Part shown: positions 1 to 64,000 of the stretch, in pieces | Layout: the number at the start of each line of letters is the position of its first letter | Position numbering within the stretch: position 1 is the first letter of the stretch | Translations under genes and position numbers: made by a program | Notes under the pieces: generated by a model | What the model saw: only the letters and a program-made list of their open reading frames with translations | Database searches by the model: none | What the model was told of the DNA's origin: nothing | IMG/VR virus record: IMGVR_UViG_3300045988_149975 | From: a virus | Length of the DNA stretch: 64,000 bases | Strand: one strand, 5' to 3'

Positions 1-32
1 TCTCATTTAATACTCCTTTATTTTATACCTAT

Positions 33-61
33 ATTATACCACAAAATTATTATTTTGTCAA
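33..61 (-). promoter_or_regulatory. sigma-A/sigma-70 consensus promoter (TTGACA-N17-TATAAT, TGG-extended -10), reads leftward out of window
   Basis: Minus strand reads TTGACAaaataataattttgTGGTATAAT; -35 at 56-61, -10 at 33-38. Confidence 0.6.
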
Positions 62-126
62 GTAATTTTTGAAAAAAGAATTTAAAAATACTATGAAAGT
101 CATTTATTTTTTGTGATATTTTTACC

Positions 127-789
127 TCATTTACAAGCAAACTCCCTAAAATACTTCTTTTCAGCTTCTTTTCTAACTTTTATAGCTTCCTCTTCAGAAT
201 CAAAACTACCTAAATAATGATATACGCCATCTGCTTTTATAGATACCTCAAACTTATTATGTTTCTTTCGGTAACCTTTGGCTTTTCTATTTTTATTATT
301 ATCACCTTTGGTACAAAATCTCAAATTGCATTTTCTATTATCAGTTGTATCACGATTTATATGGTCTATAACCATTCCTTCCTGTGAACCCATAATAACT
401 TGGTGCATTTTTGGATTTCCTTTAGAGCAAAAATAATTTCGAGTATCTTTATAGAAATAATAAGGCTTTACCTTTTCTAAATCCTCTGTATCAATTAGTG
501 CAAAATTACCTCTTGAATCAAATACTTTAGTGACTTCCCCATCTGTTTCATAAGTGTTATACTTCTTAAATCTTTTATAGTGATTTTCTTTTTGCAAGCA
601 ACCACAAGACCTTATAGTACCATTACGCAGTCCATAAAAACTTGAATTTACATAATTACCGCAATCACACCGACAACGTACCATTGGAATATCCTGTCCT
701 CTACTATTCTTAACTGGCTCTAATATTCCAATTATTTCCAACCTTTCATACTTATCCCCTATATTAGGGAAAACTCTTCTTTTACCCAT
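127..789 (-). CDS. HNH homing endonuclease with C-terminal AP2-type DNA-binding domain
   Basis: HNH motif VIDHINRDTTDNRKCNLRF. Cys-rich N-terminus. C-terminal KHNKFEVSIKADGVYHYLGSFDSEEEA is AP2-like. AGGAG RBS upstream. Confidence 0.7.
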   Translation of the reverse strand: MGKRRVFPNIGDKYERLEIIGILEPVKNSRGQDIPMVRCRCDCGNYVNSSFYGLRNGTIRSCGCLQKENHYKRFKKYNTYETDGEVTKVFDSRGNFALIDTEDLEKVKPYYFYKDTRNYFCSKGNPKMHQVIMGSQEGMVIDHINRDTTDNRKCNLRFCTKGDNNKNRKAKGYRKKHNKFEVSIKADGVYHYLGSFDSEEEAIKVRKEAEKKYFREFACK

Positions 790-815
790 ACTAAAAACTC
801 CTTCCTTATAACTAT

Positions 816-848
816 AAATAGCTTAAACAGCACTTATGGAAGGAATAA
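816..848 (-). promoter_or_regulatory. perfect 13-bp stem-loop in the 5' UTR of the HNH gene
   Basis: AAACAGCACTTAT-ggaagga-ATAAGTGCTGTTT lies between promoter 901-929 and the start codon at 789. Confidence 0.4.
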
Positions 849-900
849 GTGCTGTTTATTATCTCATTGGTTAATTACTCCAATGCTCCCTATTTATTAT

Positions 901-929
901 ATTAAACCACAAAAATTGATTTTTGTCAA
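901..929 (-). promoter_or_regulatory. sigma-A type promoter (TTGACA-N17-TTTAAT)
   Basis: Minus strand TTGACAaaaatcaatttttgTGGTTTAAT. Same architecture as about 20 other sites in the window. Confidence 0.55.
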
Positions 930-938
930 GTAATTCTA

Positions 939-1688
939 TTAACTATTTTTATTCATCATATACATAAATTCATCATCAGTCATAACAAAAGTTCCCTTTC
1001 TCTTGTCCATAACACAAACACAACTACCAGGAACGCCTACTCTATAACCACGCTCTTTTGCATAAGCAGGATAAATTTGATAAGTACCACTCCATACCTC
1101 AAATACACGTTTTGCCACAGGAATCTTCTCAAATTTATTATGCTCAATAATAACTTTTTCTTTTACATAACGCTGATGATGATGTTCTCTCCAAGTAACA
1201 TCCGCATTTATCCAATCAAACACGCCATCCTTCTTTGGACTCATGTGTTGTACAAAGTGTACTGTGCAATGCTTACCAACATTAAAATATAGAAAACAAA
1301 ATTCTCTTTTATAAATTTCAGGTTTTCCTATAAGAGTTGCTAACATAAGTTCGGGGGTAAAATAATTTACGTGTTTATTTCTTAATGCAAGATGGTTTCC
1401 ATCTATAATATATAATACCCTATCCGCATAAGGTTTTATAATATCTGCAAGTTCATATACTTGCTTATCACCAACCGACCATTCTTCTTGAGGGTCAGAC
1501 TTACTTAATCTTGTTGCACCATTTCCTGCATCTCCACCTATACCTACATACATATTAGGTATAGACATTAAGTATTTAAGAGTTTTTTCAAATAACTCCT
1601 TATTACATAATCCCCAATGTATATCACCTAAATTTGTAAAATAAGCTACCTCATTATCACATCTAAATGTTACAACATGGTCTTTCAA
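939..1688 (-). CDS. calcineurin-like metallophosphoesterase
   Basis: Phosphoesterase motifs GDIHWG, GGDAGNG and IIDGNHL. Confidence 0.65.
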   Translation of the reverse strand: MKDHVVTFRCDNEVAYFTNLGDIHWGLCNKELFEKTLKYLMSIPNMYVGIGGDAGNGATRLSKSDPQEEWSVGDKQVYELADIIKPYADRVLYIIDGNHLALRNKHVNYFTPELMLATLIGKPEIYKREFCFLYFNVGKHCTVHFVQHMSPKKDGVFDWINADVTWREHHHQRYVKEKVIIEHNKFEKIPVAKRVFEVWSGTYQIYPAYAKERGYRVGVPGSCVCVMDKRKGTFVMTDDEFMYMMNKNS

Positions 1689-1736
1689 CTCATTAAATAT
1701 TATTTGTTCCTTATCTTTAGCTATTTGAAACCCCTC

Positions 1737-2843
1737 CTATTTAATGTTTTCCCAAAGACAATCTTTAGGGTCTTTATCTTCCCTAAACCTTACAAAGCGT
1801 GGATGTCTTAAAGATTTTGTTTTCTGATTAATTACATTCTGATATATAACCTCAATAGGAACATTGTATAAATCAGTATTCTTAATCATATTTTGAATAT
1901 CATCACTAAACCCCTTAACAGTAGTAACATATTTTAATTTACCATCTTTATATGCACCTAATTTTATACCTGCTACCCAATGATTATAGTATGTCTTTGT
2001 AACAGGTACTCCATTCTCCCAATATTTCCAACCCCGCTCTGCGAGTTCTACTAAATCAAACTTACCTGTATAATACTTATCAGGCTCTACAAACCCCATT
2101 ATAACTAAATCTGCTGTTTTACGTTCTTTAAATTTTAACCAATAATTACTTCTTTTAAATTCATAACTTGAATAAGCATCTTTTAATACAATCCCTTCAC
2201 CACCGTTATCAATTACAGCACTGTATAAGTTGTTATATGTGGGTACTTTCTTAAAAATAGGATTTTTAAAATAACTATCCTCATATAATGCCCAAAAACT
2301 TAAATCAATATTAAAAGGCTCTACCCTAATATTTAACGGTATAGGAAAACTATCTAATTTCACATAAAGAGTATTTAAAAACATTGCCCTCTCTAAAAGA
2401 GGAAATCTTGTTAAATCCTGTCCATCCCATTTTATTACATCAAATATGTTATAAATTAACTCATAACCATCTTGCCACAAATCCAATGCTCTTTCAGGTG
2501 TTGAACCTAAAATATGTTGTACTTTAGAAGAATCAGATTTTTCATATTTCAATGTAAGTTCGCCATCAAAAATAAAATCTTCATCACTGCCCAAAAGTTT
2601 ATTTATATTAATATTACTTAAAAAAGAAAGTTTAGATGTATTATCCTCCTTCTCCCCTGTTACCTTACTATTACGGCGACTATAAAAATAATTTTTACCC
2701 TCATGACATAACATAATTGCTCTATGTCCATCTAACTTTTCTTGAGCAACAAAACGTCTGAATAATCCTATACTATTTTTTTCAAACTTTTCAAAATTAC
2801 ATTCTGTACAAAGCATAGGCTCTATATTAGGATTTATATTCAT
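1737..2843 (-). CDS. ATP-dependent DNA ligase
   Basis: Nucleotidyltransferase motif I EKLDGHR, motif IV GGEGIVLK, motif V WLKFK. Confidence 0.7.
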   Translation of the reverse strand: MNINPNIEPMLCTECNFEKFEKNSIGLFRRFVAQEKLDGHRAIMLCHEGKNYFYSRRNSKVTGEKEDNTSKLSFLSNININKLLGSDEDFIFDGELTLKYEKSDSSKVQHILGSTPERALDLWQDGYELIYNIFDVIKWDGQDLTRFPLLERAMFLNTLYVKLDSFPIPLNIRVEPFNIDLSFWALYEDSYFKNPIFKKVPTYNNLYSAVIDNGGEGIVLKDAYSSYEFKRSNYWLKFKERKTADLVIMGFVEPDKYYTGKFDLVELAERGWKYWENGVPVTKTYYNHWVAGIKLGAYKDGKLKYVTTVKGFSDDIQNMIKNTDLYNVPIEVIYQNVINQKTKSLRHPRFVRFREDKDPKDCLWENIK

Positions 2844-3399
2844 AATGCCCCACCTCTAACAGATTTAATACTACTCTTTCTAATGCTTTTAAATCACTAT
2901 CATTTATAATTTTATAATCCCAAATACCCCAATCATCTAATTCAGTTTCACTGCTATTTTTACGCTGTTCCTCTGTCAATTTATTTTCATGATTAGGTCT
3001 TTCAACCCTAATTGTTACACAATTATAATCTCTTTTGTGACAATAATCTAAAAGTTTTAATACTTCATTTTTATAACGTACATCAGGAATAGTTACTGCA
3101 AAATCTTGATAACCATACTCCATATTCCCGCTTATCATATTATCTAAATCATATAAGAAATATTCAATCCAAATGTCAGGATTATATTGTCTGCCGCCAT
3201 CACCAATCATTTGTAAAAGCTGCCTACCTCTTTCATCTTTCTTATTATCCCATCCAAAAGTATTCCTTGCAACACGCTTTACATTATCTGCAATGTGCAT
3301 TGTCCACATATCTCCACATTTTAAATGTTTCATTAAAAGATTAGATACAGTATCTTTTCCACTTTCTGCTTTTCCACTTATTAAAAAAATAGTTTTCAC
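2827..3399 (-). CDS. P-loop nucleotide kinase, T4 Dnk-like deoxynucleoside monophosphate kinase
   Basis: N-terminus MKTIFLISGKAESGKDT resembles T4 gp1 MKLIFLSGVKRSGKDT. Downstream TIPDVRYKNEV resembles T4 VPDTRQDHE. Confidence 0.55.
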   Translation of the reverse strand: MKTIFLISGKAESGKDTVSNLLMKHLKCGDMWTMHIADNVKRVARNTFGWDNKKDERGRQLLQMIGDGGRQYNPDIWIEYFLYDLDNMISGNMEYGYQDFAVTIPDVRYKNEVLKLLDYCHKRDYNCVTIRVERPNHENKLTEEQRKNSSETELDDWGIWDYKIINDSDLKALERVVLNLLEVGHYEYKS

Positions 3400-3417
3400 T
3401 TAAAAACCCCCTTTAAT

Positions 3418-3448
3418 AAATTATACCATAAAGTAATGATTTTGTCAA
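3418..3448 (-). promoter_or_regulatory. sigma-A type promoter (TTGACA-N17-TATAAT)
   Basis: Minus strand TTGACAaaatcattactttaTGGTATAAT upstream of the kinase gene. Confidence 0.55.
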
Positions 3449-3498
3449 TATAAAAATTTCACCAGTTAGTATCGTTTTAGAATACTAACTGGTGAAAA

Positions 3499-3915
3499 TT
3501 ATCTAACTAACAAACCATCTACAATAAGAGTATCAATAGGTGTAGATATTGCTTCTAAATTTTCTACCTTTTTAGACTGCCTTGATTGCACATCACTAAA
3601 AATCATTCTTAATTCCGTACCACCATAATTAAAAGTTACAGATTCAAAAACAACTACTTTATCACCTTTTTTAATTTTCTCTATATCCTTCCAACCTTCT
3701 TGCGTATAGACCTGTAACCCATCAAACACTTCAATTTGTGTCCCATTCTTATAATTAGTAAATAAAGTATGAACTCTGCCATTAAAGGTAGTCAATTCAA
3801 CAGTTAAATTTGTTGAAGTCTTACCTTTAGAGTCTACATAAAATACTTTGGCTTTAGAATAGGGGATTAAACCCCTATTCTTATCTAACAACTTAACCTG
3901 CGCAGGAATTTTCAC
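3499..3915 (-). CDS. hypothetical protein
   Basis: 138-aa ORF coupled to the upstream gene; no recognisable motif. Confidence 0.4.
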   Translation of the reverse strand: MKIPAQVKLLDKNRGLIPYSKAKVFYVDSKGKTSTNLTVELTTFNGRVHTLFTNYKNGTQIEVFDGLQVYTQEGWKDIEKIKKGDKVVVFESVTFNYGGTELRMIFSDVQSRQSKKVENLEAISTPIDTLIVDGLLVR

Positions 3916-5389
3916 AATTTGCCTCCAAGACTTCTCTTACAAAATTATAACGCTCTACATAAATGCAATCATAGATTGCTTTAAGAGGGTCATAAGTTTC
4001 ATTACTTGTCGCCGCTTTAATTGCAGCAGGTGAATAACCACTTACAAGCACTAAACCATTTTCATTCTCAATAACAGGAATTGTTCCACTTCTTGAAGCT
4101 ACGTTCCAAAAAATGAGTTTTGGTAATTTATAACCATAACCTCTATAAAGTTCGGAGATTGATTCAAGACTGTTTCCATAAGTACACTCATTAAATTCCA
4201 TATCACTAATGATAAGAATATTAGGAATATCCTCTTGTTTAAGTTTATTCCTTATAGCAGTATCTAATACAAGTTTAAATACAGCTTCAATATTCGTACT
4301 ACCGTTCCAATCCATTCTTTCTGTCATCCAAATATAAGCATCATAAACTGTTTTAAATCTACTTACATCTACATAAGTAGGCTTATCAGAGAATGTAACT
4401 ACTTTGCCTTTAAACTCATCCTTTGCACGTTGCGCAAAATATAAAGCTAATCCAACAGAGCAATCAATAGGCATTATATTATTACTGCCCCATGTCATAG
4501 AACCGCTTACATCAGCTACTACAAGAGTATTCTCTACACCCTCATAATCTTTTAAATTTTCCCAAAGACCTTGTGTAAGTCTTTTATCACTATTTCTTCT
4601 TACCATAGAGATAATCTCATGCGGATAAAGAGTAGAAGCATTAATTTTAGCTTTACCTTTAGAAAGACTATCAAGATACTCCTGTCTACGTTGCATATCC
4701 TTTCTCATAAAAAGTTCAGCATACTTCTTATTAGCTTTAGAAGGAACAGCTTCATAATCAATCTCATTATAAGTATTATTAGAGATATGCTGCTCCACAA
4801 TATCTAAATATTCTCTCATTTCAGACAAGGCTTTTCTGTACTCACCATTAGTCATTCCATAATAGCCAATAAACTCTCTTGCCAATTTACGAGATTTTTT
4901 ACCACTATTTATAGAAGGCATCCATTTAGCCAATAAACTAATGGATTTATCTTTCTGCATATTATCCCAATCTACCTCTAACTGCTTACAAAGAGTTTCT
5001 ATTAAACATTTTTTCAAGGGCGTTTCCATAAGTACAAAGAGGTCATCCCATCTACCTACTTCTACAATGTATTTAATAAAATGTTTAACAAGTTCAGGCT
5101 CTCTATTAGCTAATTCTTTAAGCATTTCCCTAAAAATACGTCTTTCACCTAAACCGCCACGCACATCACGCAGGAAAAACATATATCTATAAATAACTTC
5201 TTTATTGTGTTTCTTATCATTTAAAAGCTGTACAACCTGCGTATGAAGTAACTCATCAGACATATTTCTAATAGCAGGCAATGAGAAATTAAAATCAACT
5301 AATACATCTTTAGTAGTTGCATAACCCTTCATACCATTTTCAGTAAAAGAAACATTCATTTCATCCTCTAAACAATTAATAAAGATCAT
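3893..5389 (-). CDS. vWA-domain protein with DUF2828-like N-terminal region, possibly Ro60/TROVE-related
   Basis: MIDAS motif DVSGSM in the C-terminal vWA part. N-terminal FTENGMKGYATTKDVLVDFNF resembles the DUF2828/TROVE-type signature. The likely true start is M at 5389 (GGAGGA RBS 6 nt upstream), not the ORF-track start at 5452, which would overlap the tRNA-like element. Confidence 0.5.
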   Translation of the reverse strand: MIFINCLEDEMNVSFTENGMKGYATTKDVLVDFNFSLPAIRNMSDELLHTQVVQLLNDKKHNKEVIYRYMFFLRDVRGGLGERRIFREMLKELANREPELVKHFIKYIVEVGRWDDLFVLMETPLKKCLIETLCKQLEVDWDNMQKDKSISLLAKWMPSINSGKKSRKLAREFIGYYGMTNGEYRKALSEMREYLDIVEQHISNNTYNEIDYEAVPSKANKKYAELFMRKDMQRRQEYLDSLSKGKAKINASTLYPHEIISMVRRNSDKRLTQGLWENLKDYEGVENTLVVADVSGSMTWGSNNIMPIDCSVGLALYFAQRAKDEFKGKVVTFSDKPTYVDVSRFKTVYDAYIWMTERMDWNGSTNIEAVFKLVLDTAIRNKLKQEDIPNILIISDMEFNECTYGNSLESISELYRGYGYKLPKLIFWNVASRSGTIPVIENENGLVLVSGYSPAAIKAATSNETYDPLKAIYDCIYVERYNFVREVLEANCENSCAG

Positions 5390-5401
5390 TTCATATCCTC
5401 C

Positions 5402-5488
5402 TTCAATTAAATGGAACGCCCTGAAGGAATTGAACCTTTTGACTCCTTCCACCTGTTTAATGTCGCAAGATTAGAAGTCTTGTGGTGG
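5402..5488 (-). ncRNA. tRNA-like structured element (7-bp acceptor-like stem, canonical T-arm, Arg-UCU-like anticodon hairpin, no D-arm), directly 5' of the vWA gene
   Basis: Minus RNA ACGCCCU-GUU-CCACC-A-CAAGA(CUUCUAA)UCUUG-CGACAUUAAACA-GGUGG-AAGGAGUCA-AAAGG(UUCAAUU)CCUUC-AGGGCGU-U-CCA. The D-arm is replaced by a CCACC/GGUGG helix enclosing the anticodon-like hairpin. Confidence 0.5.
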
Positions 5489-5521
5489 AACAGGGCGTAT
5501 AAAATAAAAAACCTGCTCATT
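5489..5521 (-). terminator. rho-independent terminator ending the tRNA-cluster transcript
   Basis: Minus RNA CCUGCUC-UAAU-GAGCAGG followed by UUUUUUAUUUUAU. Confidence 0.7.
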
Positions 5522-5742
5522 AGAGCAGGCTATTTGTGGCGCAGTAGAAATAAATCAAATGACTTACCACTACTGCATTAAACAAGGTTTCCTAATAAAG
5601 TATTACAAATTACAAATTTGTTCTTTTCTTAATAAAATTTTGCTGTGAAACCTTTATAACCTGCAAGGTAGTTTTACCCTGTTCAAAAGTATGCAATTTT
5701 GTGAGAACCTTAATAAAATTTTGCTGTACTACCTTTATGTAT

Positions 5743-5771
5743 ATATTATAACACAAGTCATCTAATTTGTC
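5743..5771 (-). promoter_or_regulatory. sigma-A type promoter (TTGACA-N17-TATAAT)
   Basis: Minus strand TTGACAaattagatgacttgTGTTATAAT. Drives the roughly 240-nt ORF-free region that ends at the 5489-5521 terminator. Confidence 0.55.
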
Positions 5772-5785
5772 AAGTAAAATTTTTA

Positions 5786-5858
5786 TGGTACGAGTGGAGG
5801 GAATCGAACCCACAACACAAGTTCCCAAAACTTGTATGTTACCACTACACTACACTCA
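5786..5858 (-). tRNA. tRNA-Pro(UGG)
   Basis: Acceptor ATGAGTG/CACTCGT. Anticodon stem CAAGT/ACTTG with loop TTTGGGA. T-loop TTCGATT. CCA encoded. Confidence 0.65.
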
Positions 5859-5868
5859 TATTATTAAA

Positions 5869-5943
5869 TGGAGCTTCCAGAGGAACTTGAATCCCCATCA
5901 ACTGATTACAAATCAGTTGTTCTACCAGTTAAACTATGGAAGC
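5869..5943 (-). tRNA. tRNA-Thr(UGU)
   Basis: Acceptor GCTTCCA/TGGAAGC. D-arm GTTT-AACTGGTA-GAAC. Anticodon stem ACTGA/TCAGT with loop TTTGTAA. T-loop TTCAAGT. CCA encoded. Confidence 0.7.
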
Positions 5944-6049
5944 ATAATAACCTCATCAAGCCGATTTATTTAAGTAACTCATTCTTATACTCATAATCGG
6001 TGAAAAGACATATAAAACATATTACTTAAACTGATGAGGATTAATTACA

Positions 6050-6124
6050 TGGCACGGCAGAGAAGGACTTGAACCCTCATTAATGGTTTTGGAGACCACT
6101 GTTCTACCATTGAACTATCACCGC
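6050..6124 (-). tRNA. tRNA-Trp(CCA)-like with non-canonical acceptor stem
   Basis: D-arm GTTC-AATGGTA-GAAC. Anticodon stem GTGGT/ACCAT with loop CTCCAAA. T-arm GAGGG-TTCAAGT-CCTTC. The acceptor pairs only with 3 G.U wobbles, 1 mismatch and a one-nt register problem. Confidence 0.4.
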
Positions 6125-6368
6125 ATTTTATAGGGAACAGATTTTCACTTTTACTACTAACCTGTTCCCTATCTCCGAAGGAACTGCTATTTTGGGTACG
6201 CCGCTTTTAAACTACTGCCCAACATTTTAGGAAAATGACACTTCCCAGGCGTATATATAAAACCATGTCATAAGTTCCCAAACAATAAGCGAGCCTATAA
6301 CAACAGTTTTATTATCTATGGGGCTTTCGCCCCTAAATCAGCTTATAAGCTGACCAACGATGGCTAAT

Positions 6369-6445
6369 TGGTAGACGGTACGGGACTCGAACCCATATTA
6401 TAGCCTTGAAAGGGCTATGCCTTAAACCTCTTTGGCGAACCGTCC
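6369..6445 (-). tRNA. tRNA-Glu(UUC)
   Basis: Acceptor GGACGGT/ACCGTCT. Anticodon stem TAGCC/GGCTA with loop CTTTCAA. T-arm ATGGG-TTCGAGT-CCCGT. CCA encoded. Long D-loop. Confidence 0.55.
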
Positions 6446-6449
6446 ATTA

Positions 6450-6526
6450 TGGCGGTAATACAGGGGATTGAACCCTGAACTTTGCCTTGACAGGGCAATG
6501 TTTTATCCTATTAAACTATATCACCG
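6450..6526 (-). tRNA. tRNA-Asp(GUC)
   Basis: Acceptor GGTGATA/TATTACC. D-arm GTTT-AATAGGAT-AAAC. Anticodon stem TTGCC/GGCAA with loop CTGTCAA. T-arm CAGGG-TTCAATC-CCCTG. GCCA 3' end. Confidence 0.7.
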
Positions 6527-6527
6527 T

Positions 6528-6616
6528 GGTGGGCAGGGCAAGATTTTAACTTGCGATGTTTCTAACGTGGATGATTTACAGTCATCTGCCTTCGTACAAC
6601 TCGGCACACCTACCCA
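6528..6616 (-). tRNA. tRNA-Tyr(GUA), type II with long variable arm
   Basis: Acceptor GGGTAGG/CCTGCCC. Anticodon stem GATGA/TCATC with loop CTGTAAA. Variable arm about 15 nt. T-arm GCAAG-TTAAAAT-CTTGC. ACCA 3' end. Confidence 0.6.
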
Positions 6617-6644
6617 TTTATTTAAATATTTACTGCATTTCATT

Positions 6645-6720
6645 GGAAGCGGGTATGGGTACTGCCCCCATTTAGTCAGGCTTATGAGACCTGTGAGGTT
6701 ACTTAACCTCCCACCCGCAA
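6645..6720 (-). tRNA. tRNA-Met/fMet/Ile2 (CAU anticodon)
   Basis: Acceptor (T)GCGGGT/ACCCGC(T) with a 1-72 mismatch. Anticodon stem CAGGT/GCCTG with loop CTCATAA. Atypical T-loop GGCAGTA. CCA encoded. Confidence 0.5.
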
Positions 6721-6782
6721 TTATTAGTGGAGTTAAATTTCTCTAACTCCACAAGTATATGTCCGCAAACATATACCCTAAT

Positions 6783-7247
6783 TTATCTAAAGGGAACTCT
6801 ATTTTCCATCTTCCTACATACTACCTTACTTGCCGAAAATCGTTCCCTTTCGTAACCTAATCTTCTATAATCACGAGCAGAATGTTTATTTCGTGATTTA
6901 TAAGTTGGTAATTGACTATCACAATTAGGACAAATTAAACGTAAATTATCTTTGAAATTATTTGTAGCATTACCATCAATATGGTCTAAAATAAAATTTA
7001 AGGTCTTGCCATTCCACTCATTGGAGATACCACAAATAGCACATTTCCCATCTTGTGAATCAAATATATAATCTCTTATAGCATTTCTTAATGTTGTAGC
7101 CACACCACAATTAGTATCCCCTGTTTTTAACCAGTTATTTATTAAATCATTTCTATTTTTATTAACCAAACATTTATGACATAAACCACTTATTGTCTTT
7201 TTAGACAACTTTATACCACAATTATTACAAAAAAATGGCATTATCAA
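6783..7247 (-). CDS. HNH endonuclease inserted within the tRNA array
   Basis: CxxC pairs plus LDHIDGNATNNFKDNLRLICPNCDSQ, an HNH/His-Me finger. Confidence 0.7.
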   Translation of the reverse strand: MIMPFFCNNCGIKLSKKTISGLCHKCLVNKNRNDLINNWLKTGDTNCGVATTLRNAIRDYIFDSQDGKCAICGISNEWNGKTLNFILDHIDGNATNNFKDNLRLICPNCDSQLPTYKSRNKHSARDYRRLGYERERFSASKVVCRKMENRVPFR

Positions 7248-7262
7248 AACTCCTCATATTTT

Positions 7263-7351
7263 TGGAAGAAGGTAGGGGACTCGAACCCCTAAAAGGCTCT
7301 CACCTCTCGTCTGCTTTCAAGGCAGATGCCTTACCATTAGGCTAACCTTCC
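7263..7351 (-). tRNA. tRNA-Ser(UGA), type II
   Basis: Acceptor GGAAGGT/ACCTTCT. D-arm GCC-TAATGGTAA-GGC. Anticodon stem TCTGC/GCAGA with loop CTTGAAA. 19-nt variable arm. T-arm AGGGG-TTCGAGT-CCCCT. CCA encoded. Confidence 0.7.
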
Positions 7352-7523
7352 ATTTACTGCTCCCTTGAGCCACTTGGGTACTACGCCATAATTTCCATTT
7401 AGCCAAAGGTAGCAATAGATAACCTTATTATTCTATCATCTGTAACAAATTTTTTTTAAAGTAATAATTGCAGACATATATTTTTCAATATACGCTTTCT
7501 CAAATAAATATTGCTACCCTTGG

Positions 7524-7575
7524 ATAAGTGGCGGAGCGTAAACCGCTGCATTACCATTATGCTAACGCTCCGTTT
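7524..7575 (-). ncRNA. degenerate tRNA-like fragment (acceptor-like stem plus D-arm mimic only)
   Basis: GGAGCGT-TA-GCA(TAATGGTAA)TGC-A-GCGGTTT-ACGCTCC-GCCA. The D-loop matches the adjacent tRNA-Ser; anticodon and T arms are absent. On the plus strand it is followed by a T-run. Confidence 0.35.
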
Positions 7576-7581
7576 TTATGT

Positions 7582-7610
7582 ATTATAACATATTAACATA
7601 AAATTGTCAA
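7582..7610 (-). promoter_or_regulatory. sigma-A type promoter driving the tRNA/HNH array
   Basis: Minus strand TTGACAattttatgttaataTGTTATAAT. Confidence 0.55.
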
Positions 7611-7643
7611 GACTTTTTTAGAATTATTTAAAATTTTAACATC

Positions 7644-8423
7644 TTACTTTTCTTTATTATTATTCCTTTTATACTCAAATGAAGTTTTAGCTACAAGACC
7701 GTACTTCTTTAAATACTTTTTTATACCATTATCTGATACACCATAAATCCTGCCCATTTCTCTCATACTTAAACCTTCATCAACAAGTTTTTTCAATTCT
7801 TCCCTTAAAATATTATCATCTTTTTTAAGAGTATTATTTTTTATAGTCTTATCTGCACTCCTCACAATACTTCTATTGAGAGAAGAACATTTAACGCTAC
7901 AAAAAATTTGTGTATGTTTCTTTGGAATAAATATTTTATGGCACATAGGACACTCAACACGTTTATCTTGTAATGATTGTAATACTTTTACGCCATCTCT
8001 TTTTGTACGCTCGGTATAAGTTACTTTATAACCTCTACCGCTAACTTTTCCCGATTTAACATTTCTTCCTCTATAATTTTCAGTTAACGAATGACAATTA
8101 GGACAAATTAAACGTAAATTACTTTCACTGTGGTTTAATGGGTTTCCATCTATATGGTCAATCTCCAATGGTACGTTTCCAGTGTAAGGATTAACCTCTC
8201 CCCAACCACATATAGAACACTTACCATCATTTAATTCAAATAGATACCTTCTAATATAACCTGAAACTTCTCCCCAATTTCCTTGACCACCATCAACTAA
8301 ACCTTGTTTCCATTTAGATATATAATCTAAATAACGTGACCTCATACTACACTTTTTACTACAATATATGTTACGATATTGTGTAATCTCTTTTCCGCAA
8401 ATTGGACATTTTCTTTTTTCCAT
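7644..8423 (-). CDS. HNH endonuclease with C-terminal helix-turn-helix-like region
   Basis: EIDHIDGNPLNHSESNLRLICPNCHSL. Zn-ribbon-like CPICGK...CSKKC at the N-terminus. C-terminal LSMREMGRIYGVSDNGIKKYLKKYG. Confidence 0.7.
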   Translation of the reverse strand: MEKRKCPICGKEITQYRNIYCSKKCSMRSRYLDYISKWKQGLVDGGQGNWGEVSGYIRRYLFELNDGKCSICGWGEVNPYTGNVPLEIDHIDGNPLNHSESNLRLICPNCHSLTENYRGRNVKSGKVSGRGYKVTYTERTKRDGVKVLQSLQDKRVECPMCHKIFIPKKHTQIFCSVKCSSLNRSIVRSADKTIKNNTLKKDDNILREELKKLVDEGLSMREMGRIYGVSDNGIKKYLKKYGLVAKTSFEYKRNNNKEK

Positions 8424-8530
8424 TCTAATTCCTCCTAATTAAAATTATATAGGGAAGCATAGAGAAGGAGGCTCTATGCTTAATTACTCTATCAAAGTTT
8501 GCAACCTTTAATAGAAACCTTTAAAATCTA

Positions 8531-8605
8531 TGGTCGTCCCAAAGGTACTCGAAACCTTGTTTTACAATTATAAGTTGTACGTTCTAACCACTGAACTATG
8601 GGACA
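8531..8605 (-). tRNA. tRNA-Ile(UAU) (AUA-reading) candidate
   Basis: Acceptor TGTCCCA/TGGGACG with U1.G72. D-arm GTTC-AGTGGTTA-GAAC. Anticodon stem TACAA/TTGTA with loop CTTATAA. T-arm AAGGT-TTCGAGT-ACCTT. ACCA 3' end. Confidence 0.55.
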
Positions 8606-8608
8606 ATA

Positions 8609-8693
8609 TGGTGCGCATGGAGGGACTCGAACCCTCACGGTTTTACCCAACGGATTTTAAGTCCGTTGTGTCTGCCAATTCCACCACAAGCGC
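8609..8693 (-). tRNA. tRNA-Leu(UAA), type II
   Basis: Acceptor GCGCTTG/CATGCGC with one mismatch. Anticodon stem ACGGA/TCCGT with loop CTTAAAA. Long variable arm. T-arm GAGGG-TTCGAGT-CCCTC. ACCA 3' end. Confidence 0.6.
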
Positions 8694-8697
8694 ATTA

Positions 8698-8777
8698 TGG
8701 AAGTCCTGCACGGTAACGCTCCGTGAATTTTTAACAGTTTTGCAGACTGTCCTCTTACTTCAAGAGTACACAGGACT
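8698..8777 (-). ncRNA. tRNA-like cloverleaf (Cys-GCA-like anticodon arm, non-canonical T-loop and D-arm) directly downstream of CDS 8779..9162
   Basis: AGTCCTG...CAGGACT 7-bp closing stem, T, CCA. Arms CTCTT(GAAGT)AAGAG, ACAGT(CTGCAAA)ACTGT and CACGG(AGCGTTA)CCGTG. Lacks the T-psi-C loop. Confidence 0.35.
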
Positions 8778-8778
8778 A

Positions 8779-9162
8779 TTAAAAGTTCTTCTCAAAATCT
8801 TCTATAACCGTTTCCGTCTGTTTAAGGCTTGCTTCAAGACTTTTCTTAATCATTTTAAAACGTTTAAGAATTGCATCTTTATATTTAGCATGGGCTTTTT
8901 CAAAAGCAACAAGTTTACCAACTTCTTCATCCCACTCATCACCATCTGCTAATCTTGCAACACCTTTATATGAATCACTTAAAAGTAACTTCTCAATCAC
9001 TCTATAATCGTCTGTATCTACTTTTAACAGATTAATTAAATCCATTGAAGTATTTTGAAGAATTGCTACTACAACCCCATCTTCTTCTTTAATAATAAAT
9101 TTTGGTTTCCTTTTTGCCATTTTTATTACCTCATTTCTTATTATGTGCTTATTATACCACAA
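8779..9162 (-). CDS. hypothetical protein
   Basis: 127-aa ORF with promoter 9151-9179 and RBS upstream. Confidence 0.45.
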   Translation of the reverse strand: MWYNKHIIRNEVIKMAKRKPKFIIKEEDGVVVAILQNTSMDLINLLKVDTDDYRVIEKLLLSDSYKGVARLADGDEWDEEVGKLVAFEKAHAKYKDAILKRFKMIKKSLEASLKQTETVIEDFEKNF

Positions 9163-9179
9163 TTTTTAGAGATTGTCAA
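9151..9179 (-). promoter_or_regulatory. sigma-A type promoter
   Basis: Minus strand TTGACAatctctaaaaattgTGGTATAAT. Confidence 0.55.
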
Positions 9180-9187
9180 CTATTTTT

Positions 9188-10018
9188 TTAATCTGTGCTT
9201 CCAATTCCACCAGTTCTTTGCTGTGTAACAATATCTCCTAAAGTGTTATATTTAAGAAAAATGCCTTGTGCCACTCTTGTACCCTTTGTTACCACAACTT
9301 CCTTGTCAGAGAAATTAAAAAGTGGAAGCCAAATTTCACCTTTATAATCTGCATCAATAACTGCAATATTGTTAGCAAGCATTAAACCCATCTTGCATAA
9401 ACTACTTCTTGGTGCAATAAATAATACATCAGAAGAATACATTGTTACACCAATACCTGTATGCGCCCATTCCACAGTATGCGGTTTAATAATTGTATCT
9501 CTTGCTACCTCAAAATCATAACCTGCGGAAAGTTCTGTTTTTCTTTCAGGTAGATGTAATTCTCCATAACCGTCAAAAGTAAAGAAACCTCGTTCCATAA
9601 ATTCTCCTATCCTCAACACATATACAGTAACTTTTCTCTTACCAAATTCAAAGGCGGTAAATTTATCAGGAACATATATATCAATTCTATTCCCCTTTAC
9701 AGCACCGCCAGTATCTTTTGCTTCGTAAAACCCATCAAATTTTCCTGCACCCTCAACATAAACAAGGGAATGTAAAGGAATAATATCAGGGTCTACTGCA
9801 ATAAATCCTTCTCTTACAAATTCTCCACTTGCTGTAATCCCAAAATTGGGGTCACTATAATCCCTACCACACTCATCAGGTGCTGCTGTATAAGCAGTAG
9901 CTACACACTCATATACAGGAGTGTAAATTACTTGTGCTGCTTCACAGCTATGCGCCGTAACGAGAATGGCAAACGCTACAAATATAAGTATCACCATCTT
10001 TTTCAAGAGGTTTACCAC
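9188..10018 (-). CDS. secreted 3D-domain protein fused to a C-terminal dUTPase
   Basis: Signal peptide MVILIFVAFAILVTAHS, with the probable start near 9997. 3D domain: TAYTAAPDECG...ITASG...AVDPDIIPL...GFYEAKDTGGAVKGNRIDIYV. dUTPase motifs AGYDF, PRSSL, VIDADYKGE and RTGGIGSTD. Confidence 0.65.
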   Translation of the reverse strand: MVNLLKKMVILIFVAFAILVTAHSCEAAQVIYTPVYECVATAYTAAPDECGRDYSDPNFGITASGEFVREGFIAVDPDIIPLHSLVYVEGAGKFDGFYEAKDTGGAVKGNRIDIYVPDKFTAFEFGKRKVTVYVLRIGEFMERGFFTFDGYGELHLPERKTELSAGYDFEVARDTIIKPHTVEWAHTGIGVTMYSSDVLFIAPRSSLCKMGLMLANNIAVIDADYKGEIWLPLFNFSDKEVVVTKGTRVAQGIFLKYNTLGDIVTQQRTGGIGSTD

Positions 10019-10274
10019 AGCAATACCACTGCTCCGCTTTTATGTAAGGCGTTTGCTTTCCGTAAGATTTACCATCATCTCCTAAAAAGTATTCTTCAGC
10101 CTGGTATAAATCTTCTTTAGGGATTTCAATATTTAAAAATTTTGCAAGAGAATCATCAATTTGTTTCAGCATAAGTTGCACTGCTTTAATTTTTTCCCTT
10201 ATCAGGATTGCTTCTTCTTTTTCCATTGTCATCCTCCTTGACTTTATAATAGCACAAAACAAGAAGAATGTCAA
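9948..10274 (-). CDS. hypothetical protein with C-terminal Zn-ribbon-like motif
   Basis: CCGKP...CSVCHSRYG. The 3' end overlaps the long ORF-track start of the next gene, which supports the later start for that gene. Confidence 0.35.
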   Translation of the reverse strand: MTFFLFCAIIKSRRMTMEKEEAILIREKIKAVQLMLKQIDDSLAKFLNIEIPKEDLYQAEEYFLGDDGKSYGKQTPYIKAEQWYCCGKPLEKDGDTYICSVCHSRYGA

Positions 10275-10276
10275 TA

Positions 10277-10630
10277 TTAATTTTCGTATTTTTTAAAACA
10301 CGAAGGAGTTAAATCTTCCTGCCGTCTTTGACATAATTCAATTTTTTTATCAAGATACATTGCCATTGCAAAGCACTGCATCATTTTTGTCAAATGCTCA
10401 TTAAATTTTTCGGGTTCATAATCTTTATCCTCTGTATCAAAGCATTTTTTGCTATACACATCTACAAGTCCTAAAGATTCGACTTTGCAATGTTCTAACG
10501 CACTTCTGATTACAAGTACATCAGAAATGTTTGATTTTGCAATCAATTCAAAAAAGTCATAAAGTTCTAAATCCGCAAGTTCTGCGTCTGTAAATTGTTT
10601 TTTATCCGTTACCATTATTACACCTCTCAA
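10277..10630 (-). CDS. hypothetical protein
   Basis: 117-aa ORF, first gene downstream of the divergent promoter hub. Confidence 0.4.
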   Translation of the reverse strand: MRGVIMVTDKKQFTDAELADLELYDFFELIAKSNISDVLVIRSALEHCKVESLGLVDVYSKKCFDTEDKDYEPEKFNEHLTKMMQCFAMAMYLDKKIELCQRRQEDLTPSCFKKYEN

Positions 10631-10644
10631 ATCATCGTATCACT

Positions 10645-10673
10645 ATTATACCACAAAAATCATTTTTTGTCAA
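10645..10673 (-). promoter_or_regulatory. sigma-A type promoter, minus arm of the divergent pair
   Basis: Minus strand TTGACAaaaaatgatttttgTGGTATAAT. Confidence 0.55.
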
Positions 10674-10730
10674 CAATTTTTGGAAAAATTTTTACTTTAG
10701 TAATTTAAAGTATTATGAATTTTAAAAATC

Positions 10731-10916
10731 CCTAAAGAAAAGAAAAAGAAAAGAACCAAAAGAAAAAGAAAAGAATATATATATATATATAATTATTATT
10801 ATAAATATTTTTATTTTTATTTTAGTTATAATATATATATATATATCTGACTATTAAAATTACGTTAGTAATTTTAATTTTCTTTTCTTTTTGGTTACTT
10901 TTTCTTTTCTTTATAA
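10731..10916. repeat. long inverted repeat of polypurine (GAAAA)n tracts flanking two (TA)7-8 runs, between divergent promoters
   Basis: Left arm AAAGAAAAGAAAAAGAAAAGAACCAAAAGAAAAAGAAAAGAA at 10735-10776. Right arm TTTTCTTTTCTTTTTGGTTACTTTTTCTTTTCTTT at 10879-10913. Centre ATATATATATATATAATTATTATTATAAATATTTTTATTTTTATTTTAGTTATAATATATATATATATAT. Confidence 0.7.
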
Positions 10917-10926
10917 AAAATTTTTG

Positions 10927-10955
10927 TTGACAAAATATGAAACTTGTGGTATAAT
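10927..10955 (+). promoter_or_regulatory. sigma-A type promoter, plus arm, driving the 10984-14904 module
   Basis: TTGACAaaatatgaaacttgTGGTATAAT. The downstream RBS GAGAGG precedes ATG 10984. Confidence 0.6.
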
Positions 10956-10983
10956 AAAGCCATACAGAAAGAGAGGTTTAGAT

Positions 10984-11187
10984 ATGTACAATTTTAATTA
11001 CACTGTTACCATTGAAATAAAGGGCTCTACAACATTTGATGTAGAGCAAGATTTTGCAGATCGTGTTAAAGAAAAAGACCCTAAAACTATTGAAACAATG
11101 AATAAATTAATTAAAAAGCGTATCGAAGAACAATTTGCAGATAATGTTGCAGAAGTTAAGGGGATAGAAATATTATGCAAGGATTAA
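10984..11187 (+). CDS. hypothetical small early protein
   Basis: ORF-track frame; probable start MYNFNY after the RBS. Confidence 0.45.
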   Translation: MYNFNYTVTIEIKGSTTFDVEQDFADRVKEKDPKTIETMNKLIKKRIEEQFADNVAEVKGIEILCKD

Positions 11188-11435
11188 CAAGAGATATTGA
11201 AATTTATAATGTTGATATTCGTAGAGTTCCAGTGATAGAAACTTTTTTAGAAGATAAACCTGTTTATTATAAAGCAAACACACCAATGCTTATAAAAGTT
11301 GGTAAAAACATAGAATATCTTAATGTTGGTGATTATATAGTTTGGGATAAAAACGGAAATTATAAAGTTTATTCAAAAAATGAATGGAATAAATTTTATG
11401 GCGCAAAATTAAAGGAGGCTGCAAAGAAATTATGA
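11175..11435 (+). CDS. hypothetical small protein
   Basis: Translationally coupled ORF. Confidence 0.4.
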   Translation: MQGLTRDIEIYNVDIRRVPVIETFLEDKPVYYKANTPMLIKVGKNIEYLNVGDYIVWDKNGNYKVYSKNEWNKFYGAKLKEAAKKL

Positions 11436-11692
11436 GATATTCCTGGAATAGAAAACGTAAACAATGGGGAAATGCTTATTGGTGCTATCCTTACAGTATT
11501 AAAATTCAAGCCCCTTTAATATTTGCCATTGTAAAACATATAGAGGGTACAACTATTGATGAATTTGATGATGGCACAATCGTTAGAATTATTAGACCCG
11601 AAAATGAGAATTTTTATAAGGATTTCTATACTATAAGAATTAGCGATGGTTTAAAACAGTATGTCTTAAAAAAGGATTTATTACCATGTTAA
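11432..11692 (+). CDS. hypothetical small protein
   Basis: Coupled ORF with ATGA overlap. Confidence 0.4.
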   Translation: MRYSWNRKRKQWGNAYWCYPYSIKIQAPLIFAIVKHIEGTTIDEFDDGTIVRIIRPENENFYKDFYTIRISDGLKQYVLKKDLLPC

Positions 11693-11952
11693 AACAAAAA
11701 CTCATTAAATCTTTTACAGAAGAAACGGGAATTAAAGTTTTAGACCCCTTTTATATAAAAGGCTATGAAACACCTTACAGAATTACAAAATCGGGAAATA
11801 TAGAACGCTTTATTAAATCTGTATGGACAGATAGTTCTTATGCAGTAATTGATTTAGTTGCATTTGTTGATAATGATATGATTAGCAAATGCACTGAAAA
11901 TCTTATAGAATATAAGCCATCAGAAATTACAAAACGGAGGAAAAAGAAATGA
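11686..11952 (+). CDS. hypothetical small protein
   Basis: Coupled ORF. Confidence 0.4.
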   Translation: MLKQKLIKSFTEETGIKVLDPFYIKGYETPYRITKSGNIERFIKSVWTDSSYAVIDLVAFVDNDMISKCTENLIEYKPSEITKRRKKK

Positions 11953-12082
11953 CATTGGATGCTGCTATTGAATATTGGACTAAAAAAGCTAAAGAAAATG
12001 AACAAAAATATGGTCAACTTGTAATGTGGTTGGAAGAATTAAAAGTTTTTCGTGAAGAGGATAAATTAAAAAAGGTGAAAAA

Positions 12083-12505
12083 ATGAAATATGAAGAACTC
12101 AATGAATACATTTTATACGGTATAATGTATAAAGGAAAATGGATTGCATATAGTTTAGATGATAATTTTATTTATATAAAGTTTGATAGTTTTATGGTAA
12201 AAATCCCTCATGATAAATTTTTTATAGATAAGAGATATTTACATCAGACAACTGGTTTAATACCGCTTTTTAAAAAAGAATATACAGAAAAATTAAAAAT
12301 TGGATGGGAACTTGAATATGATAGTAGTATTGGTTATCTAACAAAACTATCTAATGGTAGCCTTCTTTCTGCTACAATATTTAATTTTTTTGAGGATTAC
12401 ACAGGAGAGTTAAAATGCTATAAAGCGGATATTGGAAAAGTGGCAATCTATATAGATAATGAATTAATGGGTTTCATAGATACAGTGGGGGTTAAAAATG
12501 ATTAA
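12083..12505 (+). CDS. hypothetical protein
   Basis: 140-aa ORF with GGTG RBS. Confidence 0.4.
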   Translation: MKYEELNEYILYGIMYKGKWIAYSLDDNFIYIKFDSFMVKIPHDKFFIDKRYLHQTTGLIPLFKKEYTEKLKIGWELEYDSSIGYLTKLSNGSLLSATIFNFFEDYTGELKCYKADIGKVAIYIDNELMGFIDTVGVKND

Positions 12506-12950
12506 TTATACTAAAATTCAAAACAATTTTATTAAAGAATTAAATAAAGGCGTTAAGTTTTATTATCTTGAGGTTGGTTTTAACATTTATGCAAGTATTG
12601 ATTCTAAAATAATTTATTCTTTTCCTAAAGAAAAATTCTTTTTAGATTATGAGCGTTTTGGAATTAAGGAAGAAAATATTTTAAAAATTCTTACCTATGA
12701 TTATACTATACCTATTATAGATAGTAAAGAAGAAACAGATTTAAAAGAACTTACAGGACGATTATTTTTAACACCTGATAATAAAAAGATTTATTTGAAT
12801 CCTGAAAACATTAAAACTTTAGGAAAAGATTATGAATTATTTTGGGCATTAGGAACTCCGATTATAGTTGCGAAAAAAGATAATGTAATTTTATCTTTGT
12901 TTTCAATGATAAGAGTAGAAGATAGTGTAACAAGCACAAATTTTAGATAA
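12498..12950 (+). CDS. hypothetical protein
   Basis: 150-aa ORF. Confidence 0.4.
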   Translation: MINYTKIQNNFIKELNKGVKFYYLEVGFNIYASIDSKIIYSFPKEKFFLDYERFGIKEENILKILTYDYTIPIIDSKEETDLKELTGRLFLTPDNKKIYLNPENIKTLGKDYELFWALGTPIIVAKKDNVILSLFSMIRVEDSVTSTNFR

Positions 12951-12961
12951 GAGCGTTGTAA

Positions 12962-13267
12962 TTGATGGAGGTATATAAATATATGGATTTATTAGAAGAG
13001 GCTCTCTATAATGGTTTAGAGGAACATGAATGGGTAGATTTACTTGATTACTATGATTGGGATGAATTTGTAGATGAAATTTATGGTGACTTGCATAGAT
13101 GGGATATTGATGTAGTAAGTATTCGCCGTAAAGGAGATAAATATTATGCAATTTACTGGTCAAAAGGTTTAACGGAAAATCAAGAAAATGATTTTAGTTG
13201 TGCATATATTGAAGAAGTAACTCCTGTTAAAAGAACAGTAGAGGTAACGGAGTGGATGGAATGTTAA
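12962..13267 (+). CDS. hypothetical acidic protein
   Basis: 101-aa ORF rich in D/E/W/Y. Confidence 0.4.
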   Translation: MMEVYKYMDLLEEALYNGLEEHEWVDLLDYYDWDEFVDEIYGDLHRWDIDVVSIRRKGDKYYAIYWSKGLTENQENDFSCAYIEEVTPVKRTVEVTEWMEC

Positions 13268-13704
13268 GTAAAGAAAAGAAAGAAAAAGCCTTTAAAAAGT
13301 TAGAGAATTTTACAGGTGATGAACTTGAACTTTTAAGTAAGATGTACAATAAAGACTATGATATGTACCAATACTTCACTGTTATTTTTAAAATGCTACA
13401 TAAAAATGGCAATCATCTTGAGGATGAACATATTAAAGTTTTAAATGAGTATGTAGATAACTTTGGTAAAGTCTTTAATGATATATACTTACTGCCCGAT
13501 GAAACCTATTCTGACGAGGAATTAAAACGTATTGTACAAGCCTTTACCACAGGCTTTAAACCCTATATTTTGACAATCTCCCATATTGTGTACTGTCATA
13601 AATATGGGGATATATCATTTAAAGAGTTTGAGGATTCCTATGATATGACACTTGAACAGCTTGAAGATTATGTTATGCTAATTAAATTGGATGATGAATT
13701 ATGA
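13252..13704 (+). CDS. hypothetical protein
   Basis: 150-aa ORF. Confidence 0.4.
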   Translation: MDGMLSKEKKEKAFKKLENFTGDELELLSKMYNKDYDMYQYFTVIFKMLHKNGNHLEDEHIKVLNEYVDNFGKVFNDIYLLPDETYSDEELKRIVQAFTTGFKPYILTISHIVYCHKYGDISFKEFEDSYDMTLEQLEDYVMLIKLDDEL

Positions 13705-13951
13705 TTGATTTAATACGTTTTGGTATTCTGCAATCTTTAGATTATTGGACTGCAAAACACCTCTATAAATTATATTTAAAAAATAAAAAGGTAGAAGATG
13801 AATATGCAAATTGGGAACGGACGTTTAATTTCAAAGAATACTTTAAGGTATTGCAAAGAGTGTAATCACTTTAAAAATAATTACTGTTTTTTAAAATGTA
13901 AGAATGTGGGCGCAGATTGGTTATTTTGTAATAGATTTAAGGAGATAAAGA

Positions 13952-14239
13952 ATGAGTAATATCTTAATGACAGAATGTGAAAAATGTAAACGGAGAATTG
14001 TATTTCAAACTGATGATAAACTTAAATACTGTCCATACTGTGGTGAAGAAATCGAGGCTTATCGTAAGACTATGTTAAAAAATGGGGCAGAAAGATATAT
14101 TGATGAGATGAAGATAGCATTAGCTACAAAGGAATTAGAAAAAGAACTTATCATAGTACCTGAAGAAATTAGTGATTATGAGGATGGCTATATTAGAGGT
14201 ATTCAGTATGCACTTGAGGTATTGAGGGAAGAATTATGA
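13952..14239 (+). CDS. hypothetical Zn-ribbon protein
   Basis: CEKCKRR...CPYCGEE. Confidence 0.4.
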   Translation: MSNILMTECEKCKRRIVFQTDDKLKYCPYCGEEIEAYRKTMLKNGAERYIDEMKIALATKELEKELIIVPEEISDYEDGYIRGIQYALEVLREEL

Positions 14240-14339
14240 TTACATATATTATGATGGGACTTTCAATAGCGTGGGCAGTATTAATGTATGTTTCTGATAA
14301 TACTAATACAGTAATACGCAGCGCAGCATTGATGTTACT

Positions 14340-14534
14340 TTGTTGGTTTACAGCAGGTATTATGGCACTGGCGGAGGTATTATGATAATTTCAATTATTC
14401 TTACACTAATATGGTTTGTTCTTATGATGATAGAGGATAATAATTTAAACAGAAAAATAGAATATTTGGCACTTATGGTAACAAGTGCAATAAGTGTATG
14501 GGGTAATTATATATTAAATGCTTTAGAAAAATAG
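14340..14534 (+). CDS. small membrane protein
   Basis: Hydrophobic 64-aa ORF; an additional 50-aa hydrophobic ORF lies just upstream at about 14232-14390. Confidence 0.3.
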   Translation: MLVYSRYYGTGGGIMIISIILTLIWFVLMMIEDNNLNRKIEYLALMVTSAISVWGNYILNALEK

Positions 14535-14543
14535 GAGGTTATA

Positions 14544-14726
14544 ATGTTAGAGGTAACTTATAAAGATGGTAGAATAATTACAGTTGATGATTATGATTAT
14601 GTAGAATTGGAAGATGGTATGCTTATATTCTATAAAAATGAATATATAGTAATGGTAATTAACCTTGACTGCATAGAAACAGTAGTAGATATTGGTGATG
14701 AAAATGGGGAGGAAGAAAATGCTTAA
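14544..14726 (+). CDS. hypothetical protein, tandem paralogue A
   Basis: YKDGRIITVDDYDYVELEDGMLIFYKNEY parallels the next ORF. Confidence 0.4.
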   Translation: MLEVTYKDGRIITVDDYDYVELEDGMLIFYKNEYIVMVINLDCIETVVDIGDENGEEENA

Positions 14727-14904
14727 CATACATTATAAAAATGGCTTAACAGATACTATTACAAGAAATGAATATGATGATTATACTTATGACGGCAAAG
14801 TAATTATGATTTTTAAAAGGGGCAATATGATTGCCTTAATAAATGTAGATAGTATTAGTGGTATATATCTTAAAAGTGATATTGAAGGTAAGACTACCAA
14901 TTAA
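14692..14904 (+). CDS. hypothetical protein, tandem paralogue B
   Basis: YKNGLTDTITRNEYDDYTYDGKVIMIFKRGN. Confidence 0.4.
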   Translation: MVMKMGRKKMLNIHYKNGLTDTITRNEYDDYTYDGKVIMIFKRGNMIALINVDSISGIYLKSDIEGKTTN

Positions 14905-14920
14905 GGTAGTCTTTTTTATT
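14887..14920 (+). terminator. rho-independent terminator of the plus-strand module
   Basis: AAGACTACC-aattaa-GGTAGTCTT followed by TTTTTATT. Confidence 0.65.
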
Positions 14921-15149
14921 ACCAATTTTTAGTGGCGAATTTTTATCACGAAAAATTTTTACCGATTTTTGACATTGGCTTATTTTGTGGCACTTTATCT
15001 AATTAAAGTTTTGTTACCACTTTTAGAGAGAAAAAATTTTTTCAAAAAATATGAAGTCAGACTCCAACCTATTTATACGAACGCACGTTTGAAGGTACTT
15101 GTATAGTTAGACCAGGCTAACTCTATTACATAGTTAGCTTATGCTAACA

Positions 15150-15185
15150 GAAGATAAAAGTAAAGGCAGGCTTATTCAGCCTGCC
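15150..15185 (-). terminator. rho-independent terminator of the minus block (convergent with the previous terminator)
   Basis: Minus RNA GGCAGGCU-GAAUA-AGCCUGCC followed by UUUACUUUUAUCUU. Confidence 0.6.
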
Positions 15186-15188
15186 CCT

Positions 15189-15404
15189 TTACTTAACTAA
15201 AGGAAACTTCTCACCGCATATACTAATAGAGAATAACTCTTTTTTAACATCCTCCATTAGATATAATGCAATATCTTTTATACATTTATTACTATTTGCA
15301 ATAAATACAAGATGATACTGTTTATTAATAATTTTATAAACGCCGCTGTATATTACATAAAAGTTTTTTCCTGCGTACATCTCTCTAATAGGAAGCGTTC
15401 TCAA
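15189..15404 (-). CDS. hypothetical protein
   Basis: 71-aa ORF. Confidence 0.35.
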   Translation of the reverse strand: MRTLPIREMYAGKNFYVIYSGVYKIINKQYHLVFIANSNKCIKDIALYLMEDVKKELFSISICGEKFPLVK

Positions 15405-15410
15405 TAGTAG

Positions 15411-15812
15411 TCATCTCCTATGCTTAATTATTTTATCAGCTAACACTTCGCCGCGTTTTAACACATTTACCTTTTTAGTATAGGCTCCTATTAAGCCATT
15501 TATCTTTCTTGCTGTGGTTTTATCAACCGCTGTTTCTATTGGTTGAGAATAGTTATCTATTCGGGCATCATATTCAAATTTAGTTACTACTACATCAAGG
15601 TCAATATCATCTAAACTATAAATCTTATTAGGAATAGTTACTGATACAGTGTAAAAGCCCTGCGCCGCTTTAAAGGTATCAATTATATTTTTATAATAGT
15701 AAACAGTGTTATATAATGATACCCTGTTATTTACAGCTATTACTTCTCCGCCGTTCTCTTTTAACTGATAAAGGTTATTTATTTTTTGATATTGATAAAA
15801 AGTATATTTCAT
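15411..15812 (-). CDS. hypothetical protein
   Basis: 133-aa ORF. Confidence 0.4.
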   Translation of the reverse strand: MKYTFYQYQKINNLYQLKENGGEVIAVNNRVSLYNTVYYYKNIIDTFKAAQGFYTVSVTIPNKIYSLDDIDLDVVVTKFEYDARIDNYSQPIETAVDKTTARKINGLIGAYTKKVNVLKRGEVLADKIIKHRR

Positions 15813-15825
15813 AATAAAGCCCCCT

Positions 15826-16110
15826 TTATTCGCCGAATTTTATATCCCTATACTTAATAGGATTAGATTCTATTAAGTCTAAAAAACAATTAATAATAAT
15901 ATCATCTGTGATGTGCGCTTCATAAAATTCGCAAAAGTCAATATCATCTTTTAAATCATAATTATTAATAATAAATTCACTTGTCCTCCTGTAAACTTCT
16001 TCAATAATTTTATCATCATCGCCGCTTGTATAGGGCTGTTTTAAAAATACTATAATACAATCTTTTTTATTTTCGCCGTGGAATTTTTCGCCGTTGATAT
16101 ACAGAAACAT
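15826..16110 (-). CDS. hypothetical protein
   Basis: 94-aa ORF. Confidence 0.4.
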   Translation of the reverse strand: MFLYINGEKFHGENKKDCIIVFLKQPYTSGDDDKIIEEVYRRTSEFIINNYDLKDDIDFCEFYEAHITDDIIINCFLDLIESNPIKYRDIKFGE

Positions 16111-16496
16111 TATAATACCTCCTTTTTGTAGTCAGCATATTGTAATTGATAAAGTTTATCAATCAAAATATTTAAGTCTGTAGGCGTTCCTCTTGAGATT
16201 GCCTCCATTCCTTTGGTATCCCATTCATTGAAGTATTTTCTAATAGAATTATATTCTTTTTTAATTCCGAAGTTATAAAGAATAATTCCAATTTCATTTT
16301 CCGCTCCCTGCCAGTAGTCACTTATATTTTTTTCGCCTGCCGCTTTTCTCAAGTCAGCTATTAGTCTAACTCTTGCCGCTCTAAAATATTGCTTCAATAA
16401 TAATTCTTTATTATTTTTACTTAACATTTTTATATCCTCCTTTATATTCGGCAGGGCTTTTGCAGCCCTGCCTATTGTTTCACGTGAAACCGTCAA
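16110..16496 (-). CDS. hypothetical protein
   Basis: 128-aa ORF. Confidence 0.4.
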   Translation of the reverse strand: MTVSRETIGRAAKALPNIKEDIKMLSKNNKELLLKQYFRAARVRLIADLRKAAGEKNISDYWQGAENEIGIILYNFGIKKEYNSIRKYFNEWDTKGMEAISRGTPTDLNILIDKLYQLQYADYKKEVL

Positions 16497-17116
16497 ATAA
16501 ATTCTAATACACCTTTTGATGTTTCAGAAAAGTTATCATAACTTAAATCACGGGCAAAAGCTCCGTAGTCAAAATAGCGTTGGGCAATTTCGGGCAGGTC
16601 ATAACAATTTTCTATAATGTCATAGGCTCTATCCTCTAATGTTTCACCAGGGTAAAAGTAAAATTTATAACCTTCGCCGCCGTCAATCTCCTTGGCAATC
16701 TCTAAAAAGTCGCTTGAGTAAGCCTCCGCTAATGCTATTATTATATCTGTTTCACTTGCAAAGTTTACAAAAAGCTCATCCTCTATAATATTGCAGGCTT
16801 GGTTAAGTGATAAAACATCATCGTGTTCACTAATGCTAACTTCTCCATTTAATTCGTTGTAGTCAACATCAAATTCATAACTTGAAATAATGTATTCACT
16901 TTGGAAGCCCTTGCCGCCTAAAAATTCCTGCAAAGTGTTTTCTAACTCTTCGCTATCCATAGGCAGATTAAATTCCTTTTCAGTTTTGGCATTAAGATTT
17001 CTAATAAATACGTTCAACAATTTACACAACCCCTTTTTAACTATTGGCAATCTTCCAAGGCGTTGCCCTTTCCTCTTTACATTATAAATTATACAGCATT
17101 TATAAAATTCTGTCAA
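16493..17116 (-). CDS. hypothetical acidic protein
   Basis: 207-aa ORF. Confidence 0.4.
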   Translation of the reverse strand: MTEFYKCCIIYNVKRKGQRLGRLPIVKKGLCKLLNVFIRNLNAKTEKEFNLPMDSEELENTLQEFLGGKGFQSEYIISSYEFDVDYNELNGEVSISEHDDVLSLNQACNIIEDELFVNFASETDIIIALAEAYSSDFLEIAKEIDGGEGYKFYFYPGETLEDRAYDIIENCYDLPEIAQRYFDYGAFARDLSYDNFSETSKGVLEFI

Positions 17117-17130
17117 GCGAATTTTTAAAA

Positions 17131-17484
17131 TTAGTCTGTGATTGTTGCTTCTTTAACTAAACCATCAAAAATGCTGTTACTCTGTACAGTATTTATATTT
17201 TTTATCAAAACATTCAAAAGGATGTTTGCTATTCGCAAGGCTTCAACATCTCTTTTTTGTGTTTTTCTACCGTATTCGCTGATAAAATAGTGTTGTGTTT
17301 CCCAAGTGTTTACGCAAGTTCCTTTTTCTCCTACGGGTATACAGTATTCTACACTAATGCAATATTTTCTATAGAAATAGCTGTAAAAAACTGTAAACTG
17401 TAAAATGTTTGTTACTTCTCCCTCTGATGGAGTTAAAATAGCTTTAGGAAGTAATATTTTTTTCTGTAATAATGTTCTATCCAT
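17131..17484 (-). CDS. hypothetical protein
   Basis: 117-aa ORF. Confidence 0.35.
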   Translation of the reverse strand: MDRTLLQKKILLPKAILTPSEGEVTNILQFTVFYSYFYRKYCISVEYCIPVGEKGTCVNTWETQHYFISEYGRKTQKRDVEALRIANILLNVLIKNINTVQSNSIFDGLVKEATITD

Positions 17485-17695
17485 TTTATGCCTCCAAAAA
17501 CCATACTATTTTGTTATCTTTATAAATATCTAATGCAAACTTTGCATTATTTACAGCTTTTAACTTTTTAAAAAGTTATTTTAGTTTTACATTTTTTGCA
17601 AAATAAAACTTTATCATTTTTGCCATCAGATGTTAGGCTCCATAACATTATTTCATACATTATACTTCCCTTCCTTCCTGTTTCTTTATGCTCTT

Positions 17696-17724
17696 ATTAT
17701 AAGCCTTTTTTGAAGGCTTGTCAA
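17696..17724 (-). promoter_or_regulatory. sigma-A type promoter with palindromic spacer
   Basis: Minus strand TTGACAagccttcaaaaaaggctTATAAT. Confidence 0.5.
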
Positions 17725-18159
17725 GCATTTTTTTTGTAGCTTTTTTATATTCGGTTTTTGTTACCGTTCCTTGCTACATTTATATTATACCGCAGGTATA
17801 GTATATTGTAAACTTTAAAAACGGTTATTTTTTACCTTTTTACGGCTTTTATTCTCTTTTATTTTAAAATATCTTAATATATCTTACTTTTTCTCCTTTT
17901 TTCTTACTTTTTCGCCTACATCCTTTACAATGAATAAAATTATAATATATAAATATACCTTTAATATCGCCATATTTTAGTTTTGACGGCTTTTCTATAA
18001 AATAGGTATAATTATAAGCGTATGCCCTAAAAAACGGCTTACAGCTAAAATATGAAGGCGTATTTTTTGGCAAAAGTCAAAAAGTCAATAAAAAGGGTGA
18101 TGTAAAATGTATAAAATTATAATTATACCATAAAAACAGAAGTTTGTAAAGAGGGTAAA

Positions 18160-18210
18160 ATAAAAAAAAATAAAGGCAGGCTTTTTGATTGCCTGCCTTT
18201 TATCTTTATC
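18160..18210. terminator. bidirectional rho-independent terminator
   Basis: AGGCAGGC-tttttgatt-GCCTGCCT flanked by A9 upstream and TTTTATCTTT downstream. Confidence 0.6.
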
Positions 18211-18616
18211 AAGCCCTCCCTTTATGTAGCCATAAATTATAGATGTAGGAGTATTTTTTACCTAATATGTTAGCAAGTAATATAAATAAACGTTCTCTTA
18301 CAATGCTATCACATGCCCCGCTATAACTGTAAAATTCTACACCATTTTCAAGCGCTTGTAATAATTCGCCAAAAGTGATGGCTTTTAATTCCTGCCCGCC
18401 CTCTTTATCATCAAAGCAATCAATATAAAAGGCTTTAATTTGTTGTTGTAGCATAGTGTTTTTATAGGTATTTTTTAGCGTTTTAAGTAATTCTTTTTCA
18501 AAGTCTTTTTTAGCTTTTTTATAGACTACCTCCGCCGCCTCTCTCTCTACGCCGCAGGGGTAGGCATTTATTAATTCCGCCGCCGCTATCTGTTTTTTGA
18601 ATTTTTCACTTAACAT
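18209..18616 (-). CDS. hypothetical protein
   Basis: 135-aa ORF with RBS GGAGG. Confidence 0.4.
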   Translation of the reverse strand: MLSEKFKKQIAAAELINAYPCGVEREAAEVVYKKAKKDFEKELLKTLKNTYKNTMLQQQIKAFYIDCFDDKEGGQELKAITFGELLQALENGVEFYSYSGACDSIVRERLFILLANILGKKYSYIYNLWLHKGRA

Positions 18617-18713
18617 AAGTAATTGCGCCTCCTTTTAATATTGTAATTGTATTGTAACACAAGGGCAGGAAAAAAGCAAGCATTATTTTTTGTAAAAATT
18701 CGGCGCAAAAGTA

Positions 18714-18742
18714 TTGACAGTTATATAACAGTATAGTATACT
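18714..18742 (+). promoter_or_regulatory. sigma-A type promoter
   Basis: TTGACAgttatataacagtatagTATACT, then RBS GGAGGG and ATG 18775. Confidence 0.55.
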
Positions 18743-18774
18743 ATAATTACAATATTAAAGGAGGGCTTTTTATT

Positions 18775-18993
18775 ATGAGAAAAAATTATTTTTTAGAAGT
18801 ATCTTTAGAGGATAAAGAAGGGAAAATATTATGGAAAAATAGCAGGAAAAATGGAACGCTTGCGTGGGAGAAAATCTATTTACAGAGAGCGGAAAAAAAA
18901 CGTATAGAGAATAAAAAGGGAGTCTACCGCTATTCACTGTTAATAATTAAAATGTATATTGACGGTGTATGCTGTTATTCAAGTATTGACTAA
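18775..18993 (+). CDS. hypothetical small basic protein
   Basis: 72-aa ORF with strong RBS. Confidence 0.4.
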   Translation: MRKNYFLEVSLEDKEGKILWKNSRKNGTLAWEKIYLQRAEKKRIENKKGVYRYSLLIIKMYIDGVCCYSSID

Positions 18994-19040
18994 AGTATGG
19001 CAGGCTATAAAAGCCTGCTTTATTTTTTTATTTTTTGGTA

Positions 19041-19070
19041 TTGACAAGTTATATTATTATATGTTATAAT
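19041..19070 (+). promoter_or_regulatory. sigma-A type promoter firing into the ORF-free repeat region
   Basis: TTGACAagttatattattatatgtTATAAT with N18 spacer. Confidence 0.5.
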
Positions 19071-19136
19071 AAAAGATTGCACATCAATCATAAAGTTTAT
19101 TATTGCTAACTTATTATTTTAGTTAGCATAAGCTAA

Positions 19137-19470
19137 CCTGGGGTGTGCCTATTTTTGCGCTGCATAATTTTATATTAATAATAAATATCTAATGTGTGCC
19201 TGTTTTATTTAGGAATAATTACTAATAGTATTTTAATTAATTGATGTGTGCCTGTATAAATAGGAATAGTTACTAATAACAAAAATTATTATGTAAGGTG
19301 TGCCTATTAAATAGGAATTATTCTCAATAAGAAATAAATTTTAATCTTAAATAGTAATTAATACTATTAATTTTTTATACTAATGAGAATTATTCCTATT
19401 TAAAGGCGATGTGTGCCTAATATAAATTCTTAAATGATAATTTTAAAAATTTTAAGGCGAATTTTTCATT
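19137..19470. repeat. iteron-like tandem array: GTGTGCCT-N6-8-TAGGAATARTTACTAATA units at about 53-bp period
   Basis: GTGTGCCT at 19141, 19194, 19247, 19299 and 19411. TAGGAATA(A/G)TTACTAATA follows in units 2-4, with an inverted copy TAATGAGAATTATTCCTA at about 19381. Confidence 0.7.
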
Positions 19471-19740
19471 TTTAAAGGAATGATGAAAATTTCGGCGGAG
19501 AATTTTAAGCACGTTTTTATTAAAGGGGGCTATATAATATTTAAAGCAGCCTTATAATAAATAGTTCTATACTTTAATTCTACAATTTCTGCCGCCGCCT
19601 TTTCCACTCTTTAAAAGTGATATAATAAAACAACTGTGGAAATTAAGGCAGCGGTGAAAATTAAGATAGCGATGTAAAATGTGTAAAAATCGGCGGCAGC
19701 GTAGTTATACCTTTTCTATATAAAAGAGTGGGTATAACAG

Positions 19741-20065
19741 TATATAAGATGAGGGGTAGTAGAGAGTATATAAGAGAGTGGTGAAAAATGGGGGGGTAAG
19801 TATATAAGAGAATAGTATATAAGAGAAAATAGGTATAAAACGGCGGGGCAAGATTAGTAATACTATTAGAAGAGAATAAGAGAGAGAGTATATAAGAAGG
19901 TATATAATAGGTATATAAGAGAGGGTATATATAAGAGTATATAAGAGTGGTGTAAAATATACGGGGCAGTATATAAGAGAGTGTATATAAAAGAGTGTAT
20001 AAAAGGCGGCAGAAGTATATGAGTATATAAGAGAGTATAAAGCCTTGGACAAGAGAGTATATAAA
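19741..20065. repeat. array of about 15 TATATAAGAG(A/T) direct repeats interspersed with GGCGGCAG GC-islands
   Basis: Repeated (G)TATATAAGAG. GC motifs CGGCGGCAG, CGGCGGGGCAAG, CGGGGCAG and GGCGGCAG. ORF-track ORFs 19661..20077 and 19705..20052 are low-complexity artefacts. Confidence 0.75.
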
Positions 20066-20214
20066 ATGAAAATCCATTATATAAACAAGTGTTCTATATT
20101 GTTTGCTTTACCCATACTCTCATGTGTGCCATCAAATCACATTAAATGCGCACTCAACGTGTACCGCTAAATCACATTAGATTTATTTCGCAAAAAATTT
20201 CTCTTTTAAAGGGC

Positions 20215-20300
20215 GTTTTGAGATAACCATAACTTTTTATATACAAGTTTGATAACCATAACTTTTTATATAAAAGTTTGATAACCAAGAAAAATTATAT
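20215..20300. repeat. three direct repeats TTTGATAACCA(T/A)AACTTTTTATATA(C/A)AAG
   Basis: Tandem 33-bp units. AAATCACATTA occurs twice at 20120-20185. CTGCGGCCGCC, CTGCGCCCGCCGC and CTGCCGC, each followed by ATTTTT, lie at 20440-20630. Confidence 0.65.
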
Positions 20301-20639
20301 ACAAGTTGTTACCCATAGTAATTATCTAAAGTAGTTACCTCTGTAAACTATTTTACTAATCTTGCAACTGAAATTAGCACAAGAATATTCTCCTATATAC
20401 TCTCTTATTTTCCTTCTTATATATTATTACTATTATAATACATACACCTTCTGCGGCCGCCATTTTTACCATCCTATTCCTGCGCCCGCCGCATTTTTCA
20501 CAGTATCTTTTTGATACTTACTATATATTATAAAGTAACTATCTTTATGTTATATACTATATCATTTTTATATTATTACCTTTTATATATTTATATACTT
20601 TTTAATAATTTCCCCTTTTTCTGCCGCATTTTTTTTCCA

Positions 20640-20672
20640 AAATAAAGGGGCTTTTTCAGCCCCTCATTTTAC
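20640..20672. terminator. bidirectional terminator hairpin
   Basis: GGGGCT-ttttc-AGCCCC flanked by A/T runs. Confidence 0.55.
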
Positions 20673-20914
20673 GCATTTTGTAATGCTTTATAAATTTCCT
20701 TGCTTACCTCATTACCTACTTCGGGCATTTCTTTAATCACCATCAAAGATAAAAAGGTTAAAAGACTTTGTTTTGTTTTTTGCCATTCCTCTACTGTTAA
20801 ATTCGGATTATGTTCTAACTCCCTTTCCATTATTTTTTCAACAAGTTCTTGTCCACGCTCCGTGTTAAGCCCATCTTTTACCGCACTTACAATGTTTTCT
20901 AATTTCAATTTCAT
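20669..20914 (-). CDS. hypothetical protein
   Basis: 81-aa ORF with promoter 20935-20963 upstream. Confidence 0.4.
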   Translation of the reverse strand: MKLKLENIVSAVKDGLNTERGQELVEKIMERELEHNPNLTVEEWQKTKQSLLTFLSLMVIKEMPEVGNEVSKEIYKALQNA

Positions 20915-21326
20915 TACCTCCCTTTCACATCTCTATTATACTATATATACATTAATGTGTCAACCCCTTAAAAAGAAAAAGCAGGGGAATTTCCCTGCTA
21001 TAAGAAAATTATACAAAACATTGAAATGAGAATTACTGATAATATAAACATATCGTTGTCTACATGATAAATCGTACAATAAAGAATTGCAATCATCCAT
21101 AAAGCTATAACCATTTTGTATATAAATATATTTGTAATTGTAAAAGTTATTATTTCAAACATTTATTTTACCTCTATATTATCATCAATAAGAATTATTG
21201 AACCAATAGTTACTAAAGCTGAAATAATTATTACAAGCCCTAACATTATATCCTTTTGTGCATACATTAAATAAGCAGCAAAAAGAAATATCCAATTTAT
21301 TATACTTATTGCTTTTAGTGTATTCA

Positions 21327-21758
21327 TTAATTTTTAACCTCACTCCATTTACCACCTACAAGAATAAACTCTTTATAGTAATCAGGATTATACCAGTTGG
21401 GCATATAATGTTTTTTCTTAAAGAATTTTCTAATTGTATCTTTTATTAAATCTTCTAATTCTAAAGTATCTTCAACTGTTAAATCACTTAAATAACTATC
21501 CGCTGCTTCCCCCGCTTCATCATAAGCACTTTCTTGCATATCCTCAATAATATTATCTACATTAAAGTATGGAATATCAGCAAATTCACCTTTCATTATA
21601 TATACAGTATCTCCATCTTTAGGTTTAAGAACATCTTTAGCTTCCTCTAATGCATCTCTTAATTTAGTAAAAGGTGAACTCCAATAATAATCAGTCAATC
21701 TTTCTGCCCATACATAATATTTCATTATCTTTTCCCCCAATCTAATTTTTGCCCGCAA
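21327..21758 (-). CDS. hypothetical protein
   Basis: 143-aa ORF. Confidence 0.4.
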   Translation of the reverse strand: MRAKIRLGEKIMKYYVWAERLTDYYWSSPFTKLRDALEEAKDVLKPKDGDTVYIMKGEFADIPYFNVDNIIEDMQESAYDEAGEAADSYLSDLTVEDTLELEDLIKDTIRKFFKKKHYMPNWYNPDYYKEFILVGGKWSEVKN

Positions 21759-21916
21759 TTTTCACAATAGTTAGGTAATCCAAGAAAATCATCAACAATC
21801 ATTTTATTACAAAATGGGCAATGATAAATGTTGTTATATTCTTCATTCTTTTCAGGCTTTTTAGCAATAGCCTTTTCTAACGCTGTAACTCTTTCAGTTG
21901 GTGAAAGTTTTTTCAT
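21725..21916 (-). CDS. Zn-ribbon protein
   Basis: CPFCNK...CENCGQK. Confidence 0.35.
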   Translation of the reverse strand: MKKLSPTERVTALEKAIAKKPEKNEEYNNIYHCPFCNKMIVDDFLGLPNYCENCGQKLDWGKR

Positions 21917-21919
21917 CTT

Positions 21920-22339
21920 TTATTCCTCCATTTCAATTAACCCTTCTACATATTGCATAGCTTCGTCAAGTGTTAAATATCTCTTGATAATATCATAACC
22001 CGTACTTTGAACATTGTCAACATTTTCATCCTCATAATTCCTTGCGCCTACAAAATAAAGCTGTTTATGGTTTTCGTATTCCCCAGGGTCAATATGAACT
22101 ATGTATTCACCAAGAGTATAAACATCTCTATCAATCTTTTGCCAAGGGTAAAGAATTGATTTATCAACAGTTCTAAAATCTGTAATAGGTAAAGGAATAT
22201 TTTCCATCCTTGCGCCGCAAATGGGGCAGAAAGGTGTCATATAAATTAATTTTGGTGGAACAAAATGGCAATTACTACATTCACAAGTCCTATTAGTATT
22301 TTGTTCAAGTTTTTTATGGGCTTTCCAATATGCTCTCAT
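21920..22339 (-). CDS. hypothetical Cys-rich protein
   Basis: CECSNCH...CPICGARM. Confidence 0.4.
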   Translation of the reverse strand: MRAYWKAHKKLEQNTNRTCECSNCHFVPPKLIYMTPFCPICGARMENIPLPITDFRTVDKSILYPWQKIDRDVYTLGEYIVHIDPGEYENHKQLYFVGARNYEDENVDNVQSTGYDIIKRYLTLDEAMQYVEGLIEMEE

Positions 22340-22614
22340 TCTACATACCTCTCAAAATAAATAAGATTTACTTGTAATTCTACTCCGTCTACTGCGGCTT
22401 TCATTGGAATACAATTCTTTACCTTAACATACAGTAGTGGAGTGTAAGCGGGGTCATAAAAGCCTAAAATCTCTTTAGGTGCAATCATTGTGTCACTTAC
22501 AAAGAAGTTGTCACCTTTATCAATAATACGTTTCTGTTCAAACTCATTTAAAACAATATCCATTTTAAAACCACTCCTTATAAAAGTTAGTTTTTTCAAA
22601 AACTTCTTCCCCAT
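22336..22614 (-). CDS. hypothetical protein
   Basis: 92-aa coupled ORF. Confidence 0.35.
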   Translation of the reverse strand: MGKKFLKKLTFIRSGFKMDIVLNEFEQKRIIDKGDNFFVSDTMIAPKEILGFYDPAYTPLLYVKVKNCIPMKAAVDGVELQVNLIYFERYVE

Positions 22615-22858
22615 TATAGCCTGCTCTATTTAAAATTTTAACAAAATAATATCTATAAAGCCATTTTATGGCATCAGGTTCTATAAGTTTTGCAATAACT
22701 AAAGCACTTAATGCCCCATAAAGTCTATCTAAAAGTATTAAGTAATTTTCTCCTTCTTTTAGTCTATTTAATTCATTCTCCATAAACTGTTTTAAAACAG
22801 TTACACCATCAATCATAAAGTTCTTTTGCCTCCCTTTCAATTTTACGCAATAAATCAA
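22565..22858 (-). CDS. hypothetical protein
   Basis: 97-aa ORF. Confidence 0.35.
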   Translation of the reverse strand: MIYCVKLKGRQKNFMIDGVTVLKQFMENELNRLKEGENYLILLDRLYGALSALVIAKLIEPDAIKWLYRYYFVKILNRAGYNGEEVFEKTNFYKEWF

Positions 22859-23036
22859 TGTCTACTTGCATAAGTGGGGCTACATTATAGTACGCTTCTA
22901 CTTTACCCAATGCAATATGATATTCTGCTATTCTTATATCAAAATCAAAATCCTCAAAAGTCATATTACTGGTAAGTTTGTCCAACCTATACATTTCCTC
23001 AACTGCATTTTTAAATAATCTGATGAACTGTTCCAT
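22809..23036 (-). CDS. hypothetical protein
   Basis: 75-aa ORF downstream of promoter 23063-23091. Confidence 0.35.
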   Translation of the reverse strand: MEQFIRLFKNAVEEMYRLDKLTSNMTFEDFDFDIRIAEYHIALGKVEAYYNVAPLMQVDIDLLRKIEREAKELYD

Positions 23037-23087
23037 ATTGATTACCTCCTTTTGTTGTACTCATTATAGCATTTATAGTAATCTTTG

Positions 23088-23131
23088 TCAACCCTTATTT
23101 TAAAAATAAATAAAAAAATAGGACTACCACT
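23088..23131 (-). terminator. rho-independent terminator
   Basis: Minus RNA GGGCUAUC-AAGU-GGUAGUCC followed by UAUUUUUUUAUUUAUUUUU. Confidence 0.55.
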
Positions 23132-23237
23132 TGATAGCCCCATATTTCCGTTTTAAGAGATTTAATTTAACAGGGGTATATAACTATACCCTTTTATAAA
23201 TAAAAACGCTCTAAACTAATCCTCATGCGTGTCAGCC

Positions 23238-23471
23238 CTATTTCCAATTCCATACATCCTCAAAAACTTCAATAGATTGAGTGAAAAGGTATTTTAAGTC
23301 ACCACTTTTAATAAGATTTTCATAGAGTAATCCAAAAATGCCATAAATCATAACAGGAATACCTACAATAATGAAAGCTATAACCCTTAAAGGGCGAAAA
23401 CGGAGGAAATCCATTAATTTAACTAACCAATCTGCATAAGTATTTTTCCTATAATTCATCTTATCCCTCAC
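23238..23471 (-). CDS. small membrane protein
   Basis: Hydrophobic segment VIAFIIVGIPVMIYGIFGLL. Confidence 0.4.
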   Translation of the reverse strand: MRDKMNYRKNTYADWLVKLMDFLRFRPLRVIAFIIVGIPVMIYGIFGLLYENLIKSGDLKYLFTQSIEVFEDVWNWK

Positions 23472-23976
23472 TTATAATATAGTTTATATTATCATACTTT
23501 TCAACTTTATAACCAAAATGGGCAAAGAAATTAGCAACAGTATCATTAAAAGTAAACACTTCAAAATTCATAGGTGTATGATAATTTAAAATATCCTGCA
23601 TTAAATTCTGAATACATCTAAACTCACTTACTGTAAGGTTATATTTATGTAAACCTGATTTATACTTTTTACCATCTTTAGTCCAATAACCATATTGACA
23701 TTCATCGCAGGCAGTGCAAAGTTTATCCCACTTCTTCAAGTCTTTGCGGCTTGCTATTTTAAAGAGTTTATTAATATCATTCTTATCAATACTATACTTA
23801 TCTCCATATTCATCTCTCACTTGAAACATACTGTAACGAATACTGTCACCAGGTCTTGTTCCACAGATGTGGGAATAGGCTCTTGCAGTATAAAGTTTAC
23901 CTTTTTTAAAATTACCGTATTTACTTGTAATACATTCAAATATCTCAAAATTATGCTGACTGCAAAACATCTTCAA
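23461..23976 (-). CDS. hypothetical Cys-rich protein
   Basis: 171-aa ORF containing CTACDEC. Confidence 0.4.
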   Translation of the reverse strand: MKMFCSQHNFEIFECITSKYGNFKKGKLYTARAYSHICGTRPGDSIRYSMFQVRDEYGDKYSIDKNDINKLFKIASRKDLKKWDKLCTACDECQYGYWTKDGKKYKSGLHKYNLTVSEFRCIQNLMQDILNYHTPMNFEVFTFNDTVANFFAHFGYKVEKYDNINYIISEG

Positions 23977-24235
23977 ATTTCCCTTCTGTAATATAAAATA
24001 ACCATTCTCCTGCTTTATAAAGGTTTACAATGCCTTTTAAAATAAAAGGTTTAGTACCATCATTACACATAATATATGTAAAGCCCTCTAAAGTAGCTTT
24101 ATGTTCTATAATACCTTTTTTAACTGCTACATCTACCCATAAATCTTTTTTAAAGAAAACAGCAAACTTTTCCTCACTATGGTACATATCAGCATTGAGG
24201 GCAAGTTTAGTACATAAATCCATTAATCTGACCAC
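23951..24235 (-). CDS. hypothetical protein
   Basis: 94-aa ORF. Confidence 0.35.
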   Translation of the reverse strand: MVRLMDLCTKLALNADMYHSEEKFAVFFKKDLWVDVAVKKGIIEHKATLEGFTYIMCNDGTKPFILKGIVNLYKAGEWLFYITEGKFEDVLQSA

Positions 24236-24579
24236 CTTTCAAAGAAAATGTAGCCATCACGATAGTAAATACCAAAACGCCCACTAAAAGTAGCAAGATA
24301 ACCTTCATTGCCTGTACTACAATCATCATCATAAATATTGAAAGTACCTTTAAGGCAAGTGAAGTAACGGAGTTCATTCTCACCAAAATTATTATATTCT
24401 AATTCCTTTTTAGGGATATAACCATCAAAAAAGGCTACTCTTGTATCACCATCTCCATAGCCATTAGGAATGTTGATACTAAATTCTGCATTGCCAACTC
24501 TTAATCCTCCGATGTCACTACTTGTTACAAAGCGTTTATTTGATTTTCTCCAAAGTTTGTTTAATGTCATGTTCTGCAT
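24223..24579 (-). CDS. hypothetical protein
   Basis: 118-aa ORF. Confidence 0.35.
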   Translation of the reverse strand: MQNMTLNKLWRKSNKRFVTSSDIGGLRVGNAEFSINIPNGYGDGDTRVAFFDGYIPKKELEYNNFGENELRYFTCLKGTFNIYDDDCSTGNEGYLATFSGRFGIYYRDGYIFFERWSD

Positions 24580-24704
24580 CTTTTCTCAACCTTTCTATAT
24601 ACCATTTTTCAGGCTCATATTGTGTAGGAGGAGCAGCCATTAAAGACTGCTCACAAATTACACAATAACTGCTATTCCTATGTTTACAGTAAGAACAATA
24701 CACT

Positions 24705-25127
24705 TTAATTCTCCGCAGATGTTACAAACTTATCTTTCAAAGTTCTCAAGGCATATACACATTCACTCTCTGTTTCAAAAGCCATTCCTGCTGCTTTATA
24801 GGCAAAATCGGAAGGAGTATTGCACCATACTTCCTGCATTACTTTTGTCCAGTCATTAGCTTTAGGATGGTAGTACATTTTACCATAAGTAGGCTCAAAA
24901 GTAGGTCTTACGATAGTAAATCTACCTACACAAAGGTCAGCCAAATCTAAATCAATTTCACAAGCATCTCCCCAAGCACCTGCACCATCATTGAAATCAG
25001 CATCCCAATAGTAGAAACCATCTTTAGTGATTTTAAATTTGTCGCCTTCAAATTCCTCAAGTTGGAACTCCTGCTCAAGTTCAAGTCCTAAAAGTTCTAC
25101 TACTTCACTAATTACATTTGTTTCCAA
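24705..25127 (-). CDS. hypothetical protein, paralogue of 32411..32791
   Basis: Shared LG.ELE.EF...SDFA.K.AGMAF.T..EC..AL pattern. Confidence 0.45.
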   Translation of the reverse strand: METNVISEVVELLGLELEQEFQLEEFEGDKFKITKDGFYYWDADFNDGAGAWGDACEIDLDLADLCVGRFTIVRPTFEPTYGKMYYHPKANDWTKVMQEVWCNTPSDFAYKAAGMAFETESECVYALRTLKDKFVTSAEN

Positions 25128-25292
25128 TTAAATCTCCTCCTTAAAATACATTAAATAAATCAAATGTTATAATAATTAATAAAATTAAATTGAATATACA
25201 TATTCTTTCTAAACTTTTATCATTTTTTAGATACATTTATTTATCCTCCTGTTAAGAATATGTTATCATGTATTTCCAATTTTGTCAAGTAT

Positions 25293-25565
25293 TTATTTAT
25301 TAAATACTTCTAATATCTCATTTACTTTGCTTAAAATGTTTGTTTTAGGGTCAAGTTTACTTACCATTTTACAAATTTTCAAATCCCTGGCGTTTAAGTC
25401 TACACCATGTTTTATATTAAAATCAAGGTTACTGATATGTTTAATAAGATTATAAAGATTTATCATTTTAGGTTCTTTATCTGTATGTCCTTGCCTTCTT
25501 AAATTAAAATAGACAGTACAGAGGTTAGCAAAACCATGTCCAAATTGTTTAAGTTCAAATAACAT
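25293..25565 (-). CDS. hypothetical protein
   Basis: 90-aa ORF downstream of promoter 25590-25618. Confidence 0.4.
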   Translation of the reverse strand: MLFELKQFGHGFANLCTVYFNLRRQGHTDKEPKMINLYNLIKHISNLDFNIKHGVDLNARDLKICKMVSKLDPKTNILSKVNEILEVFNK

Positions 25566-25614
25566 TTAAAATCGCCCCTTTCAAGTATTATTATACCAAA
25601 GGGGCGATAACTTG

Positions 25615-27720
25615 TCAAGCCTTAAAATTGTAAATTGGCTTAATAATCTGTTTAATTTTAACAGTATCTTTAACAGCGTCTATAATCTCTTGTGCAGGTT
25701 TATATGCCATAGGTGCTTCATCAATAGTGGAATTATTAACTGATGTAGTATAAATACCATCCATAGTAGCCATATAATCTTTTAAATCAATTTTCTCTTT
25801 AGCTTCGCTACGGCTCATAATTCTACCTGCGCCATGAGGGGCAGAGAAGTTCCAATCAGGATTACCCTTACCCTCACCAATTATGCAGCCATCCCTCATA
25901 TTAAGAGGTATTACAACACTTTCTCCTGCTCTTGCAGAAATTGCGCCTTTACGAATAGTTCCATTAGCATAATAATTATGAATAGATTCTACTGTTTCAA
26001 CAGCTAACACATTAAAATGGTTTAAAATACGCTCTGCAATAGAAAGGCGGTTAAGGGAAGCAAATTCACAGGCAAGGTACATATCTTGTTTATACTCCTC
26101 TAAATATTCACCTGTAAGATGTTCTAAACCTTTAGGCAGTTTATTATCCTCTTTAAACTGAAGTAACCATTCTTGCCGTTTTTGTGGCTCAATAGTTTGA
26201 ATATGAAACTTAATCTGTTCCTTTAAATCACCTTGTATTTTTTCGGCAAGGGATTGATAATATTTTGCTACTTGATTACCAAGATTTCGTGAACCACTAT
26301 GTACTAATAACCATTGATTGCCCTCATTATCAATGTCTACTTCAATAAAATGATTGCCGCCTCCAAGCGAACCAAGAGAAAGCCTTAATCTATCAGTATC
26401 ATGAAAATGATCACAACAACGAAAAAGTTTTAAAGGGAAGTATTCCTGAATTTTCTCATTTACATCAAAACCTGAAGGAATAAACTCATTTATAAACATA
26501 TCAAGTTTTTCCAAATTTTTAATAGGTTTATTAAGTTTAACTGCAAGAATACCACAATTACCTGTAATTGATATTTTACTATTCCTTCTAATAACAAAAT
26601 AACCTGTATCAGTAGTAAAACAATACTTTAAACCATCCACAGATTTAACTGTTTCAATCTTATGTTCAGGAAATCTTACAATATCGTTTAAGGTTTCATA
26701 AACATTATATGTAGGATTCCATCCGTTATCATAAGTAATTACACTTATTCCTGCCCTAACACCACTGGCAGCAAAAGCATACTGAATTGCGTCTGCATTA
26801 CATTTAAGGGAGGTTGAAAATCTTGTTTTATTATTGCGAACAGTTCCATCCCAATACTTAATTTCGTCTATAACTACTTTTAATTCATTACTATTACATT
26901 GATAAAGAAAACTTAAATCTTTAACATACTCATTTTCAGAACCTCTAAAACGAATATTTGAAGTGCCGTCTTTCCAAACACTAATCCTGTAGTCAATACC
27001 TGCCTGCTTTAATAATTTGATAGCACGTTTAATTTTACGTTCTTTTCTAAAGTGAAGTTCAATCCACTGACTGCCATCTACATTATTATTTATATGCCCA
27101 TCAGCACTAACCATAATCATTAAACGAAGTTTAATATCTTCAATGCCTAAACCTTTAGAGTTTACATTAAAAGTGGTTTTAATACCTCCACTGATGCCCT
27201 TTTTAAGTGAGTTATGATGTTCTACAAAATCTTTTGCGGTATAATCACGAAGTTTATATCCTTTACCTTTAATGCCAATCCAAGCCAATATTTTATGTTC
27301 AGCACTAACACATTGGTCTAATCCCCCATCAGTGTTAAGGTAATAAAAATCCTCACAGGGCTTTTTAATATATAATAATGGGTGAGAAAACCTTGCACTA
27401 TCTGTATTTTTATCATAAATTAAAATCTGTTCTCCATCATATTCTGAAATCTTTTTCCAGCCGTTAGGGGTAAGAATTTCAGTATCTTTATCAAGGCAAC
27501 CAATATCTACCCCTATAACATTAGGGATTAAATATCTTACATTTGATGCAGTAAATCCCACCACACAGCCTTTTCCTGCATGATAGTCAGGCATAACGCA
27601 AATTTGCGCCCCTGAAAAAGATTTTAAGTTACAAAAATCTAAAATCTGTTCATAAGCAGTATCATCATATCTGTCAGAATAGATTATAGCGTCATTATAT
27701 TTACCTTTTACCTCAATCAT
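25615..27720 (-). CDS. rtcB: RtcB-type RNA 3'-phosphate ligase, interrupted by an intein
   Basis: Exteins QICVMPDYHAGKGCVVGF and VDIG|CGILAV match the RtcB DIGCG motif; C-terminal GGGNHF and PHGAGR motifs. The extein totals about 387 aa. Confidence 0.8.
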   Translation of the reverse strand: MIEVKGKYNDAIIYSDRYDDTAYEQILDFCNLKSFSGAQICVMPDYHAGKGCVVGFTASNVRYLIPNVIGVDIGCLDKDTEILTPNGWKKISEYDGEQILIYDKNTDSARFSHPLLYIKKPCEDFYYLNTDGGLDQCVSAEHKILAWIGIKGKGYKLRDYTAKDFVEHHNSLKKGISGGIKTTFNVNSKGLGIEDIKLRLMIMVSADGHINNNVDGSQWIELHFRKERKIKRAIKLLKQAGIDYRISVWKDGTSNIRFRGSENEYVKDLSFLYQCNSNELKVVIDEIKYWDGTVRNNKTRFSTSLKCNADAIQYAFAASGVRAGISVITYDNGWNPTYNVYETLNDIVRFPEHKIETVKSVDGLKYCFTTDTGYFVIRRNSKISITGNCGILAVKLNKPIKNLEKLDMFINEFIPSGFDVNEKIQEYFPLKLFRCCDHFHDTDRLRLSLGSLGGGNHFIEVDIDNEGNQWLLVHSGSRNLGNQVAKYYQSLAEKIQGDLKEQIKFHIQTIEPQKRQEWLLQFKEDNKLPKGLEHLTGEYLEEYKQDMYLACEFASLNRLSIAERILNHFNVLAVETVESIHNYYANGTIRKGAISARAGESVVIPLNMRDGCIIGEGKGNPDWNFSAPHGAGRIMSRSEAKEKIDLKDYMATMDGIYTTSVNNSTIDEAPMAYKPAQEIIDAVKDTVKIKQIIKPIYNFKA
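26557..27498 (-). mobile_element. intein with LAGLIDADG homing-endonuclease domain inside rtcB (about 314 aa)
   Basis: Starts CLDKDTEILTPNGW after VDIG. LAGLIDADG-like LRLMIMVSADGHI and VVIDEIKYWDGT. Ends ...ISITGN followed by Cys +1. Confidence 0.7.
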
Positions 27721-27878
27721 TTTTAACCTCCATTACAAAACAATTCGGGCAGCAAGAGGGATAAGAATTAAGTAATACTTCCCTTGTCCTTTTATCTATC
27801 ACTATTGAATAGTAAATCTCACAACCACAGTGGGGGGCAGATTTTTACATTATTTATTACTTCTTTATTATATTTCAT

Positions 27879-28026
27879 CTTATTTACCTTTTATGATAAG
27901 CACTATTAGAATTAGAACAGTAGCAGCCTTAATAACTGTTACAATATCATTTGCAATTAAAAGTACAAAAAAGTAATAAATTCCTAAAAGGGAAACAAGT
28001 ATAGAACCGAGTACATCTATAATCAT
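27879..28026 (-). CDS. small hydrophobic protein (about 49 aa), not in the ORF track
   Basis: MIIDVLGSILVSLLGIYYFFVLLIANDIVTVIKAATVLILIVLIIKGK. ATGA overlap with the upstream gene. Confidence 0.3.
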
Positions 28027-28223
28027 TTTATACCTCTTATTTCCGCTTTATCAATGCTTACTTTATAGCCATCAACTTCTGTTACCTCTCGTGGTATACA
28101 TCTGTATACTTGCCAGTCAAGCATTTCGCCAACTCTATCTATTGCTTCTTTTTCATTTTTTGCAACTACTAATATTGCACCTTCATCACTATAACCAATA
28201 TATTTAACAGAATATAATTTCAT
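28023..28223 (-). CDS. hypothetical protein
   Basis: 66-aa ORF. Confidence 0.35.
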   Translation of the reverse strand: MKLYSVKYIGYSDEGAILVVAKNEKEAIDRVGEMLDWQVYRCIPREVTEVDGYKVSIDKAEIRGIK

Positions 28224-28519
28224 TCTTTAACCTCCATTTTAGCACCACAATGAGGGCAATATCTATACCATCTTGTTGCTTCTTGCCATTCATAAGAAGC
28301 ACCACAATTAGAACATCTTGCCATTTCATTACCCACACCTTCTGTAAAGGAATAATCCCAATTAGCAGATAACTCCTGATTAGTAGTAGGGTAATTATTT
28401 AAAATCTCAATCATATTAGAAGCCATAACGTGATGGTCATAACTCCAAGTTGGACTATTTATATCACAATAAGTATCTTCTAACCATTTAATCAAATATC
28501 CCGCATTTATAAGTTTCAT
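28220..28519 (-). CDS. Zn-ribbon protein
   Basis: CSNCGASYEW...CPHCGAKM. Confidence 0.4.
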   Translation of the reverse strand: MKLINAGYLIKWLEDTYCDINSPTWSYDHHVMASNMIEILNNYPTTNQELSANWDYSFTEGVGNEMARCSNCGASYEWQEATRWYRYCPHCGAKMEVKE

Positions 28520-29130
28520 TTATCATCCATCCAATCAACAGGTAATAAATCGCTTACCTTTTTATAAAATTCAGCTTGTTCTGCTCTCCATTTATCAATG
28601 TCAAAAGTTTCTTTGGCAATAATCTGCTCATCTTCTAACATTTTATGATAATTAGGAATGAATACATCCCAGGAATATGTGTCTAATTCGCCATTTAAAG
28701 CAAGTTTAGGAAAATTATTTGCATAATAGAATTTACGTTTAAAACGCTTATCAGTGCCAAGAATTAAGTCATTAATACATACATACGCCCCAAAAAGATT
28801 AATAAAGTATACATTAAAATTTTCTGTATATCTGCTACTTAAAAACTCAATACAGTTTGTATGTAAATCTAAATGCCTTCCTTCAAACTCTCCTGCAAGA
28901 GTAAGTTGAATCATTTCTTCCATTTCTCTATGAGAATATGCCTTTTTATAGGCAGCACTTAAATGTTTAAGTCCATTATCATTCTCAATGTAATTCCAAA
29001 TAGGAAAAGGATTAACTGCATCATAATGTACATAAATACTATCTTTTGCACTACCTCTCTCAAAAATACTAATATGACTGTTATTTTCAGGGTCTACAAC
29101 TGCCAAATCAATTTTCATAAAAACCTCCAT
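28516..29130 (-). CDS. hypothetical protein
   Basis: 204-aa ORF; no firm motif. Confidence 0.4.
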   Translation of the reverse strand: MEVFMKIDLAVVDPENNSHISIFERGSAKDSIYVHYDAVNPFPIWNYIENDNGLKHLSAAYKKAYSHREMEEMIQLTLAGEFEGRHLDLHTNCIEFLSSRYTENFNVYFINLFGAYVCINDLILGTDKRFKRKFYYANNFPKLALNGELDTYSWDVFIPNYHKMLEDEQIIAKETFDIDKWRAEQAEFYKKVSDLLPVDWMDDK

Positions 29131-29338
29131 TATACTCTAATTCTAAATCTTTAACAAGTAATCCTAATATAAAAGCAGGAATTATTGCAACAGGGTATAA
29201 TTCTGCCCAAAAAGTTGTTATAATTGCTAACACATTGATTACCATAAGTAATTTAGTCATTTTCATTACCTCCTCTTTATGTTCTTATTATAGCACATAT
29301 AAAAGCGTTTGTAAAGGGGTAAAATTAAAAAAGGAAGA

Positions 29339-29968
29339 TTATTCATCTTCCTTTATCATTCTAAATGGGTTTATAAAAAATGCAATCATAGCCTTATCTA
29401 ATGTCATCTTACTATGATTAAGTTTCCATCCAAAATAAATTCTTAAATAGAATTTCCAAAACCAAGGTTTTGTGTAATAAAAACGCCACAAATAGGAATC
29501 TTTAATTTCATAGTGATGGCACTCATTATATTTAGTGTCTTTATAATCTTTAAGTGCAATAATATTCTGTGGGTTATATTCCTTACCACAAATATAATAA
29601 CTAAAGCCATAACCAGTATTTCTATAAAGCCACCATAAACGGCAGAAATACCGCTGCACCCTTTCCCAAAGTGTAAAATTCGGATTTATAATATATACTT
29701 TACCTGGTTCACAAGGGTATTTAGATTTATCCTCATATACATAGTAATAATGACTGTTATAATTATACCTAAAAATTTTAGGCACTATACCTTCTGTAAC
29801 CATCCATTCTACATCTAATGTATTATCATAGGTCTGCCATAATTTGAAAATTTTAGGCAGCCTGCCCCTTTCATCTGCAAACAACACAACAATAGGATTA
29901 GTGAAATAACAAAGTATAGTAAATGCAAAATCAGCAATTACATAAAGAAACCATCTAATATATTTCAA
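29339..29968 (-). CDS. hypothetical Tyr/Trp-rich protein with N-terminal TM segment
   Basis: 209-aa ORF. Confidence 0.4.
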   Translation of the reverse strand: MKYIRWFLYVIADFAFTILCYFTNPIVVLFADERGRLPKIFKLWQTYDNTLDVEWMVTEGIVPKIFRYNYNSHYYYVYEDKSKYPCEPGKVYIINPNFTLWERVQRYFCRLWWLYRNTGYGFSYYICGKEYNPQNIIALKDYKDTKYNECHHYEIKDSYLWRFYYTKPWFWKFYLRIYFGWKLNHSKMTLDKAMIAFFINPFRMIKEDE

Positions 29969-30207
29969 GAATTATTCTCCTTCCATTTTAAATAATCTTC
30001 TTGTTTAATAGAGTATATATTAGTATAGCCACATTTTGAACATACAATTTTGAAATAATATACCCCATCTATAAGATTTTCAACAAAATTAAATGTATGA
30101 TTGCAATTCCTCTTCCAACTCGACACGCTTATTACGTTTGTAAGGTTTTTTAGAGGAATGGACTCTTGTATAAGGTTTAATACTTCCCCAATCCTTTCTT
30201 TTTTCAT
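29965..30207 (-). CDS. Zn-ribbon protein
   Basis: C...CSKCGYTN. Confidence 0.35.
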   Translation of the reverse strand: MKKERIGEVLNLIQESIPLKNLTNVISVSSWKRNCNHTFNFVENLIDGVYYFKIVCSKCGYTNIYSIKQEDYLKWKENNS

Positions 30208-30261
30208 TATAATATTCCTTTCTATCTTTTTTACTGCGCTTATCTATTGAAATAAACATAA

Positions 30262-30495
30262 TTAACCTCTTTTCGGCGGCATTATATACGATTCACGATT
30301 ATGTATCACGGCTGTTATTAATTTGTTAAATACTTCATTGGCAACATCTCTATTATATTGTCCAAGACAATAAACATTGCCACTTTTAGAATAACTATAA
30401 ATATTAGTATAATAAGAACTTTGTTCAGTAATTTTTATGGATTCAATATTATCTGCATTTATAGCCATTTGTTTATCTTGTGTTATAATATACAT
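30262..30495 (-). CDS. hypothetical protein, tandem paralogue
   Basis: Similar to the next ORF (…TQ…NADNIESI… vs …TQEGSIVNANSIAEF…). Confidence 0.35.
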   Translation of the reverse strand: MYIITQDKQMAINADNIESIKITEQSSYYTNIYSYSKSGNVYCLGQYNRDVANEVFNKLITAVIHNRESYIMPPKRG

Positions 30496-30496
30496 T

Positions 30497-30709
30497 CTAA
30501 TCCTCCACTACAAATACTGCGTCATCTCTTACTAAAGCGTTGAATAGACTGTTAAGAACCTTTCTTGCTTTTACGGAATTATTTCTATAATCAGCAATTA
30601 CAATCCTTGTATCATCATTGAAATAAGCATTTACATATCCATTAAATTCGGCAAATTCTGCAATAGAATTAGCATTTACAATGCTGCCTTCTTGCGTTTT
30701 AATCCACAT
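30497..30709 (-). CDS. hypothetical protein, tandem paralogue
   Basis: See previous entry. Confidence 0.35.
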   Translation of the reverse strand: MWIKTQEGSIVNANSIAEFAEFNGYVNAYFNDDTRIVIADYRNNSVKARKVLNSLFNALVRDDAVFVVED

Positions 30710-30711
30710 AA

Positions 30712-31413
30712 TTAATCCTCCAATTTCATAATTCTATTATATAATACATAGAATGGTTTATAAACTACATCTAAATGGTAATGCCCCATAAACCATTTCC
30801 ACTTTTTCCCTGCTATGTGGGCATACAATAATTCCAAATTCTTGCAGCTTTCATCAACCTCATTAGGATTAAAAGGAATATTCTCATTTAAGAAAATTTT
30901 ATTACGAATGGAAAGTGGTGCGCAATGAGAAATTACATAATCAATATTATTACTGTTTTTAATTGCTTTATTTACTGCTTTAATTGATACCCTCTCATCA
31001 CGCCACCAATTTTTACCTTCAGTGCGATATTGTTTATCAAAACTTTCCGCACCTCCAATAAAAAGAAAACGCTTTCCATTAATCTTCAATACTTCCCCAT
31101 CAACTACACGATAACACTTTTCAGTGATTTTTTGTACTTTACCACCATAAAGTTCGGTAATAGGGAAAGCGGAATAGCGGGGAAAATTTTCATGATTCCC
31201 TGTTATAAATAACATAGTACACTTAATAGTTTTCATAAGTAAGTCTAATTCTTTACGTTCTACATTATAAAATTCGGGGCGAGTTTCCCAAACATATCCA
31301 AAATCGCCGCAGACAATAAGAACATCATCCTCTTTAACTTCAGTGATAAAAGGAAGTTTTAAAAGTTTTTTAGTATCTAACCCGCCATGTAAATCACCTG
31401 TAACATAAATCAT
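30712..31413 (-). CDS. PPP-family Ser/Thr (lambda-type) metallophosphatase
   Basis: YVTGDLHG, CGDFGYVWE, GNHE. Confidence 0.65.
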   Translation of the reverse strand: MIYVTGDLHGGLDTKKLLKLPFITEVKEDDVLIVCGDFGYVWETRPEFYNVERKELDLLMKTIKCTMLFITGNHENFPRYSAFPITELYGGKVQKITEKCYRVVDGEVLKINGKRFLFIGGAESFDKQYRTEGKNWWRDERVSIKAVNKAIKNSNNIDYVISHCAPLSIRNKIFLNENIPFNPNEVDESCKNLELLYAHIAGKKWKWFMGHYHLDVVYKPFYVLYNRIMKLED

Positions 31414-31585
31414 CTAATATCACTTTCCTCAATTTTATCATGAAAACCATCAGAATATCTAATAATGTAGGAGAATGGACTACTACCTATATTAACAGAG
31501 ATAATTTCTGCCTTTTCAGGCTTACCCTTATAGACTGTATTAAGTTTATCCCCTACATTAAACCTACTTTTAAATATTTTTTCCA

Positions 31586-31774
31586 TTATCTGCCCCCCAA
31601 GTTACTTTCAGGAAACCAACTACGCTCACGATTTTTCTTTTCACAAAGATAACAAAAGCAGCCCATATCTTTATTCCATTCTACATCTACAACAGTACAA
31701 GGTACTTCTGAATTAAAATGCTTTACAATAACTTTATCACCAGTATCAAACTTACTTGTTACTTCAAATTTCAT
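31586..31774 (-). CDS. hypothetical small protein (KFDxGDKV motif family)
   Basis: The SKFDTGDKV motif is shared with 34070..34477. Confidence 0.35.
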   Translation of the reverse strand: MKFEVTSKFDTGDKVIVKHFNSEVPCTVVDVEWNKDMGCFCYLCEKKNRERSWFPESNLGGR

Positions 31775-32171
31775 ATTAGCACCTCAACAATCCGCTATAA
31801 TTTCAAGAACACTTTTGTTTTCAATGTAATCATCTTCGGCGGCTCTTAATTTATAAATACCAACTTGATCGCCATCAATATTGATTACCAATTCCATATC
31901 GTCAGGAATCCTCACTTCCTCTAATATTTTCTTTAACATACCTACTGTAAACATTATTCTCCGCCCCCAACTAATAGAATATTTACAGGCATATCCGCAC
32001 CTCTATGAATTACAGCTACTTTAGTTAAAGGAAAGTCATCATCCAAACATTCAGAAGTGGAAACTGTAACTTCAGATTTTTCATTATATTGGTCTAAAAT
32101 ATCAACCAAATCTTTAATTTTCATCTTATCTCCTCCTTATGTATTAAGTATAGCATATAATATTTAATTTG

Positions 32172-32408
32172 TCAATCTTTTATAAAAATAAAAATCAACA
32201 AAAAGATAATGGATATAAGCCCTAAAATAAATGGTGCAATTACAAAAAGCCATCCATAAGGAAAAACGCCCAAAAGTTTTATAATACCTAAAATAATACT
32301 TAATAAAGCGCAGATAAGATAAAAGAGTAAAGTTCTTTTAAAAACCTTTTCAAAGAATGTATACATACCTACTTGCACCTCTCCATTAACATCTTTATTA
32401 CTATTCAC
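32172..32408 (-). CDS. small membrane protein
   Basis: Two hydrophobic helices. Confidence 0.4.
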   Translation of the reverse strand: MNSNKDVNGEVQVGMYTFFEKVFKRTLLFYLICALLSIILGIIKLLGVFPYGWLFVIAPFILGLISIIFLLIFIFIKD

Positions 32409-32410
32409 TC

Positions 32411-32791
32411 CTACTCTCCTAAATACTTTTTCCTCAAAACAGGTAAGGCAGCTTCACACTCCTCTTTTGTTTTAAATGCCATACCAGCCTCTTTTAAAGC
32501 AAAATCTGACGAATAACCTTCCCAAAAAGCAACATCTACACATTTAAAATAGGCAGAAGGACGGTAATATATGTCACCTTTTCTTGGCTGCCACGGAAGT
32601 TTAACAATTTTACATTCACCTTTTATTAAATCAAAGAACTGATATTCGGCGGGCAACCAGGCTCCATCACATTGGAAACACAATCCGTTTTTAAAAAATC
32701 TATAAACTTTATCTGAACTATCAATCATAAATTCTTCTTCAAGTTCCACACCAAGCATTTTTGCTACATCTTGCATATAGTTTTTAGCCAT
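32411..32791 (-). CDS. hypothetical protein, paralogue of 24705..25127
   Basis: See 24705..25127. Confidence 0.45.
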   Translation of the reverse strand: MAKNYMQDVAKMLGVELEEEFMIDSSDKVYRFFKNGLCFQCDGAWLPAEYQFFDLIKGECKIVKLPWQPRKGDIYYRPSAYFKCVDVAFWEGYSSDFALKEAGMAFKTKEECEAALPVLRKKYLGE

Positions 32792-32956
32792 AATTACTCC
32801 TCCACTATTTCATAATCATAATCAACACTTTCATTAAAAATCTCTTCTGCCATTTGTTCAGCTTCATAATCATCTACTTCATCATCAATTTCAAATTCTA
32901 CACTCTTATGAGTTCCACCGAAAGAAGTATAAATATTTACTTTTAATTTTTTCATT

Positions 32957-33193
32957 CTAATCTACCTCAATCTTAAACTGTTTCATTATTTCATTTGTAA
33001 GAATGTATACATTACCAAAATTATCCCTCATCATATAATCAGTATAAGTTGTAATAACTTTCTCCTGTTTAGTATGATTAAAACTTGAAAATGCCTTTGC
33101 TTCATAGATTTTATCCTTTGTAAAGAAAGCAGAATCTACTTTACATTTAAGCGTTAAGTATTTTGTATAATAGGAAAATCTTGAAGGAATCAT
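32957..33193 (-). CDS. hypothetical protein
   Basis: 78-aa ORF. Confidence 0.35.
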   Translation of the reverse strand: MIPSRFSYYTKYLTLKCKVDSAFFTKDKIYEAKAFSSFNHTKQEKVITTYTDYMMRDNFGNVYILTNEIMKQFKIEVD

Positions 33194-33636
33194 AAGTTTT
33201 TCAACTCCCTTGCTGTTTCCACAATAGACTGCATTAAAGTTTGTAATCCACTTTTAGAAATTTCACCTATATAGCTTACACCTCTATCTACTAATGCACC
33301 TGTACTGTCTACTACAGCATTGATGTTGTCAGGGGTAACATAAGAAGCAATAATCATTTTATAAACAGTATCTTGGTCAGGAATAAAAATCATCCCTAAT
33401 CCGCATACTACTAACATGGAAATGCCTGTACAAATCCCTCTCCACTGCATCTTTGCAAGTTTTTCATCTGTTCTTGTTACCCATGTATCATTAGTATAAA
33501 TTTCCTTGTCTTTATCTATCATAAAAGCAAAGAATGTAATCATCATTCCAAGGCAAAATAGTAGTCCGCAAGCTGATTGAATTTTCGGCAATAAATCAAC
33601 AAAATAGAAAAGCCAAGGTGAAATAATAGGCTGCAT
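33190..33636 (-). CDS. membrane protein
   Basis: Three predicted TM helices. Confidence 0.4.
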   Translation of the reverse strand: MQPIISPWLFYFVDLLPKIQSACGLLFCLGMMITFFAFMIDKDKEIYTNDTWVTRTDEKLAKMQWRGICTGISMLVVCGLGMIFIPDQDTVYKMIIASYVTPDNINAVVDSTGALVDRGVSYIGEISKSGLQTLMQSIVETARELKNL

Positions 33637-33639
33637 AAT

Positions 33640-34068
33640 TTATTCTCCTTTCAAGTCCCTTTGTAATGTTTTATAAATTTCCTCTGCTTTCTTAACTATT
33701 TCACTATTTGATAAATGTGAGGTATCTTTAAATACCAACCCCAAAGCAAGCATTAATAAATCTTTTGAATCATTATAACGAAAAGAGCCTTTACTCAATT
33801 CAATATTACCTTTAAACATTCCTGCATATACAACTATCTCACCCTCTTTAGGTTTCCAGTTAGATATTACTTCAATTTCCCCGCTTAAAATTTGTTTAAG
33901 GAAATAGGAAGTCATACTAACCCCTATATTATCTGCTTCAAAAATACCATTACTTTTTAAAACATAAGCACCAAGAGGTCTATCATGTGAAAGAACAGTA
34001 AAAGGTTTATCAAACTCTATATCAAAAGTTCTGCTGAACCACTCTAAAAAGCTACCTAAATAATTCAT
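33640..34068 (-). CDS. hypothetical protein
   Basis: 142-aa ORF. Confidence 0.4.
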   Translation of the reverse strand: MNYLGSFLEWFSRTFDIEFDKPFTVLSHDRPLGAYVLKSNGIFEADNIGVSMTSYFLKQILSGEIEVISNWKPKEGEIVVYAGMFKGNIELSKGSFRYNDSKDLLMLALGLVFKDTSHLSNSEIVKKAEEIYKTLQRDLKGE

Positions 34069-34069
34069 A

Positions 34070-34477
34070 TTAATTCTCCTTATATTTCCTCAAAGTAATA
34101 GAAGTTTTACCATCTGAAAATACATATTCATCATAATTATTAGCAGTGTTCACAGAAATTAAAGGCAAATCAAAATCAATATCTCCCTCAATACAAACAT
34201 TATATTCTGCACCTAATATAAAGGGGTAAAGTGAATCAGCAGGTTCAATCCAATCTTCCTCAATATGCTTACAGTCTTGCCCATTCTCAAATTTAACTCT
34301 GTAAACAAATCTATCATCTTCATAGGCTGTAAATACTACTTCACCTATATCTCCCTTGTTTATTAAAGAATCTTTTACAAAGGTTTTACAAATTCTTACT
34401 TTATCACCATTGTCGAATTTACTTTCTTTAACGATTCTCATTCTTAAACAACTCCTTAAAAATATAATACAGTACAT
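34070..34477 (-). CDS. hypothetical protein (KFDxGDKV motif family)
   Basis: SKFDNGDKVRI. Confidence 0.35.
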   Translation of the reverse strand: MYCIIFLRSCLRMRIVKESKFDNGDKVRICKTFVKDSLINKGDIGEVVFTAYEDDRFVYRVKFENGQDCKHIEEDWIEPADSLYPFILGAEYNVCIEGDIDFDLPLISVNTANNYDEYVFSDGKTSITLRKYKEN

Positions 34478-36443
34478 CTACTACAATACTATTACCTGCC
34501 ATTTTATAAAGCTGTGTATTACTTATTCCTTTACATACTTCAATATCCCTATCCTCAAAGCCCATAAGCCTGAAGCACTCTTTAGGAGTAAGTTTACGGA
34601 TTCTATTCTCAATTTTGTAGAGTCCTGTTTTAGCACCTAATCCACCTGCTTCACCTTTAAGAGTAACAGATAAACCGTTTACATCATACACCACCCTTTT
34701 AGCCTGTGGCATACCGCTTGTAAGTTCTGTAAGCTGTGGAACTACAACACCTGTTGCAATTCTATCATCATTTTGTAAGAAATTTGCTTGTGAAGTTTTA
34801 TAATAATTAGCTTTAATAGTTCTACAAGTACCATCCTTTTCAGTACCATAGGGCGTAACAGATTTAAAATGTTTGATGTAATCTTTAACTTTATCATCTC
34901 GCATAAAGTATCTATCCTCTACCTCATTTTCAAGCACATCCTTTAGACTTTTAGTAAGTGGAAACGGCGCAGGAAAGTTAAAACCTTTATCAATATCTTT
35001 CCTAATAGATATTATAAATACTCTTTCTCTCCTTTGAGGTATTCCATAATCTGCGGCATTTAATACCTTCCAATAATTATTATACCCCATCTCACTTAAA
35101 CAGTCAAGTATATAATTAAATTCTTTTGTAAATTTTTTACCAGTGAGATTTTTAACATTCTCACATACTGCATATTTAGGTTTGACAGCATCGATAATCC
35201 TTAAAGCGTCAAACACTAATCCGCTACGAGTTTTTTCACCATTATATTCCAACCCCATTTTCTTACCACTTACAGAAATATCTTGACAATTATGCACTAT
35301 AATGTTATTGACAGTATATGAATTATCATTTTCAACTTCAAGATTGAATACCTCGATAGGCTTTTCAATCATTTCAATAGCTTTAATAGGTACTGCTATT
35401 TTATCTCCTATAACTAATTGATGCAATGCTCTATCAGAAAACTGCGCATTATAACAATCTTTAAAACTATCTTTTTGTCTATCTTTTCTAATACTTGTTG
35501 TAGGTACTACATTATAAAGTTTAATAACAATTCTACACAACTGTAAAAACATCTGCTCATTTATAGTGCTAAACATAAAAGTTGCTCTATCTTTTCTTCT
35601 ATGCCCATCACCACTCATATAACCATCGAAGAATTTAGATAACTGTTCTTTATTTAAAGACACAACCCAATCAGGAATTTTCTTAATACCTGCTCCACTA
35701 CCACAACTATGTATTACAGATTCTAATTTATCATCTATAATTCTGAAGTCAATACACGTTCTTTTACTATGTCCTTCATTATATCTGATATTAGTTAAAT
35801 GTTTTATAAATTCCTCTTTCTTACCTGAACCAATACAAAATATGGGACGTTTCTGATAAAGTTTTTCACAATAACCGTCTGCAAAATATCTACCAAAAAG
35901 CCATAGCCTATCATCATCTAAATCTGTATAGGCAGACTCTGTATTTATATTATAGGTAATGAAATCTGTAAGTTTTAGATCTTTAGCCTTAACCCAAACA
36001 AACTCTCCATCTCTATAAACATATAAAGGATGCTCATTAGTTAAATAAAGATTATAAGCCCCTACCCCTTTAATATGTCTAATACTATTAGAAATTCTTG
36101 ACATCGTTCTTAAAACTTTTTGATAATTATTTGTATGTGTAAGTACATAATCACCTACAATTATATCTTCAATATTTTTATAACCACACTGCACTTTAAT
36201 TTTTGTTCCAGCAGGAACACATGGAAATCCATAAGTTACTAAATCTACTCCAGGAAGTTCGCCTTCATTTACTTTAGTAATATCCCAAAGGTTTAAACTT
36301 TCAGGCACGTTATGGATTAAGGAATATGCTTTACTTGCATACTTATCTACTTCACAATAGTTGACAAGGGTATAATTAATTCCCAATCTTTCAAGGGCTT
36401 TTTCAAAAGCCCCTATACCTCTAAACAAACTTAATAATTTCAT
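34428..36443 (-). CDS. DNA (cytosine-5)-methyltransferase split by an intein at the PCQ catalytic motif
   Basis: Motif I LFRGIGAF. Motif IV GFP-[intein]-CQ. C-terminal ENV and TRD. The extein totals about 360 aa. Confidence 0.75.
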   Translation of the reverse strand: MKLLSLFRGIGAFEKALERLGINYTLVNYCEVDKYASKAYSLIHNVPESLNLWDITKVNEGELPGVDLVTYGFPCVPAGTKIKVQCGYKNIEDIIVGDYVLTHTNNYQKVLRTMSRISNSIRHIKGVGAYNLYLTNEHPLYVYRDGEFVWVKAKDLKLTDFITYNINTESAYTDLDDDRLWLFGRYFADGYCEKLYQKRPIFCIGSGKKEEFIKHLTNIRYNEGHSKRTCIDFRIIDDKLESVIHSCGSGAGIKKIPDWVVSLNKEQLSKFFDGYMSGDGHRRKDRATFMFSTINEQMFLQLCRIVIKLYNVVPTTSIRKDRQKDSFKDCYNAQFSDRALHQLVIGDKIAVPIKAIEMIEKPIEVFNLEVENDNSYTVNNIIVHNCQDISVSGKKMGLEYNGEKTRSGLVFDALRIIDAVKPKYAVCENVKNLTGKKFTKEFNYILDCLSEMGYNNYWKVLNAADYGIPQRRERVFIISIRKDIDKGFNFPAPFPLTKSLKDVLENEVEDRYFMRDDKVKDYIKHFKSVTPYGTEKDGTCRTIKANYYKTSQANFLQNDDRIATGVVVPQLTELTSGMPQAKRVVYDVNGLSVTLKGEAGGLGAKTGLYKIENRIRKLTPKECFRLMGFEDRDIEVCKGISNTQLYKMAGNSIVVDVLYYIFKELFKNENR
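35289..36221 (-). mobile_element. LAGLIDADG-type intein (about 311 aa) inside the C5-methyltransferase
   Basis: Starts CVPAGTKIKV directly after GFP. LWLFGRYFADGY and LSKFFDGYMSGDGHR. Ends NNIIVHN followed by CQ. Confidence 0.7.
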
Positions 36444-36609
36444 TCGATAACCTCAATTTCATCTACCTGAAAATCTCTAATAATGCTAATGAAATTTAAA
36501 GCGCCGCCGAAGTGGTTATAGAGTTTATCTAATACTTCTTTCTCACTGTCGGCTAATACAATATACTGTTCTAACTTTCCATCATAATAAAATAGAATTA
36601 CACCATAAG

Positions 36610-36795
36610 TCATTTATTTTTCTCCTTTAAAATAATATCATAGCCTTTTACTCTTACTTCATTAATTAAATAATTTTCTACAACATCTCCGTATTTCTCA
36701 TTAATGTAATCTCTTACTTCCTTTCTGCTTTTAGCAGCATGGGTCATAATAACTTTATCACCGTAAAAATCCATCTGAACTAAATAGAGTTTCAT
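36610..36795 (-). CDS. hypothetical protein
   Basis: 61-aa ORF. Confidence 0.3.
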   Translation of the reverse strand: MKLYLVQMDFYGDKVIMTHAAKSRKEVRDYINEKYGDVVENYLINEVRVKGYDIILKEKNK

Positions 36796-37082
36796 TATTC
36801 CTCGCCTCCAATGTTTAACTCTTCTAATGCGTTAAATAAGATGTCATCCATTATTATAAGTCCTTCTTTGAGGAAAAGGTTATCTCCAATCTGACTAAAC
36901 ATTTGTCTTATAAGGTCATAGTCATCTCTTCTGAAAAGCTCTATATCCTCATTATATAACCCATTAATGCCCATTTTAACAGGGGTACTTGCCATAATCA
37001 GATAGTCGCCATTATAGCTATCTCTTACCCAAATTCTTTCAACTTCTACAATATCCTGCTGTTTTAAAAGCTGTACTAACAT
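36795..37082 (-). CDS. hypothetical protein
   Basis: 95-aa ORF. Confidence 0.35.
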   Translation of the reverse strand: MLVQLLKQQDIVEVERIWVRDSYNGDYLIMASTPVKMGINGLYNEDIELFRRDDYDLIRQMFSQIGDNLFLKEGLIIMDDILFNALEELNIGGEE

Positions 37083-37591
37083 TTTACCTGTCCCTCCAAA
37101 ATTTCTTTATAAAAATCATATTTACCATCTTTATCAGTAGTATAACTTCTGCCTGTAAGATGTACACCATCACTTAATAAAAACTTTTTAAAGTAATCAA
37201 TCTTTTTAAGGGTTCTCTTATCAAGTTTTCTATAAACTTCATCAAAATATTTACTGCAATTAAAGTTATAAACAATAGGGATTACTTTACGATTAAACCA
37301 TCTACGCTCTAAAACGTATCTAATAAGCTGTAAACCTTGTGCAACAGCCCTTGCAGCCCTATTAACATGATTACTGTAGTCAATCACTGTAATGTGACGA
37401 CCCATGGCAAGGTTAAGCAGAAAATCATTATCCAAATCCTGAATAACCATATCCCAATTCTTTTGTTCACATTGAGTAGATTGAATACGAATAAATCTTA
37501 CACTGCCAATAGGTTTACAGATTGTTTTTTCCTCATGTAATTCCCAATCCTTTAAGTATTCAATACCATTAGTAAGATTTAAGTAAATCAT
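37076..37591 (-). CDS. hypothetical protein
   Basis: 171-aa ORF. Confidence 0.4.
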   Translation of the reverse strand: MIYLNLTNGIEYLKDWELHEEKTICKPIGSVRFIRIQSTQCEQKNWDMVIQDLDNDFLLNLAMGRHITVIDYSNHVNRAARAVAQGLQLIRYVLERRWFNRKVIPIVYNFNCSKYFDEVYRKLDKRTLKKIDYFKKFLLSDGVHLTGRSYTTDKDGKYDFYKEILEGQVKC

Positions 37592-37665
37592 TTTATCACC
37601 TCATTAATAATGCCTTATCTTTGTACTTATTATAGCAAAGATAAGGCATCTTGTCAATAGGTAAA

Positions 37666-38130
37666 TTACATATTTTTTACTACACTTACATAATATCTAA
37701 AGGCTTTTCCTGGGGGAACATCTTTATCTGTAAGCCAAAGTTTAGTATAATTTACATAATAATCCGTATTATCACCAAATAAAGGCTTTAAATCACTGTA
37801 AGCCATATTAAGAACATAATACCAATCATAACTATTAAAATGTTCTTTATTAAAATCTATACCTGCTTTTTGTGCAAGTTGAATAGACTGTTCCACAGTC
37901 CAATGTCCACCCCTTGTACCGTCAACATTTTCCATTCCCCTTACAGCTTCGTCAGCAAGCATGGGAGTAAAACATTCACCATAAATAGCAGTATAGATGG
38001 CTTTGAACAGTTTTAAAGATTCTTCTTTATGCTCTTCAAAATAATTTTTAAAAAAAGTCATCATGAGTTTTAAAGCATCAGGATTACTTTCTGCTGCTGT
38101 AATTAAAGATTTAATATCCATAATTTGCAC
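37666..38130 (-). CDS. hypothetical protein
   Basis: 154-aa ORF downstream of promoter 37629-37657. Confidence 0.4.
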   Translation of the reverse strand: MQIMDIKSLITAAESNPDALKLMMTFFKNYFEEHKEESLKLFKAIYTAIYGECFTPMLADEAVRGMENVDGTRGGHWTVEQSIQLAQKAGIDFNKEHFNSYDWYYVLNMAYSDLKPLFGDNTDYYVNYTKLWLTDKDVPPGKAFRYYVSVVKNM

Positions 38131-38296
38131 TACCTTTCTTTCCTTCTAAAATATCATCAAAGAAATTCATAAAATTACTACCATAACCCTCAAAACATTC
38201 TTTATATATATCAGGGTCTATAATAGCCTTTTTGAACTTATCACACCCATAAGTATAGTTGAAATTTCTAAAGTATTTACACTCCCTGCACCGCAT
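38111..38296 (-). CDS. hypothetical Cys-rich protein
   Basis: 61-aa ORF. Confidence 0.3.
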   Translation of the reverse strand: MRCRECKYFRNFNYTYGCDKFKKAIIDPDIYKECFEGYGSNFMNFFDDILEGKKGSANYGY

Positions 38297-38480
38297 AGAA
38301 CTTTACCTCTTTTCCTGCATATAATTCAACCCAATCCTTTAACTCTACTATACAATCAAGTATATATGTTTTACCGTTTATTACAATATATACATCTTTT
38401 CCTGCCCTTAATCCAAGTAAATCATTGGATTTTAAAGTAATATCAGTATTAGAAGGTTTATAATTCATTTGTTTCTCCAT
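38277..38480 (-). CDS. hypothetical protein
   Basis: 67-aa ORF. Confidence 0.3.
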   Translation of the reverse strand: MEKQMNYKPSNTDITLKSNDLLGLRAGKDVYIVINGKTYILDCIVELKDWVELYAGKEVKFYAVQGV

Positions 38481-38667
38481 ACAAGATTACCTCACCATTA
38501 ATAAAATCTAAATCATCAATGTATGTACAAAAATTTTCATATTTACTATCAATACTAATAAAACATTCTACATTCCCTTGCTTATCTCTTACTTCAATGA
38601 GTGCATCAATAAGTTCATTTAATTTCATTAGAAATCCTCTCCTTTGCAATGTTGAAATAATTTTCAT
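38458..38667 (-). CDS. hypothetical protein
   Basis: Probable start MKLNELID with RBS GGAGAGG; overlaps the methyltransferase stop. Confidence 0.3.
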   Translation of the reverse strand: MKIISTLQRRGFLMKLNELIDALIEVRDKQGNVECFISIDSKYENFCTYIDDLDFINGEVILYGETNEL

Positions 38668-39326
38668 CTTTTTCTATTCCAATAAACTTACGATTATTCT
38701 TTAAAGCTGCTACACCAGTGCTACCACTACCCATACAATTATCCAATACTACATCACCTTCACTTGTATAAGTCTTAATAAAGTATTCAAGCAATGCAAC
38801 AGGTTTTTGTGTAGGATGTAATCTACATTTATCTTTATTAAAATCTAATACATCTACTGGATAGCGTTTTCCATCATTTACCGTTACTACTGATACTTGC
38901 TCTCCATAATTACTACTACCTCTACCACTTTTGCAGGTATAAGGTTTCCCTTCTCTAAATTGTGGATGGTACGGGGGGGGAGGAATAGAATACTAAAATA
39001 TTTTCATGGTTCTTTAAAGGCATTTTCTTTGCGTTTAAATGTCCTGTTCCCTGTGGTTTACGCCATATCCACTCATACTTGAGATTTTTGATATTGCTTA
39101 CACCTAATACCTTATCAAAAGGAGTCTGTGCAAAGAGTAGGATAGCACCATTATCTTTTATAATACGATTATATTCTTTCCACATTAAGTCCAAATCTAT
39201 AACACTATCCCATTTATTCCTTGTAGTACCAAAAGGCGGATCACAAAGAATTAAATTAACACACTTATCAGGTATATCTTTCATTACCTCTAAACAATCA
39301 CCTAAATACAATTTTAGTTTATCCAT
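38615..39326 (-). pseudogene. beta-class N6A/N4C DNA methyltransferase, frameshifted at a C8 homopolymer (candidate phase-variable gene or homopolymer sequencing error)
   Basis: N-terminal frame ends at 38955 and carries ...LILCDPPFGT... Coding-strand C8 at plus 38973-38980. With C7 the frame continues ...RLHPTQKPVALLEYFIKTYTSEGDVVLDNCMGSGSTGVAALKNNRKFIGIE... to a stop at 38615. Confidence 0.7.
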
Positions 39327-39886
39327 CTAACTACAGTTTCTCCTTTAAATCCCTTTTCCCAAATAAACCAAGCATAAGCAATCGCATTGGATGGGTATTT
39401 ATCAAAATCACCATTCTTTGCGCAAGAAAGCCTACCCCTTGCAACATATACATACTTTGGTGGATTTTCTTTATAAAATTCTCCACGCTCTTTGCCTTCT
39501 AAAAATTGAAGGCGTAAAAAGAACGCTACAGAGTTACCTTTAGGAATAATATCTAATGCGTGTTTCACAAATGGAAGTGCTTGTTTGTAAGGAGGATTAG
39601 AAACAATATCTCCGCCCCATTCAGTCACATCAAAGAAATTTTGTACCTTACCATATCCTCTATCATAAAGGTCAATACTTTCTACAATATAGTTAGCTTT
39701 TTCTAACTCTTTACTGATATGCCCCTCACCACAACAACACTCTAAAATTTTCGGAGCAAATTTGTACTCTGCAAGTAGTAATTGTACTGCTTTAGGCTGT
39801 GTAGCATAGTAATCCTCTAATTGCCTTTCTTCCCTTGAATGATTACTTGCACCAAGAGTTACATATACATTATGCTTTCCGTTCAT
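39314..39886 (-). CDS. phage Dam-like N6-adenine DNA methyltransferase
   Basis: EDYYATQP (DxxYTP-type motif), FxGxG-like CCCGEGH, IVSNPPYK. Confidence 0.6.
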   Translation of the reverse strand: MNGKHNVYVTLGASNHSREERQLEDYYATQPKAVQLLLAEYKFAPKILECCCGEGHISKELEKANYIVESIDLYDRGYGKVQNFFDVTEWGGDIVSNPPYKQALPFVKHALDIIPKGNSVAFFLRLQFLEGKERGEFYKENPPKYVYVARGRLSCAKNGDFDKYPSNAIAYAWFIWEKGFKGETVVRWIN

Positions 39887-40214
39887 ACTTAACCTCCAAT
39901 TTTACTTTAGTGCTAAATTCAGAGTCTTTCAATGCTTCAATTCTTTCTTTCAAATACTTACAGCAATTTTCCTCTGTCATTGTTTTAATAAATTCGCAGT
40001 TCTGTAACAAAACTTTCATTAAATAATCTTCAGTAGGGCAAAAATCGTACATTTTATCACTATGCGCTTTAAGCACATACCTATCGAATGTTACTGTTAA
40101 ATCAGTAATATAGCTACTTCCATAATCACAAGTGGGGCAGCCTTTAAAGGCTTCTTTATCATAATCAATGTTTACAATACCACCGTCTACTAATTTCATT
40201 AAATAATCTTTCAT
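39870..40214 (-). CDS. hypothetical Cys-rich protein
   Basis: CPTCDYG...C...CC. Confidence 0.35.
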   Translation of the reverse strand: MKDYLMKLVDGGIVNIDYDKEAFKGCPTCDYGSSYITDLTVTFDRYVLKAHSDKMYDFCPTEDYLMKVLLQNCEFIKTMTEENCCKYLKERIEALKDSEFSTKVKLEVKYERKA

Positions 40215-40721
40215 TTTTTAATCTCCTCAAATATAATTTGTTTTGGTAAAATATTATGACATACATATACGCTTGAAAACGGTGGATTAAGAGATGGTTT
40301 TTGTTCTCTATAATCTTTGAAGTATGCAACTCTCTTATTAAAGTACATAATTTCAAAGTCATTATCTTTGAACATATTAAATCTCTTTTGGCTTTCAAAT
40401 AATCCTACAACACCTACAAGCATTGCAAAGGGTTTACCAATCTCAAACAGCCTTTGTAATACCTCGCCCTTTAAAGAATAGGGAGGATTACTTATAATAT
40501 AATCACAATCAGGAATAGGCTCTTTAAAGAAATCTTTACCCTCATTTATATGTGAGTGTATAACCTCATTTCCCCCCCCCTAAAATCTTTACAAAATTCG
40601 ACTCTTCAGTATCAAAGGGACACCAAATTGTAGAACCAGGTTTTAGATATTTAATTAAAGGTTCAATAGCATATACAGGAGTGTAAAATTCATCATTACC
40701 GCTGCTTGCCACTTTATCCAT
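40211..40721 (-). pseudogene. phage Dam-like N6-adenine methyltransferase, frameshifted at a G9 homopolymer
   Basis: N-terminal fragment MDKVASSGNDEFYTPVYAIEP...ILGGGK stops at 40566. Coding-strand G9 at plus 40572-40580 (C9 on plus). With G8 the frame continues ...DCDYIISNPPYSLKGE... to 40211. Confidence 0.7.
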
Positions 40722-40723
40722 TT

Positions 40724-41071
40724 TCATTCCTTATCATACCTTTCTACGTTAGGTTTATCAAAAGTTTCCCACTTATAAGCACGCCAACCAGTTATAATAG
40801 AACCGTTACTCGCTACTACATAACAAAAATCACATTGACGCATTGGTATTCTTACACACACTTTTATAATCTTATCACCACTCATTGCCATTTCAAAAAC
40901 CATATTTTTTGAAAGTTTATCCTTTTGTACAAGCGGTAATCTTTTTTGTCTTGCCCTTACCATAAAATGATGAGTAAAATTTACCCTTTCAAAGCCATCC
41001 CAAAACTTCTGCATATCTACTTTAGGCATAAATATATTTTTGTGATACAGTTTCATAATAACAACCTCCAA
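40724..41071 (-). CDS. hypothetical protein
   Basis: 115-aa ORF. Confidence 0.4.
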   Translation of the reverse strand: MEVVIMKLYHKNIFMPKVDMQKFWDGFERVNFTHHFMVRARQKRLPLVQKDKLSKNMVFEMAMSGDKIIKVCVRIPMRQCDFCYVVASNGSIITGWRAYKWETFDKPNVERYDKE

Positions 41072-41152
41072 TCTTTTCTATGGTTTTATTATACACTACT
41101 ATTATCACTATGTCAATACCTTTTAATAAAAAAGCCGCCCAAAATCGAGCGG

Positions 41153-41464
41153 CTATTTAGTTAAAGTTTCTTTTACATAAATCTTATATTTAGAATTGCC
41201 ATAAGTAGAACTTTCAAATGTATTTGTTGGAATTTTAAAAACACTTTGAAAATTCTCACCAACTGATGATGTGTCTATACAAATAAAATAATCCTTGCTT
41301 ATATAGACAATAAAAGCACAAGTGAGAAAATCCTTTCCCTCATCTATTAATATTCTAACAGGGAAATTGTTACTAACATATATACAACTCATTAAAAATA
41401 ATAAGTTGCCATTATTAGGAACATATTTATCCCCATTCTCACTAATAATATATTCGGGAAACAA
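41153..41464 (-). CDS. hypothetical protein
   Basis: 103-aa ORF. Confidence 0.35.
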   Translation of the reverse strand: MFPEYIISENGDKYVPNNGNLLFLMSCIYVSNNFPVRILIDEGKDFLTCAFIVYISKDYFICIDTSSVGENFQSVFKIPTNTFESSTYGNSKYKIYVKETLTK

Positions 41465-41477
41465 CTCTACTCACCTC

Positions 41478-41744
41478 TTAATCTTCATCTTCCAAATCAC
41501 TAACATTTATAAAATCAATAGTTTTAACTGTAGCAAGATTTACATATTTTAAAATATAATTATCTTCAAATACTGTTAAATCCTTGTCATTAATCGTAAA
41601 ATCTTCACGATCAGCATAAAGTTCCTCCATGTCATTATTAGCATAAGTAATTAAAATCTGTACCATTATATATTCCTCCTTAATTAAAACCCATAATAAT
41701 GGTGCATAACACCAAGCGCAAAACCTACAACACCACCAAACCAA
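41478..41744 (-). CDS. hypothetical protein
   Basis: 88-aa ORF downstream of promoter 41816-41844. Confidence 0.35.
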   Translation of the reverse strand: MVWWCCRFCAWCYAPLLWVLIKEEYIMVQILITYANNDMEELYADREDFTINDKDLTVFEDNYILKYVNLATVKTIDFINVSDLEDED

Positions 41745-41890
41745 AAGTAACCATTCGTAAATACTTCTTTAACTTTATTATATAATTCCACTCTTTTCAC
41801 CTCCATTATGTGCTTATTATAACATATTTTTACTGAAATGTCAAGTAAAATTTATTCCACACTTTGACGCATTTTTATTCCACACTTTGG

Positions 41891-42964
41891 CTATTCATTG
41901 TTTTTAAGTAAGAAATCAGGATTAATGACTTTAAAGGATATATCCTCTCTATAATTTCTTACAACAATACCTTCCCTATCTATATCATATAAAAGAGATT
42001 TACCTCTTGCTTTTTCTACAATATCATGAATAGTTGGGGGAAGTATAAAATCATTTGTAAGTACAGGAACATTGTTAAGCCCTAATTTTTTGCAGATAAA
42101 ACTTGCCTTATCTTGTTCAATGCGTAAATCATCTATAATTACATTGTAAACAAAGAAGTCATATCCTGAAACATGATATTTATTTCCTTGTATAGATTTA
42201 CCTATAATCTCACCTTGTATTACTACTTTATTAGCATTATATGTTTTAGCTATATCTTTTAAACAATCTTTTAAACCAAAACGCCTTGCCACTTCCCAAT
42301 ATGGGGAATCATCTTCTTTTCTTAACCATACATTTCTACTGCATACACCAAATTTTCCTTCATTTAAAAAATATGTAGCACTACATCCGTCTAATTTTTC
42401 AGTCATATAGAACTTAACATTGTCCTTATGCCATTTTTCATATTGATTAGGTAAATTTTGTACCCTTTCTTCATCTGTCTTATTACATATATTTACAGGA
42501 AATGAAGCATTTGTAGTTTTAAATTTCGCTAAAAGTTTTCTAAACCACCTGTATTTCATTAAAAACCGTAAAAATCTTGGGTAACTTACACTTTGTTTAA
42601 TAAGTTTTGTTTCAGCTTCAGCCTGCGGGTCATATTTAGTTATACCAAGTTCTTTTGTAACATCATCACCGATTTCATGATAACTGCCCCTTAAATAACT
42701 AATAGGTAATACCAAACCTTGTGAAATTTGCTTCCTTAATTTAATAGTTCTTACCCTGTACTTTCTATCCTTCATAAAAGCAAATTCAGGACGAGGAGGC
42801 AAAATGGAATCTACTTCTACAAAAATAACTTTATCCCCTACATTAAAATTATCAGATTTAGATACAACACATTCCCATCCCCTTACAGTAGCCTTGAGTA
42901 TTCTATCCGCATTGGGAATAGGTTCTAAACTTTCAATTCTTGCTATAGTTGCTAATTTACGCAT
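41891..42964 (-). CDS. ATP-dependent RNA ligase (Rnl family, DraRnl/Rnl5-like with N-terminal OB-like domain), putative
   Basis: Motif I TEKLDGCS, motif IV REGIVVRN, motif V KVINPDFLLK. N-terminal MRKLATIARIESLEPIPNADRI...GW..VVSK...GDKVIFVEVDSILP is typical of DRB0094-family RNA ligases. Confidence 0.5.
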   Translation of the reverse strand: MRKLATIARIESLEPIPNADRILKATVRGWECVVSKSDNFNVGDKVIFVEVDSILPPRPEFAFMKDRKYRVRTIKLRKQISQGLVLPISYLRGSYHEIGDDVTKELGITKYDPQAEAETKLIKQSVSYPRFLRFLMKYRWFRKLLAKFKTTNASFPVNICNKTDEERVQNLPNQYEKWHKDNVKFYMTEKLDGCSATYFLNEGKFGVCSRNVWLRKEDDSPYWEVARRFGLKDCLKDIAKTYNANKVVIQGEIIGKSIQGNKYHVSGYDFFVYNVIIDDLRIEQDKASFICKKLGLNNVPVLTNDFILPPTIHDIVEKARGKSLLYDIDREGIVVRNYREDISFKVINPDFLLKNNE

Positions 42965-42974
42965 TTATTATACC

Positions 42975-44840
42975 TCACTTTACTACCTCTGCTTCAATAG
43001 GTTTTTCTTCTGTTAAAAGTGCTTCAAGTATTCCTCCGCTGCGTGGATTACTACCCTTTACAACGGTACTTTCTATAGTTCCACCTTTTACTACCGTTTT
43101 ACTTACTGTTACAGGATTACCATTTACCTCATTCTGTAATTTATGTAGTTTTTCTAAATAACCCCATGCATCTTTCATTAAATCAGAAGTTCTTTCTGTA
43201 GCTATACCACCTTGTTGAGTTTCTTGTAAATATGATTTCTGTACTCTTTCCAAAGCTAAATCGGCTAAAGAAGTCATACCATCTATTACATCATCTTGAT
43301 TACGAGTATTAAACTTACGGAAAAGATTATCGTAAGCACAGATATATCCTGCTTGATATTCAGGACAATTAGTTGCTAATACGCACCTGTCACATGATAA
43401 TCTTGCTATTGCTTTAGTAGAAATTTTCTTTTGTTTTCTTAATTTTTTAATACCTGCCTTAATATTACCGTCTTTATCATATATAGGTGTAATATCATTT
43501 CTAATAAGTTCTTTTTCTACCTCATCCTTATCATAACCTGCTGTAAGCAGCGCAGGAAGAAGTTTTCCACATTCCTCTCTTGATAACTCCACCTCTGTAT
43601 ACTCTTTATCTGTAATATACTGCTGACGCTCTAATGCTTTACGTTCATTATCTAAAGGCTCATGTAAATTCTGTAAAGCCCTCTCCTGTCCATTTAAAGC
43701 GTTTTTAAAAGCCTCTTTTAAGAAGGCTATACATTTATCCTTTGTATTATATTTAACACCCTCTGCGCCAAAATATGCGCAAATTTCAACTAAATCTTCA
43801 AGCTGATAAGCATTTAAGTCTTTATTATTAATAAAGTTATAAAAATCTAATAATAAAGTAGTGCCAAAATCTTTAGGTACTTGTGTATCTATACCTGCTT
43901 CATCTAACTTATCTTCCCAATCGTTCATATCAGTTGAAAACCACTCATAAGAAGGTAACTTATACATCTTTCTATCACTCCAATACTTTTTAGGGAACAT
44001 AACCTGTTTTACATACTCTTCCATTTTCTTAAAAGCAATAGCTGATGCTTTCATAAGTTCAGTTGACGCTTCTATATCCAATAATTTAGGATTAAGTTTA
44101 AGTGCTTCTAACTTTCCACGATATTCCCCATCTTTCCATTGCTCTTTTTTCAACCTTTTAAGTTTACCACCTTCAAAATAGTTTACTTCCCCGAACTGTG
44201 AACCCGTAAGCCAACTTGTCATATCAGCAGAGAAAAAAGGATGTTTGAGTAATAATTTATTACTTCCTACACCAAAACCATGTATTTTAGCTTTATTTTT
44301 GACTGCTATCTCAAAAAGTTTATCAATATACTCAATAGGATTATCTAAACTTGCGTTCATTTCAACAGCAGAAAAACCAACATAAGGATGTTTTCTACAA
44401 AGTTTATCAAAATCCTCAAAGCTATCATCTAAATGATATACATATATTACAGGTATACCCTCTTCTTCTAAAGGCATAAAATATTCTTTACGCCATCTTT
44501 CTACAACATCTTTGCCAACAAGACTTGATAAGTCAAGTTCTACACAAGCAAAGATTAAATCTCTATGCTTTTTAACAAAGCCTATGTATTTCTTTAGATA
44601 ATCTTCCCACCACTCTACGCTTTTATCACGATATTGAGCGTCATTTATGAAAGTATGTGCGCCACTGTCAATAAGAAATTTCATTCCTTTTTTCTTGTAT
44701 AACCGTTCTTCTATCTCCTCTTTACCTCTACGCCTTATATAGTAATAAGACAATAATAAATTTTTAGTGACTGCACTTGCTATATCATAAATTTGTTTAG
44801 GCTCAACACCTGATAAAAATAATGTAAATTCGCTTTTCAT
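42975..44840 (-). CDS. large protein, possibly DpdA/TGT-like DNA-guanine transglycosylase
   Basis: FLIDSGAHTF resembles the TGT DSGGFQ motif. C-terminal Cys cluster CDRCVLATNCPEYQAGYIC. Lies adjacent to QueC-like and near QueE. Weak. Confidence 0.3.
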   Translation of the reverse strand: MKSEFTLFLSGVEPKQIYDIASAVTKNLLLSYYYIRRRGKEEIEERLYKKKGMKFLIDSGAHTFINDAQYRDKSVEWWEDYLKKYIGFVKKHRDLIFACVELDLSSLVGKDVVERWRKEYFMPLEEEGIPVIYVYHLDDSFEDFDKLCRKHPYVGFSAVEMNASLDNPIEYIDKLFEIAVKNKAKIHGFGVGSNKLLLKHPFFSADMTSWLTGSQFGEVNYFEGGKLKRLKKEQWKDGEYRGKLEALKLNPKLLDIEASTELMKASAIAFKKMEEYVKQVMFPKKYWSDRKMYKLPSYEWFSTDMNDWEDKLDEAGIDTQVPKDFGTTLLLDFYNFINNKDLNAYQLEDLVEICAYFGAEGVKYNTKDKCIAFLKEAFKNALNGQERALQNLHEPLDNERKALERQQYITDKEYTEVELSREECGKLLPALLTAGYDKDEVEKELIRNDITPIYDKDGNIKAGIKKLRKQKKISTKAIARLSCDRCVLATNCPEYQAGYICAYDNLFRKFNTRNQDDVIDGMTSLADLALERVQKSYLQETQQGGIATERTSDLMKDAWGYLEKLHKLQNEVNGNPVTVSKTVVKGGTIESTVVKGSNPRSGGILEALLTEEKPIEAEVVK

Positions 44841-45025
44841 CTATCAAAGGAACGGTATAAAGGATTACGGCGAAGCCTATCTACTCTCGAACTTAACCTA
44901 TTCCATGTTCGCTGATTCCATGTCGGTCGATTTCGGCGTAAACGCCCTGTATCATTACGTTTAATGTCAATAGACACATCATTATTACTATTGCCTAATG
45001 TATTATAATCTTTTCTACTACCCAT
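44837..45025 (-). CDS. small Arg-rich protein
   Basis: 62-aa ORF. Confidence 0.3.
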   Translation of the reverse strand: MGSRKDYNTLGNSNNDVSIDIKRNDTGRLRRNRPTWNQRTWNRLSSRVDRLRRNPLYRSFDR

Positions 45026-45603
45026 TATAATTCCCCCATTTCATTTTTAGTTAAATAGAATTTATATTTCTGTGCTTCTCGCCATTTACAGTCAGTACAT
45101 TGTCCACAAGGCTCTCCTACATTATTTGCAAAATTACAGGAAAAAGTATCTTCTAAATTAACATTTAAAGAGCAGCCTATACGATACACTTCATCTTTAT
45201 CCTTGTCTATAAATGGTGCAATTACTTTATATTTGTCCTCAAATTCCACTCTTAAATAAGCATTTATAGCATCCACCCACTTTTGAGTAGTATCTATAAA
45301 TTCTGTATTAGCAATTAATCCTATATAAATATTAGCGTCCTTTGGATATACCCTATTAATTAATTCTAATACAAATCTTGCATTACGGCAAGGATTAAAA
45401 CCATCTTTTTCAATTTTGGAGCGCATTTTATCAAAATAATCAAACTCTTTATTCTCCAAAATTTCACCTACATTAATAAGTTTACTATCTGTATCTTCCA
45501 TAATAAAGAAAAATGTTTTAGGATTTAAACCTTTATGTTCCATCCATGCCTTCAACACTGTACTGTCATAACCATGACTCCATAATAAAAAATTATCTCT
45601 CAA
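45025..45603 (-). CDS. queC: QueC-like 7-cyano-7-deazaguanine synthase (PP-loop ATPase)
   Basis: Degenerate PP-loop LLWSHGYDST. C-terminal zinc motif CGQCTDCKWRE, of CGxCxxCxxR type. Confidence 0.45.
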   Translation of the reverse strand: MRDNFLLWSHGYDSTVLKAWMEHKGLNPKTFFFIMEDTDSKLINVGEILENKEFDYFDKMRSKIEKDGFNPCRNARFVLELINRVYPKDANIYIGLIANTEFIDTTQKWVDAINAYLRVEFEDKYKVIAPFIDKDKDEVYRIGCSLNVNLEDTFSCNFANNVGEPCGQCTDCKWREAQKYKFYLTKNEMGEL

Positions 45604-45808
45604 TCCAAACTACGCCCCTTTTCTTTCTATATTTTGTAACAAGAGTATATAAACTCTTTGTACCAAATATAAATACCTTATTAAAGTTGAAAGCATTAAG
45701 AATATCTATATCGCCACCATAAAAAATTTCAAAAGGTACATTAAACTTTTTACAGAAATTATAAACTGCCACAATATTTATGTCCCCTATACTGCAAAAG
45801 ATATTCAT
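45593..45808 (-). CDS. hypothetical protein
   Basis: 71-aa ORF. Confidence 0.3.
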   Translation of the reverse strand: MNIFCSIGDINIVAVYNFCKKFNVPFEIFYGGDIDILNAFNFNKVFIFGTKSLYTLVTKYRKKRGVVWIER

Positions 45809-45868
45809 TTTTTTTTGCCATTTAAGTGAAATTCAAGCACATCTGATATATCCTCTTCTGTCAAAATC

Positions 45869-46261
45869 TTATTTGACAGGACAAGTGCTTGCTGCATTTA
45901 ATTTTACCTCCAAGTCTGTTAAGTTATCAACAGAACTATCATCTAAATAAACGTGGGCAAATACTTTTCTTGCTCTTAAATTTTCTATCCACCATTTCAT
46001 ACCGTCAGGGAACATTTCTTTTATACGCTCCAAATCATCATTAACAGCGTCAAACTCTAATCCCAACTTTTTACAATAAGAAACTGCCTCATCTAAACTC
46101 TTACCACACCTGCAAGTCCAAAGGATTAATTCGTTCCCTGCTTCTTTTAATTCTATGAGTTTTTCTATTACACATCTACCGCTTTTATCTTCTTTAAGAT
46201 AGCCAATATTCGGAAAAGCATTTTCTACGATAGTTCCATCAAAATCTACTGCTATAATCAT
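45869..46261 (-). CDS. HAD-superfamily phosphatase (5'-nucleotidase-like)
   Basis: HAD motif I MIIAVDFDGTIV; the start is placed at this Met rather than the ORF-track start. Confidence 0.55.
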   Translation of the reverse strand: MIIAVDFDGTIVENAFPNIGYLKEDKSGRCVIEKLIELKEAGNELILWTCRCGKSLDEAVSYCKKLGLEFDAVNDDLERIKEMFPDGMKWWIENLRARKVFAHVYLDDSSVDNLTDLEVKLNAASTCPVK

Positions 46262-46304
46262 TTTATACTCCTTATAAAATAGTGCGCCAAAAGGCGCACC
46301 ATAA

Positions 46305-49184
46305 TTAACATTTACTATAGCCACAATTATTACAATAAGCACACTTACCATCAGGAATAAGAGTATACTCACCACATTCAGGGCATTTCATTTTGCCATT
46401 ATGAATATCATCCTTTACCTCATGAATAGCTTTCTGCGTTTCCTCTGTAAGTGCTTTTTCAAAAGTATTTTTAGCATCCTCTATAGCTGTCTTATTTTCT
46501 TGCAAGTCTTTATAAATATCTCTAATTGCACTTGCAATACAAGAAGCGCAAGATTTAGAAATATCTTTTCTACCGCTACGCATTAAATAACTACAAGCAG
46601 GACAGTTAGCGTTGCTTAACTCATCAGCAATATCTAATGCTTTACCACCAAGCCTTAAAGCATAGCTTGTAAGTCTTGCAATAGTAGAAATATTAGCTTG
46701 ACAGCCTGTTTCTGCACCTACAAAAACCTCAAAAATGTGATTATCTTTTACATTTACTGTTACATAAAAATTTCTTACACAAGCTGTATGGTAAACAAAA
46801 GTGCGCCCCCAAAGGGATTTCACTCCATTACGTTTAACAGGCTCAAGATTATCTAACTGTCTTGCTTGCATATCATCTACTGTAACAGGTTCTTTAATAA
46901 TCTCAACTTTTGGCACATGATTTTTAACTTCTTTATTCTCTACATCAGCACGTTTTACACCATGGTCAGTACCAAGGATATTAATGCGTTTGCAGTTATC
47001 ACGAAAAATAGTAATACCCTTACAACCATTTGACCATGCCTGCAAATAAAGGTTAAAAATATCATCTACAGTTGCACTCTCTTTAAGATTAATAGTAGAA
47101 GAAATTGCATTATCTACATAAGACTGCATAGTAGATTGTAAATCAACCCTATCCTTGGGGTCAATATCATAAGTATCTACAATATAAGGAAACTTTTCTT
47201 TAATCTGTTCAGCAGTAAGTTCATTGGGATTATAACCTCTAAATTTTAAAAGATTTTCCACTGCAAGCATATTAATATGGAAAGATTTACCTTCTTTTTC
47301 AAGAACATGAGTAGTTCTATCATAAGACACTTGATAGTATGGTTCTACACCACCACTTTCTCTAAAGAGCATTGAAATTGAACCGGTAGGTGCAATACTC
47401 AATAAAGTGCCATTACGCATATTTTGAGATAAATCCTTTGCCACTCTTGAAGTAAATCTGTACTGAATATCATGTACCATACCACTTTTATCAAATTTTT
47501 CTTTGTCAAATTTACCAAAACTACCCTTTTCTGCCCCTAATTTTGCAGAAGTGGCATAGGCAGTAGTCTGCATATTGCGCATAATAGATGCTATAAGTTC
47601 AATACTTTTTTGACTGCCATATTTAATACCCATTGCTACAAACATATCTGCCATACCAAATATGCCTAAACCAATGCTACGCCAATCATCAATACATTTC
47701 CTATTCTTATCTAAAGGTTGAAGTTCATAACCATAATCAAGAATTTCATCTAATGCGGTTACAGCATTTTTAACTGTATCACAGAATCGCTCCATATTGA
47801 AATGCGCCGTATCAGTATAAGGATTATCTACGAAGTTATAAAGATTAATACTACCTAAATTACAAGCATTATACTCTGAACCTGCAAATTCACCACAATT
47901 CCCTGTCAAAACACCATTGGCAATGAAGGTATGATTTTTAGGCTCATTCATACAATAAACAGTATCAACTACTTCTGCTTCTTCGATAGCTACAACGCTA
48001 ATTTTAGGGCAGGCATAAGCTGTTACAATAAAATCAAGGTCATTATTAAAAACAGGATGTTTATACCAATCTAAAGTGTCACCAACTTTTAAATCTTTAG
48101 CTTCAACTCTGCCGACATCCCTCAATACCCATTTATGGTAAGGGGTACACTGAACAGTAGCACCATTAGAGAATTTAATCTTTAAAGTCTTTTGGTCATG
48201 CCCTGTTACTTTAGGAGTAACTTTGCTCCACTCATAACCATTCCAAACTTCTACCTCTTTACCTGCTAATTCCCCAATAGGTTTATACCCCTTTTTAGTA
48301 AGAATAAGGGTATCACCAGTTACACAAGGGTTTGTAGTATCAATCCTATATTCATTAATAGGATAGCCACTCAATAAGTTACATTCTCTTACATTATCAA
48401 TAAATAATGCCCCAGGCTCTCCCCAATCATACTGCGCTTCACAAAATTTCCTAAAGAAATCTCTTGCATTAATTTCTTTTTTAACCTCTTCACCATTTTC
48501 TTCATTTTTAAAGTGCAACTCAAAATTCTCATTACTAATTACACTTGTCATAAAATCATCAGTGAAACATATAGAAATGTTCGCACCCTGAATTTTATCA
48601 TTATTCTGTTTAATAGTTAAAAATTCTTCAATATCAGGATGGTCACAATTCAAGGAAATCAGAATTGCTGCCCTTCTTCCGTTATTTCCAATAACTTCAC
48701 CAATTACATTATAGACATCCATGAAGGAAACTGCACCGCTTGAAGTCTTTGCAGAATTATTAACTTTAGCACCCTTTGGGCGAAGGTTACTCAAATTAAT
48801 ACCTGCTCCACCGCCAAAGCTAAAAATTCTTGCCATTTCCTTACCTACATCAAAAATAGATTCAATGTTATCTTTAGGTGAGGGAAGAATATAACAATTA
48901 CTTGTTGTGGCTCTAAATTTTCCTTTACAACCTGCTGCATAAAGTGTTCTGCCCGCAGGTAAGAAAGTACCATCTATAATACTCTCTACCATAAAATCTT
49001 GTAATTCTTTTGTAGAAAAAATACTTGATACTCTTTTAATGAAAGCATTAAATCCTGCATCAAAACCTTCCTGTTCTACAATTTTTAACTCGTCATCGTG
49101 CATATATTTTTTCTTTATAATATTTTGCGGAATTTCATCATCCCACCATACTTTATACATATTTACATTACTAATTCTACCCAA
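46305..49184 (-). CDS. nrdJ: class II (adenosylcobalamin-dependent) ribonucleotide reductase with mini-intein
   Basis: Active-site motif TNP-[intein]-CGEF. C-terminal Cys cluster CPECGE...CAYCNNCGY. About 816-aa extein. Confidence 0.75.
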   Translation of the reverse strand: MGRISNVNMYKVWWDDEIPQNIIKKKYMHDDELKIVEQEGFDAGFNAFIKRVSSIFSTKELQDFMVESIIDGTFLPAGRTLYAAGCKGKFRATTSNCYILPSPKDNIESIFDVGKEMARIFSFGGGAGINLSNLRPKGAKVNNSAKTSSGAVSFMDVYNVIGEVIGNNGRRAAILISLNCDHPDIEEFLTIKQNNDKIQGANISICFTDDFMTSVISNENFELHFKNEENGEEVKKEINARDFFRKFCEAQYDWGEPGALFIDNVRECNLLSGYPINEYRIDTTNPCVTGDTLILTKKGYKPIGELAGKEVEVWNGYEWSKVTPKVTGHDQKTLKIKFSNGATVQCTPYHKWVLRDVGRVEAKDLKVGDTLDWYKHPVFNNDLDFIVTAYACPKISVVAIEEAEVVDTVYCMNEPKNHTFIANGVLTGNCGEFAGSEYNACNLGSINLYNFVDNPYTDTAHFNMERFCDTVKNAVTALDEILDYGYELQPLDKNRKCIDDWRSIGLGIFGMADMFVAMGIKYGSQKSIELIASIMRNMQTTAYATSAKLGAEKGSFGKFDKEKFDKSGMVHDIQYRFTSRVAKDLSQNMRNGTLLSIAPTGSISMLFRESGGVEPYYQVSYDRTTHVLEKEGKSFHINMLAVENLLKFRGYNPNELTAEQIKEKFPYIVDTYDIDPKDRVDLQSTMQSYVDNAISSTINLKESATVDDIFNLYLQAWSNGCKGITIFRDNCKRINILGTDHGVKRADVENKEVKNHVPKVEIIKEPVTVDDMQARQLDNLEPVKRNGVKSLWGRTFVYHTACVRNFYVTVNVKDNHIFEVFVGAETGCQANISTIARLTSYALRLGGKALDIADELSNANCPACSYLMRSGRKDISKSCASCIASAIRDIYKDLQENKTAIEDAKNTFEKALTEETQKAIHEVKDDIHNGKMKCPECGEYTLIPDGKCAYCNNCGYSKC
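47898..48326 (-). mobile_element. mini-intein (about 143 aa, no endonuclease domain) in nrdJ
   Basis: Starts CVTGDTLILTKKG after TNP. Ends FIANGVLTGN followed by CGE. Confidence 0.65.
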
Positions 49185-49197
49185 TTCATTCCCTCCA

Positions 49198-49794
49198 TTA
49201 TAATAAAAATTCTTCTGCCATTGGCAACTTCTCTACAAAATCCATGAATACTTTATTCCACGCTTTAAGTCTATGGTTTTTACGCTGCGATACCATAGTT
49301 TTAATTTGCTGATAATTTGTAGAAATACGAGCAGTAAGCTGATAACCCATTGGTACATTAGCAAGTACAGTATCAAAATCACATTCACCTTTATTGTATC
49401 TATCTACATATTCTTCAGCAATAGCGATAACTCTTTCATCTGTACCTTCTACACACATCTTTGCAATATCTGCTTTAAGTAACTTGTGCATTTTACTTGT
49501 GCTACTTACAATCTGCTGAAAATGATACCTTTGCCATTCTGCCCAAAAATATTGTGGCATTTCTAAATCAAACTGAACTATAATACCAGTTAAAAAATTA
49601 TTATGACCGCTTCCGATAGGTGCTTTGGCTAATGCTTCTGCTCTAATAATATGTTTATTTTCATCATCCAATAATGCAATTTTCATTGTCTGTTTATCAA
49701 ATTCTTTAGCATTAGGAGTTTTCAATAACATAGGATAACCCGAAGCCAAAATACTTTCCTCTAAACCATACACATTTACATTACTTATCTCCAT
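49198..49794 (-). CDS. ThyX-like (flavin-dependent thymidylate synthase fold) protein with altered RHR motif
   Basis: GSGHNNFLTGIIVQFDLEMPQYFWAEWQRYHFQQIVSSTSKM parallels the ThyX region HETPFEH..FTF...[17 protein letters not shown]...SGRY, but RHR is replaced by RYH. Confidence 0.45.
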   Translation of the reverse strand: MEISNVNVYGLEESILASGYPMLLKTPNAKEFDKQTMKIALLDDENKHIIRAEALAKAPIGSGHNNFLTGIIVQFDLEMPQYFWAEWQRYHFQQIVSSTSKMHKLLKADIAKMCVEGTDERVIAIAEEYVDRYNKGECDFDTVLANVPMGYQLTARISTNYQQIKTMVSQRKNHRLKAWNKVFMDFVEKLPMAEEFLL

Positions 49795-50008
49795 TTTTTA
49801 CCTCCAAATACTGTCCTGTCTTAATAATATAACCTTTTAACCCACATTTTGAACATACTATATCTTTCAACCATAATTTTGTAGGTGCTACAATAATGCC
49901 ACGATATAAACATTTTAAACAGATGCCCTCAAATACTTGATGAGGAATCTTCTGTTCCCTTAATTCATCCATATCAATTACCATCTTGTTCTTCCTCAAA
50001 TAATTCAT
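49781..50008 (-). CDS. Zn-ribbon protein
   Basis: CLKCLYRG...CSKCGLKG. Confidence 0.35.
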   Translation of the reverse strand: MNYLRKNKMVIDMDELREQKIPHQVFEGICLKCLYRGIIVAPTKLWLKDIVCSKCGLKGYIIKTGQYLEVKNGDK

Positions 50009-50369
50009 TTAAAACCCTGGGAGCATAAGCACGTCCTTCAGTTTTAGCTAATGCTTTTTTAGTTTCATTGACAATCTTACCCATCCTATTAATAGAATTA
50101 TTATCATATCCATTTGCAAGCGGCGTAAGAATATCAATTAAATCTTTAGCTACCCTACGTTCTTTAGAGTATTCATTAATTAACCTACATATTTTAGTCC
50201 GCATTTTTCTATCAGTAGGATAATTAAATTCACAAAAGTGGCGAATATCACCAAAGGCTTTATCTGCTTCATTAACAGTAGTACTACAAATTGAAATATC
50301 GGATTTTGCATCCTTTAAAACTTCATAAAAATCAGAAATAATTTGACAAATCTCTTCTTTTGTTTTCAT
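49974..50369 (-). CDS. hypothetical protein
   Basis: 131-aa ORF. Confidence 0.4.
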   Translation of the reverse strand: MKTKEEICQIISDFYEVLKDAKSDISICSTTVNEADKAFGDIRHFCEFNYPTDRKMRTKICRLINEYSKERRVAKDLIDILTPLANGYDNNSINRMGKIVNETKKALAKTEGRAYAPRVLNELFEEEQDGN

Positions 50370-50416
50370 ATAATCACCTCAATAATGATTATACCACAAA
50401 ATATCTAAAATGTCAA

Positions 50417-51058
50417 TTACTTTACATTTAAAATTTTATGTAATTGTATACCTATCCTGCCCTTTATACTTCCGTCCAGTAAAGTTTTATTTATAAGTTT
50501 TACAGATTCCTCATTGTTATTAACTGGTGAAAGAATTATTTCTGCTTTTGTAGGATATTTCTTCAAAATCTTTTTAGCAAATTCAATATCCCTCTCATTA
50601 TCAATCACAAACTTAACTTCATCATAGGATTTTAATACAGCTAAATTATTATACTTATTAAGCCCTTCTACACCACTACATGGACATTTTATATCCATTA
50701 CATAATTATAGCTTCTTTTATAGTCATCACTATCTATATCTATAAGTCCGCTTGTTTCAATACTTACAATATATGAAAAAGATAAAAGTTCATAAATAAG
50801 CGGGTAAATATCATTCTGTAATAAAGGCTCTCCACCTGTTAAACAAACATATTTATTACCTAATTTACTTACCTCTAACATAATTTTATCCAAACTCATT
50901 AAACTATAATTCTTACCCTCACAAGCATATATTGAATCACAATATCTACAAAATGGCTTTGCAACACATCCATAAAACCTAATAAAAGTAGTAGGATAGC
51001 CCGTATACTTCCCCTCACCTTGTATTGATGAAAAAATTTCAACTACTTTCATTTTCAT
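50417..51058 (-). CDS. queE: 7-carboxy-7-deazaguanine synthase QueE (radical SAM)
   Basis: VEIFSSIQGEG...FIRFYGC...C.YCDS, LTGGEPLL, ETSG. Confidence 0.8.
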   Translation of the reverse strand: MKMKVVEIFSSIQGEGKYTGYPTTFIRFYGCVAKPFCRYCDSIYACEGKNYSLMSLDKIMLEVSKLGNKYVCLTGGEPLLQNDIYPLIYELLSFSYIVSIETSGLIDIDSDDYKRSYNYVMDIKCPCSGVEGLNKYNNLAVLKSYDEVKFVIDNERDIEFAKKILKKYPTKAEIILSPVNNNEESVKLINKTLLDGSIKGRIGIQLHKILNVK

Positions 51059-51422
51059 ACCCCCAATCTAATTTGACAACATCACCATTCTTTCTTCTTC
51101 CAAAATTTCTTGAAAAACTATCGACTAATAAAAAACGTAACTCTTCTTCAGATTTAACTTTAACTTTAAAATATTCCTTTAAATCTAACTTACTATAGTC
51201 ATATTTATTTAATGGTGTAACACGTTCTGCAATATTGCATAAACCAAACGGTAAGGAAACATACAACTTGGTAAGATACTTACTTCTATTCCTGTTTTGC
51301 CATTCATATTTATTCTGTTTTATGCCTTCACCAACTGTACGATAGTATGGAAATTTTAAAACAAAGTTACCTATAATCAATATAAACCTACTACCACCTC
51401 TTGTAGTATAAAACCATTTCAT
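51039..51422 (-). CDS. hypothetical protein
   Basis: 127-aa ORF. Confidence 0.35.
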   Translation of the reverse strand: MKWFYTTRGGSRFILIIGNFVLKFPYYRTVGEGIKQNKYEWQNRNRSKYLTKLYVSLPFGLCNIAERVTPLNKYDYSKLDLKEYFKVKVKSEEELRFLLVDSFSRNFGRRKNGDVVKLDWGYENESS

Positions 51423-51475
51423 TACCCCAACTCCAAATTGGAAGCCTTAAAAAAGAAGCCCCCATAAGAGGGCTT

Positions 51476-51757
51476 TTAATTTAAACTTGTAAATAATTTA
51501 ATCAAAGTGCGTTCTTCACCTTCAACTACAGTAACATCAAATCCTGGGCGCACAACTATATCCCTACCATTTGAAGCAAGAAAACCTCTTGCAACAGCAA
51601 CTGCTTTTACAGCTTGTGATAAACTTGCAGCACCTATACAATGTAATACTACATTTGAAGCTACTGTATTGCCCTCACCTTTAAGAGTTTTAGCAATACA
51701 GCCTGCAAGAGATTTAACATTACTGCTACCACTTACTTTTAATACTACCTCTTTCAT
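51476..51757 (-). CDS. spoVS: SpoVS-like (stage V sporulation protein S family) protein
   Basis: LKVSGSS...LAG.IA..L...IGAASLSQAVKAVAVARGF.A..G.D....F.....EGEERTLIKL aligns with SpoVS. Confidence 0.7.
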   Translation of the reverse strand: MKEVVLKVSGSSNVKSLAGCIAKTLKGEGNTVASNVVLHCIGAASLSQAVKAVAVARGFLASNGRDIVVRPGFDVTVVEGEERTLIKLFTSLN

Positions 51758-51871
51758 TGCCTTACCTTCCTATATTTTCTGCTTATTTATTATACTTTTA
51801 ATCTACATTTAAAGCCTCAATTATACATATTTATTTCTATACTTTATATTATAACATATTTTGATAAAAAT

Positions 51872-52405
51872 TCAACATTGATTTATAATTTTTTTCTCAT
51901 CAATAATAGAGAAAAAATCATTAAATTTCAACATTACAAAATCTTGTGACTTAAACTTTCCTTTTACCTGACTTTGGTGCATTATAAGTACAGGTATTTT
52001 TCCATTAATGCAATCATTTTCTGCCTGTTTAAACCATTCCTGAACGGAAGTCCATCCATTCTTATGATTTTTAAGTTCTAAATGTAAGAGAAAATTTACA
52101 TTATCAGTATAACATACTACATCTCCTCGCAAAGCATTATTCTCAATTCCCTTTAAATAACCACCACTTGATGCTGTTCTACCGAATTTAAGTAAAGGAA
52201 AAATTTTATTCAACTCATTGACTATTTTCCTTTCAAAATTTGCACCTTTAGTTTTAGAGGATTTACCTAAATTGCTTTTTTTAATTTGTTTTTCTAATTT
52301 CTCTATTTCAGGACTGTCAGGAGCATTTTCTTTCAAGAAAACTAATTTATCTTTTAATAAATCAACCCTACGCATTAAACTTTCCGCTCCTATTACTATC
52401 TTCAA
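51872..52405 (-). CDS. putative PD-(D/E)XK nuclease
   Basis: GDVVCYTDNVNFLLHLELKNHK, a D...ExK pattern. Confidence 0.3.
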   Translation of the reverse strand: MKIVIGAESLMRRVDLLKDKLVFLKENAPDSPEIEKLEKQIKKSNLGKSSKTKGANFERKIVNELNKIFPLLKFGRTASSGGYLKGIENNALRGDVVCYTDNVNFLLHLELKNHKNGWTSVQEWFKQAENDCINGKIPVLIMHQSQVKGKFKSQDFVMLKFNDFFSIIDEKKIINQC

Positions 52406-52844
52406 AATCTTTCAAGCGGCGGGAAAGTTCACGGCTCACAAGGAAAGTACCATCTTCATAAGATTTAAGAATATCACTTAAATAATCATACTTTTCAAGT
52501 GCATATTCCATTGCTTTCCTACTCCCCTCTGCAAAAGAGTCATTGAATACCCTTAACTCTTTTTCTGTTACACTCATTCGTGGAGGACATTCTGAAAATA
52601 CCCTGCATTTCTCTTTATCAAAAATTGATTTAGCTTCCCTATATACCGCCCTTGCATCACTCATAAGTGTTCTTACATACATTCTCTGCTGCACAATAGC
52701 ATTAAGATATTTACTAATATCTGATGTGGATAAAATAGTTAAATCCTTGGGCAATGTAAGATAATCAATTTCTACATTTTTATTATTAAACAATACTACC
52801 CCATCTTCCTGTAATTCTTTCTTAATTCTTTCTATATTTGTCAT
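52368..52844 (-). CDS. hypothetical protein
   Basis: 158-aa ORF. Confidence 0.4.
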   Translation of the reverse strand: MTNIERIKKELQEDGVVLFNNKNVEIDYLTLPKDLTILSTSDISKYLNAIVQQRMYVRTLMSDARAVYREAKSIFDKEKCRVFSECPPRMSVTEKELRVFNDSFAEGSRKAMEYALEKYDYLSDILKSYEDGTFLVSRELSRRLKDFEDSNRSGKFNA

Positions 52845-52852
52845 AACTTACC

Positions 52853-53368
52853 TCACTTATAATTTGTGGAAAACATTATTCCTACTGCTGATGTTTCACC
52901 ATCTGTCATTCCCCAAGCATGGATAGGAGAATGTCCTAACCTCAAAGTTGCTATTCCTGCAACCTTTTTATTAGTAGATATGCCTACACCCACACCCCAT
53001 GTTGGCTCTAAAGGTTTATTATCAATACTTAAATTATACTTACTTTCCTGCTTTAAACTTACATAATCCCTGCCATACTCAAATGTATCTTTATTTTCAG
53101 GCTTTAAGTTAAACCTTTCACCGTTTAATTCTACATCAAAAGTTTGTTTACTATTATAAACTAAATCAGGGTCAGAAGTGTTCTTTTTAGTTTGAACACT
53201 CACTGACGCTGTATTTTCCGTTCTGACAACTTCAGTTACTACAGGGGTACTAACTACCCTTTCTATAACTTTCTCACTTGTAGGTGGATTTATGTGGATA
53301 TAAACGGCATATATAATGCAAACTATTGCTATTATATAAGGTAACGTGTCTTTAATTTTTTCCCACAT
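52853..53368 (-). CDS. membrane-anchored protein
   Basis: N-terminal TM helix LPYIIAIVCIIYAVYI. Confidence 0.4.
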   Translation of the reverse strand: MWEKIKDTLPYIIAIVCIIYAVYIHINPPTSEKVIERVVSTPVVTEVVRTENTASVSVQTKKNTSDPDLVYNSKQTFDVELNGERFNLKPENKDTFEYGRDYVSLKQESKYNLSIDNKPLEPTWGVGVGISTNKKVAGIATLRLGHSPIHAWGMTDGETSAVGIMFSTNYK

Positions 53369-53567
53369 TTACTTTATCCTTAAAATTAAAGAATAAACTA
53401 ACAAGCAGGGTATAGAACACTAAATAAAAGAAGTATAAATTAAGCCCTGTAAAATGTGAAGCACCATAAGCTGCTACTACAGTCCACAAACAAGCTGCCA
53501 CATATACAGTTCCTACTACAATAGCCATTAAAAGTACAATAACTAAACCCATAAGTAAATATTTCAT
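53352..53567 (-). CDS. small membrane protein (holin-like?)
   Basis: Two TM helices in 71 aa. Confidence 0.35.
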   Translation of the reverse strand: MKYLLMGLVIVLLMAIVVGTVYVAACLWTVVAAYGASHFTGLNLYFFYLVFYTLLVSLFFNFKDKVNVGKN

Positions 53568-54434
53568 CTAATTTCCCCTTTCACACAAATCTTTAAATGC
53601 ACACCATTTACAATAACGTGTATTATCCTTTTTAGGAATGATTCCTTCTGCTACATACTTATTAATCTCCTTACAACGATTAAGCAAATCACTAATTAAA
53701 TCTCTATCCCATTCAAAGGGAAATTCCTTCAATTCTTGTGTATCTTTACATTCATAAAGAAAAATAATCTTTCTAATAGGTTTAGGATATTCCTCTAAAA
53801 GTTCAAGAGTTTTATCAAAGATTGCCATTTTCTTTTCCAACTTCTGCTCTTTTGTATATTTTCTACCATCCTCTAAAAAACTCTCTAATTTAGTTTTATA
53901 AAGATTTCTTAACCATTCCCCATCACCTAAAAGAACTTTTTTACGCATTTCATCTAAACAATACATATATAAACTTGCTTGAAGTTTATGTTCAGGTTTT
54001 GCATCAGTTAAAGCATTAAAACCGTTACTATTAATACTCTTAATTTCAAGTATTGATAACCTGTCACTATCTTTAAGTAAACCATCTGTATTACCCATTA
54101 CTTCATATTCCACATTAAATACAGGTGCCTCATCAAGTAAAAGTACGCCTGCTTCTTTTAAATAACCTTGTAATCTCTCATGTACAAAAGTGCCATTATT
54201 TAAAATGCGGAGGGAACGTGGGTCATCATTAGCATTAGTCTTTTTAGCAAAACAACGGTTATAATAAGAAGCCCTCATGCAACCTCCTATACCACTTGGA
54301 CTATTCCATCCATGCCCCCTATCCTCTGTTCCGCTATCCTTCATTAAAAGCATATCAATAGCAGGAATTAACAGGCTGTTCTTTGTAAGTGTATTTAAAG
54401 AGGGAACACTTCCTACTACTTTAAACTTCTTCAA
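53568..54434 (-). CDS. Cas4/RecB-like PD-(D/E)XK exonuclease with Fe-S cysteines
   Basis: N-terminal Cys GIGGCMRAS, D...ILEIKS, C-terminal YCKWCAFKDLCERG. Confidence 0.5.
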   Translation of the reverse strand: MKKFKVVGSVPSLNTLTKNSLLIPAIDMLLMKDSGTEDRGHGWNSPSGIGGCMRASYYNRCFAKKTNANDDPRSLRILNNGTFVHERLQGYLKEAGVLLLDEAPVFNVEYEVMGNTDGLLKDSDRLSILEIKSINSNGFNALTDAKPEHKLQASLYMYCLDEMRKKVLLGDGEWLRNLYKTKLESFLEDGRKYTKEQKLEKKMAIFDKTLELLEEYPKPIRKIIFLYECKDTQELKEFPFEWDRDLISDLLNRCKEINKYVAEGIIPKKDNTRYCKWCAFKDLCERGN

Positions 54435-54880
54435 ATTACTGCTACCTCCTTAAAATCCTCTAATCTTGTTATCTGCCAAACTGCACCACCGTTGAATCTA
54501 TACAAATATAAATACCCCACATCAATATAATTTAAAATATCAGCAGAAAGTTTAGAACTCTCCTTGCAATCTAATACATCACTCTCATTATAGTAATTAT
54601 AAAAATCATAAGCCCTATAAGCAATATAATCTTTATCTTTAACTCTTATTGCAAGTAAGGGTATTCTATTACATTTAAGTGCCTCATTCTCAATCTTGCT
54701 TAAAATCTTCCCCTTTAAAATGTAATAATCTTTTTCAGTTGCTTTACACTCAATTAAATAATCATCTGTTACTACATCACCTTTTGCAAAATATAATGCG
54801 CCTGAAGCTATTACTGTTTTTCCACCTAAACTTTCTGCTATAAATGTTTCATGCTTATTACTTAACTTCTTCGGTTTCAT
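54431..54880 (-). CDS. Hjc-like Holliday-junction resolvase / PD-(D/E)XK nuclease
   Basis: ETFIAESLGG...GDVVTDDYLIECKAT. Confidence 0.4.
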   Translation of the reverse strand: MKPKKLSNKHETFIAESLGGKTVIASGALYFAKGDVVTDDYLIECKATEKDYYILKGKILSKIENEALKCNRIPLLAIRVKDKDYIAYRAYDFYNYYNESDVLDCKESSKLSADILNYIDVGYLYLYRFNGGAVWQITRLEDFKEVAVI

Positions 54881-55190
54881 CTTTCACATCCTCTGGTTTC
54901 CAAAAACAACAAAATGTTCTACCTTCCTCTGTTACCATATCAAAAGGGGTAACAAAAGAATTTTGGCAGATGTCATTTTCGTCATAATATTTACAACTCT
55001 CACACCTTGAAATGAAATGGGCAGCTTTCATTAAGGCTACATAAAGCCTTGTATCATAGCCTACATGAAAATCCAATACCTCACCTCCTTTATTGTAACT
55101 CTTGATAAGCAAATTCACCAAAATATTTGAGTTCACCTGCTCTCCTTGCTTGTTTAGCCTCTTCCTCTGTTGTATAACACCATAGTTCAC
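54858..55190 (-). CDS. hypothetical Cys-containing protein
   Basis: 110-aa ORF. Confidence 0.35.
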   Translation of the reverse strand: MNYGVIQQRKRLNKQGEQVNSNILVNLLIKSYNKGGEVLDFHVGYDTRLYVALMKAAHFISRCESCKYYDENDICQNSFVTPFDMVTEEGRTFCCFWKPEDVKDETEEVK

Positions 55191-56266
55191 ATTCTTTTCA
55201 CAATTTCAGCAAACAATGATTCATTTTCCCTTAAAAGACGGACTAAATTATCTTGACCTTGTGCAAGCATTTGGGAATCCATGTAATACCACGCTCCCTT
55301 ACGCTCTATAATACCTTTAAGAACAGCTAATACAACTAACTCTTTAGCGGTATCAATAGAACCTTTAGGAAGTAATCCATCATCAGTATATAAATCGTAT
55401 TCACCTGTTGTAAAAGCAGCACCTAATTTATTTTTCTGAATTTTCCATTTAATTACACGCCCTACAATTTTAGCATTAGTACCAGTGCCTTCTTTAATGT
55501 AATCGCCTGCCCTTAAACGGATTTCGATACTATTAGTAAACTTTTGGCTATTTCCTCCAGGAACAGTAGTAGGATCACCATAACCACCAATTTTATCCCT
55601 AAATTGATTTATGGATAAGACAGTAGTAGGCAGTTTACCATTCCTCTCCAAAGTATTATTAAAACTTTGAAATTTACCGTGATAAGTCTGTAATTTCAAT
55701 GGTTTAATACCCATTTGAGCAGTATCAGAAATATCTGTTTCAATATACTTTGTGGGTAACATGGCAGCAATAGAATCTATCACAATAAATTCCACACCCG
55801 CTTTTTGCAATTCTACTGCAATATCTAATGCTTGTTCCATACCTTCAGGTTGACAAAATAGTAATTTATCATTATCAATACCATTCTGCGCTCCCCATTC
55901 CTCACTATAACTACCACTTTCAATTTGAATTAAAGCAGCTTGTAGGGGTATATCACCATCATCAGCTACTACCTCATATTCAAAATTGCCTTTAGTTATT
56001 TTCTTCTTATACATATTCTGTACGGCAGCAATGGCTTTATAAGCAAGTAAAGATTTACCACTACTCTCTTGCCCTGCAAGTGTAATATATCGCCCCGAAG
56101 GTAAGCCACCACCTAATGCGTCATTAAGTGATACACTACCTAAAGGAATTTTGAAATTCATTTCATCATTTATATCTGCGCCCTTACGGATGGCATTTAC
56201 GCCAAAGCGTTTGTTTATATCTTTTATTAGTGTATTTATATCTGCCATAATTTCCTCCTTTATCAT
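55187..56266 (-). CDS. RecA/UvsX-like recombinase
   Basis: Walker A LAGQESSGKSLLA and RecA-fold length. Confidence 0.65.
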   Translation of the reverse strand: MIKEEIMADINTLIKDINKRFGVNAIRKGADINDEMNFKIPLGSVSLNDALGGGLPSGRYITLAGQESSGKSLLAYKAIAAVQNMYKKKITKGNFEYEVVADDGDIPLQAALIQIESGSYSEEWGAQNGIDNDKLLFCQPEGMEQALDIAVELQKAGVEFIVIDSIAAMLPTKYIETDISDTAQMGIKPLKLQTYHGKFQSFNNTLERNGKLPTTVLSINQFRDKIGGYGDPTTVPGGNSQKFTNSIEIRLRAGDYIKEGTGTNAKIVGRVIKWKIQKNKLGAAFTTGEYDLYTDDGLLPKGSIDTAKELVVLAVLKGIIERKGAWYYMDSQMLAQGQDNLVRLLRENESLFAEIVKRM

Positions 56267-58521
56267 TTTGCGGTGTAATAATCCCTACCGTACCCGGTCT
56301 CTGCCTCCAAAGGAATAGTAAGGTGTATTCCTCTGCGTGGCATACAATGGCTCATAATATATTGCATACGCTCCATACACAAGTGTACAAACTCTGTGGG
56401 GCACATCATTACAACCTCATCGTGTACAGAACTTACTTGATATGCGCCAATAGAATTAAGAATTGTATCATTGTCTAAATCTATCTGTGCAAATGCTACT
56501 GCATCAGCAGCACTACCCTGCGAAAGCACATTCACTGCTACTCTTTCAAGATAAGAACGTACCCTCATATCTTCACTATTTATATCCCAAAGATGTCTTT
56601 TATGTCCACCCAAAGTTTTTACATAGCCATTTTCCCTTGCAAACTTTACTGCTGCTTTATCATAAGCGTGTAAACCGCTGAAACCCTCAAAATATTTATC
56701 AATATATCCTTGTGCTTCTTCTTTACTAATCTCAAGGTTTTTAGATACTGCTATACTCGTGCCCCCATAATCCACAGCGAAGCCTATCTTTTTAGCTATC
56801 TGCCTCTTTTCAGGGGCAATCTTTTTAACATCATTAGGGTTTACATCTTTAAGTTCAGGAAAAACCAAAGTAGCTACTGTTCCGTGGGGGTCAAGATTTT
56901 CTACCATCATTTTAATAAGCATTTTATCTTGAGATAAATGTGCTGTTAAAAATTTTTCCAAGGCATGATAATCGGCTGCCACTACTGAATAACCTTCATC
57001 TGCTATAAAAAGTTTTCTTATTTCAAATCTATCCCAAAAATCAAAATAAGTTCTATCTTCACCCTCTTTAGGCTCTTCTAAAGGATGAGGAAGCTGCTGA
57101 AGATTAGGCTGTTGACAAGATAAACGGAAACTATCTGTACCACACAACCCAAAACTACAATGCACTTTACCATCTTCATAAATTAAATCCCAAAGTCCAT
57201 CCATAAAAGCACTTTTTAATTTTACTAACTTCTTATAATCAGTAAGACAATCTATAAATTTATGTGCTTCTTCTGATACTTTTTGGCGTTTTAATTTCTT
57301 TAACTCATCTTTACCTACCTTCGGCGTTTTTAATTCCTCATAGGCATATTGCCCTCCTGCTGTCCATTCTACCACTTTAAAACCAAAATTTCTACTTACA
57401 AAATCTTTATTATAACTTTCCTTAAAGATTACATTTGCCCTTTCAGACATTAACTGTTTCTTATAGCTTAATTTATCTTTTGTCGCCAAATTCTTTGCTA
57501 CTTCATCATACGCTTTTTGCGCACTCTCATTAAGCTGTACAGCTTTCTTTTTAAAACCGAATAATAACTCATAAAGATTTTGTGAACTTGAAGGATTAAA
57601 TTCTACCCCCGCTAAACTATATAGCTTATATTCAAGATTTTTAATCTCTATCTCTGCTTCTTTAGACATTTTCTCTAAAAGCTGTGTATCAATTCTAAAA
57701 CCTTTTCGCTCCATTTTCCACAACACTTTGAGATAAGGAATACGCACTTTATAATAGTAATCTGTCATTCCCTCATTCTTTAAGCCCTCAATAAGCTGCG
57801 GAAACATCTGTTTCATAAACCATACGTCCTCGGCAGAGTATTGTCCACCAATGGGAATCTGTACTTGCATAAAAGCGGCATTAGCATTGGCTTTTATACC
57901 TACTGATAATTTCTCATCATTTGTAACAGTCTTAATAACATCACTATAATGTGACTTTTCTACGCCATAAATCATTTTAGTTACTGCTTCCAAATTCTTT
58001 TCCACAGTTTCATCTATAGTATGAACCATTACCATTGTATCTTCAATAATATTTTTATTAAAAACTTTTACTATATCTATATCCTCATTAGCAATGGCGT
58101 GTAAGTCAAAATCTATATTATGGGCAATATATGTCTTGCCCTCATTTTCCATTATTAATCTCAATCTCTGTGCAAAATTATAGGCATCTACATTGTAATA
58201 TTCCCCTTCAAACTTTGATTTATCAAAATCAGGAAAATATTTAGGATTAAAAAATTTCGGAGGAACAAGTCTAAAACGATTATTCTCTTTATATAATCCT
58301 TCAAAATCATGCCTCACAGGAACATAAAATACATCTTTAGATACTTCATCTTCAAAAGCAAATGTATAACCTACTACATAATCTTTCCCTGTCCATCTTA
58401 CACTTGTCCCTGAAGTTTCAGTATCAAAATATACCATCTTTGCCTTTTCAAATAAAGCAAAAAAGGAGTCTAAAGAATGTTCCTGCACAATACTTAAATT
58501 AAAATATTTTTGGTGAAACAT
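56263..58521 (-). CDS. family A DNA polymerase with 3'-5' exonuclease domain
   Basis: Exo I VYFDTETSG. Motif A VVAADYHALEKFLTAHLS. Motif B KIGFAVDYGG. Motif C SVHDEVVMM. Confidence 0.8.
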   Translation of the reverse strand: MFHQKYFNLSIVQEHSLDSFFALFEKAKMVYFDTETSGTSVRWTGKDYVVGYTFAFEDEVSKDVFYVPVRHDFEGLYKENNRFRLVPPKFFNPKYFPDFDKSKFEGEYYNVDAYNFAQRLRLIMENEGKTYIAHNIDFDLHAIANEDIDIVKVFNKNIIEDTMVMVHTIDETVEKNLEAVTKMIYGVEKSHYSDVIKTVTNDEKLSVGIKANANAAFMQVQIPIGGQYSAEDVWFMKQMFPQLIEGLKNEGMTDYYYKVRIPYLKVLWKMERKGFRIDTQLLEKMSKEAEIEIKNLEYKLYSLAGVEFNPSSSQNLYELLFGFKKKAVQLNESAQKAYDEVAKNLATKDKLSYKKQLMSERANVIFKESYNKDFVSRNFGFKVVEWTAGGQYAYEELKTPKVGKDELKKLKRQKVSEEAHKFIDCLTDYKKLVKLKSAFMDGLWDLIYEDGKVHCSFGLCGTDSFRLSCQQPNLQQLPHPLEEPKEGEDRTYFDFWDRFEIRKLFIADEGYSVVAADYHALEKFLTAHLSQDKMLIKMMVENLDPHGTVATLVFPELKDVNPNDVKKIAPEKRQIAKKIGFAVDYGGTSIAVSKNLEISKEEAQGYIDKYFEGFSGLHAYDKAAVKFARENGYVKTLGGHKRHLWDINSEDMRVRSYLERVAVNVLSQGSAADAVAFAQIDLDNDTILNSIGAYQVSSVHDEVVMMCPTEFVHLCMERMQYIMSHCMPRRGIHLTIPLEAETGYGRDYYTAK

Positions 58522-58807
58522 CTTTACTCTCCTTTACTACTTTCCTATACCTCTCTGTCATACTTGGCACAATGCGAGTTACTTTAGCATATTCTATCTG
58601 TCCTGTAAGCACGTTATGATATTTTTTGGGCTTTGATTCTGCAATATGGTAATCCATAATAGGGTATAACCTAAAACGCTTATATCCGTCTTTAGTTAAA
58701 TCTTCAATAGCGAGTAATACATTATCTACCATCTTTCTTGCCTCATTAAGTGATACATTCTGCATTGTCCCGATTTTCCTTGCAATAATCTCTCTATTTG
58801 CTAACAT
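58499..58807 (-). CDS. HU/IHF-family DNA-binding protein (TF1-like)
   Basis: Length and pattern ...ARKMVDNVLLAIEDLTKDG..R..G.......P.....G match HU. Confidence 0.55.
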   Translation of the reverse strand: MLANREIIARKIGTMQNVSLNEARKMVDNVLLAIEDLTKDGYKRFRLYPIMDYHIAESKPKKYHNVLTGQIEYAKVTRIVPSMTERYRKVVKESKDVSPKIF

Positions 58808-58861
58808 AACATACTCCTTAATAAACTAAAGCCCCATTCACAGGGGCTTTAGTATTATACC

Positions 58862-59587
58862 TTAAAGTCTTTTAAGTCCAGTAGCTTGCTGTACTTCTTT
58901 AGGCTCTTCTACTTCAGTTTCACCATAAGGTACAAACAAATTCTGTAATACACCCATAAAACCTTCAGTCTTTGCAATCTCCTTATATTTTTCAGGCAGT
59001 GATTCAATAATCTTTTCTTTAGCTTCCTCTGTTAAAGGTGCTTTAGACCAGTACAGAGGGTCTTTACCTGCGGGGCAATCATCTACCCTATCAAAGTTAT
59101 AAGGATTTTTCTTACCATTCTTACTTACATAATATGCTCTATCAAGTAAACCATACTTTTCTTTATTACGCTGAATAGCTGCAACATCAGAAGTACCTCT
59201 CACCATTACTCTTACTTGGTCAGTATACTCAATAACTTTACCAGTAGGTACGCCATTTACTACCTCATCTTTTGTAGTTACAGTACCATCAAGTACAAGG
59301 AAGGCAGATTTAATGGAGCGTTTATTAAGTTTACTTGCGTCAAAACTATCAGGCTGCTGACAACCTTTGCAATCAGGTTCACCAGTGCATACAAATACAC
59401 GAGGTACAGTACCTACCTTAATAGTATGGGCGTAAAAAGAAAGCGGCTCATCAGTTAAGAAACGCATAAGTTTCTCTTCCCCATCTTTTACATAAAAATC
59501 ATAAATACCAGTTCTACCTGAATTTGCTTTTGCTTCTTCACTCATTTTATTAACTGCGTCAAAACCTTTTTGAAAAAAACTTTTCAC
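58862..59587 (-). CDS. hypothetical Zn-binding protein (possible SSB)
   Basis: CTGEPDCKGCQQ; position in the replication module. Confidence 0.25.
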   Translation of the reverse strand: MKSFFQKGFDAVNKMSEEAKANSGRTGIYDFYVKDGEEKLMRFLTDEPLSFYAHTIKVGTVPRVFVCTGEPDCKGCQQPDSFDASKLNKRSIKSAFLVLDGTVTTKDEVVNGVPTGKVIEYTDQVRVMVRGTSDVAAIQRNKEKYGLLDRAYYVSKNGKKNPYNFDRVDDCPAGKDPLYWSKAPLTEEAKEKIIESLPEKYKEIAKTEGFMGVLQNLFVPYGETEVEEPKEVQQATGLKRL

Positions 59588-59598
59588 TTTACATTCTC

Positions 59599-60493
59599 CT
59601 ATTCATATAAACTATAATTTCTCTTTGGATAAATTTCCAAATTACTAAACATTACTTTTAATTCATTTTCATTACAATCTTGTATATCTTTTTTACCATC
59701 AGGAAATCTACAACGCATAAAAGTAAAATCATTCTTTAAATACTTATAAATTCTTTTACAACCATCTTCTCCTGCCTTATCATTATCTAAAGCTAAAATA
59801 ATTTTATCCGCTTTAAACATTTTAAGTTTTTCAATTTGTGTCTTACTAATTTGAGCAGATATAATGGAAAGAGTATTAGTATAACCAAATCTATATAACC
59901 AAATTGCATCTAATAAACCCTCCACTAAAATAATCTCATCTTTAGGTTCAAATAAGTTCATGGGGTAGAAATAATCTTTAGCATTAAAATGATTATAAAT
60001 CTTATATTTAGGCTCATTACCATAAATAGAATTATAACCTCTATCCTTTTCGGATAATACTGCCCTACTACTAAACCCTAAAAGATTACCACTATAATCA
60101 AAAAAGGGAATTGTAATACGTTTTAATTCACCATCCCAACCTAATTTAAACTTAACAAAATCTTCCTCACTAAAACCTCTCTTTAATAAATAAGGATGTA
60201 CAATTTCTCCACTTTTAAAAGGCGCAAGCGCACTCATAGACAATACATCTTCTTTAATCTCATCGGATTCTTCGTATAGATTTCTATGTCTACTTACAGC
60301 CATTCTAAAATCTTTATTAAAGTAACTGTTAAGAAATTCATAAGCGTCCATAATTGAAATATCTTTTACAAACGCTACTAAAGACACTAAATTGAATTTT
60401 GCACCACAAGCAAAACAACCACCTACCTCTTTCTCTGCATGAATACCACAAGAGGGATTACGTTCACCATGATAGATAAGGACAGCAAAACAT
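59599..60493 (-). CDS. DnaG-like TOPRIM primase, with the N-terminal zinc ribbon in an upstream segment lacking an in-frame AUG
   Basis: TOPRIM motifs ILVEGLLDAIWLY and KIILALDNDKAGEDG. Upstream in frame: SCGIHAEKEVGGCFACGAKFN, a CxxH...CxxC ribbon. ATG at 60493 with RBS AGGGG is in another frame: MFCCPYLSW*. Confidence 0.6.
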
Positions 60494-60564
60494 AATATTT
60501 TCGCCCCTAACTGTTACTTTTTCAAGCCCCAGTTCATTGCAAAAATTCTTCATTTCATCTACTG

Positions 60565-61155
60565 TCACATAACCACCTCCTGTTTTATTCTAAAAAATAC
60601 TTTTACGCCATCAATTACAGAACATCCTCTGTTACTACTAATAGTATGCCCTCTTATCATAGCGTGTACTATTGACTTATCTTTATTAGGAAATAAGGTA
60701 CGAGAAGCAGCCTTACTGCTCTTAAAAGTAGCTAATACCTCATTACTTTCCACAGAAACCATCTCAACTGGTTTTTCAAATAACCTATGTAACTTTTTAG
60801 CGGATATTCTTGCTTTCTCACGAACATTCTCTCTTAAACCGATATTCCACGAATGTAATAAATTATCTTTGTTTTCTATCCACTCTAAATTTTCAACATG
60901 GTTATTTAATTTATTACCGTCTTTATGATTTACTTGTGGTAAATTTTCGGGGTTAGGTATAAATGCTTCTGCTACTAAACGATGTACCCTTTTAGGATAA
61001 CACTTACCATCTTTAGCTAATGCTACCTGTAAATAACCCTTTGTAGTTGTGTTTGCCATCAAACACCTCTCTTTATTATACTTATGAGATATTACTACCC
61101 CTTCATCTGTAACAGTATAATCAGGAAAATCTTTTACAATAGCTTCTATAAGCAT
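60565..61155 (-). CDS. HNH endonuclease between primase and helicase
   Basis: VNHKDGNKLNNHVENLEW. Confidence 0.65.
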   Translation of the reverse strand: MLIEAIVKDFPDYTVTDEGVVISHKYNKERCLMANTTTKGYLQVALAKDGKCYPKRVHRLVAEAFIPNPENLPQVNHKDGNKLNNHVENLEWIENKDNLLHSWNIGLRENVREKARISAKKLHRLFEKPVEMVSVESNEVLATFKSSKAASRTLFPNKDKSIVHAMIRGHTISSNRGCSVIDGVKVFFRIKQEVVM

Positions 61156-61176
61156 TTCACCTCCATTACTTCATAT

Positions 61177-61205
61177 ATTATATCATAAAATTACCAATTT
61201 GTCAA
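61177..61205 (-). promoter_or_regulatory. sigma-A type promoter
   Basis: Minus strand TTGACAaattggtaattttatgaTATAAT. Confidence 0.5.
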
Positions 61206-62449
61206 GATAATTTTTTCAAAGTTTGTGGTTTATCTACCTTAAATGTTCGCTCTTTCTTATCATCAAAATTTGCATAGACTACATCATAATTCATTTCCCT
61301 AAAATCAAATTGCATTGTAAATTTTGGTGTCCATTCACCATCACGAATTTTAAGAGTTTGAATTTCAACCTCTTTAGCTGCCCTCTGTACTTCATCCTGT
61401 AACATTGCCCACATTCCATCACAATACTGTTTAAGACTTGTAGCATAAGCAATATTACCCTTATCAGTAAGCTGTGTAGTAGTAATAATGGGTATTTTCC
61501 TGTTTAAAGCAATAATTTTAAATGCCTTAAATACTGCTAATACTGCTTTCCAATCTTCAGGGTCTTTACCCTCACTCATAAGATAACCACCATCTATTAA
61601 AACTATATCAGGTTTATAGGCATCTATTTTAGCTGCGCACTCTGCTACACCGTTTATAATAAGTTCAATGCTTAATTTAGAAGCATACTTTGGCGCAATA
61701 TTTTCAAGATAATCTTTATAAATACTTTCTTCATCATTAGTTAAAGCACCATCTTTTAAACGGCTATAACTTACACCACTCATTATAGCATCCACCCTTT
61801 TTAATATTTGATGTGGACTCATTTCCTTTGTAAGAAAAAGTGTCTTATAACCTGCTTTAATTAAATTAGAAGCTATAATACATAACAAAAAAGTTTTACC
61901 TACACCTGACTTTGCAAGGAATGATATTAAATCTACCTCTTTTATGCCACCAGTTTGTTTATCAAGAGGGTAAATCCCAAGGGGTATACCTGTCATACCT
62001 CCTGTAGCTTTATTTACTAAATAATCTTGAAAACGCTTCTCTGTATTTGCCCCTAAATCAACTTTTTCAGTAAAGGTAAAATCACTATTTACTTCTGAAA
62101 TTAAACTCTCCAAAAGGGTATAACATTTATCTACATCCCTATCATTTATAAGATTATCTATCTTTTCTAAAGTAGTTACTAACTTATTATGCCTAATCTT
62201 ACGGCGCAGTTCATCACAATAATAACCTACTGTTTCAGGACTTTCAATGTTAAGATTGACTTCAGGAAAATGCTTTTTAAAAGTTTCCTTATCAGGCAAT
62301 TCACCATACTTAACTTTAAAATCAGATAACCACTTAAAAGCCCTTTTATTTGCACCTGAAAAATAGTCAGCAGTTATATCTTTGTTAAGTACAGTTTCCC
62401 ATTCTTTTGTTTCAATAAGTTTTCTTAAAAAAGAATTTTCTACTGACAT
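61202..62449 (-). CDS. DnaB-like replicative helicase
   Basis: Walker A FLAKSGVGKTFLL; RecA-fold C-terminal domain. Confidence 0.7.
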   Translation of the reverse strand: MSVENSFLRKLIETKEWETVLNKDITADYFSGANKRAFKWLSDFKVKYGELPDKETFKKHFPEVNLNIESPETVGYYCDELRRKIRHNKLVTTLEKIDNLINDRDVDKCYTLLESLISEVNSDFTFTEKVDLGANTEKRFQDYLVNKATGGMTGIPLGIYPLDKQTGGIKEVDLISFLAKSGVGKTFLLCIIASNLIKAGYKTLFLTKEMSPHQILKRVDAIMSGVSYSRLKDGALTNDEESIYKDYLENIAPKYASKLSIELIINGVAECAAKIDAYKPDIVLIDGGYLMSEGKDPEDWKAVLAVFKAFKIIALNRKIPIITTTQLTDKGNIAYATSLKQYCDGMWAMLQDEVQRAAKEVEIQTLKIRDGEWTPKFTMQFDFREMNYDVVYANFDDKKERTFKVDKPQTLKKLS

Positions 62450-62838
62450 TAATACATCTCCTTAAATTTCTCTAAACTGATAGCATTTTCCACAAATTCC
62501 GTGGTATGTGTTTCATCTATATAATACTTGTACAAATATATGCAATTACTGTATAATTCATTAAGAGAAATCTTTTCAATTTGATTAAAAAATAAATATT
62601 TACCAAACAACTCATCCTCATATACACTTATATCCTCTTTTGTTGATATAATATGTATGTTAAATTTATCAAAAAGTTTTAAAGTTAAATCTCTATATTC
62701 AGGATTAAACTTATATTTAAAACTATCACCAAATATACCTTTCAATCTTTGCATTGTAGTAGGTTTTCTGTTAAAAATTGTTTCAAAATTTATAGCAATT
62801 ATTGGAGCAGTTTTATTGCTAATATCACCGTTTTTCAT
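62449..62838 (-). CDS. hypothetical protein
   Basis: 129-aa ORF. Confidence 0.4.
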   Translation of the reverse strand: MKNGDISNKTAPIIAINFETIFNRKPTTMQRLKGIFGDSFKYKFNPEYRDLTLKLFDKFNIHIISTKEDISVYEDELFGKYLFFNQIEKISLNELYSNCIYLYKYYIDETHTTEFVENAISLEKFKEMY

Positions 62839-63005
62839 GATACTTCTTATCCAATTCCGCTACTGATAAATCACCATTTAAAACAGCCAGTGTATGATAA
62901 TCACATAACGGTACTGCATTTTCTCCTGCTTTACTACGAATTGTATAATTATCCTTACCTTCTAACAAACAAGCAAAACATTTTTCTTTTACCATTTTAA
63001 CCCTC

Positions 63006-63620
63006 CTATTTCAAATACTGTAATGCGGATTTACTTCTTAAAGTTGTTTTCCGCACATCTTCACCTGTAATATCAATCTTGATATACTCACTTAACATAG
63101 AAAATACTGTATTTCCATACCTTGTCTTAATAGTATTCAAATCTAAATTTGTACAAATTATTGTAGGTAAACCTTTTGAAAATCTTTGTTTTAAAAGTTC
63201 CTCTAATAATGATTTTTCAGAGGAACTTTTAAGATTGACCTCTGCTCCTAATTCATCTAATACTAAAAAATCGACATTATAATAAATATCTACATCCTCA
63301 TTATTAAAAGTCTTTGAAATTAAATCCTTAAAGGTCAAAAGTCTTGCAGTATAATAACAGGAATAAACATATTGTAAGATAATAGAAGAAGCATAAGTTT
63401 TTCCAACACCATTACTACCACTTAAAAGAATACAAATGTTATCTCTATACATTTCATCACAATGACTTGTATAACCAGTCAATACCTTTTTGAGTCCCTC
63501 ATTTGTAAACCTAAAATCTTTCCATGTCAAACCTTGATAAGTAACAGGAATACCCATTAAAGTAAGTGCTTCACTACTAATAACATCTCTTGTTCCTCGT
63601 TTAAAATTCAATAGTAACAC
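63006..63620 (-). CDS. DnaC/IstB-like AAA+ ATPase (helicase loader)
   Basis: Walker A LLSGSNGVGKTYAS; Walker B FLVLDELG. Confidence 0.6.
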   Translation of the reverse strand: MLLLNFKRGTRDVISSEALTLMGIPVTYQGLTWKDFRFTNEGLKKVLTGYTSHCDEMYRDNICILLSGSNGVGKTYASSIILQYVYSCYYTARLLTFKDLISKTFNNEDVDIYYNVDFLVLDELGAEVNLKSSSEKSLLEELLKQRFSKGLPTIICTNLDLNTIKTRYGNTVFSMLSEYIKIDITGEDVRKTTLRSKSALQYLK

Positions 63621-63924
63621 CTTCCTTAACTGCTTCCCTACCCCTTACAGGGGTTTCTTTATAGTTATTATACCACCTAATTGCCTTATTGTAAATACCA
63701 TTTAACCATTTATTGGATAAAAGAAAAAGCCCATAAGATGTATAATTTAATACACCATCTTTAGTATAAATTCTCTCATCACTATCCCAAAGATAATCCA
63801 TCATTATTTTAATCTCACTACTCTTAAAATTCTTCATAAGACTCTTAATAATTGCTCGGTCACTGTATTTAACAGGAACATAAATAATATCTTTTTCCTT
63901 TGCTTTAGTTTTCCAGTATTTCAT
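63601..63924 (-). CDS. hypothetical protein
   Basis: 107-aa ORF. Confidence 0.35.
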   Translation of the reverse strand: MKYWKTKAKEKDIIYVPVKYSDRAIIKSLMKNFKSSEIKIMMDYLWDSDERIYTKDGVLNYTSYGLFLLSNKWLNGIYNKAIRWYNNYKETPVRGREAVKEGVTIEF

Positions 63925-64000
63925 AAAATCATCAGCAGTATAGTTTTCTACATCTAAAGCAGATTTTAAAACACCCTCTGCTTTAGATGTAACTACTGCT

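Follow-up and report, generated by a model that had tools for sequence, protein, structure and literature searches.

A large low-GC (31%) tailed phage, represented by the 64,000-nucleotide stretch of DNA analyzed here (the window), encodes three enzymes whose catalytic motifs are interrupted by long in-frame inserts, which raises the question of whether these inserts are functional inteins, how they are distributed among related phages and whether one of the three, a C5-cytosine DNA methyltransferase (Dcm), is an exceptional host for such an element. All three proposed inteins, in Dcm, in the RNA ligase RtcB and in the ribonucleotide reductase NrdJ, are real, and elements of this kind are common and already on record. 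On the sequence evidence, each of the three precursor enzymes is very probably split by a class 1 intein lying right before an essential cysteine, namely the motif IV nucleophile of Dcm, a metal-ligand cysteine of RtcB and the thiyl-radical cysteine of NrdJ, and is predicted to splice. The relevant features are as follows.

25615-27720, minus strand: RtcB precursor gene (RNA 3'-phosphate/5'-OH ligase plus intein), 701 aa; PF01139, NF052663
26557-27498, minus strand: RtcB intein, LAGLIDADG type, 314 aa, precursor aa 75-388
27094-27129 and 26842-26874, minus strand: LAGLIDADG motifs of the RtcB intein, ending in VSADGH and KYWDGT, respectively
34428-36443, minus strand: Dcm precursor gene (C5-cytosine DNA methyltransferase plus intein), open reading frame of 671 aa; PF00145, TIGR00675
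36222-36443, minus strand: Dcm N-extein, aa 1-74, with motif I (FRGIG) and the terminal GFP of motif IV
35289-36221, minus strand: Dcm intein, class 1 with LAGLIDADG domain, 311 aa, precursor aa 75-385
36192-36221, minus strand: block A of the Dcm intein, CVPAGTKIKV
inside 36018-36044, minus strand: block B of the Dcm intein, TNEH
35871-35906, minus strand: LAGLIDADG-1 of the Dcm intein, LWLFGRYFADGY, ending in YFADGY
35601-35642, minus strand: LAGLIDADG-2 of the Dcm intein, LSKFFDGYMSGDGH, ending in MSGDGH
35310-35351, minus strand: block F of the Dcm intein
35289-35309, minus strand: block G of the Dcm intein, NNIIVHN
34428-35288, minus strand: Dcm C-extein, the first residue of which is the catalytic cysteine of PCQ
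35145-35165, minus strand: motif VI (ENV) in the Dcm C-extein
35016-35039, minus strand: motif VIII (QRRER) in the Dcm C-extein
34479-34502, minus strand: motif X (GNS, within AGNS) in the Dcm C-extein
46305-49184, minus strand: NrdJ precursor gene (class II, B12-dependent ribonucleotide reductase plus mini-intein), 959 aa; TIGR02504, PF02867
47898-48326, minus strand: NrdJ mini-intein lacking an endonuclease domain, 143 aa, precursor aa 287-429

A sequence-only reading of the window had placed a 311-aa intein with two LAGLIDADG blocks right before the catalytic cysteine of the Dcm PCQ motif, a 314-aa LAGLIDADG intein at DIG/CG of RtcB and a 143-aa mini-intein at NP/CGE of NrdJ (here and below, a slash marks an intein boundary). 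The coordinates and motifs of the Dcm intein were reproduced in our analysis, as were, exactly, the positions of the other two, so that the anatomy of the inserts and their exact in-frame boundaries are established. The junctions read TYGFP/CVPAGTKI…NNIIVHN/CQDISV in Dcm, GVDIG/CLDKDTEI…SKISITGN/CGILAV in RtcB and DTTNP/CVTGDTLI…NGVLTGN/CGEFAG in NrdJ, and the reading frame is unbroken through each insert. Residue 1 is cysteine in all three (CVPAG, CLDKD and CVTGD, respectively), the T/S-x-x-H signature of block B is present in each (TNEH, SAEH and TPYH), and the C-terminal asparagine is invariably followed by a host cysteine (HN/C, GN/C and GN/C). The penultimate histidine of block G, which is common but not obligatory, is found in the Dcm intein (VHN) but not in the RtcB and NrdJ inteins (TGN).

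Profile searches against Pfam and NCBIfam are in agreement with this layout. The Dcm precursor matches PF00145 (3.9e-66) and TIGR00675 (1.2e-67) as two stretches each, with the C-terminal PF00145 stretch restarting at profile position 71, together with Intein_splicing (45.8 bits, cut-off 35.8), Hint_2 (29.9 bits, cut-off 28.4) and, weakly, LAGLIDADG_3. The match of the RtcB precursor to PF01139 (1.3e-52) is likewise split, and the precursor also matches NF052663, the “intein-containing RtcB family”, and LAGLIDADG_3 (31.5 bits). The NrdJ precursor matches TIGR02504 (1.1e-133) and PF02867 (1.9e-102) along with Intein_splicing (40.6 bits, cut-off 35.8) and intein_Nterm (39.9 bits), and no LAGLIDADG motifs are present in its mini-intein. 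Removal of the inserts makes the PCQ, DIGCG and NPCGE motifs contiguous, and the reconstructed exteins align without a break to intein-free homologues: Dcm to M.HhaI (2.7e-53, unbroken over the junction), with GFPCQ falling on Cys81; RtcB to the Pyrococcus horikoshii enzyme, with DIGCG falling on DINCG, so that the +1 cysteine is the metal ligand Cys98; and NrdJ to the Thermotoga maritima enzyme, with TNPCGE falling on the thiyl-radical Cys322. In the 360-aa Dcm product expected from splicing, the methyltransferase motifs FRGIG, GFPCQ, ENV, QRRER and AGNS become colinear. A neighboring N6/N4 methyltransferase gene in the window is frameshifted; it has a poly-C tract, at which either phase variation or a sequencing error may be responsible.

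Across 23 aligned inteins of the Dcm site, C1, T61/H64 and V291/N293/E295 are invariant, and D115/G116, D205/G206, D299, H310 and N311 are invariant or at least 90% conserved. An AlphaFold2 model of the Dcm intein (pLDDT 93.1, pTM 0.91) contains a Hint fold and the alpha-beta-beta-alpha-beta-beta-alpha fold of the endonuclease; its top Foldseek matches are the TliVMA (7qsu, E 6e-18), PI-SceI and PI-PfuI inteins, and the free-standing endonucleases I-DmoI, I-SceI and I-AniI follow with E values of 7e-6 to 2e-4. For the NrdJ mini-intein, a Hint fold is evident from the sequence profiles. The case of the RtcB intein is less direct: no direct match to Pfam Hint was obtained, a sequence search of solved structures returned nothing significant, and a single-sequence AlphaFold2 model was unusable (pLDDT 36), but hhalign aligns it to the Dcm-intein family with 94% probability from Cys1 through both LAGLIDADG motifs, which indirectly suggests a Hint fold. 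Bacterial intein-like (BIL) domains, that is, Hint domains of variable, non-conserved proteins that usually lack the pair of C-terminal asparagine and following nucleophile and carry no homing endonuclease, were considered and rejected, given that the inserts reside in invariant catalytic motifs, that asparagine is followed by cysteine and that two of them carry endonucleases; the BIL structure 2lwy gives a weak, partial Foldseek match to the Dcm intein model, at rank 24.

The absence of the penultimate histidine from the RtcB and NrdJ inteins had been pointed out in the sequence-only reading, and the TGN endings are indeed there; they do not, however, represent a local oddity. Bacillus phage JBP901 and Pseudomonas phage PS119XW keep this ending in their RtcB inteins at the same site, as do distant NrdJ relatives (L009 and L010), at 25-40% identity; judging from these homologues, TGN has been conserved in both intein lineages, that of RtcB and that of ribonucleotide reductase. 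Splicing without the penultimate histidine has been documented (Chen, Benner and Perler 2000, cited in PMC4031507). Given this precedent and the conservation of TGN, the missing histidine weighs less against splicing of the RtcB and NrdJ inteins.

The distribution of the inteins among related phages was traced with metagenomic contigs syntenic to the window. By blastn, the 933-bp Dcm insert and the 942-bp RtcB insert are exactly missing from contigs of 94-97% DNA identity. The Dcm intein is precisely absent from L004, L005, L006 and L012, and the RtcB intein from L004, L006 and L025. The empty Dcm and RtcB targets, as found in L004 or L006, read …TATGGCTTCCCC/TGTCAAGAT… and …GATATTGGT/TGTGGTATT…, respectively, so that natural intein-free alleles of close relatives show exactly the predicted junctions; for Dcm, such alleles are known at 97, 95 and 89% identity. 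Copies with identical junctions to those of the window Dcm intein occur in L011 (97% amino acid identity) and in the P0005 cluster (99-100%), and the RtcB intein of L005 is 93% identical to the window copy. One relative has RtcB deleted except for the last ~64 codons. At the NrdJ site, no intein-free allele was found among the relatives, but in L007 and L008 it is filled by a LAGLIDADG intein of 316 aa, with flanking DNA 95-97% identical on both sides, and the mini-intein of the window has an 80-nt linker in place of 599 nt of this full-length relative. A word-indexed search with the mini-intein gave 3 weak matches and missed the 95%-identical relatives, which were accordingly taken from IMG/VR. 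Altogether, the intein state varies across six related contigs among an empty site, a full-length intein and a mini-intein.

Besides presence and absence, signatures of horizontal transfer are apparent. The Dcm inteins of the window and L011 are 98.3% identical, whereas the host-gene flanks are L004-like in the window and L006-like in L011; pS is 0.044 for the Dcm intein vs 0.22 and 0.17 for the host gene (Fisher p = 5e-5). Similarly, nucleotide identity is 93.7% for the RtcB intein vs 88.7% and 84.9% for its host gene (p = 1e-9). The lower divergence of the inteins compared to their host genes, together with the nearly identical Dcm inteins in different host-gene backgrounds, indicates horizontal homing. 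An Asp-to-Gly replacement in LAGLIDADG-2 of the L011 Dcm intein shows that endonuclease decay does take place in this lineage. The three codons adjoining the empty Dcm site of L004 contain three silent changes, which were considered as a possible co-conversion tract but rejected as specific evidence for one, because these wobble bases vary among all alleles, whether or not the intein is present. Base composition carries no signal of foreign DNA: the GC content of the inteins (29-37%) is indistinguishable from the 31-34% of their host genes and of the window. According to phmmer searches with each intein against all window ORFs, the three are not recent copies of each other and no fourth intein is present.

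The canonical pathway of class 1 inteins comprises four steps, from which we infer the following scheme of splicing and DNA cleavage for the inteins of the window. An N-S acyl shift at Cys1 of the intein would generate a thioester that would be attacked by the host's own catalytic cysteine at position +1; cyclization of the terminal asparagine would then release the intein, and an S-N shift would yield a normal peptide bond and restore the PCQ, DIGCG or NPCGE motif, the host enzyme presumably being inactive until then. During co-infection, the double-motif LAGLIDADG endonuclease carried by the Dcm intein, and likewise that of the RtcB intein, would cleave alleles lacking the intein at the corresponding codons, and repair of the cut allele by recombination would copy the intein into it (homing). 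Having lost its endonuclease domain, the NrdJ intein would persist solely through continued splicing.

These same data bear on three other explanations. The inserts could derive from inteins that have lost splicing, leaving the interrupted Dcm, and possibly RtcB, as inactive pseudo-enzymes on their way to being lost. In favor of this, Dcm and RtcB are dispensable in this clade, one relative retains only the last ~64 codons of RtcB, the adjacent methyltransferase is frameshifted and two of the inteins are without the penultimate histidine. Nevertheless, we consider loss of splicing unlikely, because all residues of the splicing blocks are intact and are invariant or nearly so in the 23 homologues, the pN/pS of the inteins is 0.14-0.25, host motifs I, IV, VI, VIII and X of Dcm are all preserved, 2 kb have been maintained without a stop codon or frameshift, and NrdJ, which is probably needed by the phage, has the same TGN-type ending.

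Removal at the RNA level, with the inserts being group I or group II introns containing an in-frame LAGLIDADG ORF, appears highly improbable, even though group I introns with homing endonucleases are frequent in phage genes and LAGLIDADG enzymes are found in introns as well as in inteins. A scan of the window at Rfam gathering thresholds detected only tRNAs and no structured intron RNA; moreover, the continuous frame, the cysteine at the start and the asparagine at the end of each insert followed by another cysteine, the matches of the Hint and Intein_splicing profiles, which flank the endonuclease domain, and a predicted fold that resembles whole inteins rather than an endonuclease alone all argue against introns. 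The window seems to be metagenomic since there is no near match among GenBank phages (the sole megablast hit of positions 30000-40000 spans 95 bp, and the 671-aa sequence of the Dcm precursor has no exact match on record), and such an origin would be compatible with an assembly chimera or a mis-joined contig. This explanation is scarcely credible, however, because the Dcm intein (in L011 and the P0005 cluster) and the RtcB intein (in L005) recur with identical junctions in independent contigs from other samples, and the inserts are in frame with boundaries exactly on codons. Splicing-competent inteins thus remain the preferred reading.

As for the hosts of these inteins, the claim of the sequence-only reading that a C5-methyltransferase is an unusual one proved overstated. 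Of the 145 best clusters at 50% identity, at least 100 have an intein at the motif IV site of Dcm, and the same site is filled in cultured phages: in Lactobacillus phage Nyseid (MG765276; FGFP/CSPAGT…IIVHN/CQDIS, 44% identity over the whole intein), in Escherichia Asteriusvirus phages (e.g. ph0011, OP557969; GGFP/C…VVHN/CQAWS), in Dmt of the P1-like RCS47 (FO818745; GGTP/C…VVHN/CQAFS) and in Mannheimia phage 587AP2, where the gene is disrupted. Like the window copy, these are class 1 inteins with LAGLIDADG domains at P/C of motif IV, but they reside in different host phages and share only 25-44% identity with it; their GenBank records are annotated as plain methyltransferases, the intein being unmentioned. 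Structurally, the Dcm intein shares the Hint plus double-LAGLIDADG architecture with TliVMA/PhoVMA (7qsu, 7qss, 7qst), PI-SceI (1vde, 1lws) and PI-PfuI (1dq3), with Foldseek E values of 6e-18 to 8e-13 and TM scores of at most 0.77, at a sequence identity of only 12-16%. These solved LAGLIDADG inteins come from V-ATPases and ribonucleotide reductases and are larger (360-540 aa vs 311 aa), and the extra DNA-recognition region of PI-SceI is missing from the Dcm intein.

Inteins have been described in orphan phage methyltransferases before, namely DNMT-1/2 of mycobacteriophages (PMC5050341; PMC9957025), which resemble the present case in their patchy distribution and horizontal transfer. Their hosts, however, are N6/N4 methylases (PF01555) with an unrelated core and no nucleophilic cysteine, whereas the host here belongs to PF00145 and its +1 cysteine is the nucleophile. 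In Kelley et al. 2016 (PMC5050341), the intein-bearing methylases are N6/N4 enzymes; Gosselin et al. 2023 (PMC9957025) do not mention cytosine or C-5 methylation, and their inteins are taken here to be of the N6/N4 type too. Literature searches for an explicit account of C5-methyltransferase inteins at motif IV turned up only a bare listing of C-5 methylase as an intein host in a 2025 preprint (bioRxiv 10.1101/2025.01.02.630785). Inteins at P/C of motif IV number in the thousands of sequences and fall into at least 100 clusters at 50% identity, a very large family on which the literature is almost silent.

The other two hosts are familiar. The RtcB inteins of phages JBP901, BCP8-2, PS119XW and Lederberg share with the window copy the DIG/C site, the LAGLIDADG domain and the ITGN/CG ending, at 34-40% identity, and further references are P. 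horikoshii PH1602 and the NCBIfam models NF038162 and NF052663; the P. horikoshii intein presumably occupies exactly the same site. At the ribonucleotide reductase active site, an intein of Staphylococcus phage St1.CM (SNL/C…TGQ/CSE) lies at the same structural position (N-x-/C-x-E) as the NrdJ intein, and the full-length relative of the latter has matches in 384 phage records; the window copy differs in that the endonuclease domain is missing and the host is a class II NrdJ rather than a class I enzyme. In a published survey (PMC4760082), RtcB is listed as a host of 27 bacterial and 10 archaeal inteins, and ribonucleotide reductase is among the two commonest hosts, with 211 bacterial and 43 archaeal inteins.

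Taken alone, the window exemplifies ordinary phage intein parasitism. The six close phage contigs nevertheless form a natural data set in which the intein life cycle is represented in all its stages, and in three genes at once, i.e. the empty site, the full intein with endonuclease, the endonuclease with a mutated catalytic aspartate, the mini-intein with the endonuclease deleted and the lost host gene, and could be used to study how homing proceeds at the population level in phages that have not been cultured. The analysis also shows that inteins commonly target C5-methyltransferases at the catalytic cysteine, a fact barely noted in GenBank annotation and in the literature searched. This may matter for the annotation of phage methyltransferases, which are frequently mis-called or split, and protein engineering may find in these enzymes a supply of compact Cys+1 inteins. 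Because Cys1 is adjacent to the catalytic Cys+1, it is conceivable, if rather improbable, that the motif IV inteins act as a conditional switch, for example through a redox-sensitive Cys1-Cys+1 disulfide that delays splicing, in which case they would set the timing of phage self-DNA methylation during infection and would not be purely parasitic.

The window also contains free-standing HNH endonuclease genes, the number of which had been put at a minimum of five; four were found:

127-789, minus strand: HNH endonuclease, 220 aa; HNH_3 (32.1 bits), phrog_99 (7.5e-32)
6783-7247, minus strand: HNH endonuclease, 154 aa, within the tRNA cluster; phrog_10822 (2.5e-23), weak Pfam HNH
7644-8423, minus strand: HNH endonuclease, 259 aa, within the tRNA cluster; phrog_10822 (4.6e-25)
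60565-61155, minus strand: HNH endonuclease, 196 aa; HNH_3 (33.8 bits), phrog_59 (5.3e-43)

The two genes within the tRNA cluster are paralogous (phmmer 2e-20) and represent the only such pair among the HNH proteins of the window.

Three minus-strand genes, which encode a C5-cytosine DNA methyltransferase (Dcm), the RNA ligase RtcB and the class II B12-dependent ribonucleotide reductase NrdJ, carry inserts that are very probably genuine class 1 inteins, in an explanation that extends to splicing and homing. The ORFs and insert coordinates proposed in a sequence-only reading were reproduced exactly, and removal of the inserts leaves contiguous PCQ, DIGCG and NPCGE motifs, as that reading held, with all three hosts aligning unbroken to intein-free solved structures. 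The features are as follows (slashes mark junctions).

34428-36443, minus strand: Dcm ORF, 671 aa
35289-36221, minus strand: Dcm intein, aa 75-385, TYGFP/CVPAGTKI...NNIIVHN/CQDISV
25615-27720, minus strand: RtcB ORF, 701 aa
26557-27498, minus strand: RtcB intein, aa 75-388, GVDIG/CLDKDTEI...SKISITGN/CGILAV
46305-49184, minus strand: NrdJ ORF, 959 aa
47898-48326, minus strand: NrdJ intein, aa 287-429, DTTNP/CVTGDTLI...NGVLTGN/CGEFAG

PF00145 (3.9e-66) and TIGR00675 each match Dcm in two stretches, the C-terminal one restarting at profile position 71, and in profile searches the insert matches Intein_splicing (45.8 bits, cut-off 35.8), Hint_2 (29.9 bits) and, weakly, LAGLIDADG_3. Insert-free Dcm aligns with M.HhaI (2.7e-53) unbroken over the junction, where DLVTYGFPCQDISVSGKK pairs with DILCAGFPCQAFSISGKQ; the counterpart of Cys+1, counted from the alignment, is M.HhaI Cys81, the established motif IV nucleophile. 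The spliced motifs run in the order I FRGIG, IV PCQ, VI ENV, VIII QRRER and X GNS. The intein comprises blocks A (CVPAG...), B (TNEH), F (VFNLEVENDNSYTV) and G (IIVHN) and two LAGLIDADG helices (...RYFADGY and ...YMSGDGH). When it is aligned with 22 homologues (32-56% identity), C1, T61, H64, V291, N293 and E295 are invariant, and D115/G116, D205/G206, D299, H310 and N311 are at least 90% conserved or invariant. The AlphaFold2 model built from the 22-homologue alignment (pLDDT 93.1, pTM 0.91) has whole LAGLIDADG inteins as its top solved-structure matches (TliVMA 7qsu, E 6e-18, TM 0.76; PI-SceI, PhoVMA and PI-PfuI), with free-standing LAGLIDADG enzymes and mini-inteins ranked lower.

The complete RtcB precursor is matched by the NCBIfam "intein-containing RtcB" models, and its insert by LAGLIDADG_3 (31.5 bits). 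Without the insert, RtcB aligns with the P. horikoshii enzyme unbroken over the junction (IGVDIGCGILAV paired with IGYDINCGVRLI), and the junction region falls, counted along the chain, on D95 and C98, the established metal ligands. The NrdJ insert scores 40.6 bits with Intein_splicing and 39.9 bits with intein_Nterm; insert-free NrdJ aligns with T. maritima NrdJ (1.3e-79), again unbroken, with DTTNPCGEFAGSEYNACNLGSI opposite NSTNPCGEIGLSDYEACNLGSI and the junction region on N320, C322 and E324 as counted from the alignment, C322 being the established thiyl-radical cysteine. None of the three inteins is a copy of another; the RtcB intein and the Dcm-intein family are only distantly related (hhalign 94% probability, E 1.4e-7). 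The NrdJ insert has 143 aa in the window versus a 316-aa LAGLIDADG intein in relatives, 599 nt being replaced by an 80-nt linker between flanks that are 97% and 95% identical, and it is thus an endonuclease-less derivative.

With spliced Dcm as the query, alleles that have no insert came to light, 359-360 aa long and 97, 95 and 89% identical, on metagenomic contigs syntenic to the window (L004 and L006 at 94-97% DNA identity, L005 at 78-88%). Blastn alignments with relatives stop exactly at 36219/35288 and 27497/26557, so that inserts of 933 bp (Dcm) and 942 bp (RtcB) are precisely absent from them; the duplicated Cys codon is the sole overlap, and junction alignments agree. At its empty RtcB site, L006 matches the spliced window sequence in all 82 nt round the junction. 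Two more relatives were taken from IMG/VR.

Intein status in the window and its relatives
Window: Dcm intein; RtcB intein; NrdJ mini-intein
L004: Dcm empty; RtcB empty; NrdJ not covered
L005: Dcm empty; RtcB intein; NrdJ full intein (1144-aa product)
L006: Dcm empty; RtcB empty; NrdJ mini-intein
UViG_3300045988_142217: Dcm intein; RtcB deleted, 3' remnant only; NrdJ full intein
UViG_3300045988_161036: Dcm empty; RtcB empty; NrdJ full intein

In the close relative IMGVR_UViG_3300045988_142217 the last ~64 RtcB codons survive (L031 462-695) and the rest of the gene is deleted, so RtcB is dispensable in this lineage. The same gene block has a further insertion/deletion polymorphism, an extra 299-aa radical-SAM ORF in L006 (13045-13944) that is cleanly missing at window 32404/32405.

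Between the window and the Dcm locus of UViG_3300045988_142217 (L011), the intein differs at 16/933 nt (pS 0.044) and the host-gene parts at 43/807 nt (pS 0.22 and 0.17; Fisher's test, p = 5e-5). The flanks are L004-like in the window and L006-like in L011, yet the inteins are 98.3% identical, so the intein has moved between host-gene backgrounds. For RtcB, intein DNA of the window and L005 is 93.7% identical versus 88.7% and 84.9% in the host-gene parts (p = 1e-9). Intein-internal pN/pS of 0.14-0.25 indicates purifying selection. No specific co-conversion tract was found; the GFP codons have variable wobble bases in every allele. The anatomy, boundaries, polymorphism and transfer signatures of the three inteins are matters of direct observation; splicing and DNA cleavage we infer. 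Each enzyme would be inactive until its own intein removed itself, with the host's essential Cys serving as +1 nucleophile; the LAGLIDADG endonucleases of the Dcm and RtcB inteins would allow spread to empty alleles in co-infection, and the NrdJ intein has lost its endonuclease. The phage offers a clean textbook example and a useful population snapshot rather than a new phenomenon. The L011 Dcm intein, otherwise 97-98% identical to the window's, reads GYMSGGGH for GYMSGDGH in the second LAGLIDADG motif; the catalytic Asp is thus lost, possibly at the onset of endonuclease decay.

Dcm had been considered an unusual intein host, a view that the comparisons do not bear out: C5-methyltransferases are not rare hosts. 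A tblastn search of GenBank phages with the Dcm intein found same-site inteins in several genes annotated as cytosine methyltransferases only, including Lactobacillus phage Nyseid (44% identity; FGFP/CSPAGT...IIVHN/CQDIS), Escherichia Asteriusvirus jumbo phages (GGFP/C...VVHN/CQAWS), Dmt of P1-like RCS47 (GGTP/CFTAGH...AVVHN/CQAFS) and a disrupted gene of Mannheimia phage 587AP2; the tblastn list also has intein matches under methyltransferase annotations in Pseudomonas phage Lana and Propionibacterium phage B22. Exhaustive phmmer against 1.84 billion cluster representatives gave 6287 matches with E <= 1e-3, of which 84 have E <= 1e-30; at least 100 of the best 145 have the pattern xxP/C...N/C(Q or T)...ENV, and PF00145 is interrupted in 10/10 sampled matches after its N-terminal part, resuming at position 71 (104 in one). 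Many metagenomic calls of intein-bearing methyltransferases (P0001-P0029) have 450-540 aa, under full precursor size, and several turn to unrelated residues shortly past the intein and then end, which points to genes cut short or mis-called at the ends of contigs. One 810-aa metagenomic C5-methyltransferase (P0216) combines a motif IV intein with an HNH_3 domain at aa 677-720, its gene having apparently been invaded twice. In the literature searched, mycobacteriophage methylase inteins lie in N6/N4 enzymes (PMC5050341); Gosselin 2023 (PMC9957025) makes no mention of cytosine or C-5, and its methylases are taken to be of the same type. A 2025 preprint (bioRxiv 10.1101/2025.01.02.630785) names C-5 methylase (IPR001525) as one of the intein hosts in actinophages and gives no detail. 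RtcB (27 bacterial and 10 archaeal inteins) and RNR (211 and 43) are classic hosts (PMC4760082). All three inteins have their +1 position at a catalytic or ligand Cys, a notable pattern, although for RtcB and RNR this is the standard site.

The reported ...TGN endings of the RtcB and NrdJ inteins were confirmed (ITGN/C and LTGN/C). RtcB inteins of Bacillus phage JBP901 and Pseudomonas phage PS119XW read GVDIG/CVDK...AITGN/CG, and NrdJ relatives L009 and L010 (39-51% identity) keep ...NGMLTGN/C; a penultimate Gly is thus characteristic of the lineage and conserved in it, which argues that these inteins are functional rather than decayed. Experiments have shown that inteins can splice in the absence of a penultimate His (Chen, Benner and Perler 2000, cited in PMC4031507). 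The RNR alpha subunit of Staphylococcus phage St1.CM (L023) has an intein at the same N-x-/C-x-E site that ends ...GILTGQ/CSE, with Gln rather than Asn as C-terminal residue.

As to other selfish elements, at least five free-standing HNH endonucleases had been proposed; four are supported, and a fifth was not found in the window.

127-789: free-standing HNH gene
6783-7247: free-standing HNH gene among tRNA genes, paralogue of 7644-8423
7644-8423: free-standing HNH gene among tRNA genes, paralogue of 6783-7247
60565-61155: free-standing HNH gene

Rfam detected no group I intron in the window. The tRNA cluster (5786-8693) has 8-9 genes (Pro, Thr, Trp, Glu, Asp, Ser, Ile, Leu), one extra tRNA being detected by Rfam only. 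In its gene content (the tRNAs, PolA, RecA, a DnaB-like helicase, primase, DNA and RNA ligases, dUTPase, ArdA, SpoVS, QueC-like and radical-SAM proteins) the window is consistent with a large phage from a low-GC host, and the closest sequence relatives are all metagenomic. QueC-like and radical-SAM ORFs, the latter QueE-like in our reading, lie on either side of the NrdJ region and suggest 7-deazaguanine DNA modification; together with the anti-restriction gene ArdA, also encoded in the window, they occupy 45025-45603, 50417-51058 and 16493-17116. With Dcm and an N6/N4 DNA methyltransferase, these genes portray a phage with several layers of anti-restriction equipment. The N6/N4 gene (~38613-39326, minus strand) is frameshifted at a poly-C tract (~38975-38990), TCCTCCCCCCCCGTA (C8) in the window versus TCCTGCCCCCCCCCGTA (C9) in the intact 237-aa gene of L005, and the tract could be phase-variable or a homopolymer sequencing error; L006 retains a 50-aa remnant only.

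Follow-up and report, generated by a model that had tools for sequence, protein, structure and literature searches.

The stretch of viral DNA analysed here, 64 kb in length and referred to as the window, carries on its minus strand two DNA methyltransferase genes, termed M1 and M2, each of which is interrupted by a G/C homopolymer. The virus is a tailed phage of about 100 kb found in human-associated metagenomes. The features considered are the following, all on the minus strand:

34428..36443, minus strand: C5 cytosine methyltransferase gene with a LAGLIDADG intein, without a tract (PF00145, E 4e-66; PF14890; PF14528)
38615..39326, minus strand: M1, gene for a beta-class N6/N4 DNA methyltransferase, present here in the OFF state (ORFs, Pfam, PHROGs)
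38973..38980, minus strand: M1 tract, located after motif IV (DPPF) and before motif I (FxGxG); it codes for the Pro run 'SSPP(P)Y'
39314-39886, minus strand: intact gene for a 190-aa NPPY methyltransferase, without a tract (phrog_799, E 2e-60; weak PF05869 Dam match)
39870..40214, minus strand: orf114, a conserved small ORF of phrog_20043, unknown function (ORF list, PHROGs)
40211..40727, minus strand: M2, gene for a small (amino) DNA methyltransferase of the NPPY type, present here in the OFF state (ORFs, Pfam, PHROGs, AF2)
40572..40580, minus strand: M2 tract, coding for the Gly run 'ILGGGN', upstream of the NPPY motif
41088..41116, minus strand: match to a sigma-70-type promoter, perfect TTGACA-17-TATAAT (consensus match only)
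42975-44840, minus strand: DpdA/TGT-like gene (phrog_887, queuine tRNA-ribosyltransferase, E 1e-65)
45025-45603, minus strand: QueC-like gene (PF06508, QueC)

The M1 product matches the N6_N4_Mtase family PF01555 over the entire profile (positions 1-221 of 221, E 7e-33) and belongs to phrog_67. Its motifs follow the order DPPF ... HPTQKP ... CMGSGST; in the repaired protein, DPPF occupies residues 29-32 and CMGSGST residues of about 198-204, with the catalytic motif ahead of the FxGxG SAM motif. The full-length profile match and the motif order place M1 among the beta-class N6/N4 amino-methyltransferases, the class to which the initial annotation had assigned the first enzyme. Because the tract sits between DPPF and FxGxG, truncation at this point removes the SAM-binding motif. 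The tract falls on a conserved PP dipeptide, where an insertion column for an extra Pro is tolerated, and natural full-length alleles of M1 are represented by proteins P0001, P0122, P0124, and P0125.

M2, for which a start at either 40727 or 40721 is possible, encodes a product that exceeds the cut-off of PF13651 (EcoRI_methylase; 30.8 bits against a cut-off of 26.4), with a match confined to residues 73-137, and that aligns with phrog_799 ('DNA methyltransferase') over residues 3-169. Across 36 homologues, N80, P81, and P82 of the NPPY motif never vary, and conservation of Y83 reaches at least 90%. The AF2 model (pLDDT 79) has a Rossmann SAM-methyltransferase fold, in which residues 50-52 form a loop joining helix 44-49 and strand 54-57. 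A fold search with this model placed KsgA/DIMT1 on top and T4 Dam at rank 36, with Rossmann adenine-N6 methyltransferases at a TM score of about 0.5, and a sequence search of the PDB gave nothing meaningful. The profile match, the motif, and the modelled class I SAM-methyltransferase fold thus agree with membership in the NPPY amino-methyltransferases of PF13651/phrog_799, the second enzyme having been described initially as a phage Dam-like NPPY enzyme, and the family annotation suggests that the substrate is DNA rather than RNA. Natural full-length alleles also exist for M2 (P0135, which is 99% identical, P0136, P0259-P0263, and P0271).

The initial annotation had also placed an intact methyltransferase gene beside M1 and M2 and an intein-containing C5 methyltransferase nearby, and the family matches listed above bear out both. 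The intact NPPY enzyme is 190 aa long in every relative, its gene has a pN/pS of 0.078, and it is a distant paralogue of M2, with 27% identity around motif IV only. Between this gene and M2 lies orf114, the start of which overlaps the M2 stop and which is kept in all relatives. The C5 methyltransferase of the relatives is intein-less and 359-360 aa long. The DpdA/TGT-like and QueC-like genes are predicted to constitute a 7-deazaguanine DNA-modification module, and since this module is nearby, the tracts belong to a larger DNA-modification island. A likely operon comprising a 115-aa ORF, M2, orf114, the intact methyltransferase gene, and M1 would start from the candidate promoter at 41088..41116, which is preceded by a terminator-like hairpin (41154-41133) and lies in a region where the total of promoter-like sites is not above that of shuffled sequences. 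No nuclease or HsdS/Res family was detected near M1 and M2, which are surrounded by other methyltransferase genes, small ORFs of unknown function, an RNA ligase gene, and the DpdA/QueC genes. M1 and M2 are orphan enzymes on the phage genome, and they do not form part of a phasevarion, in which the methyltransferase of a Type I, III, or IIG system is paired with its own nuclease or specificity gene.

The two tracts, read on the plus strand as G8 at 38973-38980 and C9 at 40572-40580, correspond to C8 in the coding strand of M1 and G9 in that of M2. A census of runs confirmed that no other G/C run in the window reaches a length of 8, as claimed previously, and that each of the two breaks one minus-strand methyltransferase gene (G8 in M1, C9 in M2). 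The next-longest G/C run is G7 at 19790-19796, within an intact ORF. Computed variants of the tracts reproduced the earlier statement that removal of one base from each restores a complete enzyme, of 236 aa for M1 and 171 aa for M2; the approximate lengths given at the time, about 237 and 170 aa, are refined to 236 (C7) or 237 (C10) aa and to 171/172 aa, respectively. Uninterrupted ORFs result from a tract change of -1 or +2, giving 236/237 aa for M1 (238 aa with C13) and 171/172 aa for M2 (G8 or G11), and a change of 0, +1, or -2 truncates M1 at 123, 146, or 145 aa and M2 at 53, 60, or 59 aa, the first value of each series being the product of the C8 and G9 tracts of the window. Both tracts lie in the 5' half of their genes and reach the size, about 7-8 or more G/C within an ORF, at which repeats are regarded as hypermutable in length.

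We assessed tract length within the phage species in 27 independent metagenome contigs, which were retrieved via exact protein sequences and share 95-99.98% nucleotide identity. The M1 tract measured 7, 8, 9, 10, or 13 nt in DNA, with C11 implied by protein P0129; the M2 tract measured 7, 9, or 10 nt, and proteins P0264 and P0270 point to 8 and 11 nt as well. All four combinations of states were present (off/off in 13 contigs, off/ON in seven, ON/off in six, ON/ON in one), with M1 ON in 8 of the 27, near the one-third expected for random lengths; because retrieval was conditioned on exact protein sequences, these frequencies are not an unbiased census. Clusters of proteins at 90% likewise mix complete products with truncated ones, drawn from dozens of contigs. 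The closest comparisons isolate the tracts as the variable element. Contigs with C8 (L176 and L178) and with C9 (L179 and L182) are separated by 1-2 SNPs in 8.5 kb and by a single indel, which is the M1 tract; L176, L179, and L182 resemble a single strain present with both C8 and C9. The window differs from contig L158 by 38 SNPs in 4.1 kb, the sole indels being the two tracts. Most 1-nt indels fall in the two G/C tracts, and these mutate much faster than anything else in the compared sequence. A neighbour-joining tree requires at least 11 changes in M1 length and at least five M1 ON/OFF switches, parsimony counts that recombination could inflate; these switches are the sole, indirect indication that the loci may flip often and reversibly within a clonal population. 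Four contigs of one study with identical sequence (L170, L172, L174, and L175) have identical tracts and so include no zero-SNP pair with differing tracts, the closest such pairs being those with 1-2 SNPs. A consensus state can accordingly persist unchanged for a short time. In both genes, as at a contingency locus, tract length is polymorphic between conserved flanks among very close genomes.

The two halves of each gene were then compared for selection. With an 85% identity filter and with sequences carrying deletions or mosaic alleles kept out, pN/pS was 0.008 upstream and 0.090 downstream of the tract in M2, and 0.068 upstream and 0.032 downstream in M1; the intact neighbour genes gave 0.078-0.21. 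Both halves of M1 and M2 are under strong purifying selection, and neither in-frame stops nor second lesions were found in the repaired genes among 14-17 unique sequences. M1 and M2 are therefore not fixed pseudogenes, and, as at a contingency locus, the contigs include alleles in frame and out of frame of an ORF that is intact apart from the tract and under selection. The genes are sometimes lost outright and are thus dispensable. L157 and L168 lack M1 altogether, L153 retains only part of it, and in L105 the gene has lost the FxGxG motif through a deletion of 108 nt; M2 carries an internal deletion in L147.

Tracts of this kind extend beyond the species. Among 80 more distant IMG/VR loci with M2 homologues, 35 have a tract of at least 7, and 26 of these 35 are frameshifted exactly at the tract; 42 of the 44 homologues without a tract are in frame. 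The tracts occupy five positions (gene nt 47, 81-89, 148, 198, and 240), at which they arose independently, by convergence. A G8 tract also occurs, at almost the same place in the gene, in contig L196 (31% GC), which was binned to a Christensenellaceae MAG. In further gut phages and prophages, DNA-modification islands carry 5-10 tracts within about 5 kb, located in C5, D12-Dam, PF05869-Dam, and PF01555 methyltransferase genes and in PAPS-reductase-like genes. In one pair of such contigs (L127 and L129), which differ by 15 SNPs in 12.5 kb, five tracts differ in length and all internal indels are in tracts. Prophage-like islands occur in genomes of the cultured gut Clostridia Flintibacter muris, Dysosmobacter segnis, and Hominicoprocola fusiformis. 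A megablast search with the 6.5-kb region as query, covering 50,697 deposited phage genomes, retrieved no cultured relative, the only match being 95 nt of methyltransferase sequence, and a scan of GTDB genomes gave no relative above 79% amino acid identity. The closest cultured carrier of an M2 homologue is Enterocloster phage CB473P3 (67% at the amino acid level), in which the gene is intact, has no tract, and has no methyltransferase island near it. Homologues of M2, at about 37% identity, are also carried by Campylobacter phages.

The initial annotation had left two explanations, phase variation and homopolymer error, and the former is favoured by the range of lengths (7-13 nt in M1, 7-11 nt in M2), by reproducible haplotypes, and by the lack of decay. 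Sequencing or assembly error would mean that the true tracts are in frame (C7 and G8) and that the extra base is a miscall. Homopolymers are classic sites of indel error, both lesions in the window are exactly +1, and one Logan contig ends within a C13 tract (L162/L183), where assemblers can struggle. Against this, the haplotype of the window, G9 with C8, was assembled independently from other samples (L176, whose sample is HMP-labelled, and L178, from ERZ27273470), and an ENA contig (L179) and a Logan contig (L182) are 100% identical over 8,495 nt, C9 included. Moreover, the alleles span 7-13 nt, beyond a miscall of +/-1, with C13 present in three runs of one study (L158, L162, and L166), and the many A/T runs of 7-9 nt seldom differ between relatives. 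We therefore regard error as very unlikely. Chance, by which two random tracts would bear no relation to the genes that contain them, has in its favour only the small number of tracts, which is two. In a window of 31.3% GC, however, the first-order Markov expectation is 0.037 for runs of at least eight G and 0.058 for runs of at least nine C, M1 and M2 together make up 1.2 kb, or 1.9% of the window, and yet contain both tracts, and similar tracts occur at 35 of the 80 homologous loci and in the multi-tract islands. The Markov expectations and the homologue survey effectively refute chance, to which we assign a negligible probability.

It could also be supposed that the genes are decaying, the tracts being mere mutational hot spots and the frameshifts the first steps to loss. 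The deletions in M1 and M2 would fit such a process, as would the OFF state of each gene in about half or more of the contigs and of both genes in the window. Decay is nevertheless improbable, given that pN/pS downstream of the tracts (0.03-0.09) is no higher than in intact neighbours, that second lesions are lacking, that full-length alleles are common, and that ON and OFF states are interspersed on the tree. The tracts have also been retained across about 5% nucleotide divergence against a strong codon bias (CCC accounts for 10% of Pro codons and GGG for 10% of Gly codons in the long ORFs of the window), besides appearing at five separate positions in homologues. A further alternative is expression independent of frame, in which slippage of RNA polymerase on the G/C run, or of the ribosome by +1 or -1 on CCC-CCC or GGG-GGG codons, would yield some full-length enzyme from all alleles, making the tract a dimmer and not a switch. 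Long homopolymers can make both RNA polymerase and the ribosome slip, and CC[C/U]-N sequences are known +1 shift sites. Purifying selection on the downstream halves despite a frequent OFF consensus speaks for this alternative, as does a tract of related phages with about 42-49% GC that is uniformly C8 (OFF) in all 24 contigs (L123-L131, L133-L146) and in which C-CCC-CCC resembles a -1 slippery heptamer. Transcriptional slippage, however, is best documented on A/T runs, and the tracts here are G/C; furthermore, natural alleles exist in all three registers, in-frame included. M1 and M2 do not behave as programmed frameshift genes, because no single shift is conserved and relatives show all three registers. 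Frame-independent expression is in our estimation unlikely, if less so than error or decay, and it is compatible with switching at the DNA level, which it would only make leaky. The frequent OFF consensus and the uniform C8 could reflect either genes that are normally OFF or expression that is independent of the DNA frame.

The combined results make it likely, and we hold this with good confidence, that M1 and M2 are phase-variable contingency loci that toggle methylation of the phage DNA. Under this proposal, polymerase slippage during replication of phage DNA would add or remove one base of a tract, moving the gene among one in-frame (ON) and two out-of-frame (OFF) registers. OFF alleles would be null, M1 without its FxGxG SAM-binding motif and M2 without its NPPY catalytic motif. 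Because both tracts change independently, a phage population could contain up to four methylation types, which would add to the constant marks of the intact NPPY enzyme, the C5 enzyme, and the 7-deazaguanine module. The benefit may be one of bet-hedging: a methyl mark would shield the phage from restriction by a host enzyme active on the unmodified site, and the same mark would expose it to methylation-dependent (Type IV) nucleases, or simply carry a cost. With both states in each burst, some progeny could survive whatever host follows. The phage thus probably varies its protective DNA marks at random. Such random switching is well supported as genetics; as a phenotype we infer it, as we do the slippage mechanism and its rate, the reversal of switching in real time, the sites that are methylated, and the agent that exerts selection.

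On a broader scale, we lean, by a little over even chances, towards the view that switching of DNA-modification genes by G/C homopolymers is widespread among gut phages and prophages as a strategy favoured by selection. These would maintain 'epigenetic islands' in which each gene has its own tract and one burst contains 2^n epigenotypes, a viral counterpart of the phasevarion directed against gut restriction and Type IV systems. The islands may range from the two tracts described here to about 10 in phages and prophages of Oscillospiraceae and relatives. The idea is directly testable, since the strong comparative signal reaches the prophage-like islands of cultured gut Clostridia. Methyltransferases encoded by phages are usually viewed as a fixed means of resisting restriction. 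Should each be switchable individually, a phage population would be epigenetically mixed, and host range, escape from restriction, and sensitivity to methylation-dependent defence would become traits of subpopulations and not of the genome sequence. This bears on metagenomic annotation, in which such genes are labelled 'pseudogenes' or split ORFs, on the linking of phages to hosts by methylation motifs, and on phage-therapy stocks, which may behave unlike their consensus sequence.

In the literature, homopolymer-switched phage methyltransferase genes or islands were not found beyond four related items. The bacterial phase-variable methyltransferases and phasevarions, namely the Type III mod, Type I hsd, and Type IIG systems of Haemophilus, Neisseria, Helicobacter, and Campylobacter (PMC4889913, PMC5149525), resemble M1 and M2 in that a repeat in the methyltransferase ORF toggles methylation of a motif by slipped-strand mispairing, with G/C tracts of similar length (8-13). 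They differ in being chromosomal, usually parts of restriction-modification systems, and global regulators, whereas M1 and M2 are phage-encoded orphans with a presumed role in genome protection. Bordetella phage BPP-1 has a polyG tract within a methylase gene (Liu et al., 2004, cited in 10.1101/2025.10.21.683753), and in that respect it is similar; as relayed by the citing preprint, this was an annotation remark only, with polymorphism, selection, and generality unexamined. For Campylobacter Fletchervirus phages, Sorensen et al. (2021, Cell Rep 35:109214) are cited as reporting hypermutable polyG tracts of 7-11 nt in phage ORFs that give rise to ON/OFF subpopulations, as proposed here, but there the genes encode receptor-binding proteins and the effect is on host recognition, whereas the tracts of M1 and M2 concern DNA modification. 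The fourth item, which serves as a precedent for this reading, is the agt gene of phage T2, for which frequent, reversible frameshifts of +/-1 at a homopolymer were shown experimentally, and in which a mixed population survives attack that is modification-dependent (TgvAB) or directed at unmodified DNA (McrA/BC) (Gomez, Barrick & Waters, bioRxiv 10.1101/2025.10.21.683753). The T2 case involves A runs of about 9, a glucosyltransferase, and a cultured coliphage studied by experiment, whereas M1 and M2 involve G/C runs maintained against an AT bias, orphan methyltransferases, and an uncultured phage known from comparative evidence; in both, a homopolymer lies in a phage DNA-modification gene, and the logic proposed for M1 and M2 is the same.

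We read the region 38400-41000 directly and counted every homopolymer in the window (64 kb, 31.3% GC). As the initial annotation had stated, only two G/C runs reach 8 nt or more, and each lies inside a methyltransferase gene, here termed M1 and M2.

39326..38615, minus strand: M1, beta-class methyltransferase gene; in silico length change gives an open frame with C7 (236 aa) or C10 (237 aa)
38973-38980: M1 tract, a G8 run on the plus strand (C8 on the coding strand), found by sequence reading and homopolymer census
40727..40211, minus strand: M2, NPPY methyltransferase gene; in silico length change gives an open frame with G8 (171 aa) or G11 (172 aa)
40572-40580: M2 tract, a C9 run on the plus strand (G9 on the coding strand), found by sequence reading and homopolymer census

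Under a first-order Markov model, 0.037 G runs of at least 8 nt and 0.058 C runs of at least 9 nt would be expected. Since CCC and GGG make up only 10% of the Pro and Gly codons, respectively, in the long ORFs of the window, tracts of CCC-CCC or GGG-GGG-GGG are also contrary to the codon habit of this genome. The third-longest G/C run, a G7 at 19790-19796, is within an intact 138-aa ORF (19661..20077, minus strand).

Tract length sets the reading frame of each gene. Removal of a single base restored both enzymes, as had been proposed, and the remaining registers led to a stop a few codons from the tract in M1 and about ten codons or fewer from it in M2. PF01555 (N6/N4 DNA methylase) covers the repaired M1 end to end (E 7e-33); phrog_67 is also matched, and the motif order is that of the beta class, with DPPF towards the N-terminal end and HPTQKP/CMGSGST towards the C-terminal end. 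For the repaired M2, the PF13651 threshold is exceeded over 65 residues surrounding NPPY, and residues 3-169 match phrog_799 (DNA methyltransferase). The AlphaFold model of M2 (36 homologues as input; pLDDT 79, pTM 0.79) has a Rossmann SAM-methyltransferase fold, with the adenine-N6 methyltransferases DIMT1/KsgA as top PDB matches (TM ~0.5) and T4 Dam at rank 36. In this model, the tract-encoded Gly 50-52 are part of a loop joining a helix to a strand, which explains the tolerance of one Gly more or fewer. The M1 tract falls on a conserved Pro-Pro, which appears as PP, PPP or PPPP in homologues and natural alleles. The truncated (OFF) alleles should be nulls, because the predicted M1 product is without the SAM-binding motif and that of M2 without NPPY.

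The surroundings of both genes form a DNA-modification island.

Minus-strand gene set: M2, a conserved 114-aa ORF, a 190-aa NPPY enzyme (39314..39886; always intact, a distant paralogue of M2), and M1
34428-36443: C5 methyltransferase with an intein and a LAGLIDADG domain, 671 aa, further on from M1
41116-41088, minus strand: perfect 12/12 sigma-70 match (TTGACA-17-TATAAT)
41133-41154: terminator-like hairpin, just before this match
41891-42964: RNA ligase, intein-free, 357 aa
DpdA/TGT-like gene and QueC: 7-deazaguanine module

The promoter consensus match and the preceding hairpin suggest that M2 through M1 are a single operon transcribed by the host polymerase. Another perfect 12/12 match (TTGACA-17-TATAAT) precedes the methyltransferase operon at 41816-41844 (minus). 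An intergenic T9 (45808-45816; coding strand, A9) lies ~200 nt upstream of the QueC-like gene; both IMG/VR relatives have A7 at this place. It could be a length-variable promoter/leader element or a neutral indel. Intein presence is polymorphic within the phage species (the window and contigs L155, L158, L159, L162, L168 and L176-L179): the C5 methyltransferase is intein-less (359-360 aa) in several relatives, and the RNA ligase has 720 aa, with intein and LAGLIDADG, in many. An intein or fusion may also be present, judging by the family matches, in an RtcB-like ligase (25615-27720, 701 aa; tRNA-splicing ligase match at residues 389-701, PhoH-like family at residues 73-389) or in a ribonucleotide reductase large subunit (46305-49184, 959 aa, split family matches). 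Eight tRNA genes (Pro, Thr, Trp, Glu, Asp, Ser, Ile-TAT, Leu-TAA) are clustered at 5786-8693 on the minus strand.

No close relative of the methyltransferase region was found among deposited phage genomes; IMG/VR contained two contigs at ~95% nucleotide identity. Both genes occur in the wild as full-length and truncated forms in a large protein collection: the 90% cluster of M1 (93 members) includes 237/238-aa proteins and 123/124/146-aa pieces, and the M2 clusters hold 168-172-aa proteins alongside 57-60-aa pieces. We retrieved the DNA of 37 places encoding such proteins in Logan and ENA assemblies and took the tract lengths straight from it. M1 tracts were C7, C8, C9, C10 and C13, the in-frame lengths depending on two downstream contexts, GTACC and AATAT. 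M2 tracts were G7, G9 and G10, with 8 and 11 implied by proteins. One Logan contig (SRR14630126, 36,466 nt; L162/L183) ends exactly inside the M1 C13 tract, as might result from tract lengths that vary among the reads of that sample or from low coverage there.

Frame states (ON, full-length; OFF, truncated) in 27 non-redundant contigs with both tracts. As the contigs were picked through exact protein sequences, these frequencies should not be taken as an unbiased census.
M2 OFF, M1 OFF: 13
M2 OFF, M1 ON: 7
M2 ON, M1 OFF: 6
M2 ON, M1 ON: 1

The tracts are the fastest-changing sites of the locus. The window and its closest relative, L158, differ by 38 SNPs in 4.1 kb, and their sole indels are the two tracts (G9 versus G10, C8 versus C13). 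Likewise, contigs L176/L178 differ from L179/L182 by 1-2 SNPs per 8.5 kb and one C in the M1 tract. On a neighbour-joining tree built from tract-masked flanks, M1 requires at least 11 length changes and at least five ON/OFF changes, counts that recombination could inflate. Counting against a simple picture, the tracts are identical in four sequence-identical contigs from one study.

The initial annotation had left a choice between phase variation and homopolymer error, and the polymorphism, selection and convergence observed at the population level favor the former; M1 and M2 are quite probably contingency loci. Assembly error is unlikely, given that the exact G9 and C8 haplotype of the window recurs in two other assemblies (L176 and L178), ENA contig L179 equals Logan contig L182 over 8,495 nt, C9 tract included, C13 was seen again in three runs of one study, and the range of lengths far exceeds ±1. 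Decay into pseudogenes is likewise improbable: in the repaired frames (sequences filtered to at least 85% identity), pN/pS was low on both sides of both tracts, and 14-17 unique sequences held zero in-frame stops.

pN/pS in the repaired frames and neighboring genes.
M2, upstream of tract: 0.008
M2, downstream of tract: 0.090
M1, upstream of tract: 0.068
M1, downstream of tract: 0.032
Intact 190-aa neighbor: 0.078
114-aa ORF: about 0.21
RNA ligase, first 180 codons: about 0.20

It is possible that transcriptional or ribosomal slippage gives some expression from OFF alleles; the switch would then still operate, but leakily. One tract that is C8 (OFF) in all 24 contigs examined of one related phage group is a hint that such expression may occur or that OFF may be the default state.

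Both genes are dispensable accessory genes, since some wild relatives lack them wholly or in part. M1 is deleted in L157 and L168 (671 nt) and partly deleted in L153 (573 nt), L105 has an in-frame 108-nt deletion that includes FxGxG (window 38651-38758), and L147 has an internal deletion in M2. At the same locus (window 38615-39326), L155 (5397-6116) encodes an in-frame mosaic M1 of 239 aa without a homopolymer; it is identical to M1 at the N-terminus (~20 residues) and the C-terminus (~60 residues), but a divergent PF01555 sequence takes the place of the central ~150, apparently an exchange of the target-recognition part through recombination. Such deletion and frequent reshuffling, which also count against a simple picture, would be expected of anti-restriction cargo.

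We compared 80 IMG/VR loci with M2 homologues (56-91% amino acid identity), one of them with just part of the gene. Without a G/C run of at least 7 nt, 42 of 44 homologues were in frame; with one, 26 of 35 were frameshifted, exactly at the run. The runs, of C or G, occupy five different positions, which points to independent origins and hence to selection for mutability. Clusters of 5-10 tracts of 7-11 nt within ~5 kb are present in many of these phages (GC 38-49%), in ORFs for C5 methylases (PF00145), PF01555 enzymes, D12-class and PF05869 Dam methylases, M2 homologues and PAPS-reductase-domain proteins (multi-tract phages and prophage-like regions: L123-L146, L082, L084, L102, L067, L110; L185, L189, L195, L202-L204). 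Between the related gut phage contigs L127 and L129 there are 15 SNPs in 12.5 kb, but five tracts differ in length and all internal indels are in tracts. The same islands are found in the cultured Clostridia genomes of Flintibacter muris DSM 110149, Dysosmobacter segnis BX15, Hominicoprocola fusiformis CLA-AA-H269 and Acutalibacter caecimuris.

As the phage replicates, slipped-strand mispairing at the G/C runs would toggle each methyltransferase independently, so that progeny would differ in methylation pattern, overlaid on the constant marks that the tract-free enzymes and the deazaguanine system provide. The payoff would likely be bet-hedging between hosts whose restriction enzymes are blocked by a given methyl mark and hosts whose methylation-dependent nucleases attack it. 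For this scheme we infer the switching rate, reversibility, target motifs and selective agents.

In our literature search, no account of phage methyltransferase genes or islands under the control of G/C tracts came up; the location in phage orphan methyltransferases, the number of tracts and their spread across gut phages seem not to have been described so far. The mechanism itself is familiar. Repeat-driven methyltransferase switching is classic in bacteria as phasevarions (e.g., PMC4889913, PMC5149525), from which M1 and M2 differ in that they are orphan phage enzymes and thus not members of a restriction-modification system. PolyG tracts are known from receptor-binding protein genes of Campylobacter phages (Sorensen 2021, as cited elsewhere). 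A 2025 preprint (10.1101/2025.10.21.683753) mentions a polyG tract, as yet unstudied, in a methylase gene of Bordetella phage BPP-1. It shows that homopolymer contingency loci are widespread in T-even phages, and that reversion at an A-run in agt, the glucosyltransferase gene of T2, is ~1000-fold faster than that of a point mutant, so that T2 can alternate between TgvAB and McrA/BC resistance.

Follow-up and report, generated by a model that had tools for sequence, protein, structure and literature searches.

The 64,000-nucleotide stretch of viral DNA analysed here (hereafter the window) probably carries a reduced phage module for the post-replicative modification of DNA with 7-deazaguanines. 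An earlier note on this DNA had read a QueE, a QueC-like protein and a possible DpdA as such a modification set, and this central claim is supported by fold, residues, homology and purifying selection. The genes concerned and their surroundings are as follows.

34428-36443: C5 DNA methyltransferase with an intein
38955-39326: N6/N4 DNA methyltransferase, split here
39314-39886: Dam-like DNA methyltransferase, 190 aa
42975..44840, minus strand: predicted DpdA1-type DNA-guanine transglycosylase, long form, 621 aa (homology and modelled fold)
44837..45025, minus strand: small basic ORF rich in Arg and Asn, 62 aa, overlapping QueC with its start and DpdA with its stop
45025..45603, minus strand: short QueC-family ATP-pyrophosphatase/Zn protein, 192 aa, TTG start (Pfam QueC)
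45869-46375 (more likely 45869-46261), minus strand: HAD phosphatase (NCBIfam)
46305-49184, minus strand: RNR of the class II NrdJ type, with an intein (Pfam/NCBIfam)
50417..51058, minus strand: QueE, radical-SAM 7-carboxy-7-deazaguanine synthase, 213 aa (profile matches and motifs)
51423..51475, minus strand: queD-less intergenic gap, 53 nt (DNA alignment with the related locus L018)

At the sequence level the 621-aa protein gave no match to Pfam TGT or to the PDB. It is matched by PHROG phrog_887, 'queuine tRNA-ribosyltransferase' (1.4e-65), and by the DpdA of Bacillus phage BCD7 (gp021; 1.3e-100, 33% identity over 97% of the length). A tblastn search of a 2.3-Gb database reached the experimentally validated DpdA of phage 9g (6e-9), and all its matches were DpdA1-type phages, with none to DpdA2 or DpdA3. 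The AF2 model places a TGT-type TIM barrel at residues 1-285 (pLDDT about 85-95), helical and alpha/beta linker domains at about 292-468, and, at 464-621, a Cys4 cluster (C483, C486, C492, C501) followed by a helical module. With this model, the top 35 Foldseek hits in the PDB were tRNA-guanine transglycosylases (E about 2e-5), and BFVD models of phage 'queuine tRNA-ribosyltransferase' (DpdA) matched with target-normalised TM-scores of 0.64-0.79. The comparison of 42975..44840 with TGT and DpdA that the earlier note had proposed as a check thus recovered the TGT fold and both the 9g and BCD7 enzymes.

The candidate catalytic residues D58-S59-G60, H187-G188 (IHGFG) and D206 show no variation across 18 family members. 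In a sequence alignment with 9g DpdA, the DSG falls on LDSGAF, IHGFG on VHGFG, and D206 on the Asp of SCDSSSW (SxDxxSW). In the DpdA of S. Montevideo, Asp95 of the DSG is the general acid/base and Asp256 the nucleophile (PMC10164549), and a conserved His, His196 of 9g and His181 of bacterial DpdA, sets DpdA1 apart from DpdA2 (PMC6884629). The window protein has a single Cys cluster, nearly invariant and with a pLDDT below 50 in the model, some 280 residues past the barrel; the Zn site of TGT and bacterial DpdA adjoins the barrel. On the strength of alignment and model, we take the protein, for which a DSG motif had suggested a possible DpdA, to be a DpdA1-type enzyme with predicted DNA-guanine transglycosylase activity.

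The gene that the earlier note had called a definite QueE is indeed one. Residues 3-210 cover positions 1-203 of the 210-position NCBIfam model TIGR04349 (2.6e-52; 177.6 bits, under the 300-bit equivalog cut-off), TIGR03963 matches over the full length (2.9e-45, likewise under its equivalog cut-off), and PHROG phrog_2076, 'QueE-like' (2e-36), and BCD7 QueE (1e-65) agree. The motifs QGEG, TGGEP and CVAKPFCRYC, a spacing variant (Cx5Cx2C) of the Cys triad, are present.

The genes for the two preceding steps are missing. With HMMs made from phage proteins (3 FolE and 6 QueD sequences; controls 9e-94 and 8e-52), neither folE nor queD was detected in the window or in the 10 kb flanking it at each end, the flanks being taken from six contigs (best E 0.64), a search that covered all but about 5-17 kb of the structural-gene block. 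Their absence from the window, reported before, therefore holds in the wider search as well. In sister phages a QueD of 114-129 aa (PF01242) sits between SpoVS and the next gene; at this site the DNA alignment of the window with L018 shows a clean, gene-sized gap, and the 53 nt that remain contain first the terminator hairpin of SpoVS (51475-51456) and after it the next gene's ribosome-binding site. Among related loci, queD is found in L014, L015, L018 and L019 and not in L002-L007 or L020. This comparison of sequences with sister phages marks the loss of queD in this lineage as recent.

Loss of a precursor gene could mean that the pathway became non-functional and that the remaining genes are decaying. 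The confinement of the queD deletion to this lineage and a Gly-to-His change in the P-loop of QueC would agree with such a relic. Between two queD-less strains, however, at a dS of about 0.8, dN/dS is 0.04 for DpdA, 0.09 for QueC (measured against L020) and 0.12 for QueE, values comparable to those of the housekeeping neighbours RNA ligase (0.06) and Cas4 (0.07). Moreover, no contig examined has a broken copy of any of the three ORFs, the genes being whole in over 20 independent metagenome contigs (52-101 kb), and the altered P-loop is itself kept between strains. Decay is thereby already largely refuted, and we consider it hardly credible. Since strong purifying selection acts in the queD-less lineage, we conclude that the set works, presumably on host-made CPH4. 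The gene order in close relatives is QueD-QueE...QueC-small ORF-DpdA.

The protein at 45025..45603 had been described as a QueC-like PP-loop/Zn protein, and its membership of the QueC family is confirmed: Pfam PF06508 matches at 5e-15 (score 56 against a gathering score of 22, only the C-terminal two thirds being aligned), and the profile of the short-QueC family finds B. subtilis QueC (3BL5) at 1e-15. The NCBIfam QueC model TIGR00364 gives 47.8 bits, below its cut-off of 150.3. We read the motifs off an alignment against the canonical signature of cluster 1 of PF06508, i. e. SGGxDS, YxQxHxxE, VPxRN, YPDC, a conserved Lys and C(x)8CxxCxxC (Libby et al. 2026, PMC13329287). Retained are NPCRN (PCRN), FxD, PFx4K with its Lys (PFIDKDK) and a Cx9CxxCxxC Zn motif. 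The phosphate-binding loop departs from the signature: the window, P0025 and P0026/L020 have SHGYDS, and remoter relatives SGGYDS. YPDC is replaced by FIDT, the essential Tyr after the first Cys of the Zn motif by Asn. YxQxHxxE occurs neither in the window protein nor anywhere in the short-QueC family; the Y-N-Q-R-H of B. subtilis QueC pairs with l-e-d-y-d in the profile alignment, where the window has FFIMEDTD. E. coli QueC cannot support Q formation without the Tyr of this motif (Y35; PMC13329287). The window protein is, judged by its motifs, a non-canonical short form for which preQ0 synthesis is not assured; we presume that it activates CDG and acts as a preQ0 or ADG synthase. Without YxQxHxxE and with the SHGYDS loop, the base inserted (preQ0, ADG or CDG) is uncertain.

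The same features could signify that the module is as proposed and its chemistry different: the short QueC would be no nitrile synthase, would stop at ADG or ligate CDG to another amine, and the base that DpdA inserts would be ADG, CDG or a new derivative of CDG instead of preQ0. The family-wide lack of YxQxHxxE and the SHGYDS loop point this way, as does the aromatic-Asp pair of relatives, which reads TD in this lineage. In length and in the motifs RN, aromatic-x-D and PFx4K the protein recalls the minimal Cap9, and Cap9 is its best match when the single sequence is searched against the PDB (8.6e-6, with QueC at 0.077). Relative to L018, QueC has also evolved faster than its neighbours (58% amino acid identity, compared with 79% for DpdA), and dADG and dCDG are known in viral DNA, one DpdA2 being able to insert CDG (PMC10516641). 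Against this, the family profile scores slightly better on canonical QueC than on Cap9 (2e-11), no CD-NTase or Qat partner lies nearby, and BCD7 and the sister phages keep an ordinary QueD-QueE-QueC-DpdA order that is predicted to give dPreQ0 or dADG. On balance we find this departure from preQ0 chemistry rather unlikely, yet worth keeping in mind. Membership of the Cap9/QatC ligases themselves was considered and rejected: neither CD-NTase (CBASS IV) nor QatA/B/D was found in the window or in 20 related loci, and Y/FxQx5E is absent.

A role in tRNA was also weighed, in which QueE and QueC raise preQ0 for queuosine in host tRNAs and in the phage tRNA-Asp(GUC), the TGT-like protein acting on tRNA or not at all. 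The window does hold eight tRNAs, including the Q substrate tRNA-Asp(GTC), together with a repair set of RtcB and an RNA ligase, and a boost to Q levels has been suggested for phages that have Que genes but lack DpdA (PMC6884629). Nevertheless the 621-aa protein matches the DpdA of 9g and BCD7 and groups with the DNA-acting phage DpdA1, not with bacterial TGT; bacterial TGT needs preQ1, and no QueF, QueA, QueG or QueH is present. This role is very improbable.

As for the neighbours, a gene of 61-77 aa occupies the slot of the small ORF in all close relatives (L014, L015, L018, L019, L020); its sequence is weakly conserved (23-80%), with a dN/dS of 0.17 against L020, and it may be an accessory of DpdA or of DNA. 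The RNR and HAD phosphatase noticed beside the set are both there. They are not part of the module: in three relatives the RNR is found away from the cluster, both belong to ordinary nucleotide metabolism, and like a small kinase-like gene they are unrelated neighbours. One neighbouring gene encodes a cryptic ThyX-fold protein. Where four methyltransferases had been counted, three lie near the cluster, one of them split.

For the preferred reading, a DNA modification module, we propose the following pathway. QueE would convert CPH4 to 7-carboxy-7-deazaguanine (CDG). As the phage encodes neither FolE nor QueD, its QueE receives no substrate of phage origin, and CPH4 would have to be supplied by the FolE and QueD of the host, which is an assumption. 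The short QueC-family enzyme would then activate CDG with ATP and amidate it to preQ0, or halt at the amide ADG. Finally, the long DpdA1-type enzyme would cut guanine out of the double-stranded DNA of the phage by way of a covalent Asp-deoxyribose intermediate, with D206 as nucleophile and D58 as general acid/base, and insert the deazaguanine base; this mechanism is modelled on bacterial DpdA (PMC10164549) and phage DpdA1 (PMC6884629, PMC10516641). The modified DNA would withstand host restriction enzymes, and an anti-restriction role is in keeping with the genes for ArdA and DNA methyltransferases that the window has at other places. No Pfam, PHROG or NCBIfam match to an amidotransferase (Gat-QueC, ArcS, QueF-L), QueF, DpdL, DpdM or DpdN was found in a scan of all but a few of the window ORFs of at least 100 aa, of a minority of the shorter ones, and of the called genes of related loci. 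As no amidotransferase was found, archaeosine is not expected, and the 'archaeosine-type' option raised earlier loses its support.

The closest known system is that of BCD7 (Becedseptimavirus), one of the phages with DpdA plus the preQ0 pathway (Hutinet et al. 2019, Supplementary Data 1), in which gp021-gp028 comprise DpdA with FolE, QueC, QueE and QueD. Both phages have homologous QueE and QueC, a long DpdA (757 aa in BCD7) with a C-terminal CxxCx5CPEY module, a syntenic replication module (RusA, SpoVS-like, QueD-QueE-QueC-FolE-DpdA in BCD7) and the same overall myovirus layout, with no similarity at the nucleotide level. Unlike the window phage, BCD7 has the full set FolE, QueD, QueE and QueC, and its QueC is 215 aa long, compared with 192 aa and an SHGYDS loop here. 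The DpdA1 systems of Enterobacteria phage 9g (dG+) and Escherichia phage CAjan (dPreQ0) have a homologous transglycosylase core, and the same post-replicative guanine exchange is expected; 9g differs in a DpdA of 317 aa without C-terminal extension, and in having FolE, QueD, QueE and Gat-QueC, which makes archaeosine, whereas the window pathway is partial and has no amidotransferase. Reliance of a phage DpdA on host-made precursors recalls the DpdA-only Salmonella phage 7-11 and Mycobacterium phage Bipper, in which QueC alone is missing (Hutinet 2019), except that the window phage keeps the late QueE and QueC and drops two early enzymes. By its description, QueC*, for which an ADG synthase activity has been proposed in CP220-like phages of Campylobacter, is also comparable, as a QueC-family protein with an amide product and not a nitrile. 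Cap9, the minimal CDG-protein ligase of type IV CBASS (191 aa), shares the size, RN, YxD and PFx4K; in contrast to the window protein, it keeps Y/FxQx5E and adjoins a CD-NTase.

The conserved C-terminal Cys4-plus-helical module of DpdA (aa 464-621) has a homologue in the C-terminal half of a Tsukamurella/Gordonia phage protein which lies directly upstream of the large terminase and is annotated as a (putative) small terminase. In neither the window phage nor BCD7 can a small terminase be recognised upstream of TerL. A speculative joint reading, which we hold to be improbable, is that the module tethers DpdA to the packaging machinery or acts as its DNA-recognition subunit, and that the minimal QueC, which has no YxQxH, yields a base different from preQ0; if true, deazaguanine insertion would be coupled to genome packaging. 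Anti-restriction by 7-deazaguanines is already known from other phages, and what is new here is a reduced set that does without the two usual precursor genes.

The window (31% G+C) covers the half of a tailed-phage genome devoted to replication and nucleotide metabolism, and most of its genes, including every gene discussed here, are on the minus strand. Its replication genes encode a DnaB helicase, a primase, a family-A DNA polymerase, a RecA/UvsX recombinase, Holliday-junction resolvases, a Cas4-like nuclease and RusA; SpoVS, a ribonucleotide reductase (RNR), an RNA ligase, RtcB, DNA methyltransferases, a dNMP kinase, a DNA ligase and eight tRNAs are also encoded. A nucleotide search among 50,697 phage genomes detected no relative of the window. 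The exact 621-aa DpdA sequence was present in 38 index blocks of the metagenome collection, and is carried by numerous metagenome contigs, the longest of 101 kb (64-101 kb for the six shown). Large terminase, portal, capsid and tail genes are found in the 10 kb past one end of the window, and a helicase, an endolysin and a diversity-generating retroelement in the 10 kb past the other. This retroelement (reverse transcriptase plus Mtd-like target protein, positions 1-2833 in the related contigs L011-L013) adjoins the lysis genes, just past the high-coordinate end. The gene order of BCD7, a 94-kb Bacillus myovirus, is parallel to that of the window phage. The main features are as follows.

1737-2843 (-), DNA ligase
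5786-8693 (-), eight tRNA genes: Pro, Thr, Trp, Glu, Asp-GTC, Ser, Ile-TAT and Leu
16493-17116 (-), ArdA anti-restriction protein (Pfam, 1.2e-12)
25615-27720 (-), RtcB
34428-36443 (-), C5 DNA methyltransferase
41891-42964 (-), Rnl-type RNA ligase
42975-44840 (-), DpdA, 621 aa
42975-43451 (-), Cys4-plus-helical module of DpdA (residues 464-621), with homology to TIN2 Orf1 (C-terminal part)
45025-45603 (-), short QueC, 192 aa
46305-49184 (-), RNR, class II, NrdJ-type, with intein
49198-49794 (-), p198, 198 aa, phrog_6721, confident ThyX-fold model (pLDDT 93.5)
50417-51058 (-), QueE
51039-51422 (-), p127, 127 aa, phrog_4301, with the kinase-like motifs VLKFP ... DxxxxNFG ... KLDWG
51475-51456 (-), strong terminator hairpin after SpoVS
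51476-51757 (-), SpoVS homologue (Pfam, 8e-24)

All ORFs described in the earlier note were found where it had placed them; its overall observation, a 7-deazaguanine DNA modification gene set, is confirmed and its interpretation supported. The 621-aa protein, proposed there as a possible DpdA with a TGT-like motif, does have the TGT fold. Its AlphaFold model contains a confident N-terminal barrel, for which the top 35 PDB places were taken by tRNA-guanine transglycosylases (E about 2e-5), and its best viral matches were phage DpdA models (target-normalised TM ≤0.79). No PDB match was obtained by sequence, either in a single-sequence search or with an 18-member profile; only fold comparison linked the protein to TGT. 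It matched a PHROG family of phage 'queuine tRNA-ribosyltransferases' (1.4e-65), BCD7 gp021 (33% identity across 97% of the length), which is listed as a DpdA by Hutinet et al. 2019, the validated DpdA of phage 9g, and the DpdAs of Mycobacterium, Pseudomonas and Salmonella phages, all of the DpdA1 type. D58-S59-G60, H187-G188 and D206 are invariant in the 18-member family alignment and in the alignment with 9g DpdA. As aligned, the DSG Asp, the HG His and D206 take the places of three residues defined in bacterial DpdA (PMC10164549): the Asp that acts as general acid/base, the His that recognises the base, and the Asp that is the nucleophile. We conclude that the 621-aa protein is a DpdA.

QueE models matched the ORF at 50417-51058 over its full length (E 2.6e-52), and BCD7 QueE matched it at 1e-65; its score does not reach the equivalog cut-offs of NCBIfam. 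At 45025-45603, the 192-aa ORF passes the Pfam gathering score for QueC and scores far under the NCBIfam QueC cut-off, and the profile of its short-QueC family matched B. subtilis QueC (1e-15) and Cap9 (2e-11). Compared to the QueC signature defined through mutagenesis (Libby et al. 2026, PMC13329287), PxRN, aromatic-x-Asp, the PFx4K lysine and the Cx9CxxCxxC Zn motif are kept; YxQxHxxE is missing from the entire short-QueC family, and the P-loop reads SHGYDS in the window lineage instead of SGGYDS. The 192-aa QueC is real, but not canonical. Judged from the motifs kept and lost, and from the NCBIfam score, it is a PF06508 member that presumably activates 7-carboxy-7-deazaguanine (CDG).

The absence of folE and queD, already noticed for the window, was borne out and holds for the flanks as well: single-sequence and HMM searches with three phage FolE and six phage QueD sequences (controls positive at 9e-94 and 8e-52) detected neither gene in the window or in the 10 kb on either side of it in six contigs, and no GTP-cyclohydrolase or PTPS domain occurs among the genes listed for those flanks. 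In BCD7 and in one 35%-identical relative, folE is directly upstream of dpdA. A canonical QueD (CxxxHGH), encoded between SpoVS and the gene preceding queE, is present in the relatives with 48-79% DpdA identity; in the window phage and its strains this site is 53 nt long and holds the SpoVS terminator and a ribosome-binding site. By parsimony, this distribution indicates that folE was lost first, and that queD was lost recently in the window lineage. The reduction is stepwise, from BCD7 (folE, queD, queE and queC) to sister gut phages (queD, queE and queC) and to the window phage (queE and queC only).

Two ORFs of the cluster were considered as non-orthologous replacements for FolE or QueD and rejected: p127 co-occurs with a true QueD in relatives and belongs to a kinase-like family, and p198 has a ThyX fold, not a T-fold. 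In the same check, Pfam was searched up to E 10 with the smaller ORFs p131, p75, p71 and p62 and gave no match; sequenced phages contain no homologue of p131, which has no known relatives outside this phage group and does not count as part of the deazaguanine set.

A gene set reduced in this way might be read as a relic. Between the window and the queD-less strain L020 (dS about 0.8), dN/dS was 0.04 for DpdA, 0.09 for QueC and 0.12 for QueE, values similar to those of neighbouring replication genes. The region encoding SHGYDS, downstream of which some gene callers start QueC, is conserved in this pair. On these two grounds the relic reading was rejected: the gene set is still in use, and the simplest explanation is that CPH4, the QueE substrate, is supplied by the host. 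A host or prophage scan of genome contigs gave distant matches only, at ≤32% identity, so that no host was assigned. SpoVS, the low G+C and homologues in Clostridium and Fusobacterium phages suggest an anaerobic Firmicute. The SpoVS homologue, kept in all relatives and in BCD7, hints at a spore-forming one.

The best-supported model has three steps. QueE would convert host CPH4 to CDG, the short QueC would turn CDG into preQ0 (the nitrile) or ADG (the amide of CDG), and after replication DpdA would swap guanine in phage DNA for preQ0 or ADG, the modified DNA being shielded from restriction. The archaeosine-type modification envisaged in the earlier note is not expected, nor are preQ1 derivatives, since no QueF, ArcS, Gat-QueC, DpdL, DpdM or DpdN-like gene was found among the ORFs scanned. 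The system follows the DpdA1 paradigm of 9g, CAjan and BCD7 (PMC6884629, PMC10516641), from which it differs by a late-only pathway, a minimal QueC, a long DpdA and a documented recent loss of queD.

Past residue ~290, DpdA continues with helical domains, a nearly invariant Cys4 cluster (C483, C486, C492 and C501) and a helical hairpin. BCD7 DpdA and the DpdA of Streptomyces phage BRock (gp36) carry the same long C-terminal extension. The last 160 residues share homology (E 8e-11) with the C-terminal part of Orf1 of Tsukamurella phage TIN2, a 447-aa protein encoded directly upstream of the large terminase and labelled small terminase. Gordonia phage proteins annotated 'terminase small subunit', directly upstream of TerL, are homologous to the module too. 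Because TIN2 Orf1, BRock gp36, BCD7 DpdA and the C-terminal part of the window DpdA have no Pfam small-terminase domain, the label is positional. No recognisable small terminase was found upstream of TerL in the window phage or BCD7, and a literature search on DpdA and small terminase returned nothing relevant. We regard the possible link between this module and small terminases as a lead, not a finding.

Concerning the neighbouring genes, p198, which does not belong to the deazaguanine set, has no Pfam match and is confidently predicted to adopt the fold of the flavin-dependent thymidylate synthase ThyX, the Foldseek PDB top 50 being all ThyX (query-normalised TM 0.70). The ThyX signature RHRxxSxxxxSxRY is replaced by RYHFQQIVSSTSKMH, so its chemistry may differ. 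When the p198 family was compared by hhalign with a single spliced ThyX sequence, the match fell short of significance (E 0.2), yet the noticed motif aligned. In the queD-bearing sister phage L014, a genuine Thy1 with an intein occupies the p198 slot. The family has >570 members, with phages of Clostridium, C. difficile, Fusobacterium and Desulfovibrio represented. The p127 ORF overlaps the start of queE. T4-like Escherichia phages have homologues, as do jumbo phages of Aeromonas, Ralstonia and Erwinia, and that of Kosakonia phage Kc263 is annotated Ser/Thr kinase; this small kinase-like family is widespread in unrelated phages and is not part of the deazaguanine set. The RNR is present beside the set, as reported earlier, but does not belong to it, three relatives having their RNR gene outside the cluster. 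The HAD protein is a member of the BT0820 family. A 299-aa radical-SAM gene, adjoining a 126-aa gene in some sister strains, is absent from the window.

Two promoters that match the extended sigma-70 consensus perfectly (TTGACA-17-TATAAT, with TG) were noticed, at 50416-50388 (-), just after queE, and at 41844-41816 (-), just after the RNA ligase gene. Together with the SpoVS terminator, they raise the possibility that queE and the queC-dpdA block are in separate transcription units. In the sister phage L019, a Mom-like gene (7550-8164; PF25680, adenine N6-carbamoylmethylation family) lies between queE and queC, inside the cluster, which suggests that the locus gathers DNA-modification genes.

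ArdA is a second, protein-based anti-restriction device of the same genome. DNA methyltransferase genes are present as well, but number three and not four, one of them being split here: the N6/N4 methyltransferase occupies two frames (38955-39326 and about 38618-38992 (-)), by frameshift or pseudogenisation. It is also split in L006 and L020, two queD-less strains; most sister strains have it as one gene of 237 aa. Some strains carry a 169-aa 'EcoRI-methylase-like' gene, of which the window has a truncated form (40211-40423). ArdA and the three methyltransferase genes are consistent with an anti-restriction lifestyle. The tRNAs, RtcB, RNA ligase and DNA ligase look like a tRNA supply and repair kit, the target of which is probably host anticodon nucleases. 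Inteins and homing endonucleases are unusually dense: window inteins were found in the RNR, the C5 DNA methyltransferase and RtcB, and the sister strains (L002-L013) have strain-variable inteins or LAGLIDADG/HNH insertions in TerL, RecA, DnaB and DNA polymerase, and also in the RNA ligase, helicase and capsid region.

DNA modification with 7-deazaguanines by DpdA is already established as a phage counter-defence, so the window system adds a member and not a new principle. The phage being abundant in metagenomes, the chemistry of its DNA is relevant to sequencing, and to restriction-based work, on samples of this kind. The reduction series shows which steps a phage can leave to its host, and that selection continues to act on the late enzymes. 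Brought to light as well are a widespread, so far uncharacterised short QueC subtype and a long-DpdA architecture with an unstudied C-terminal module; the significance could be greater if this module ties modification to packaging, or if a new base is the product of the short QueC.
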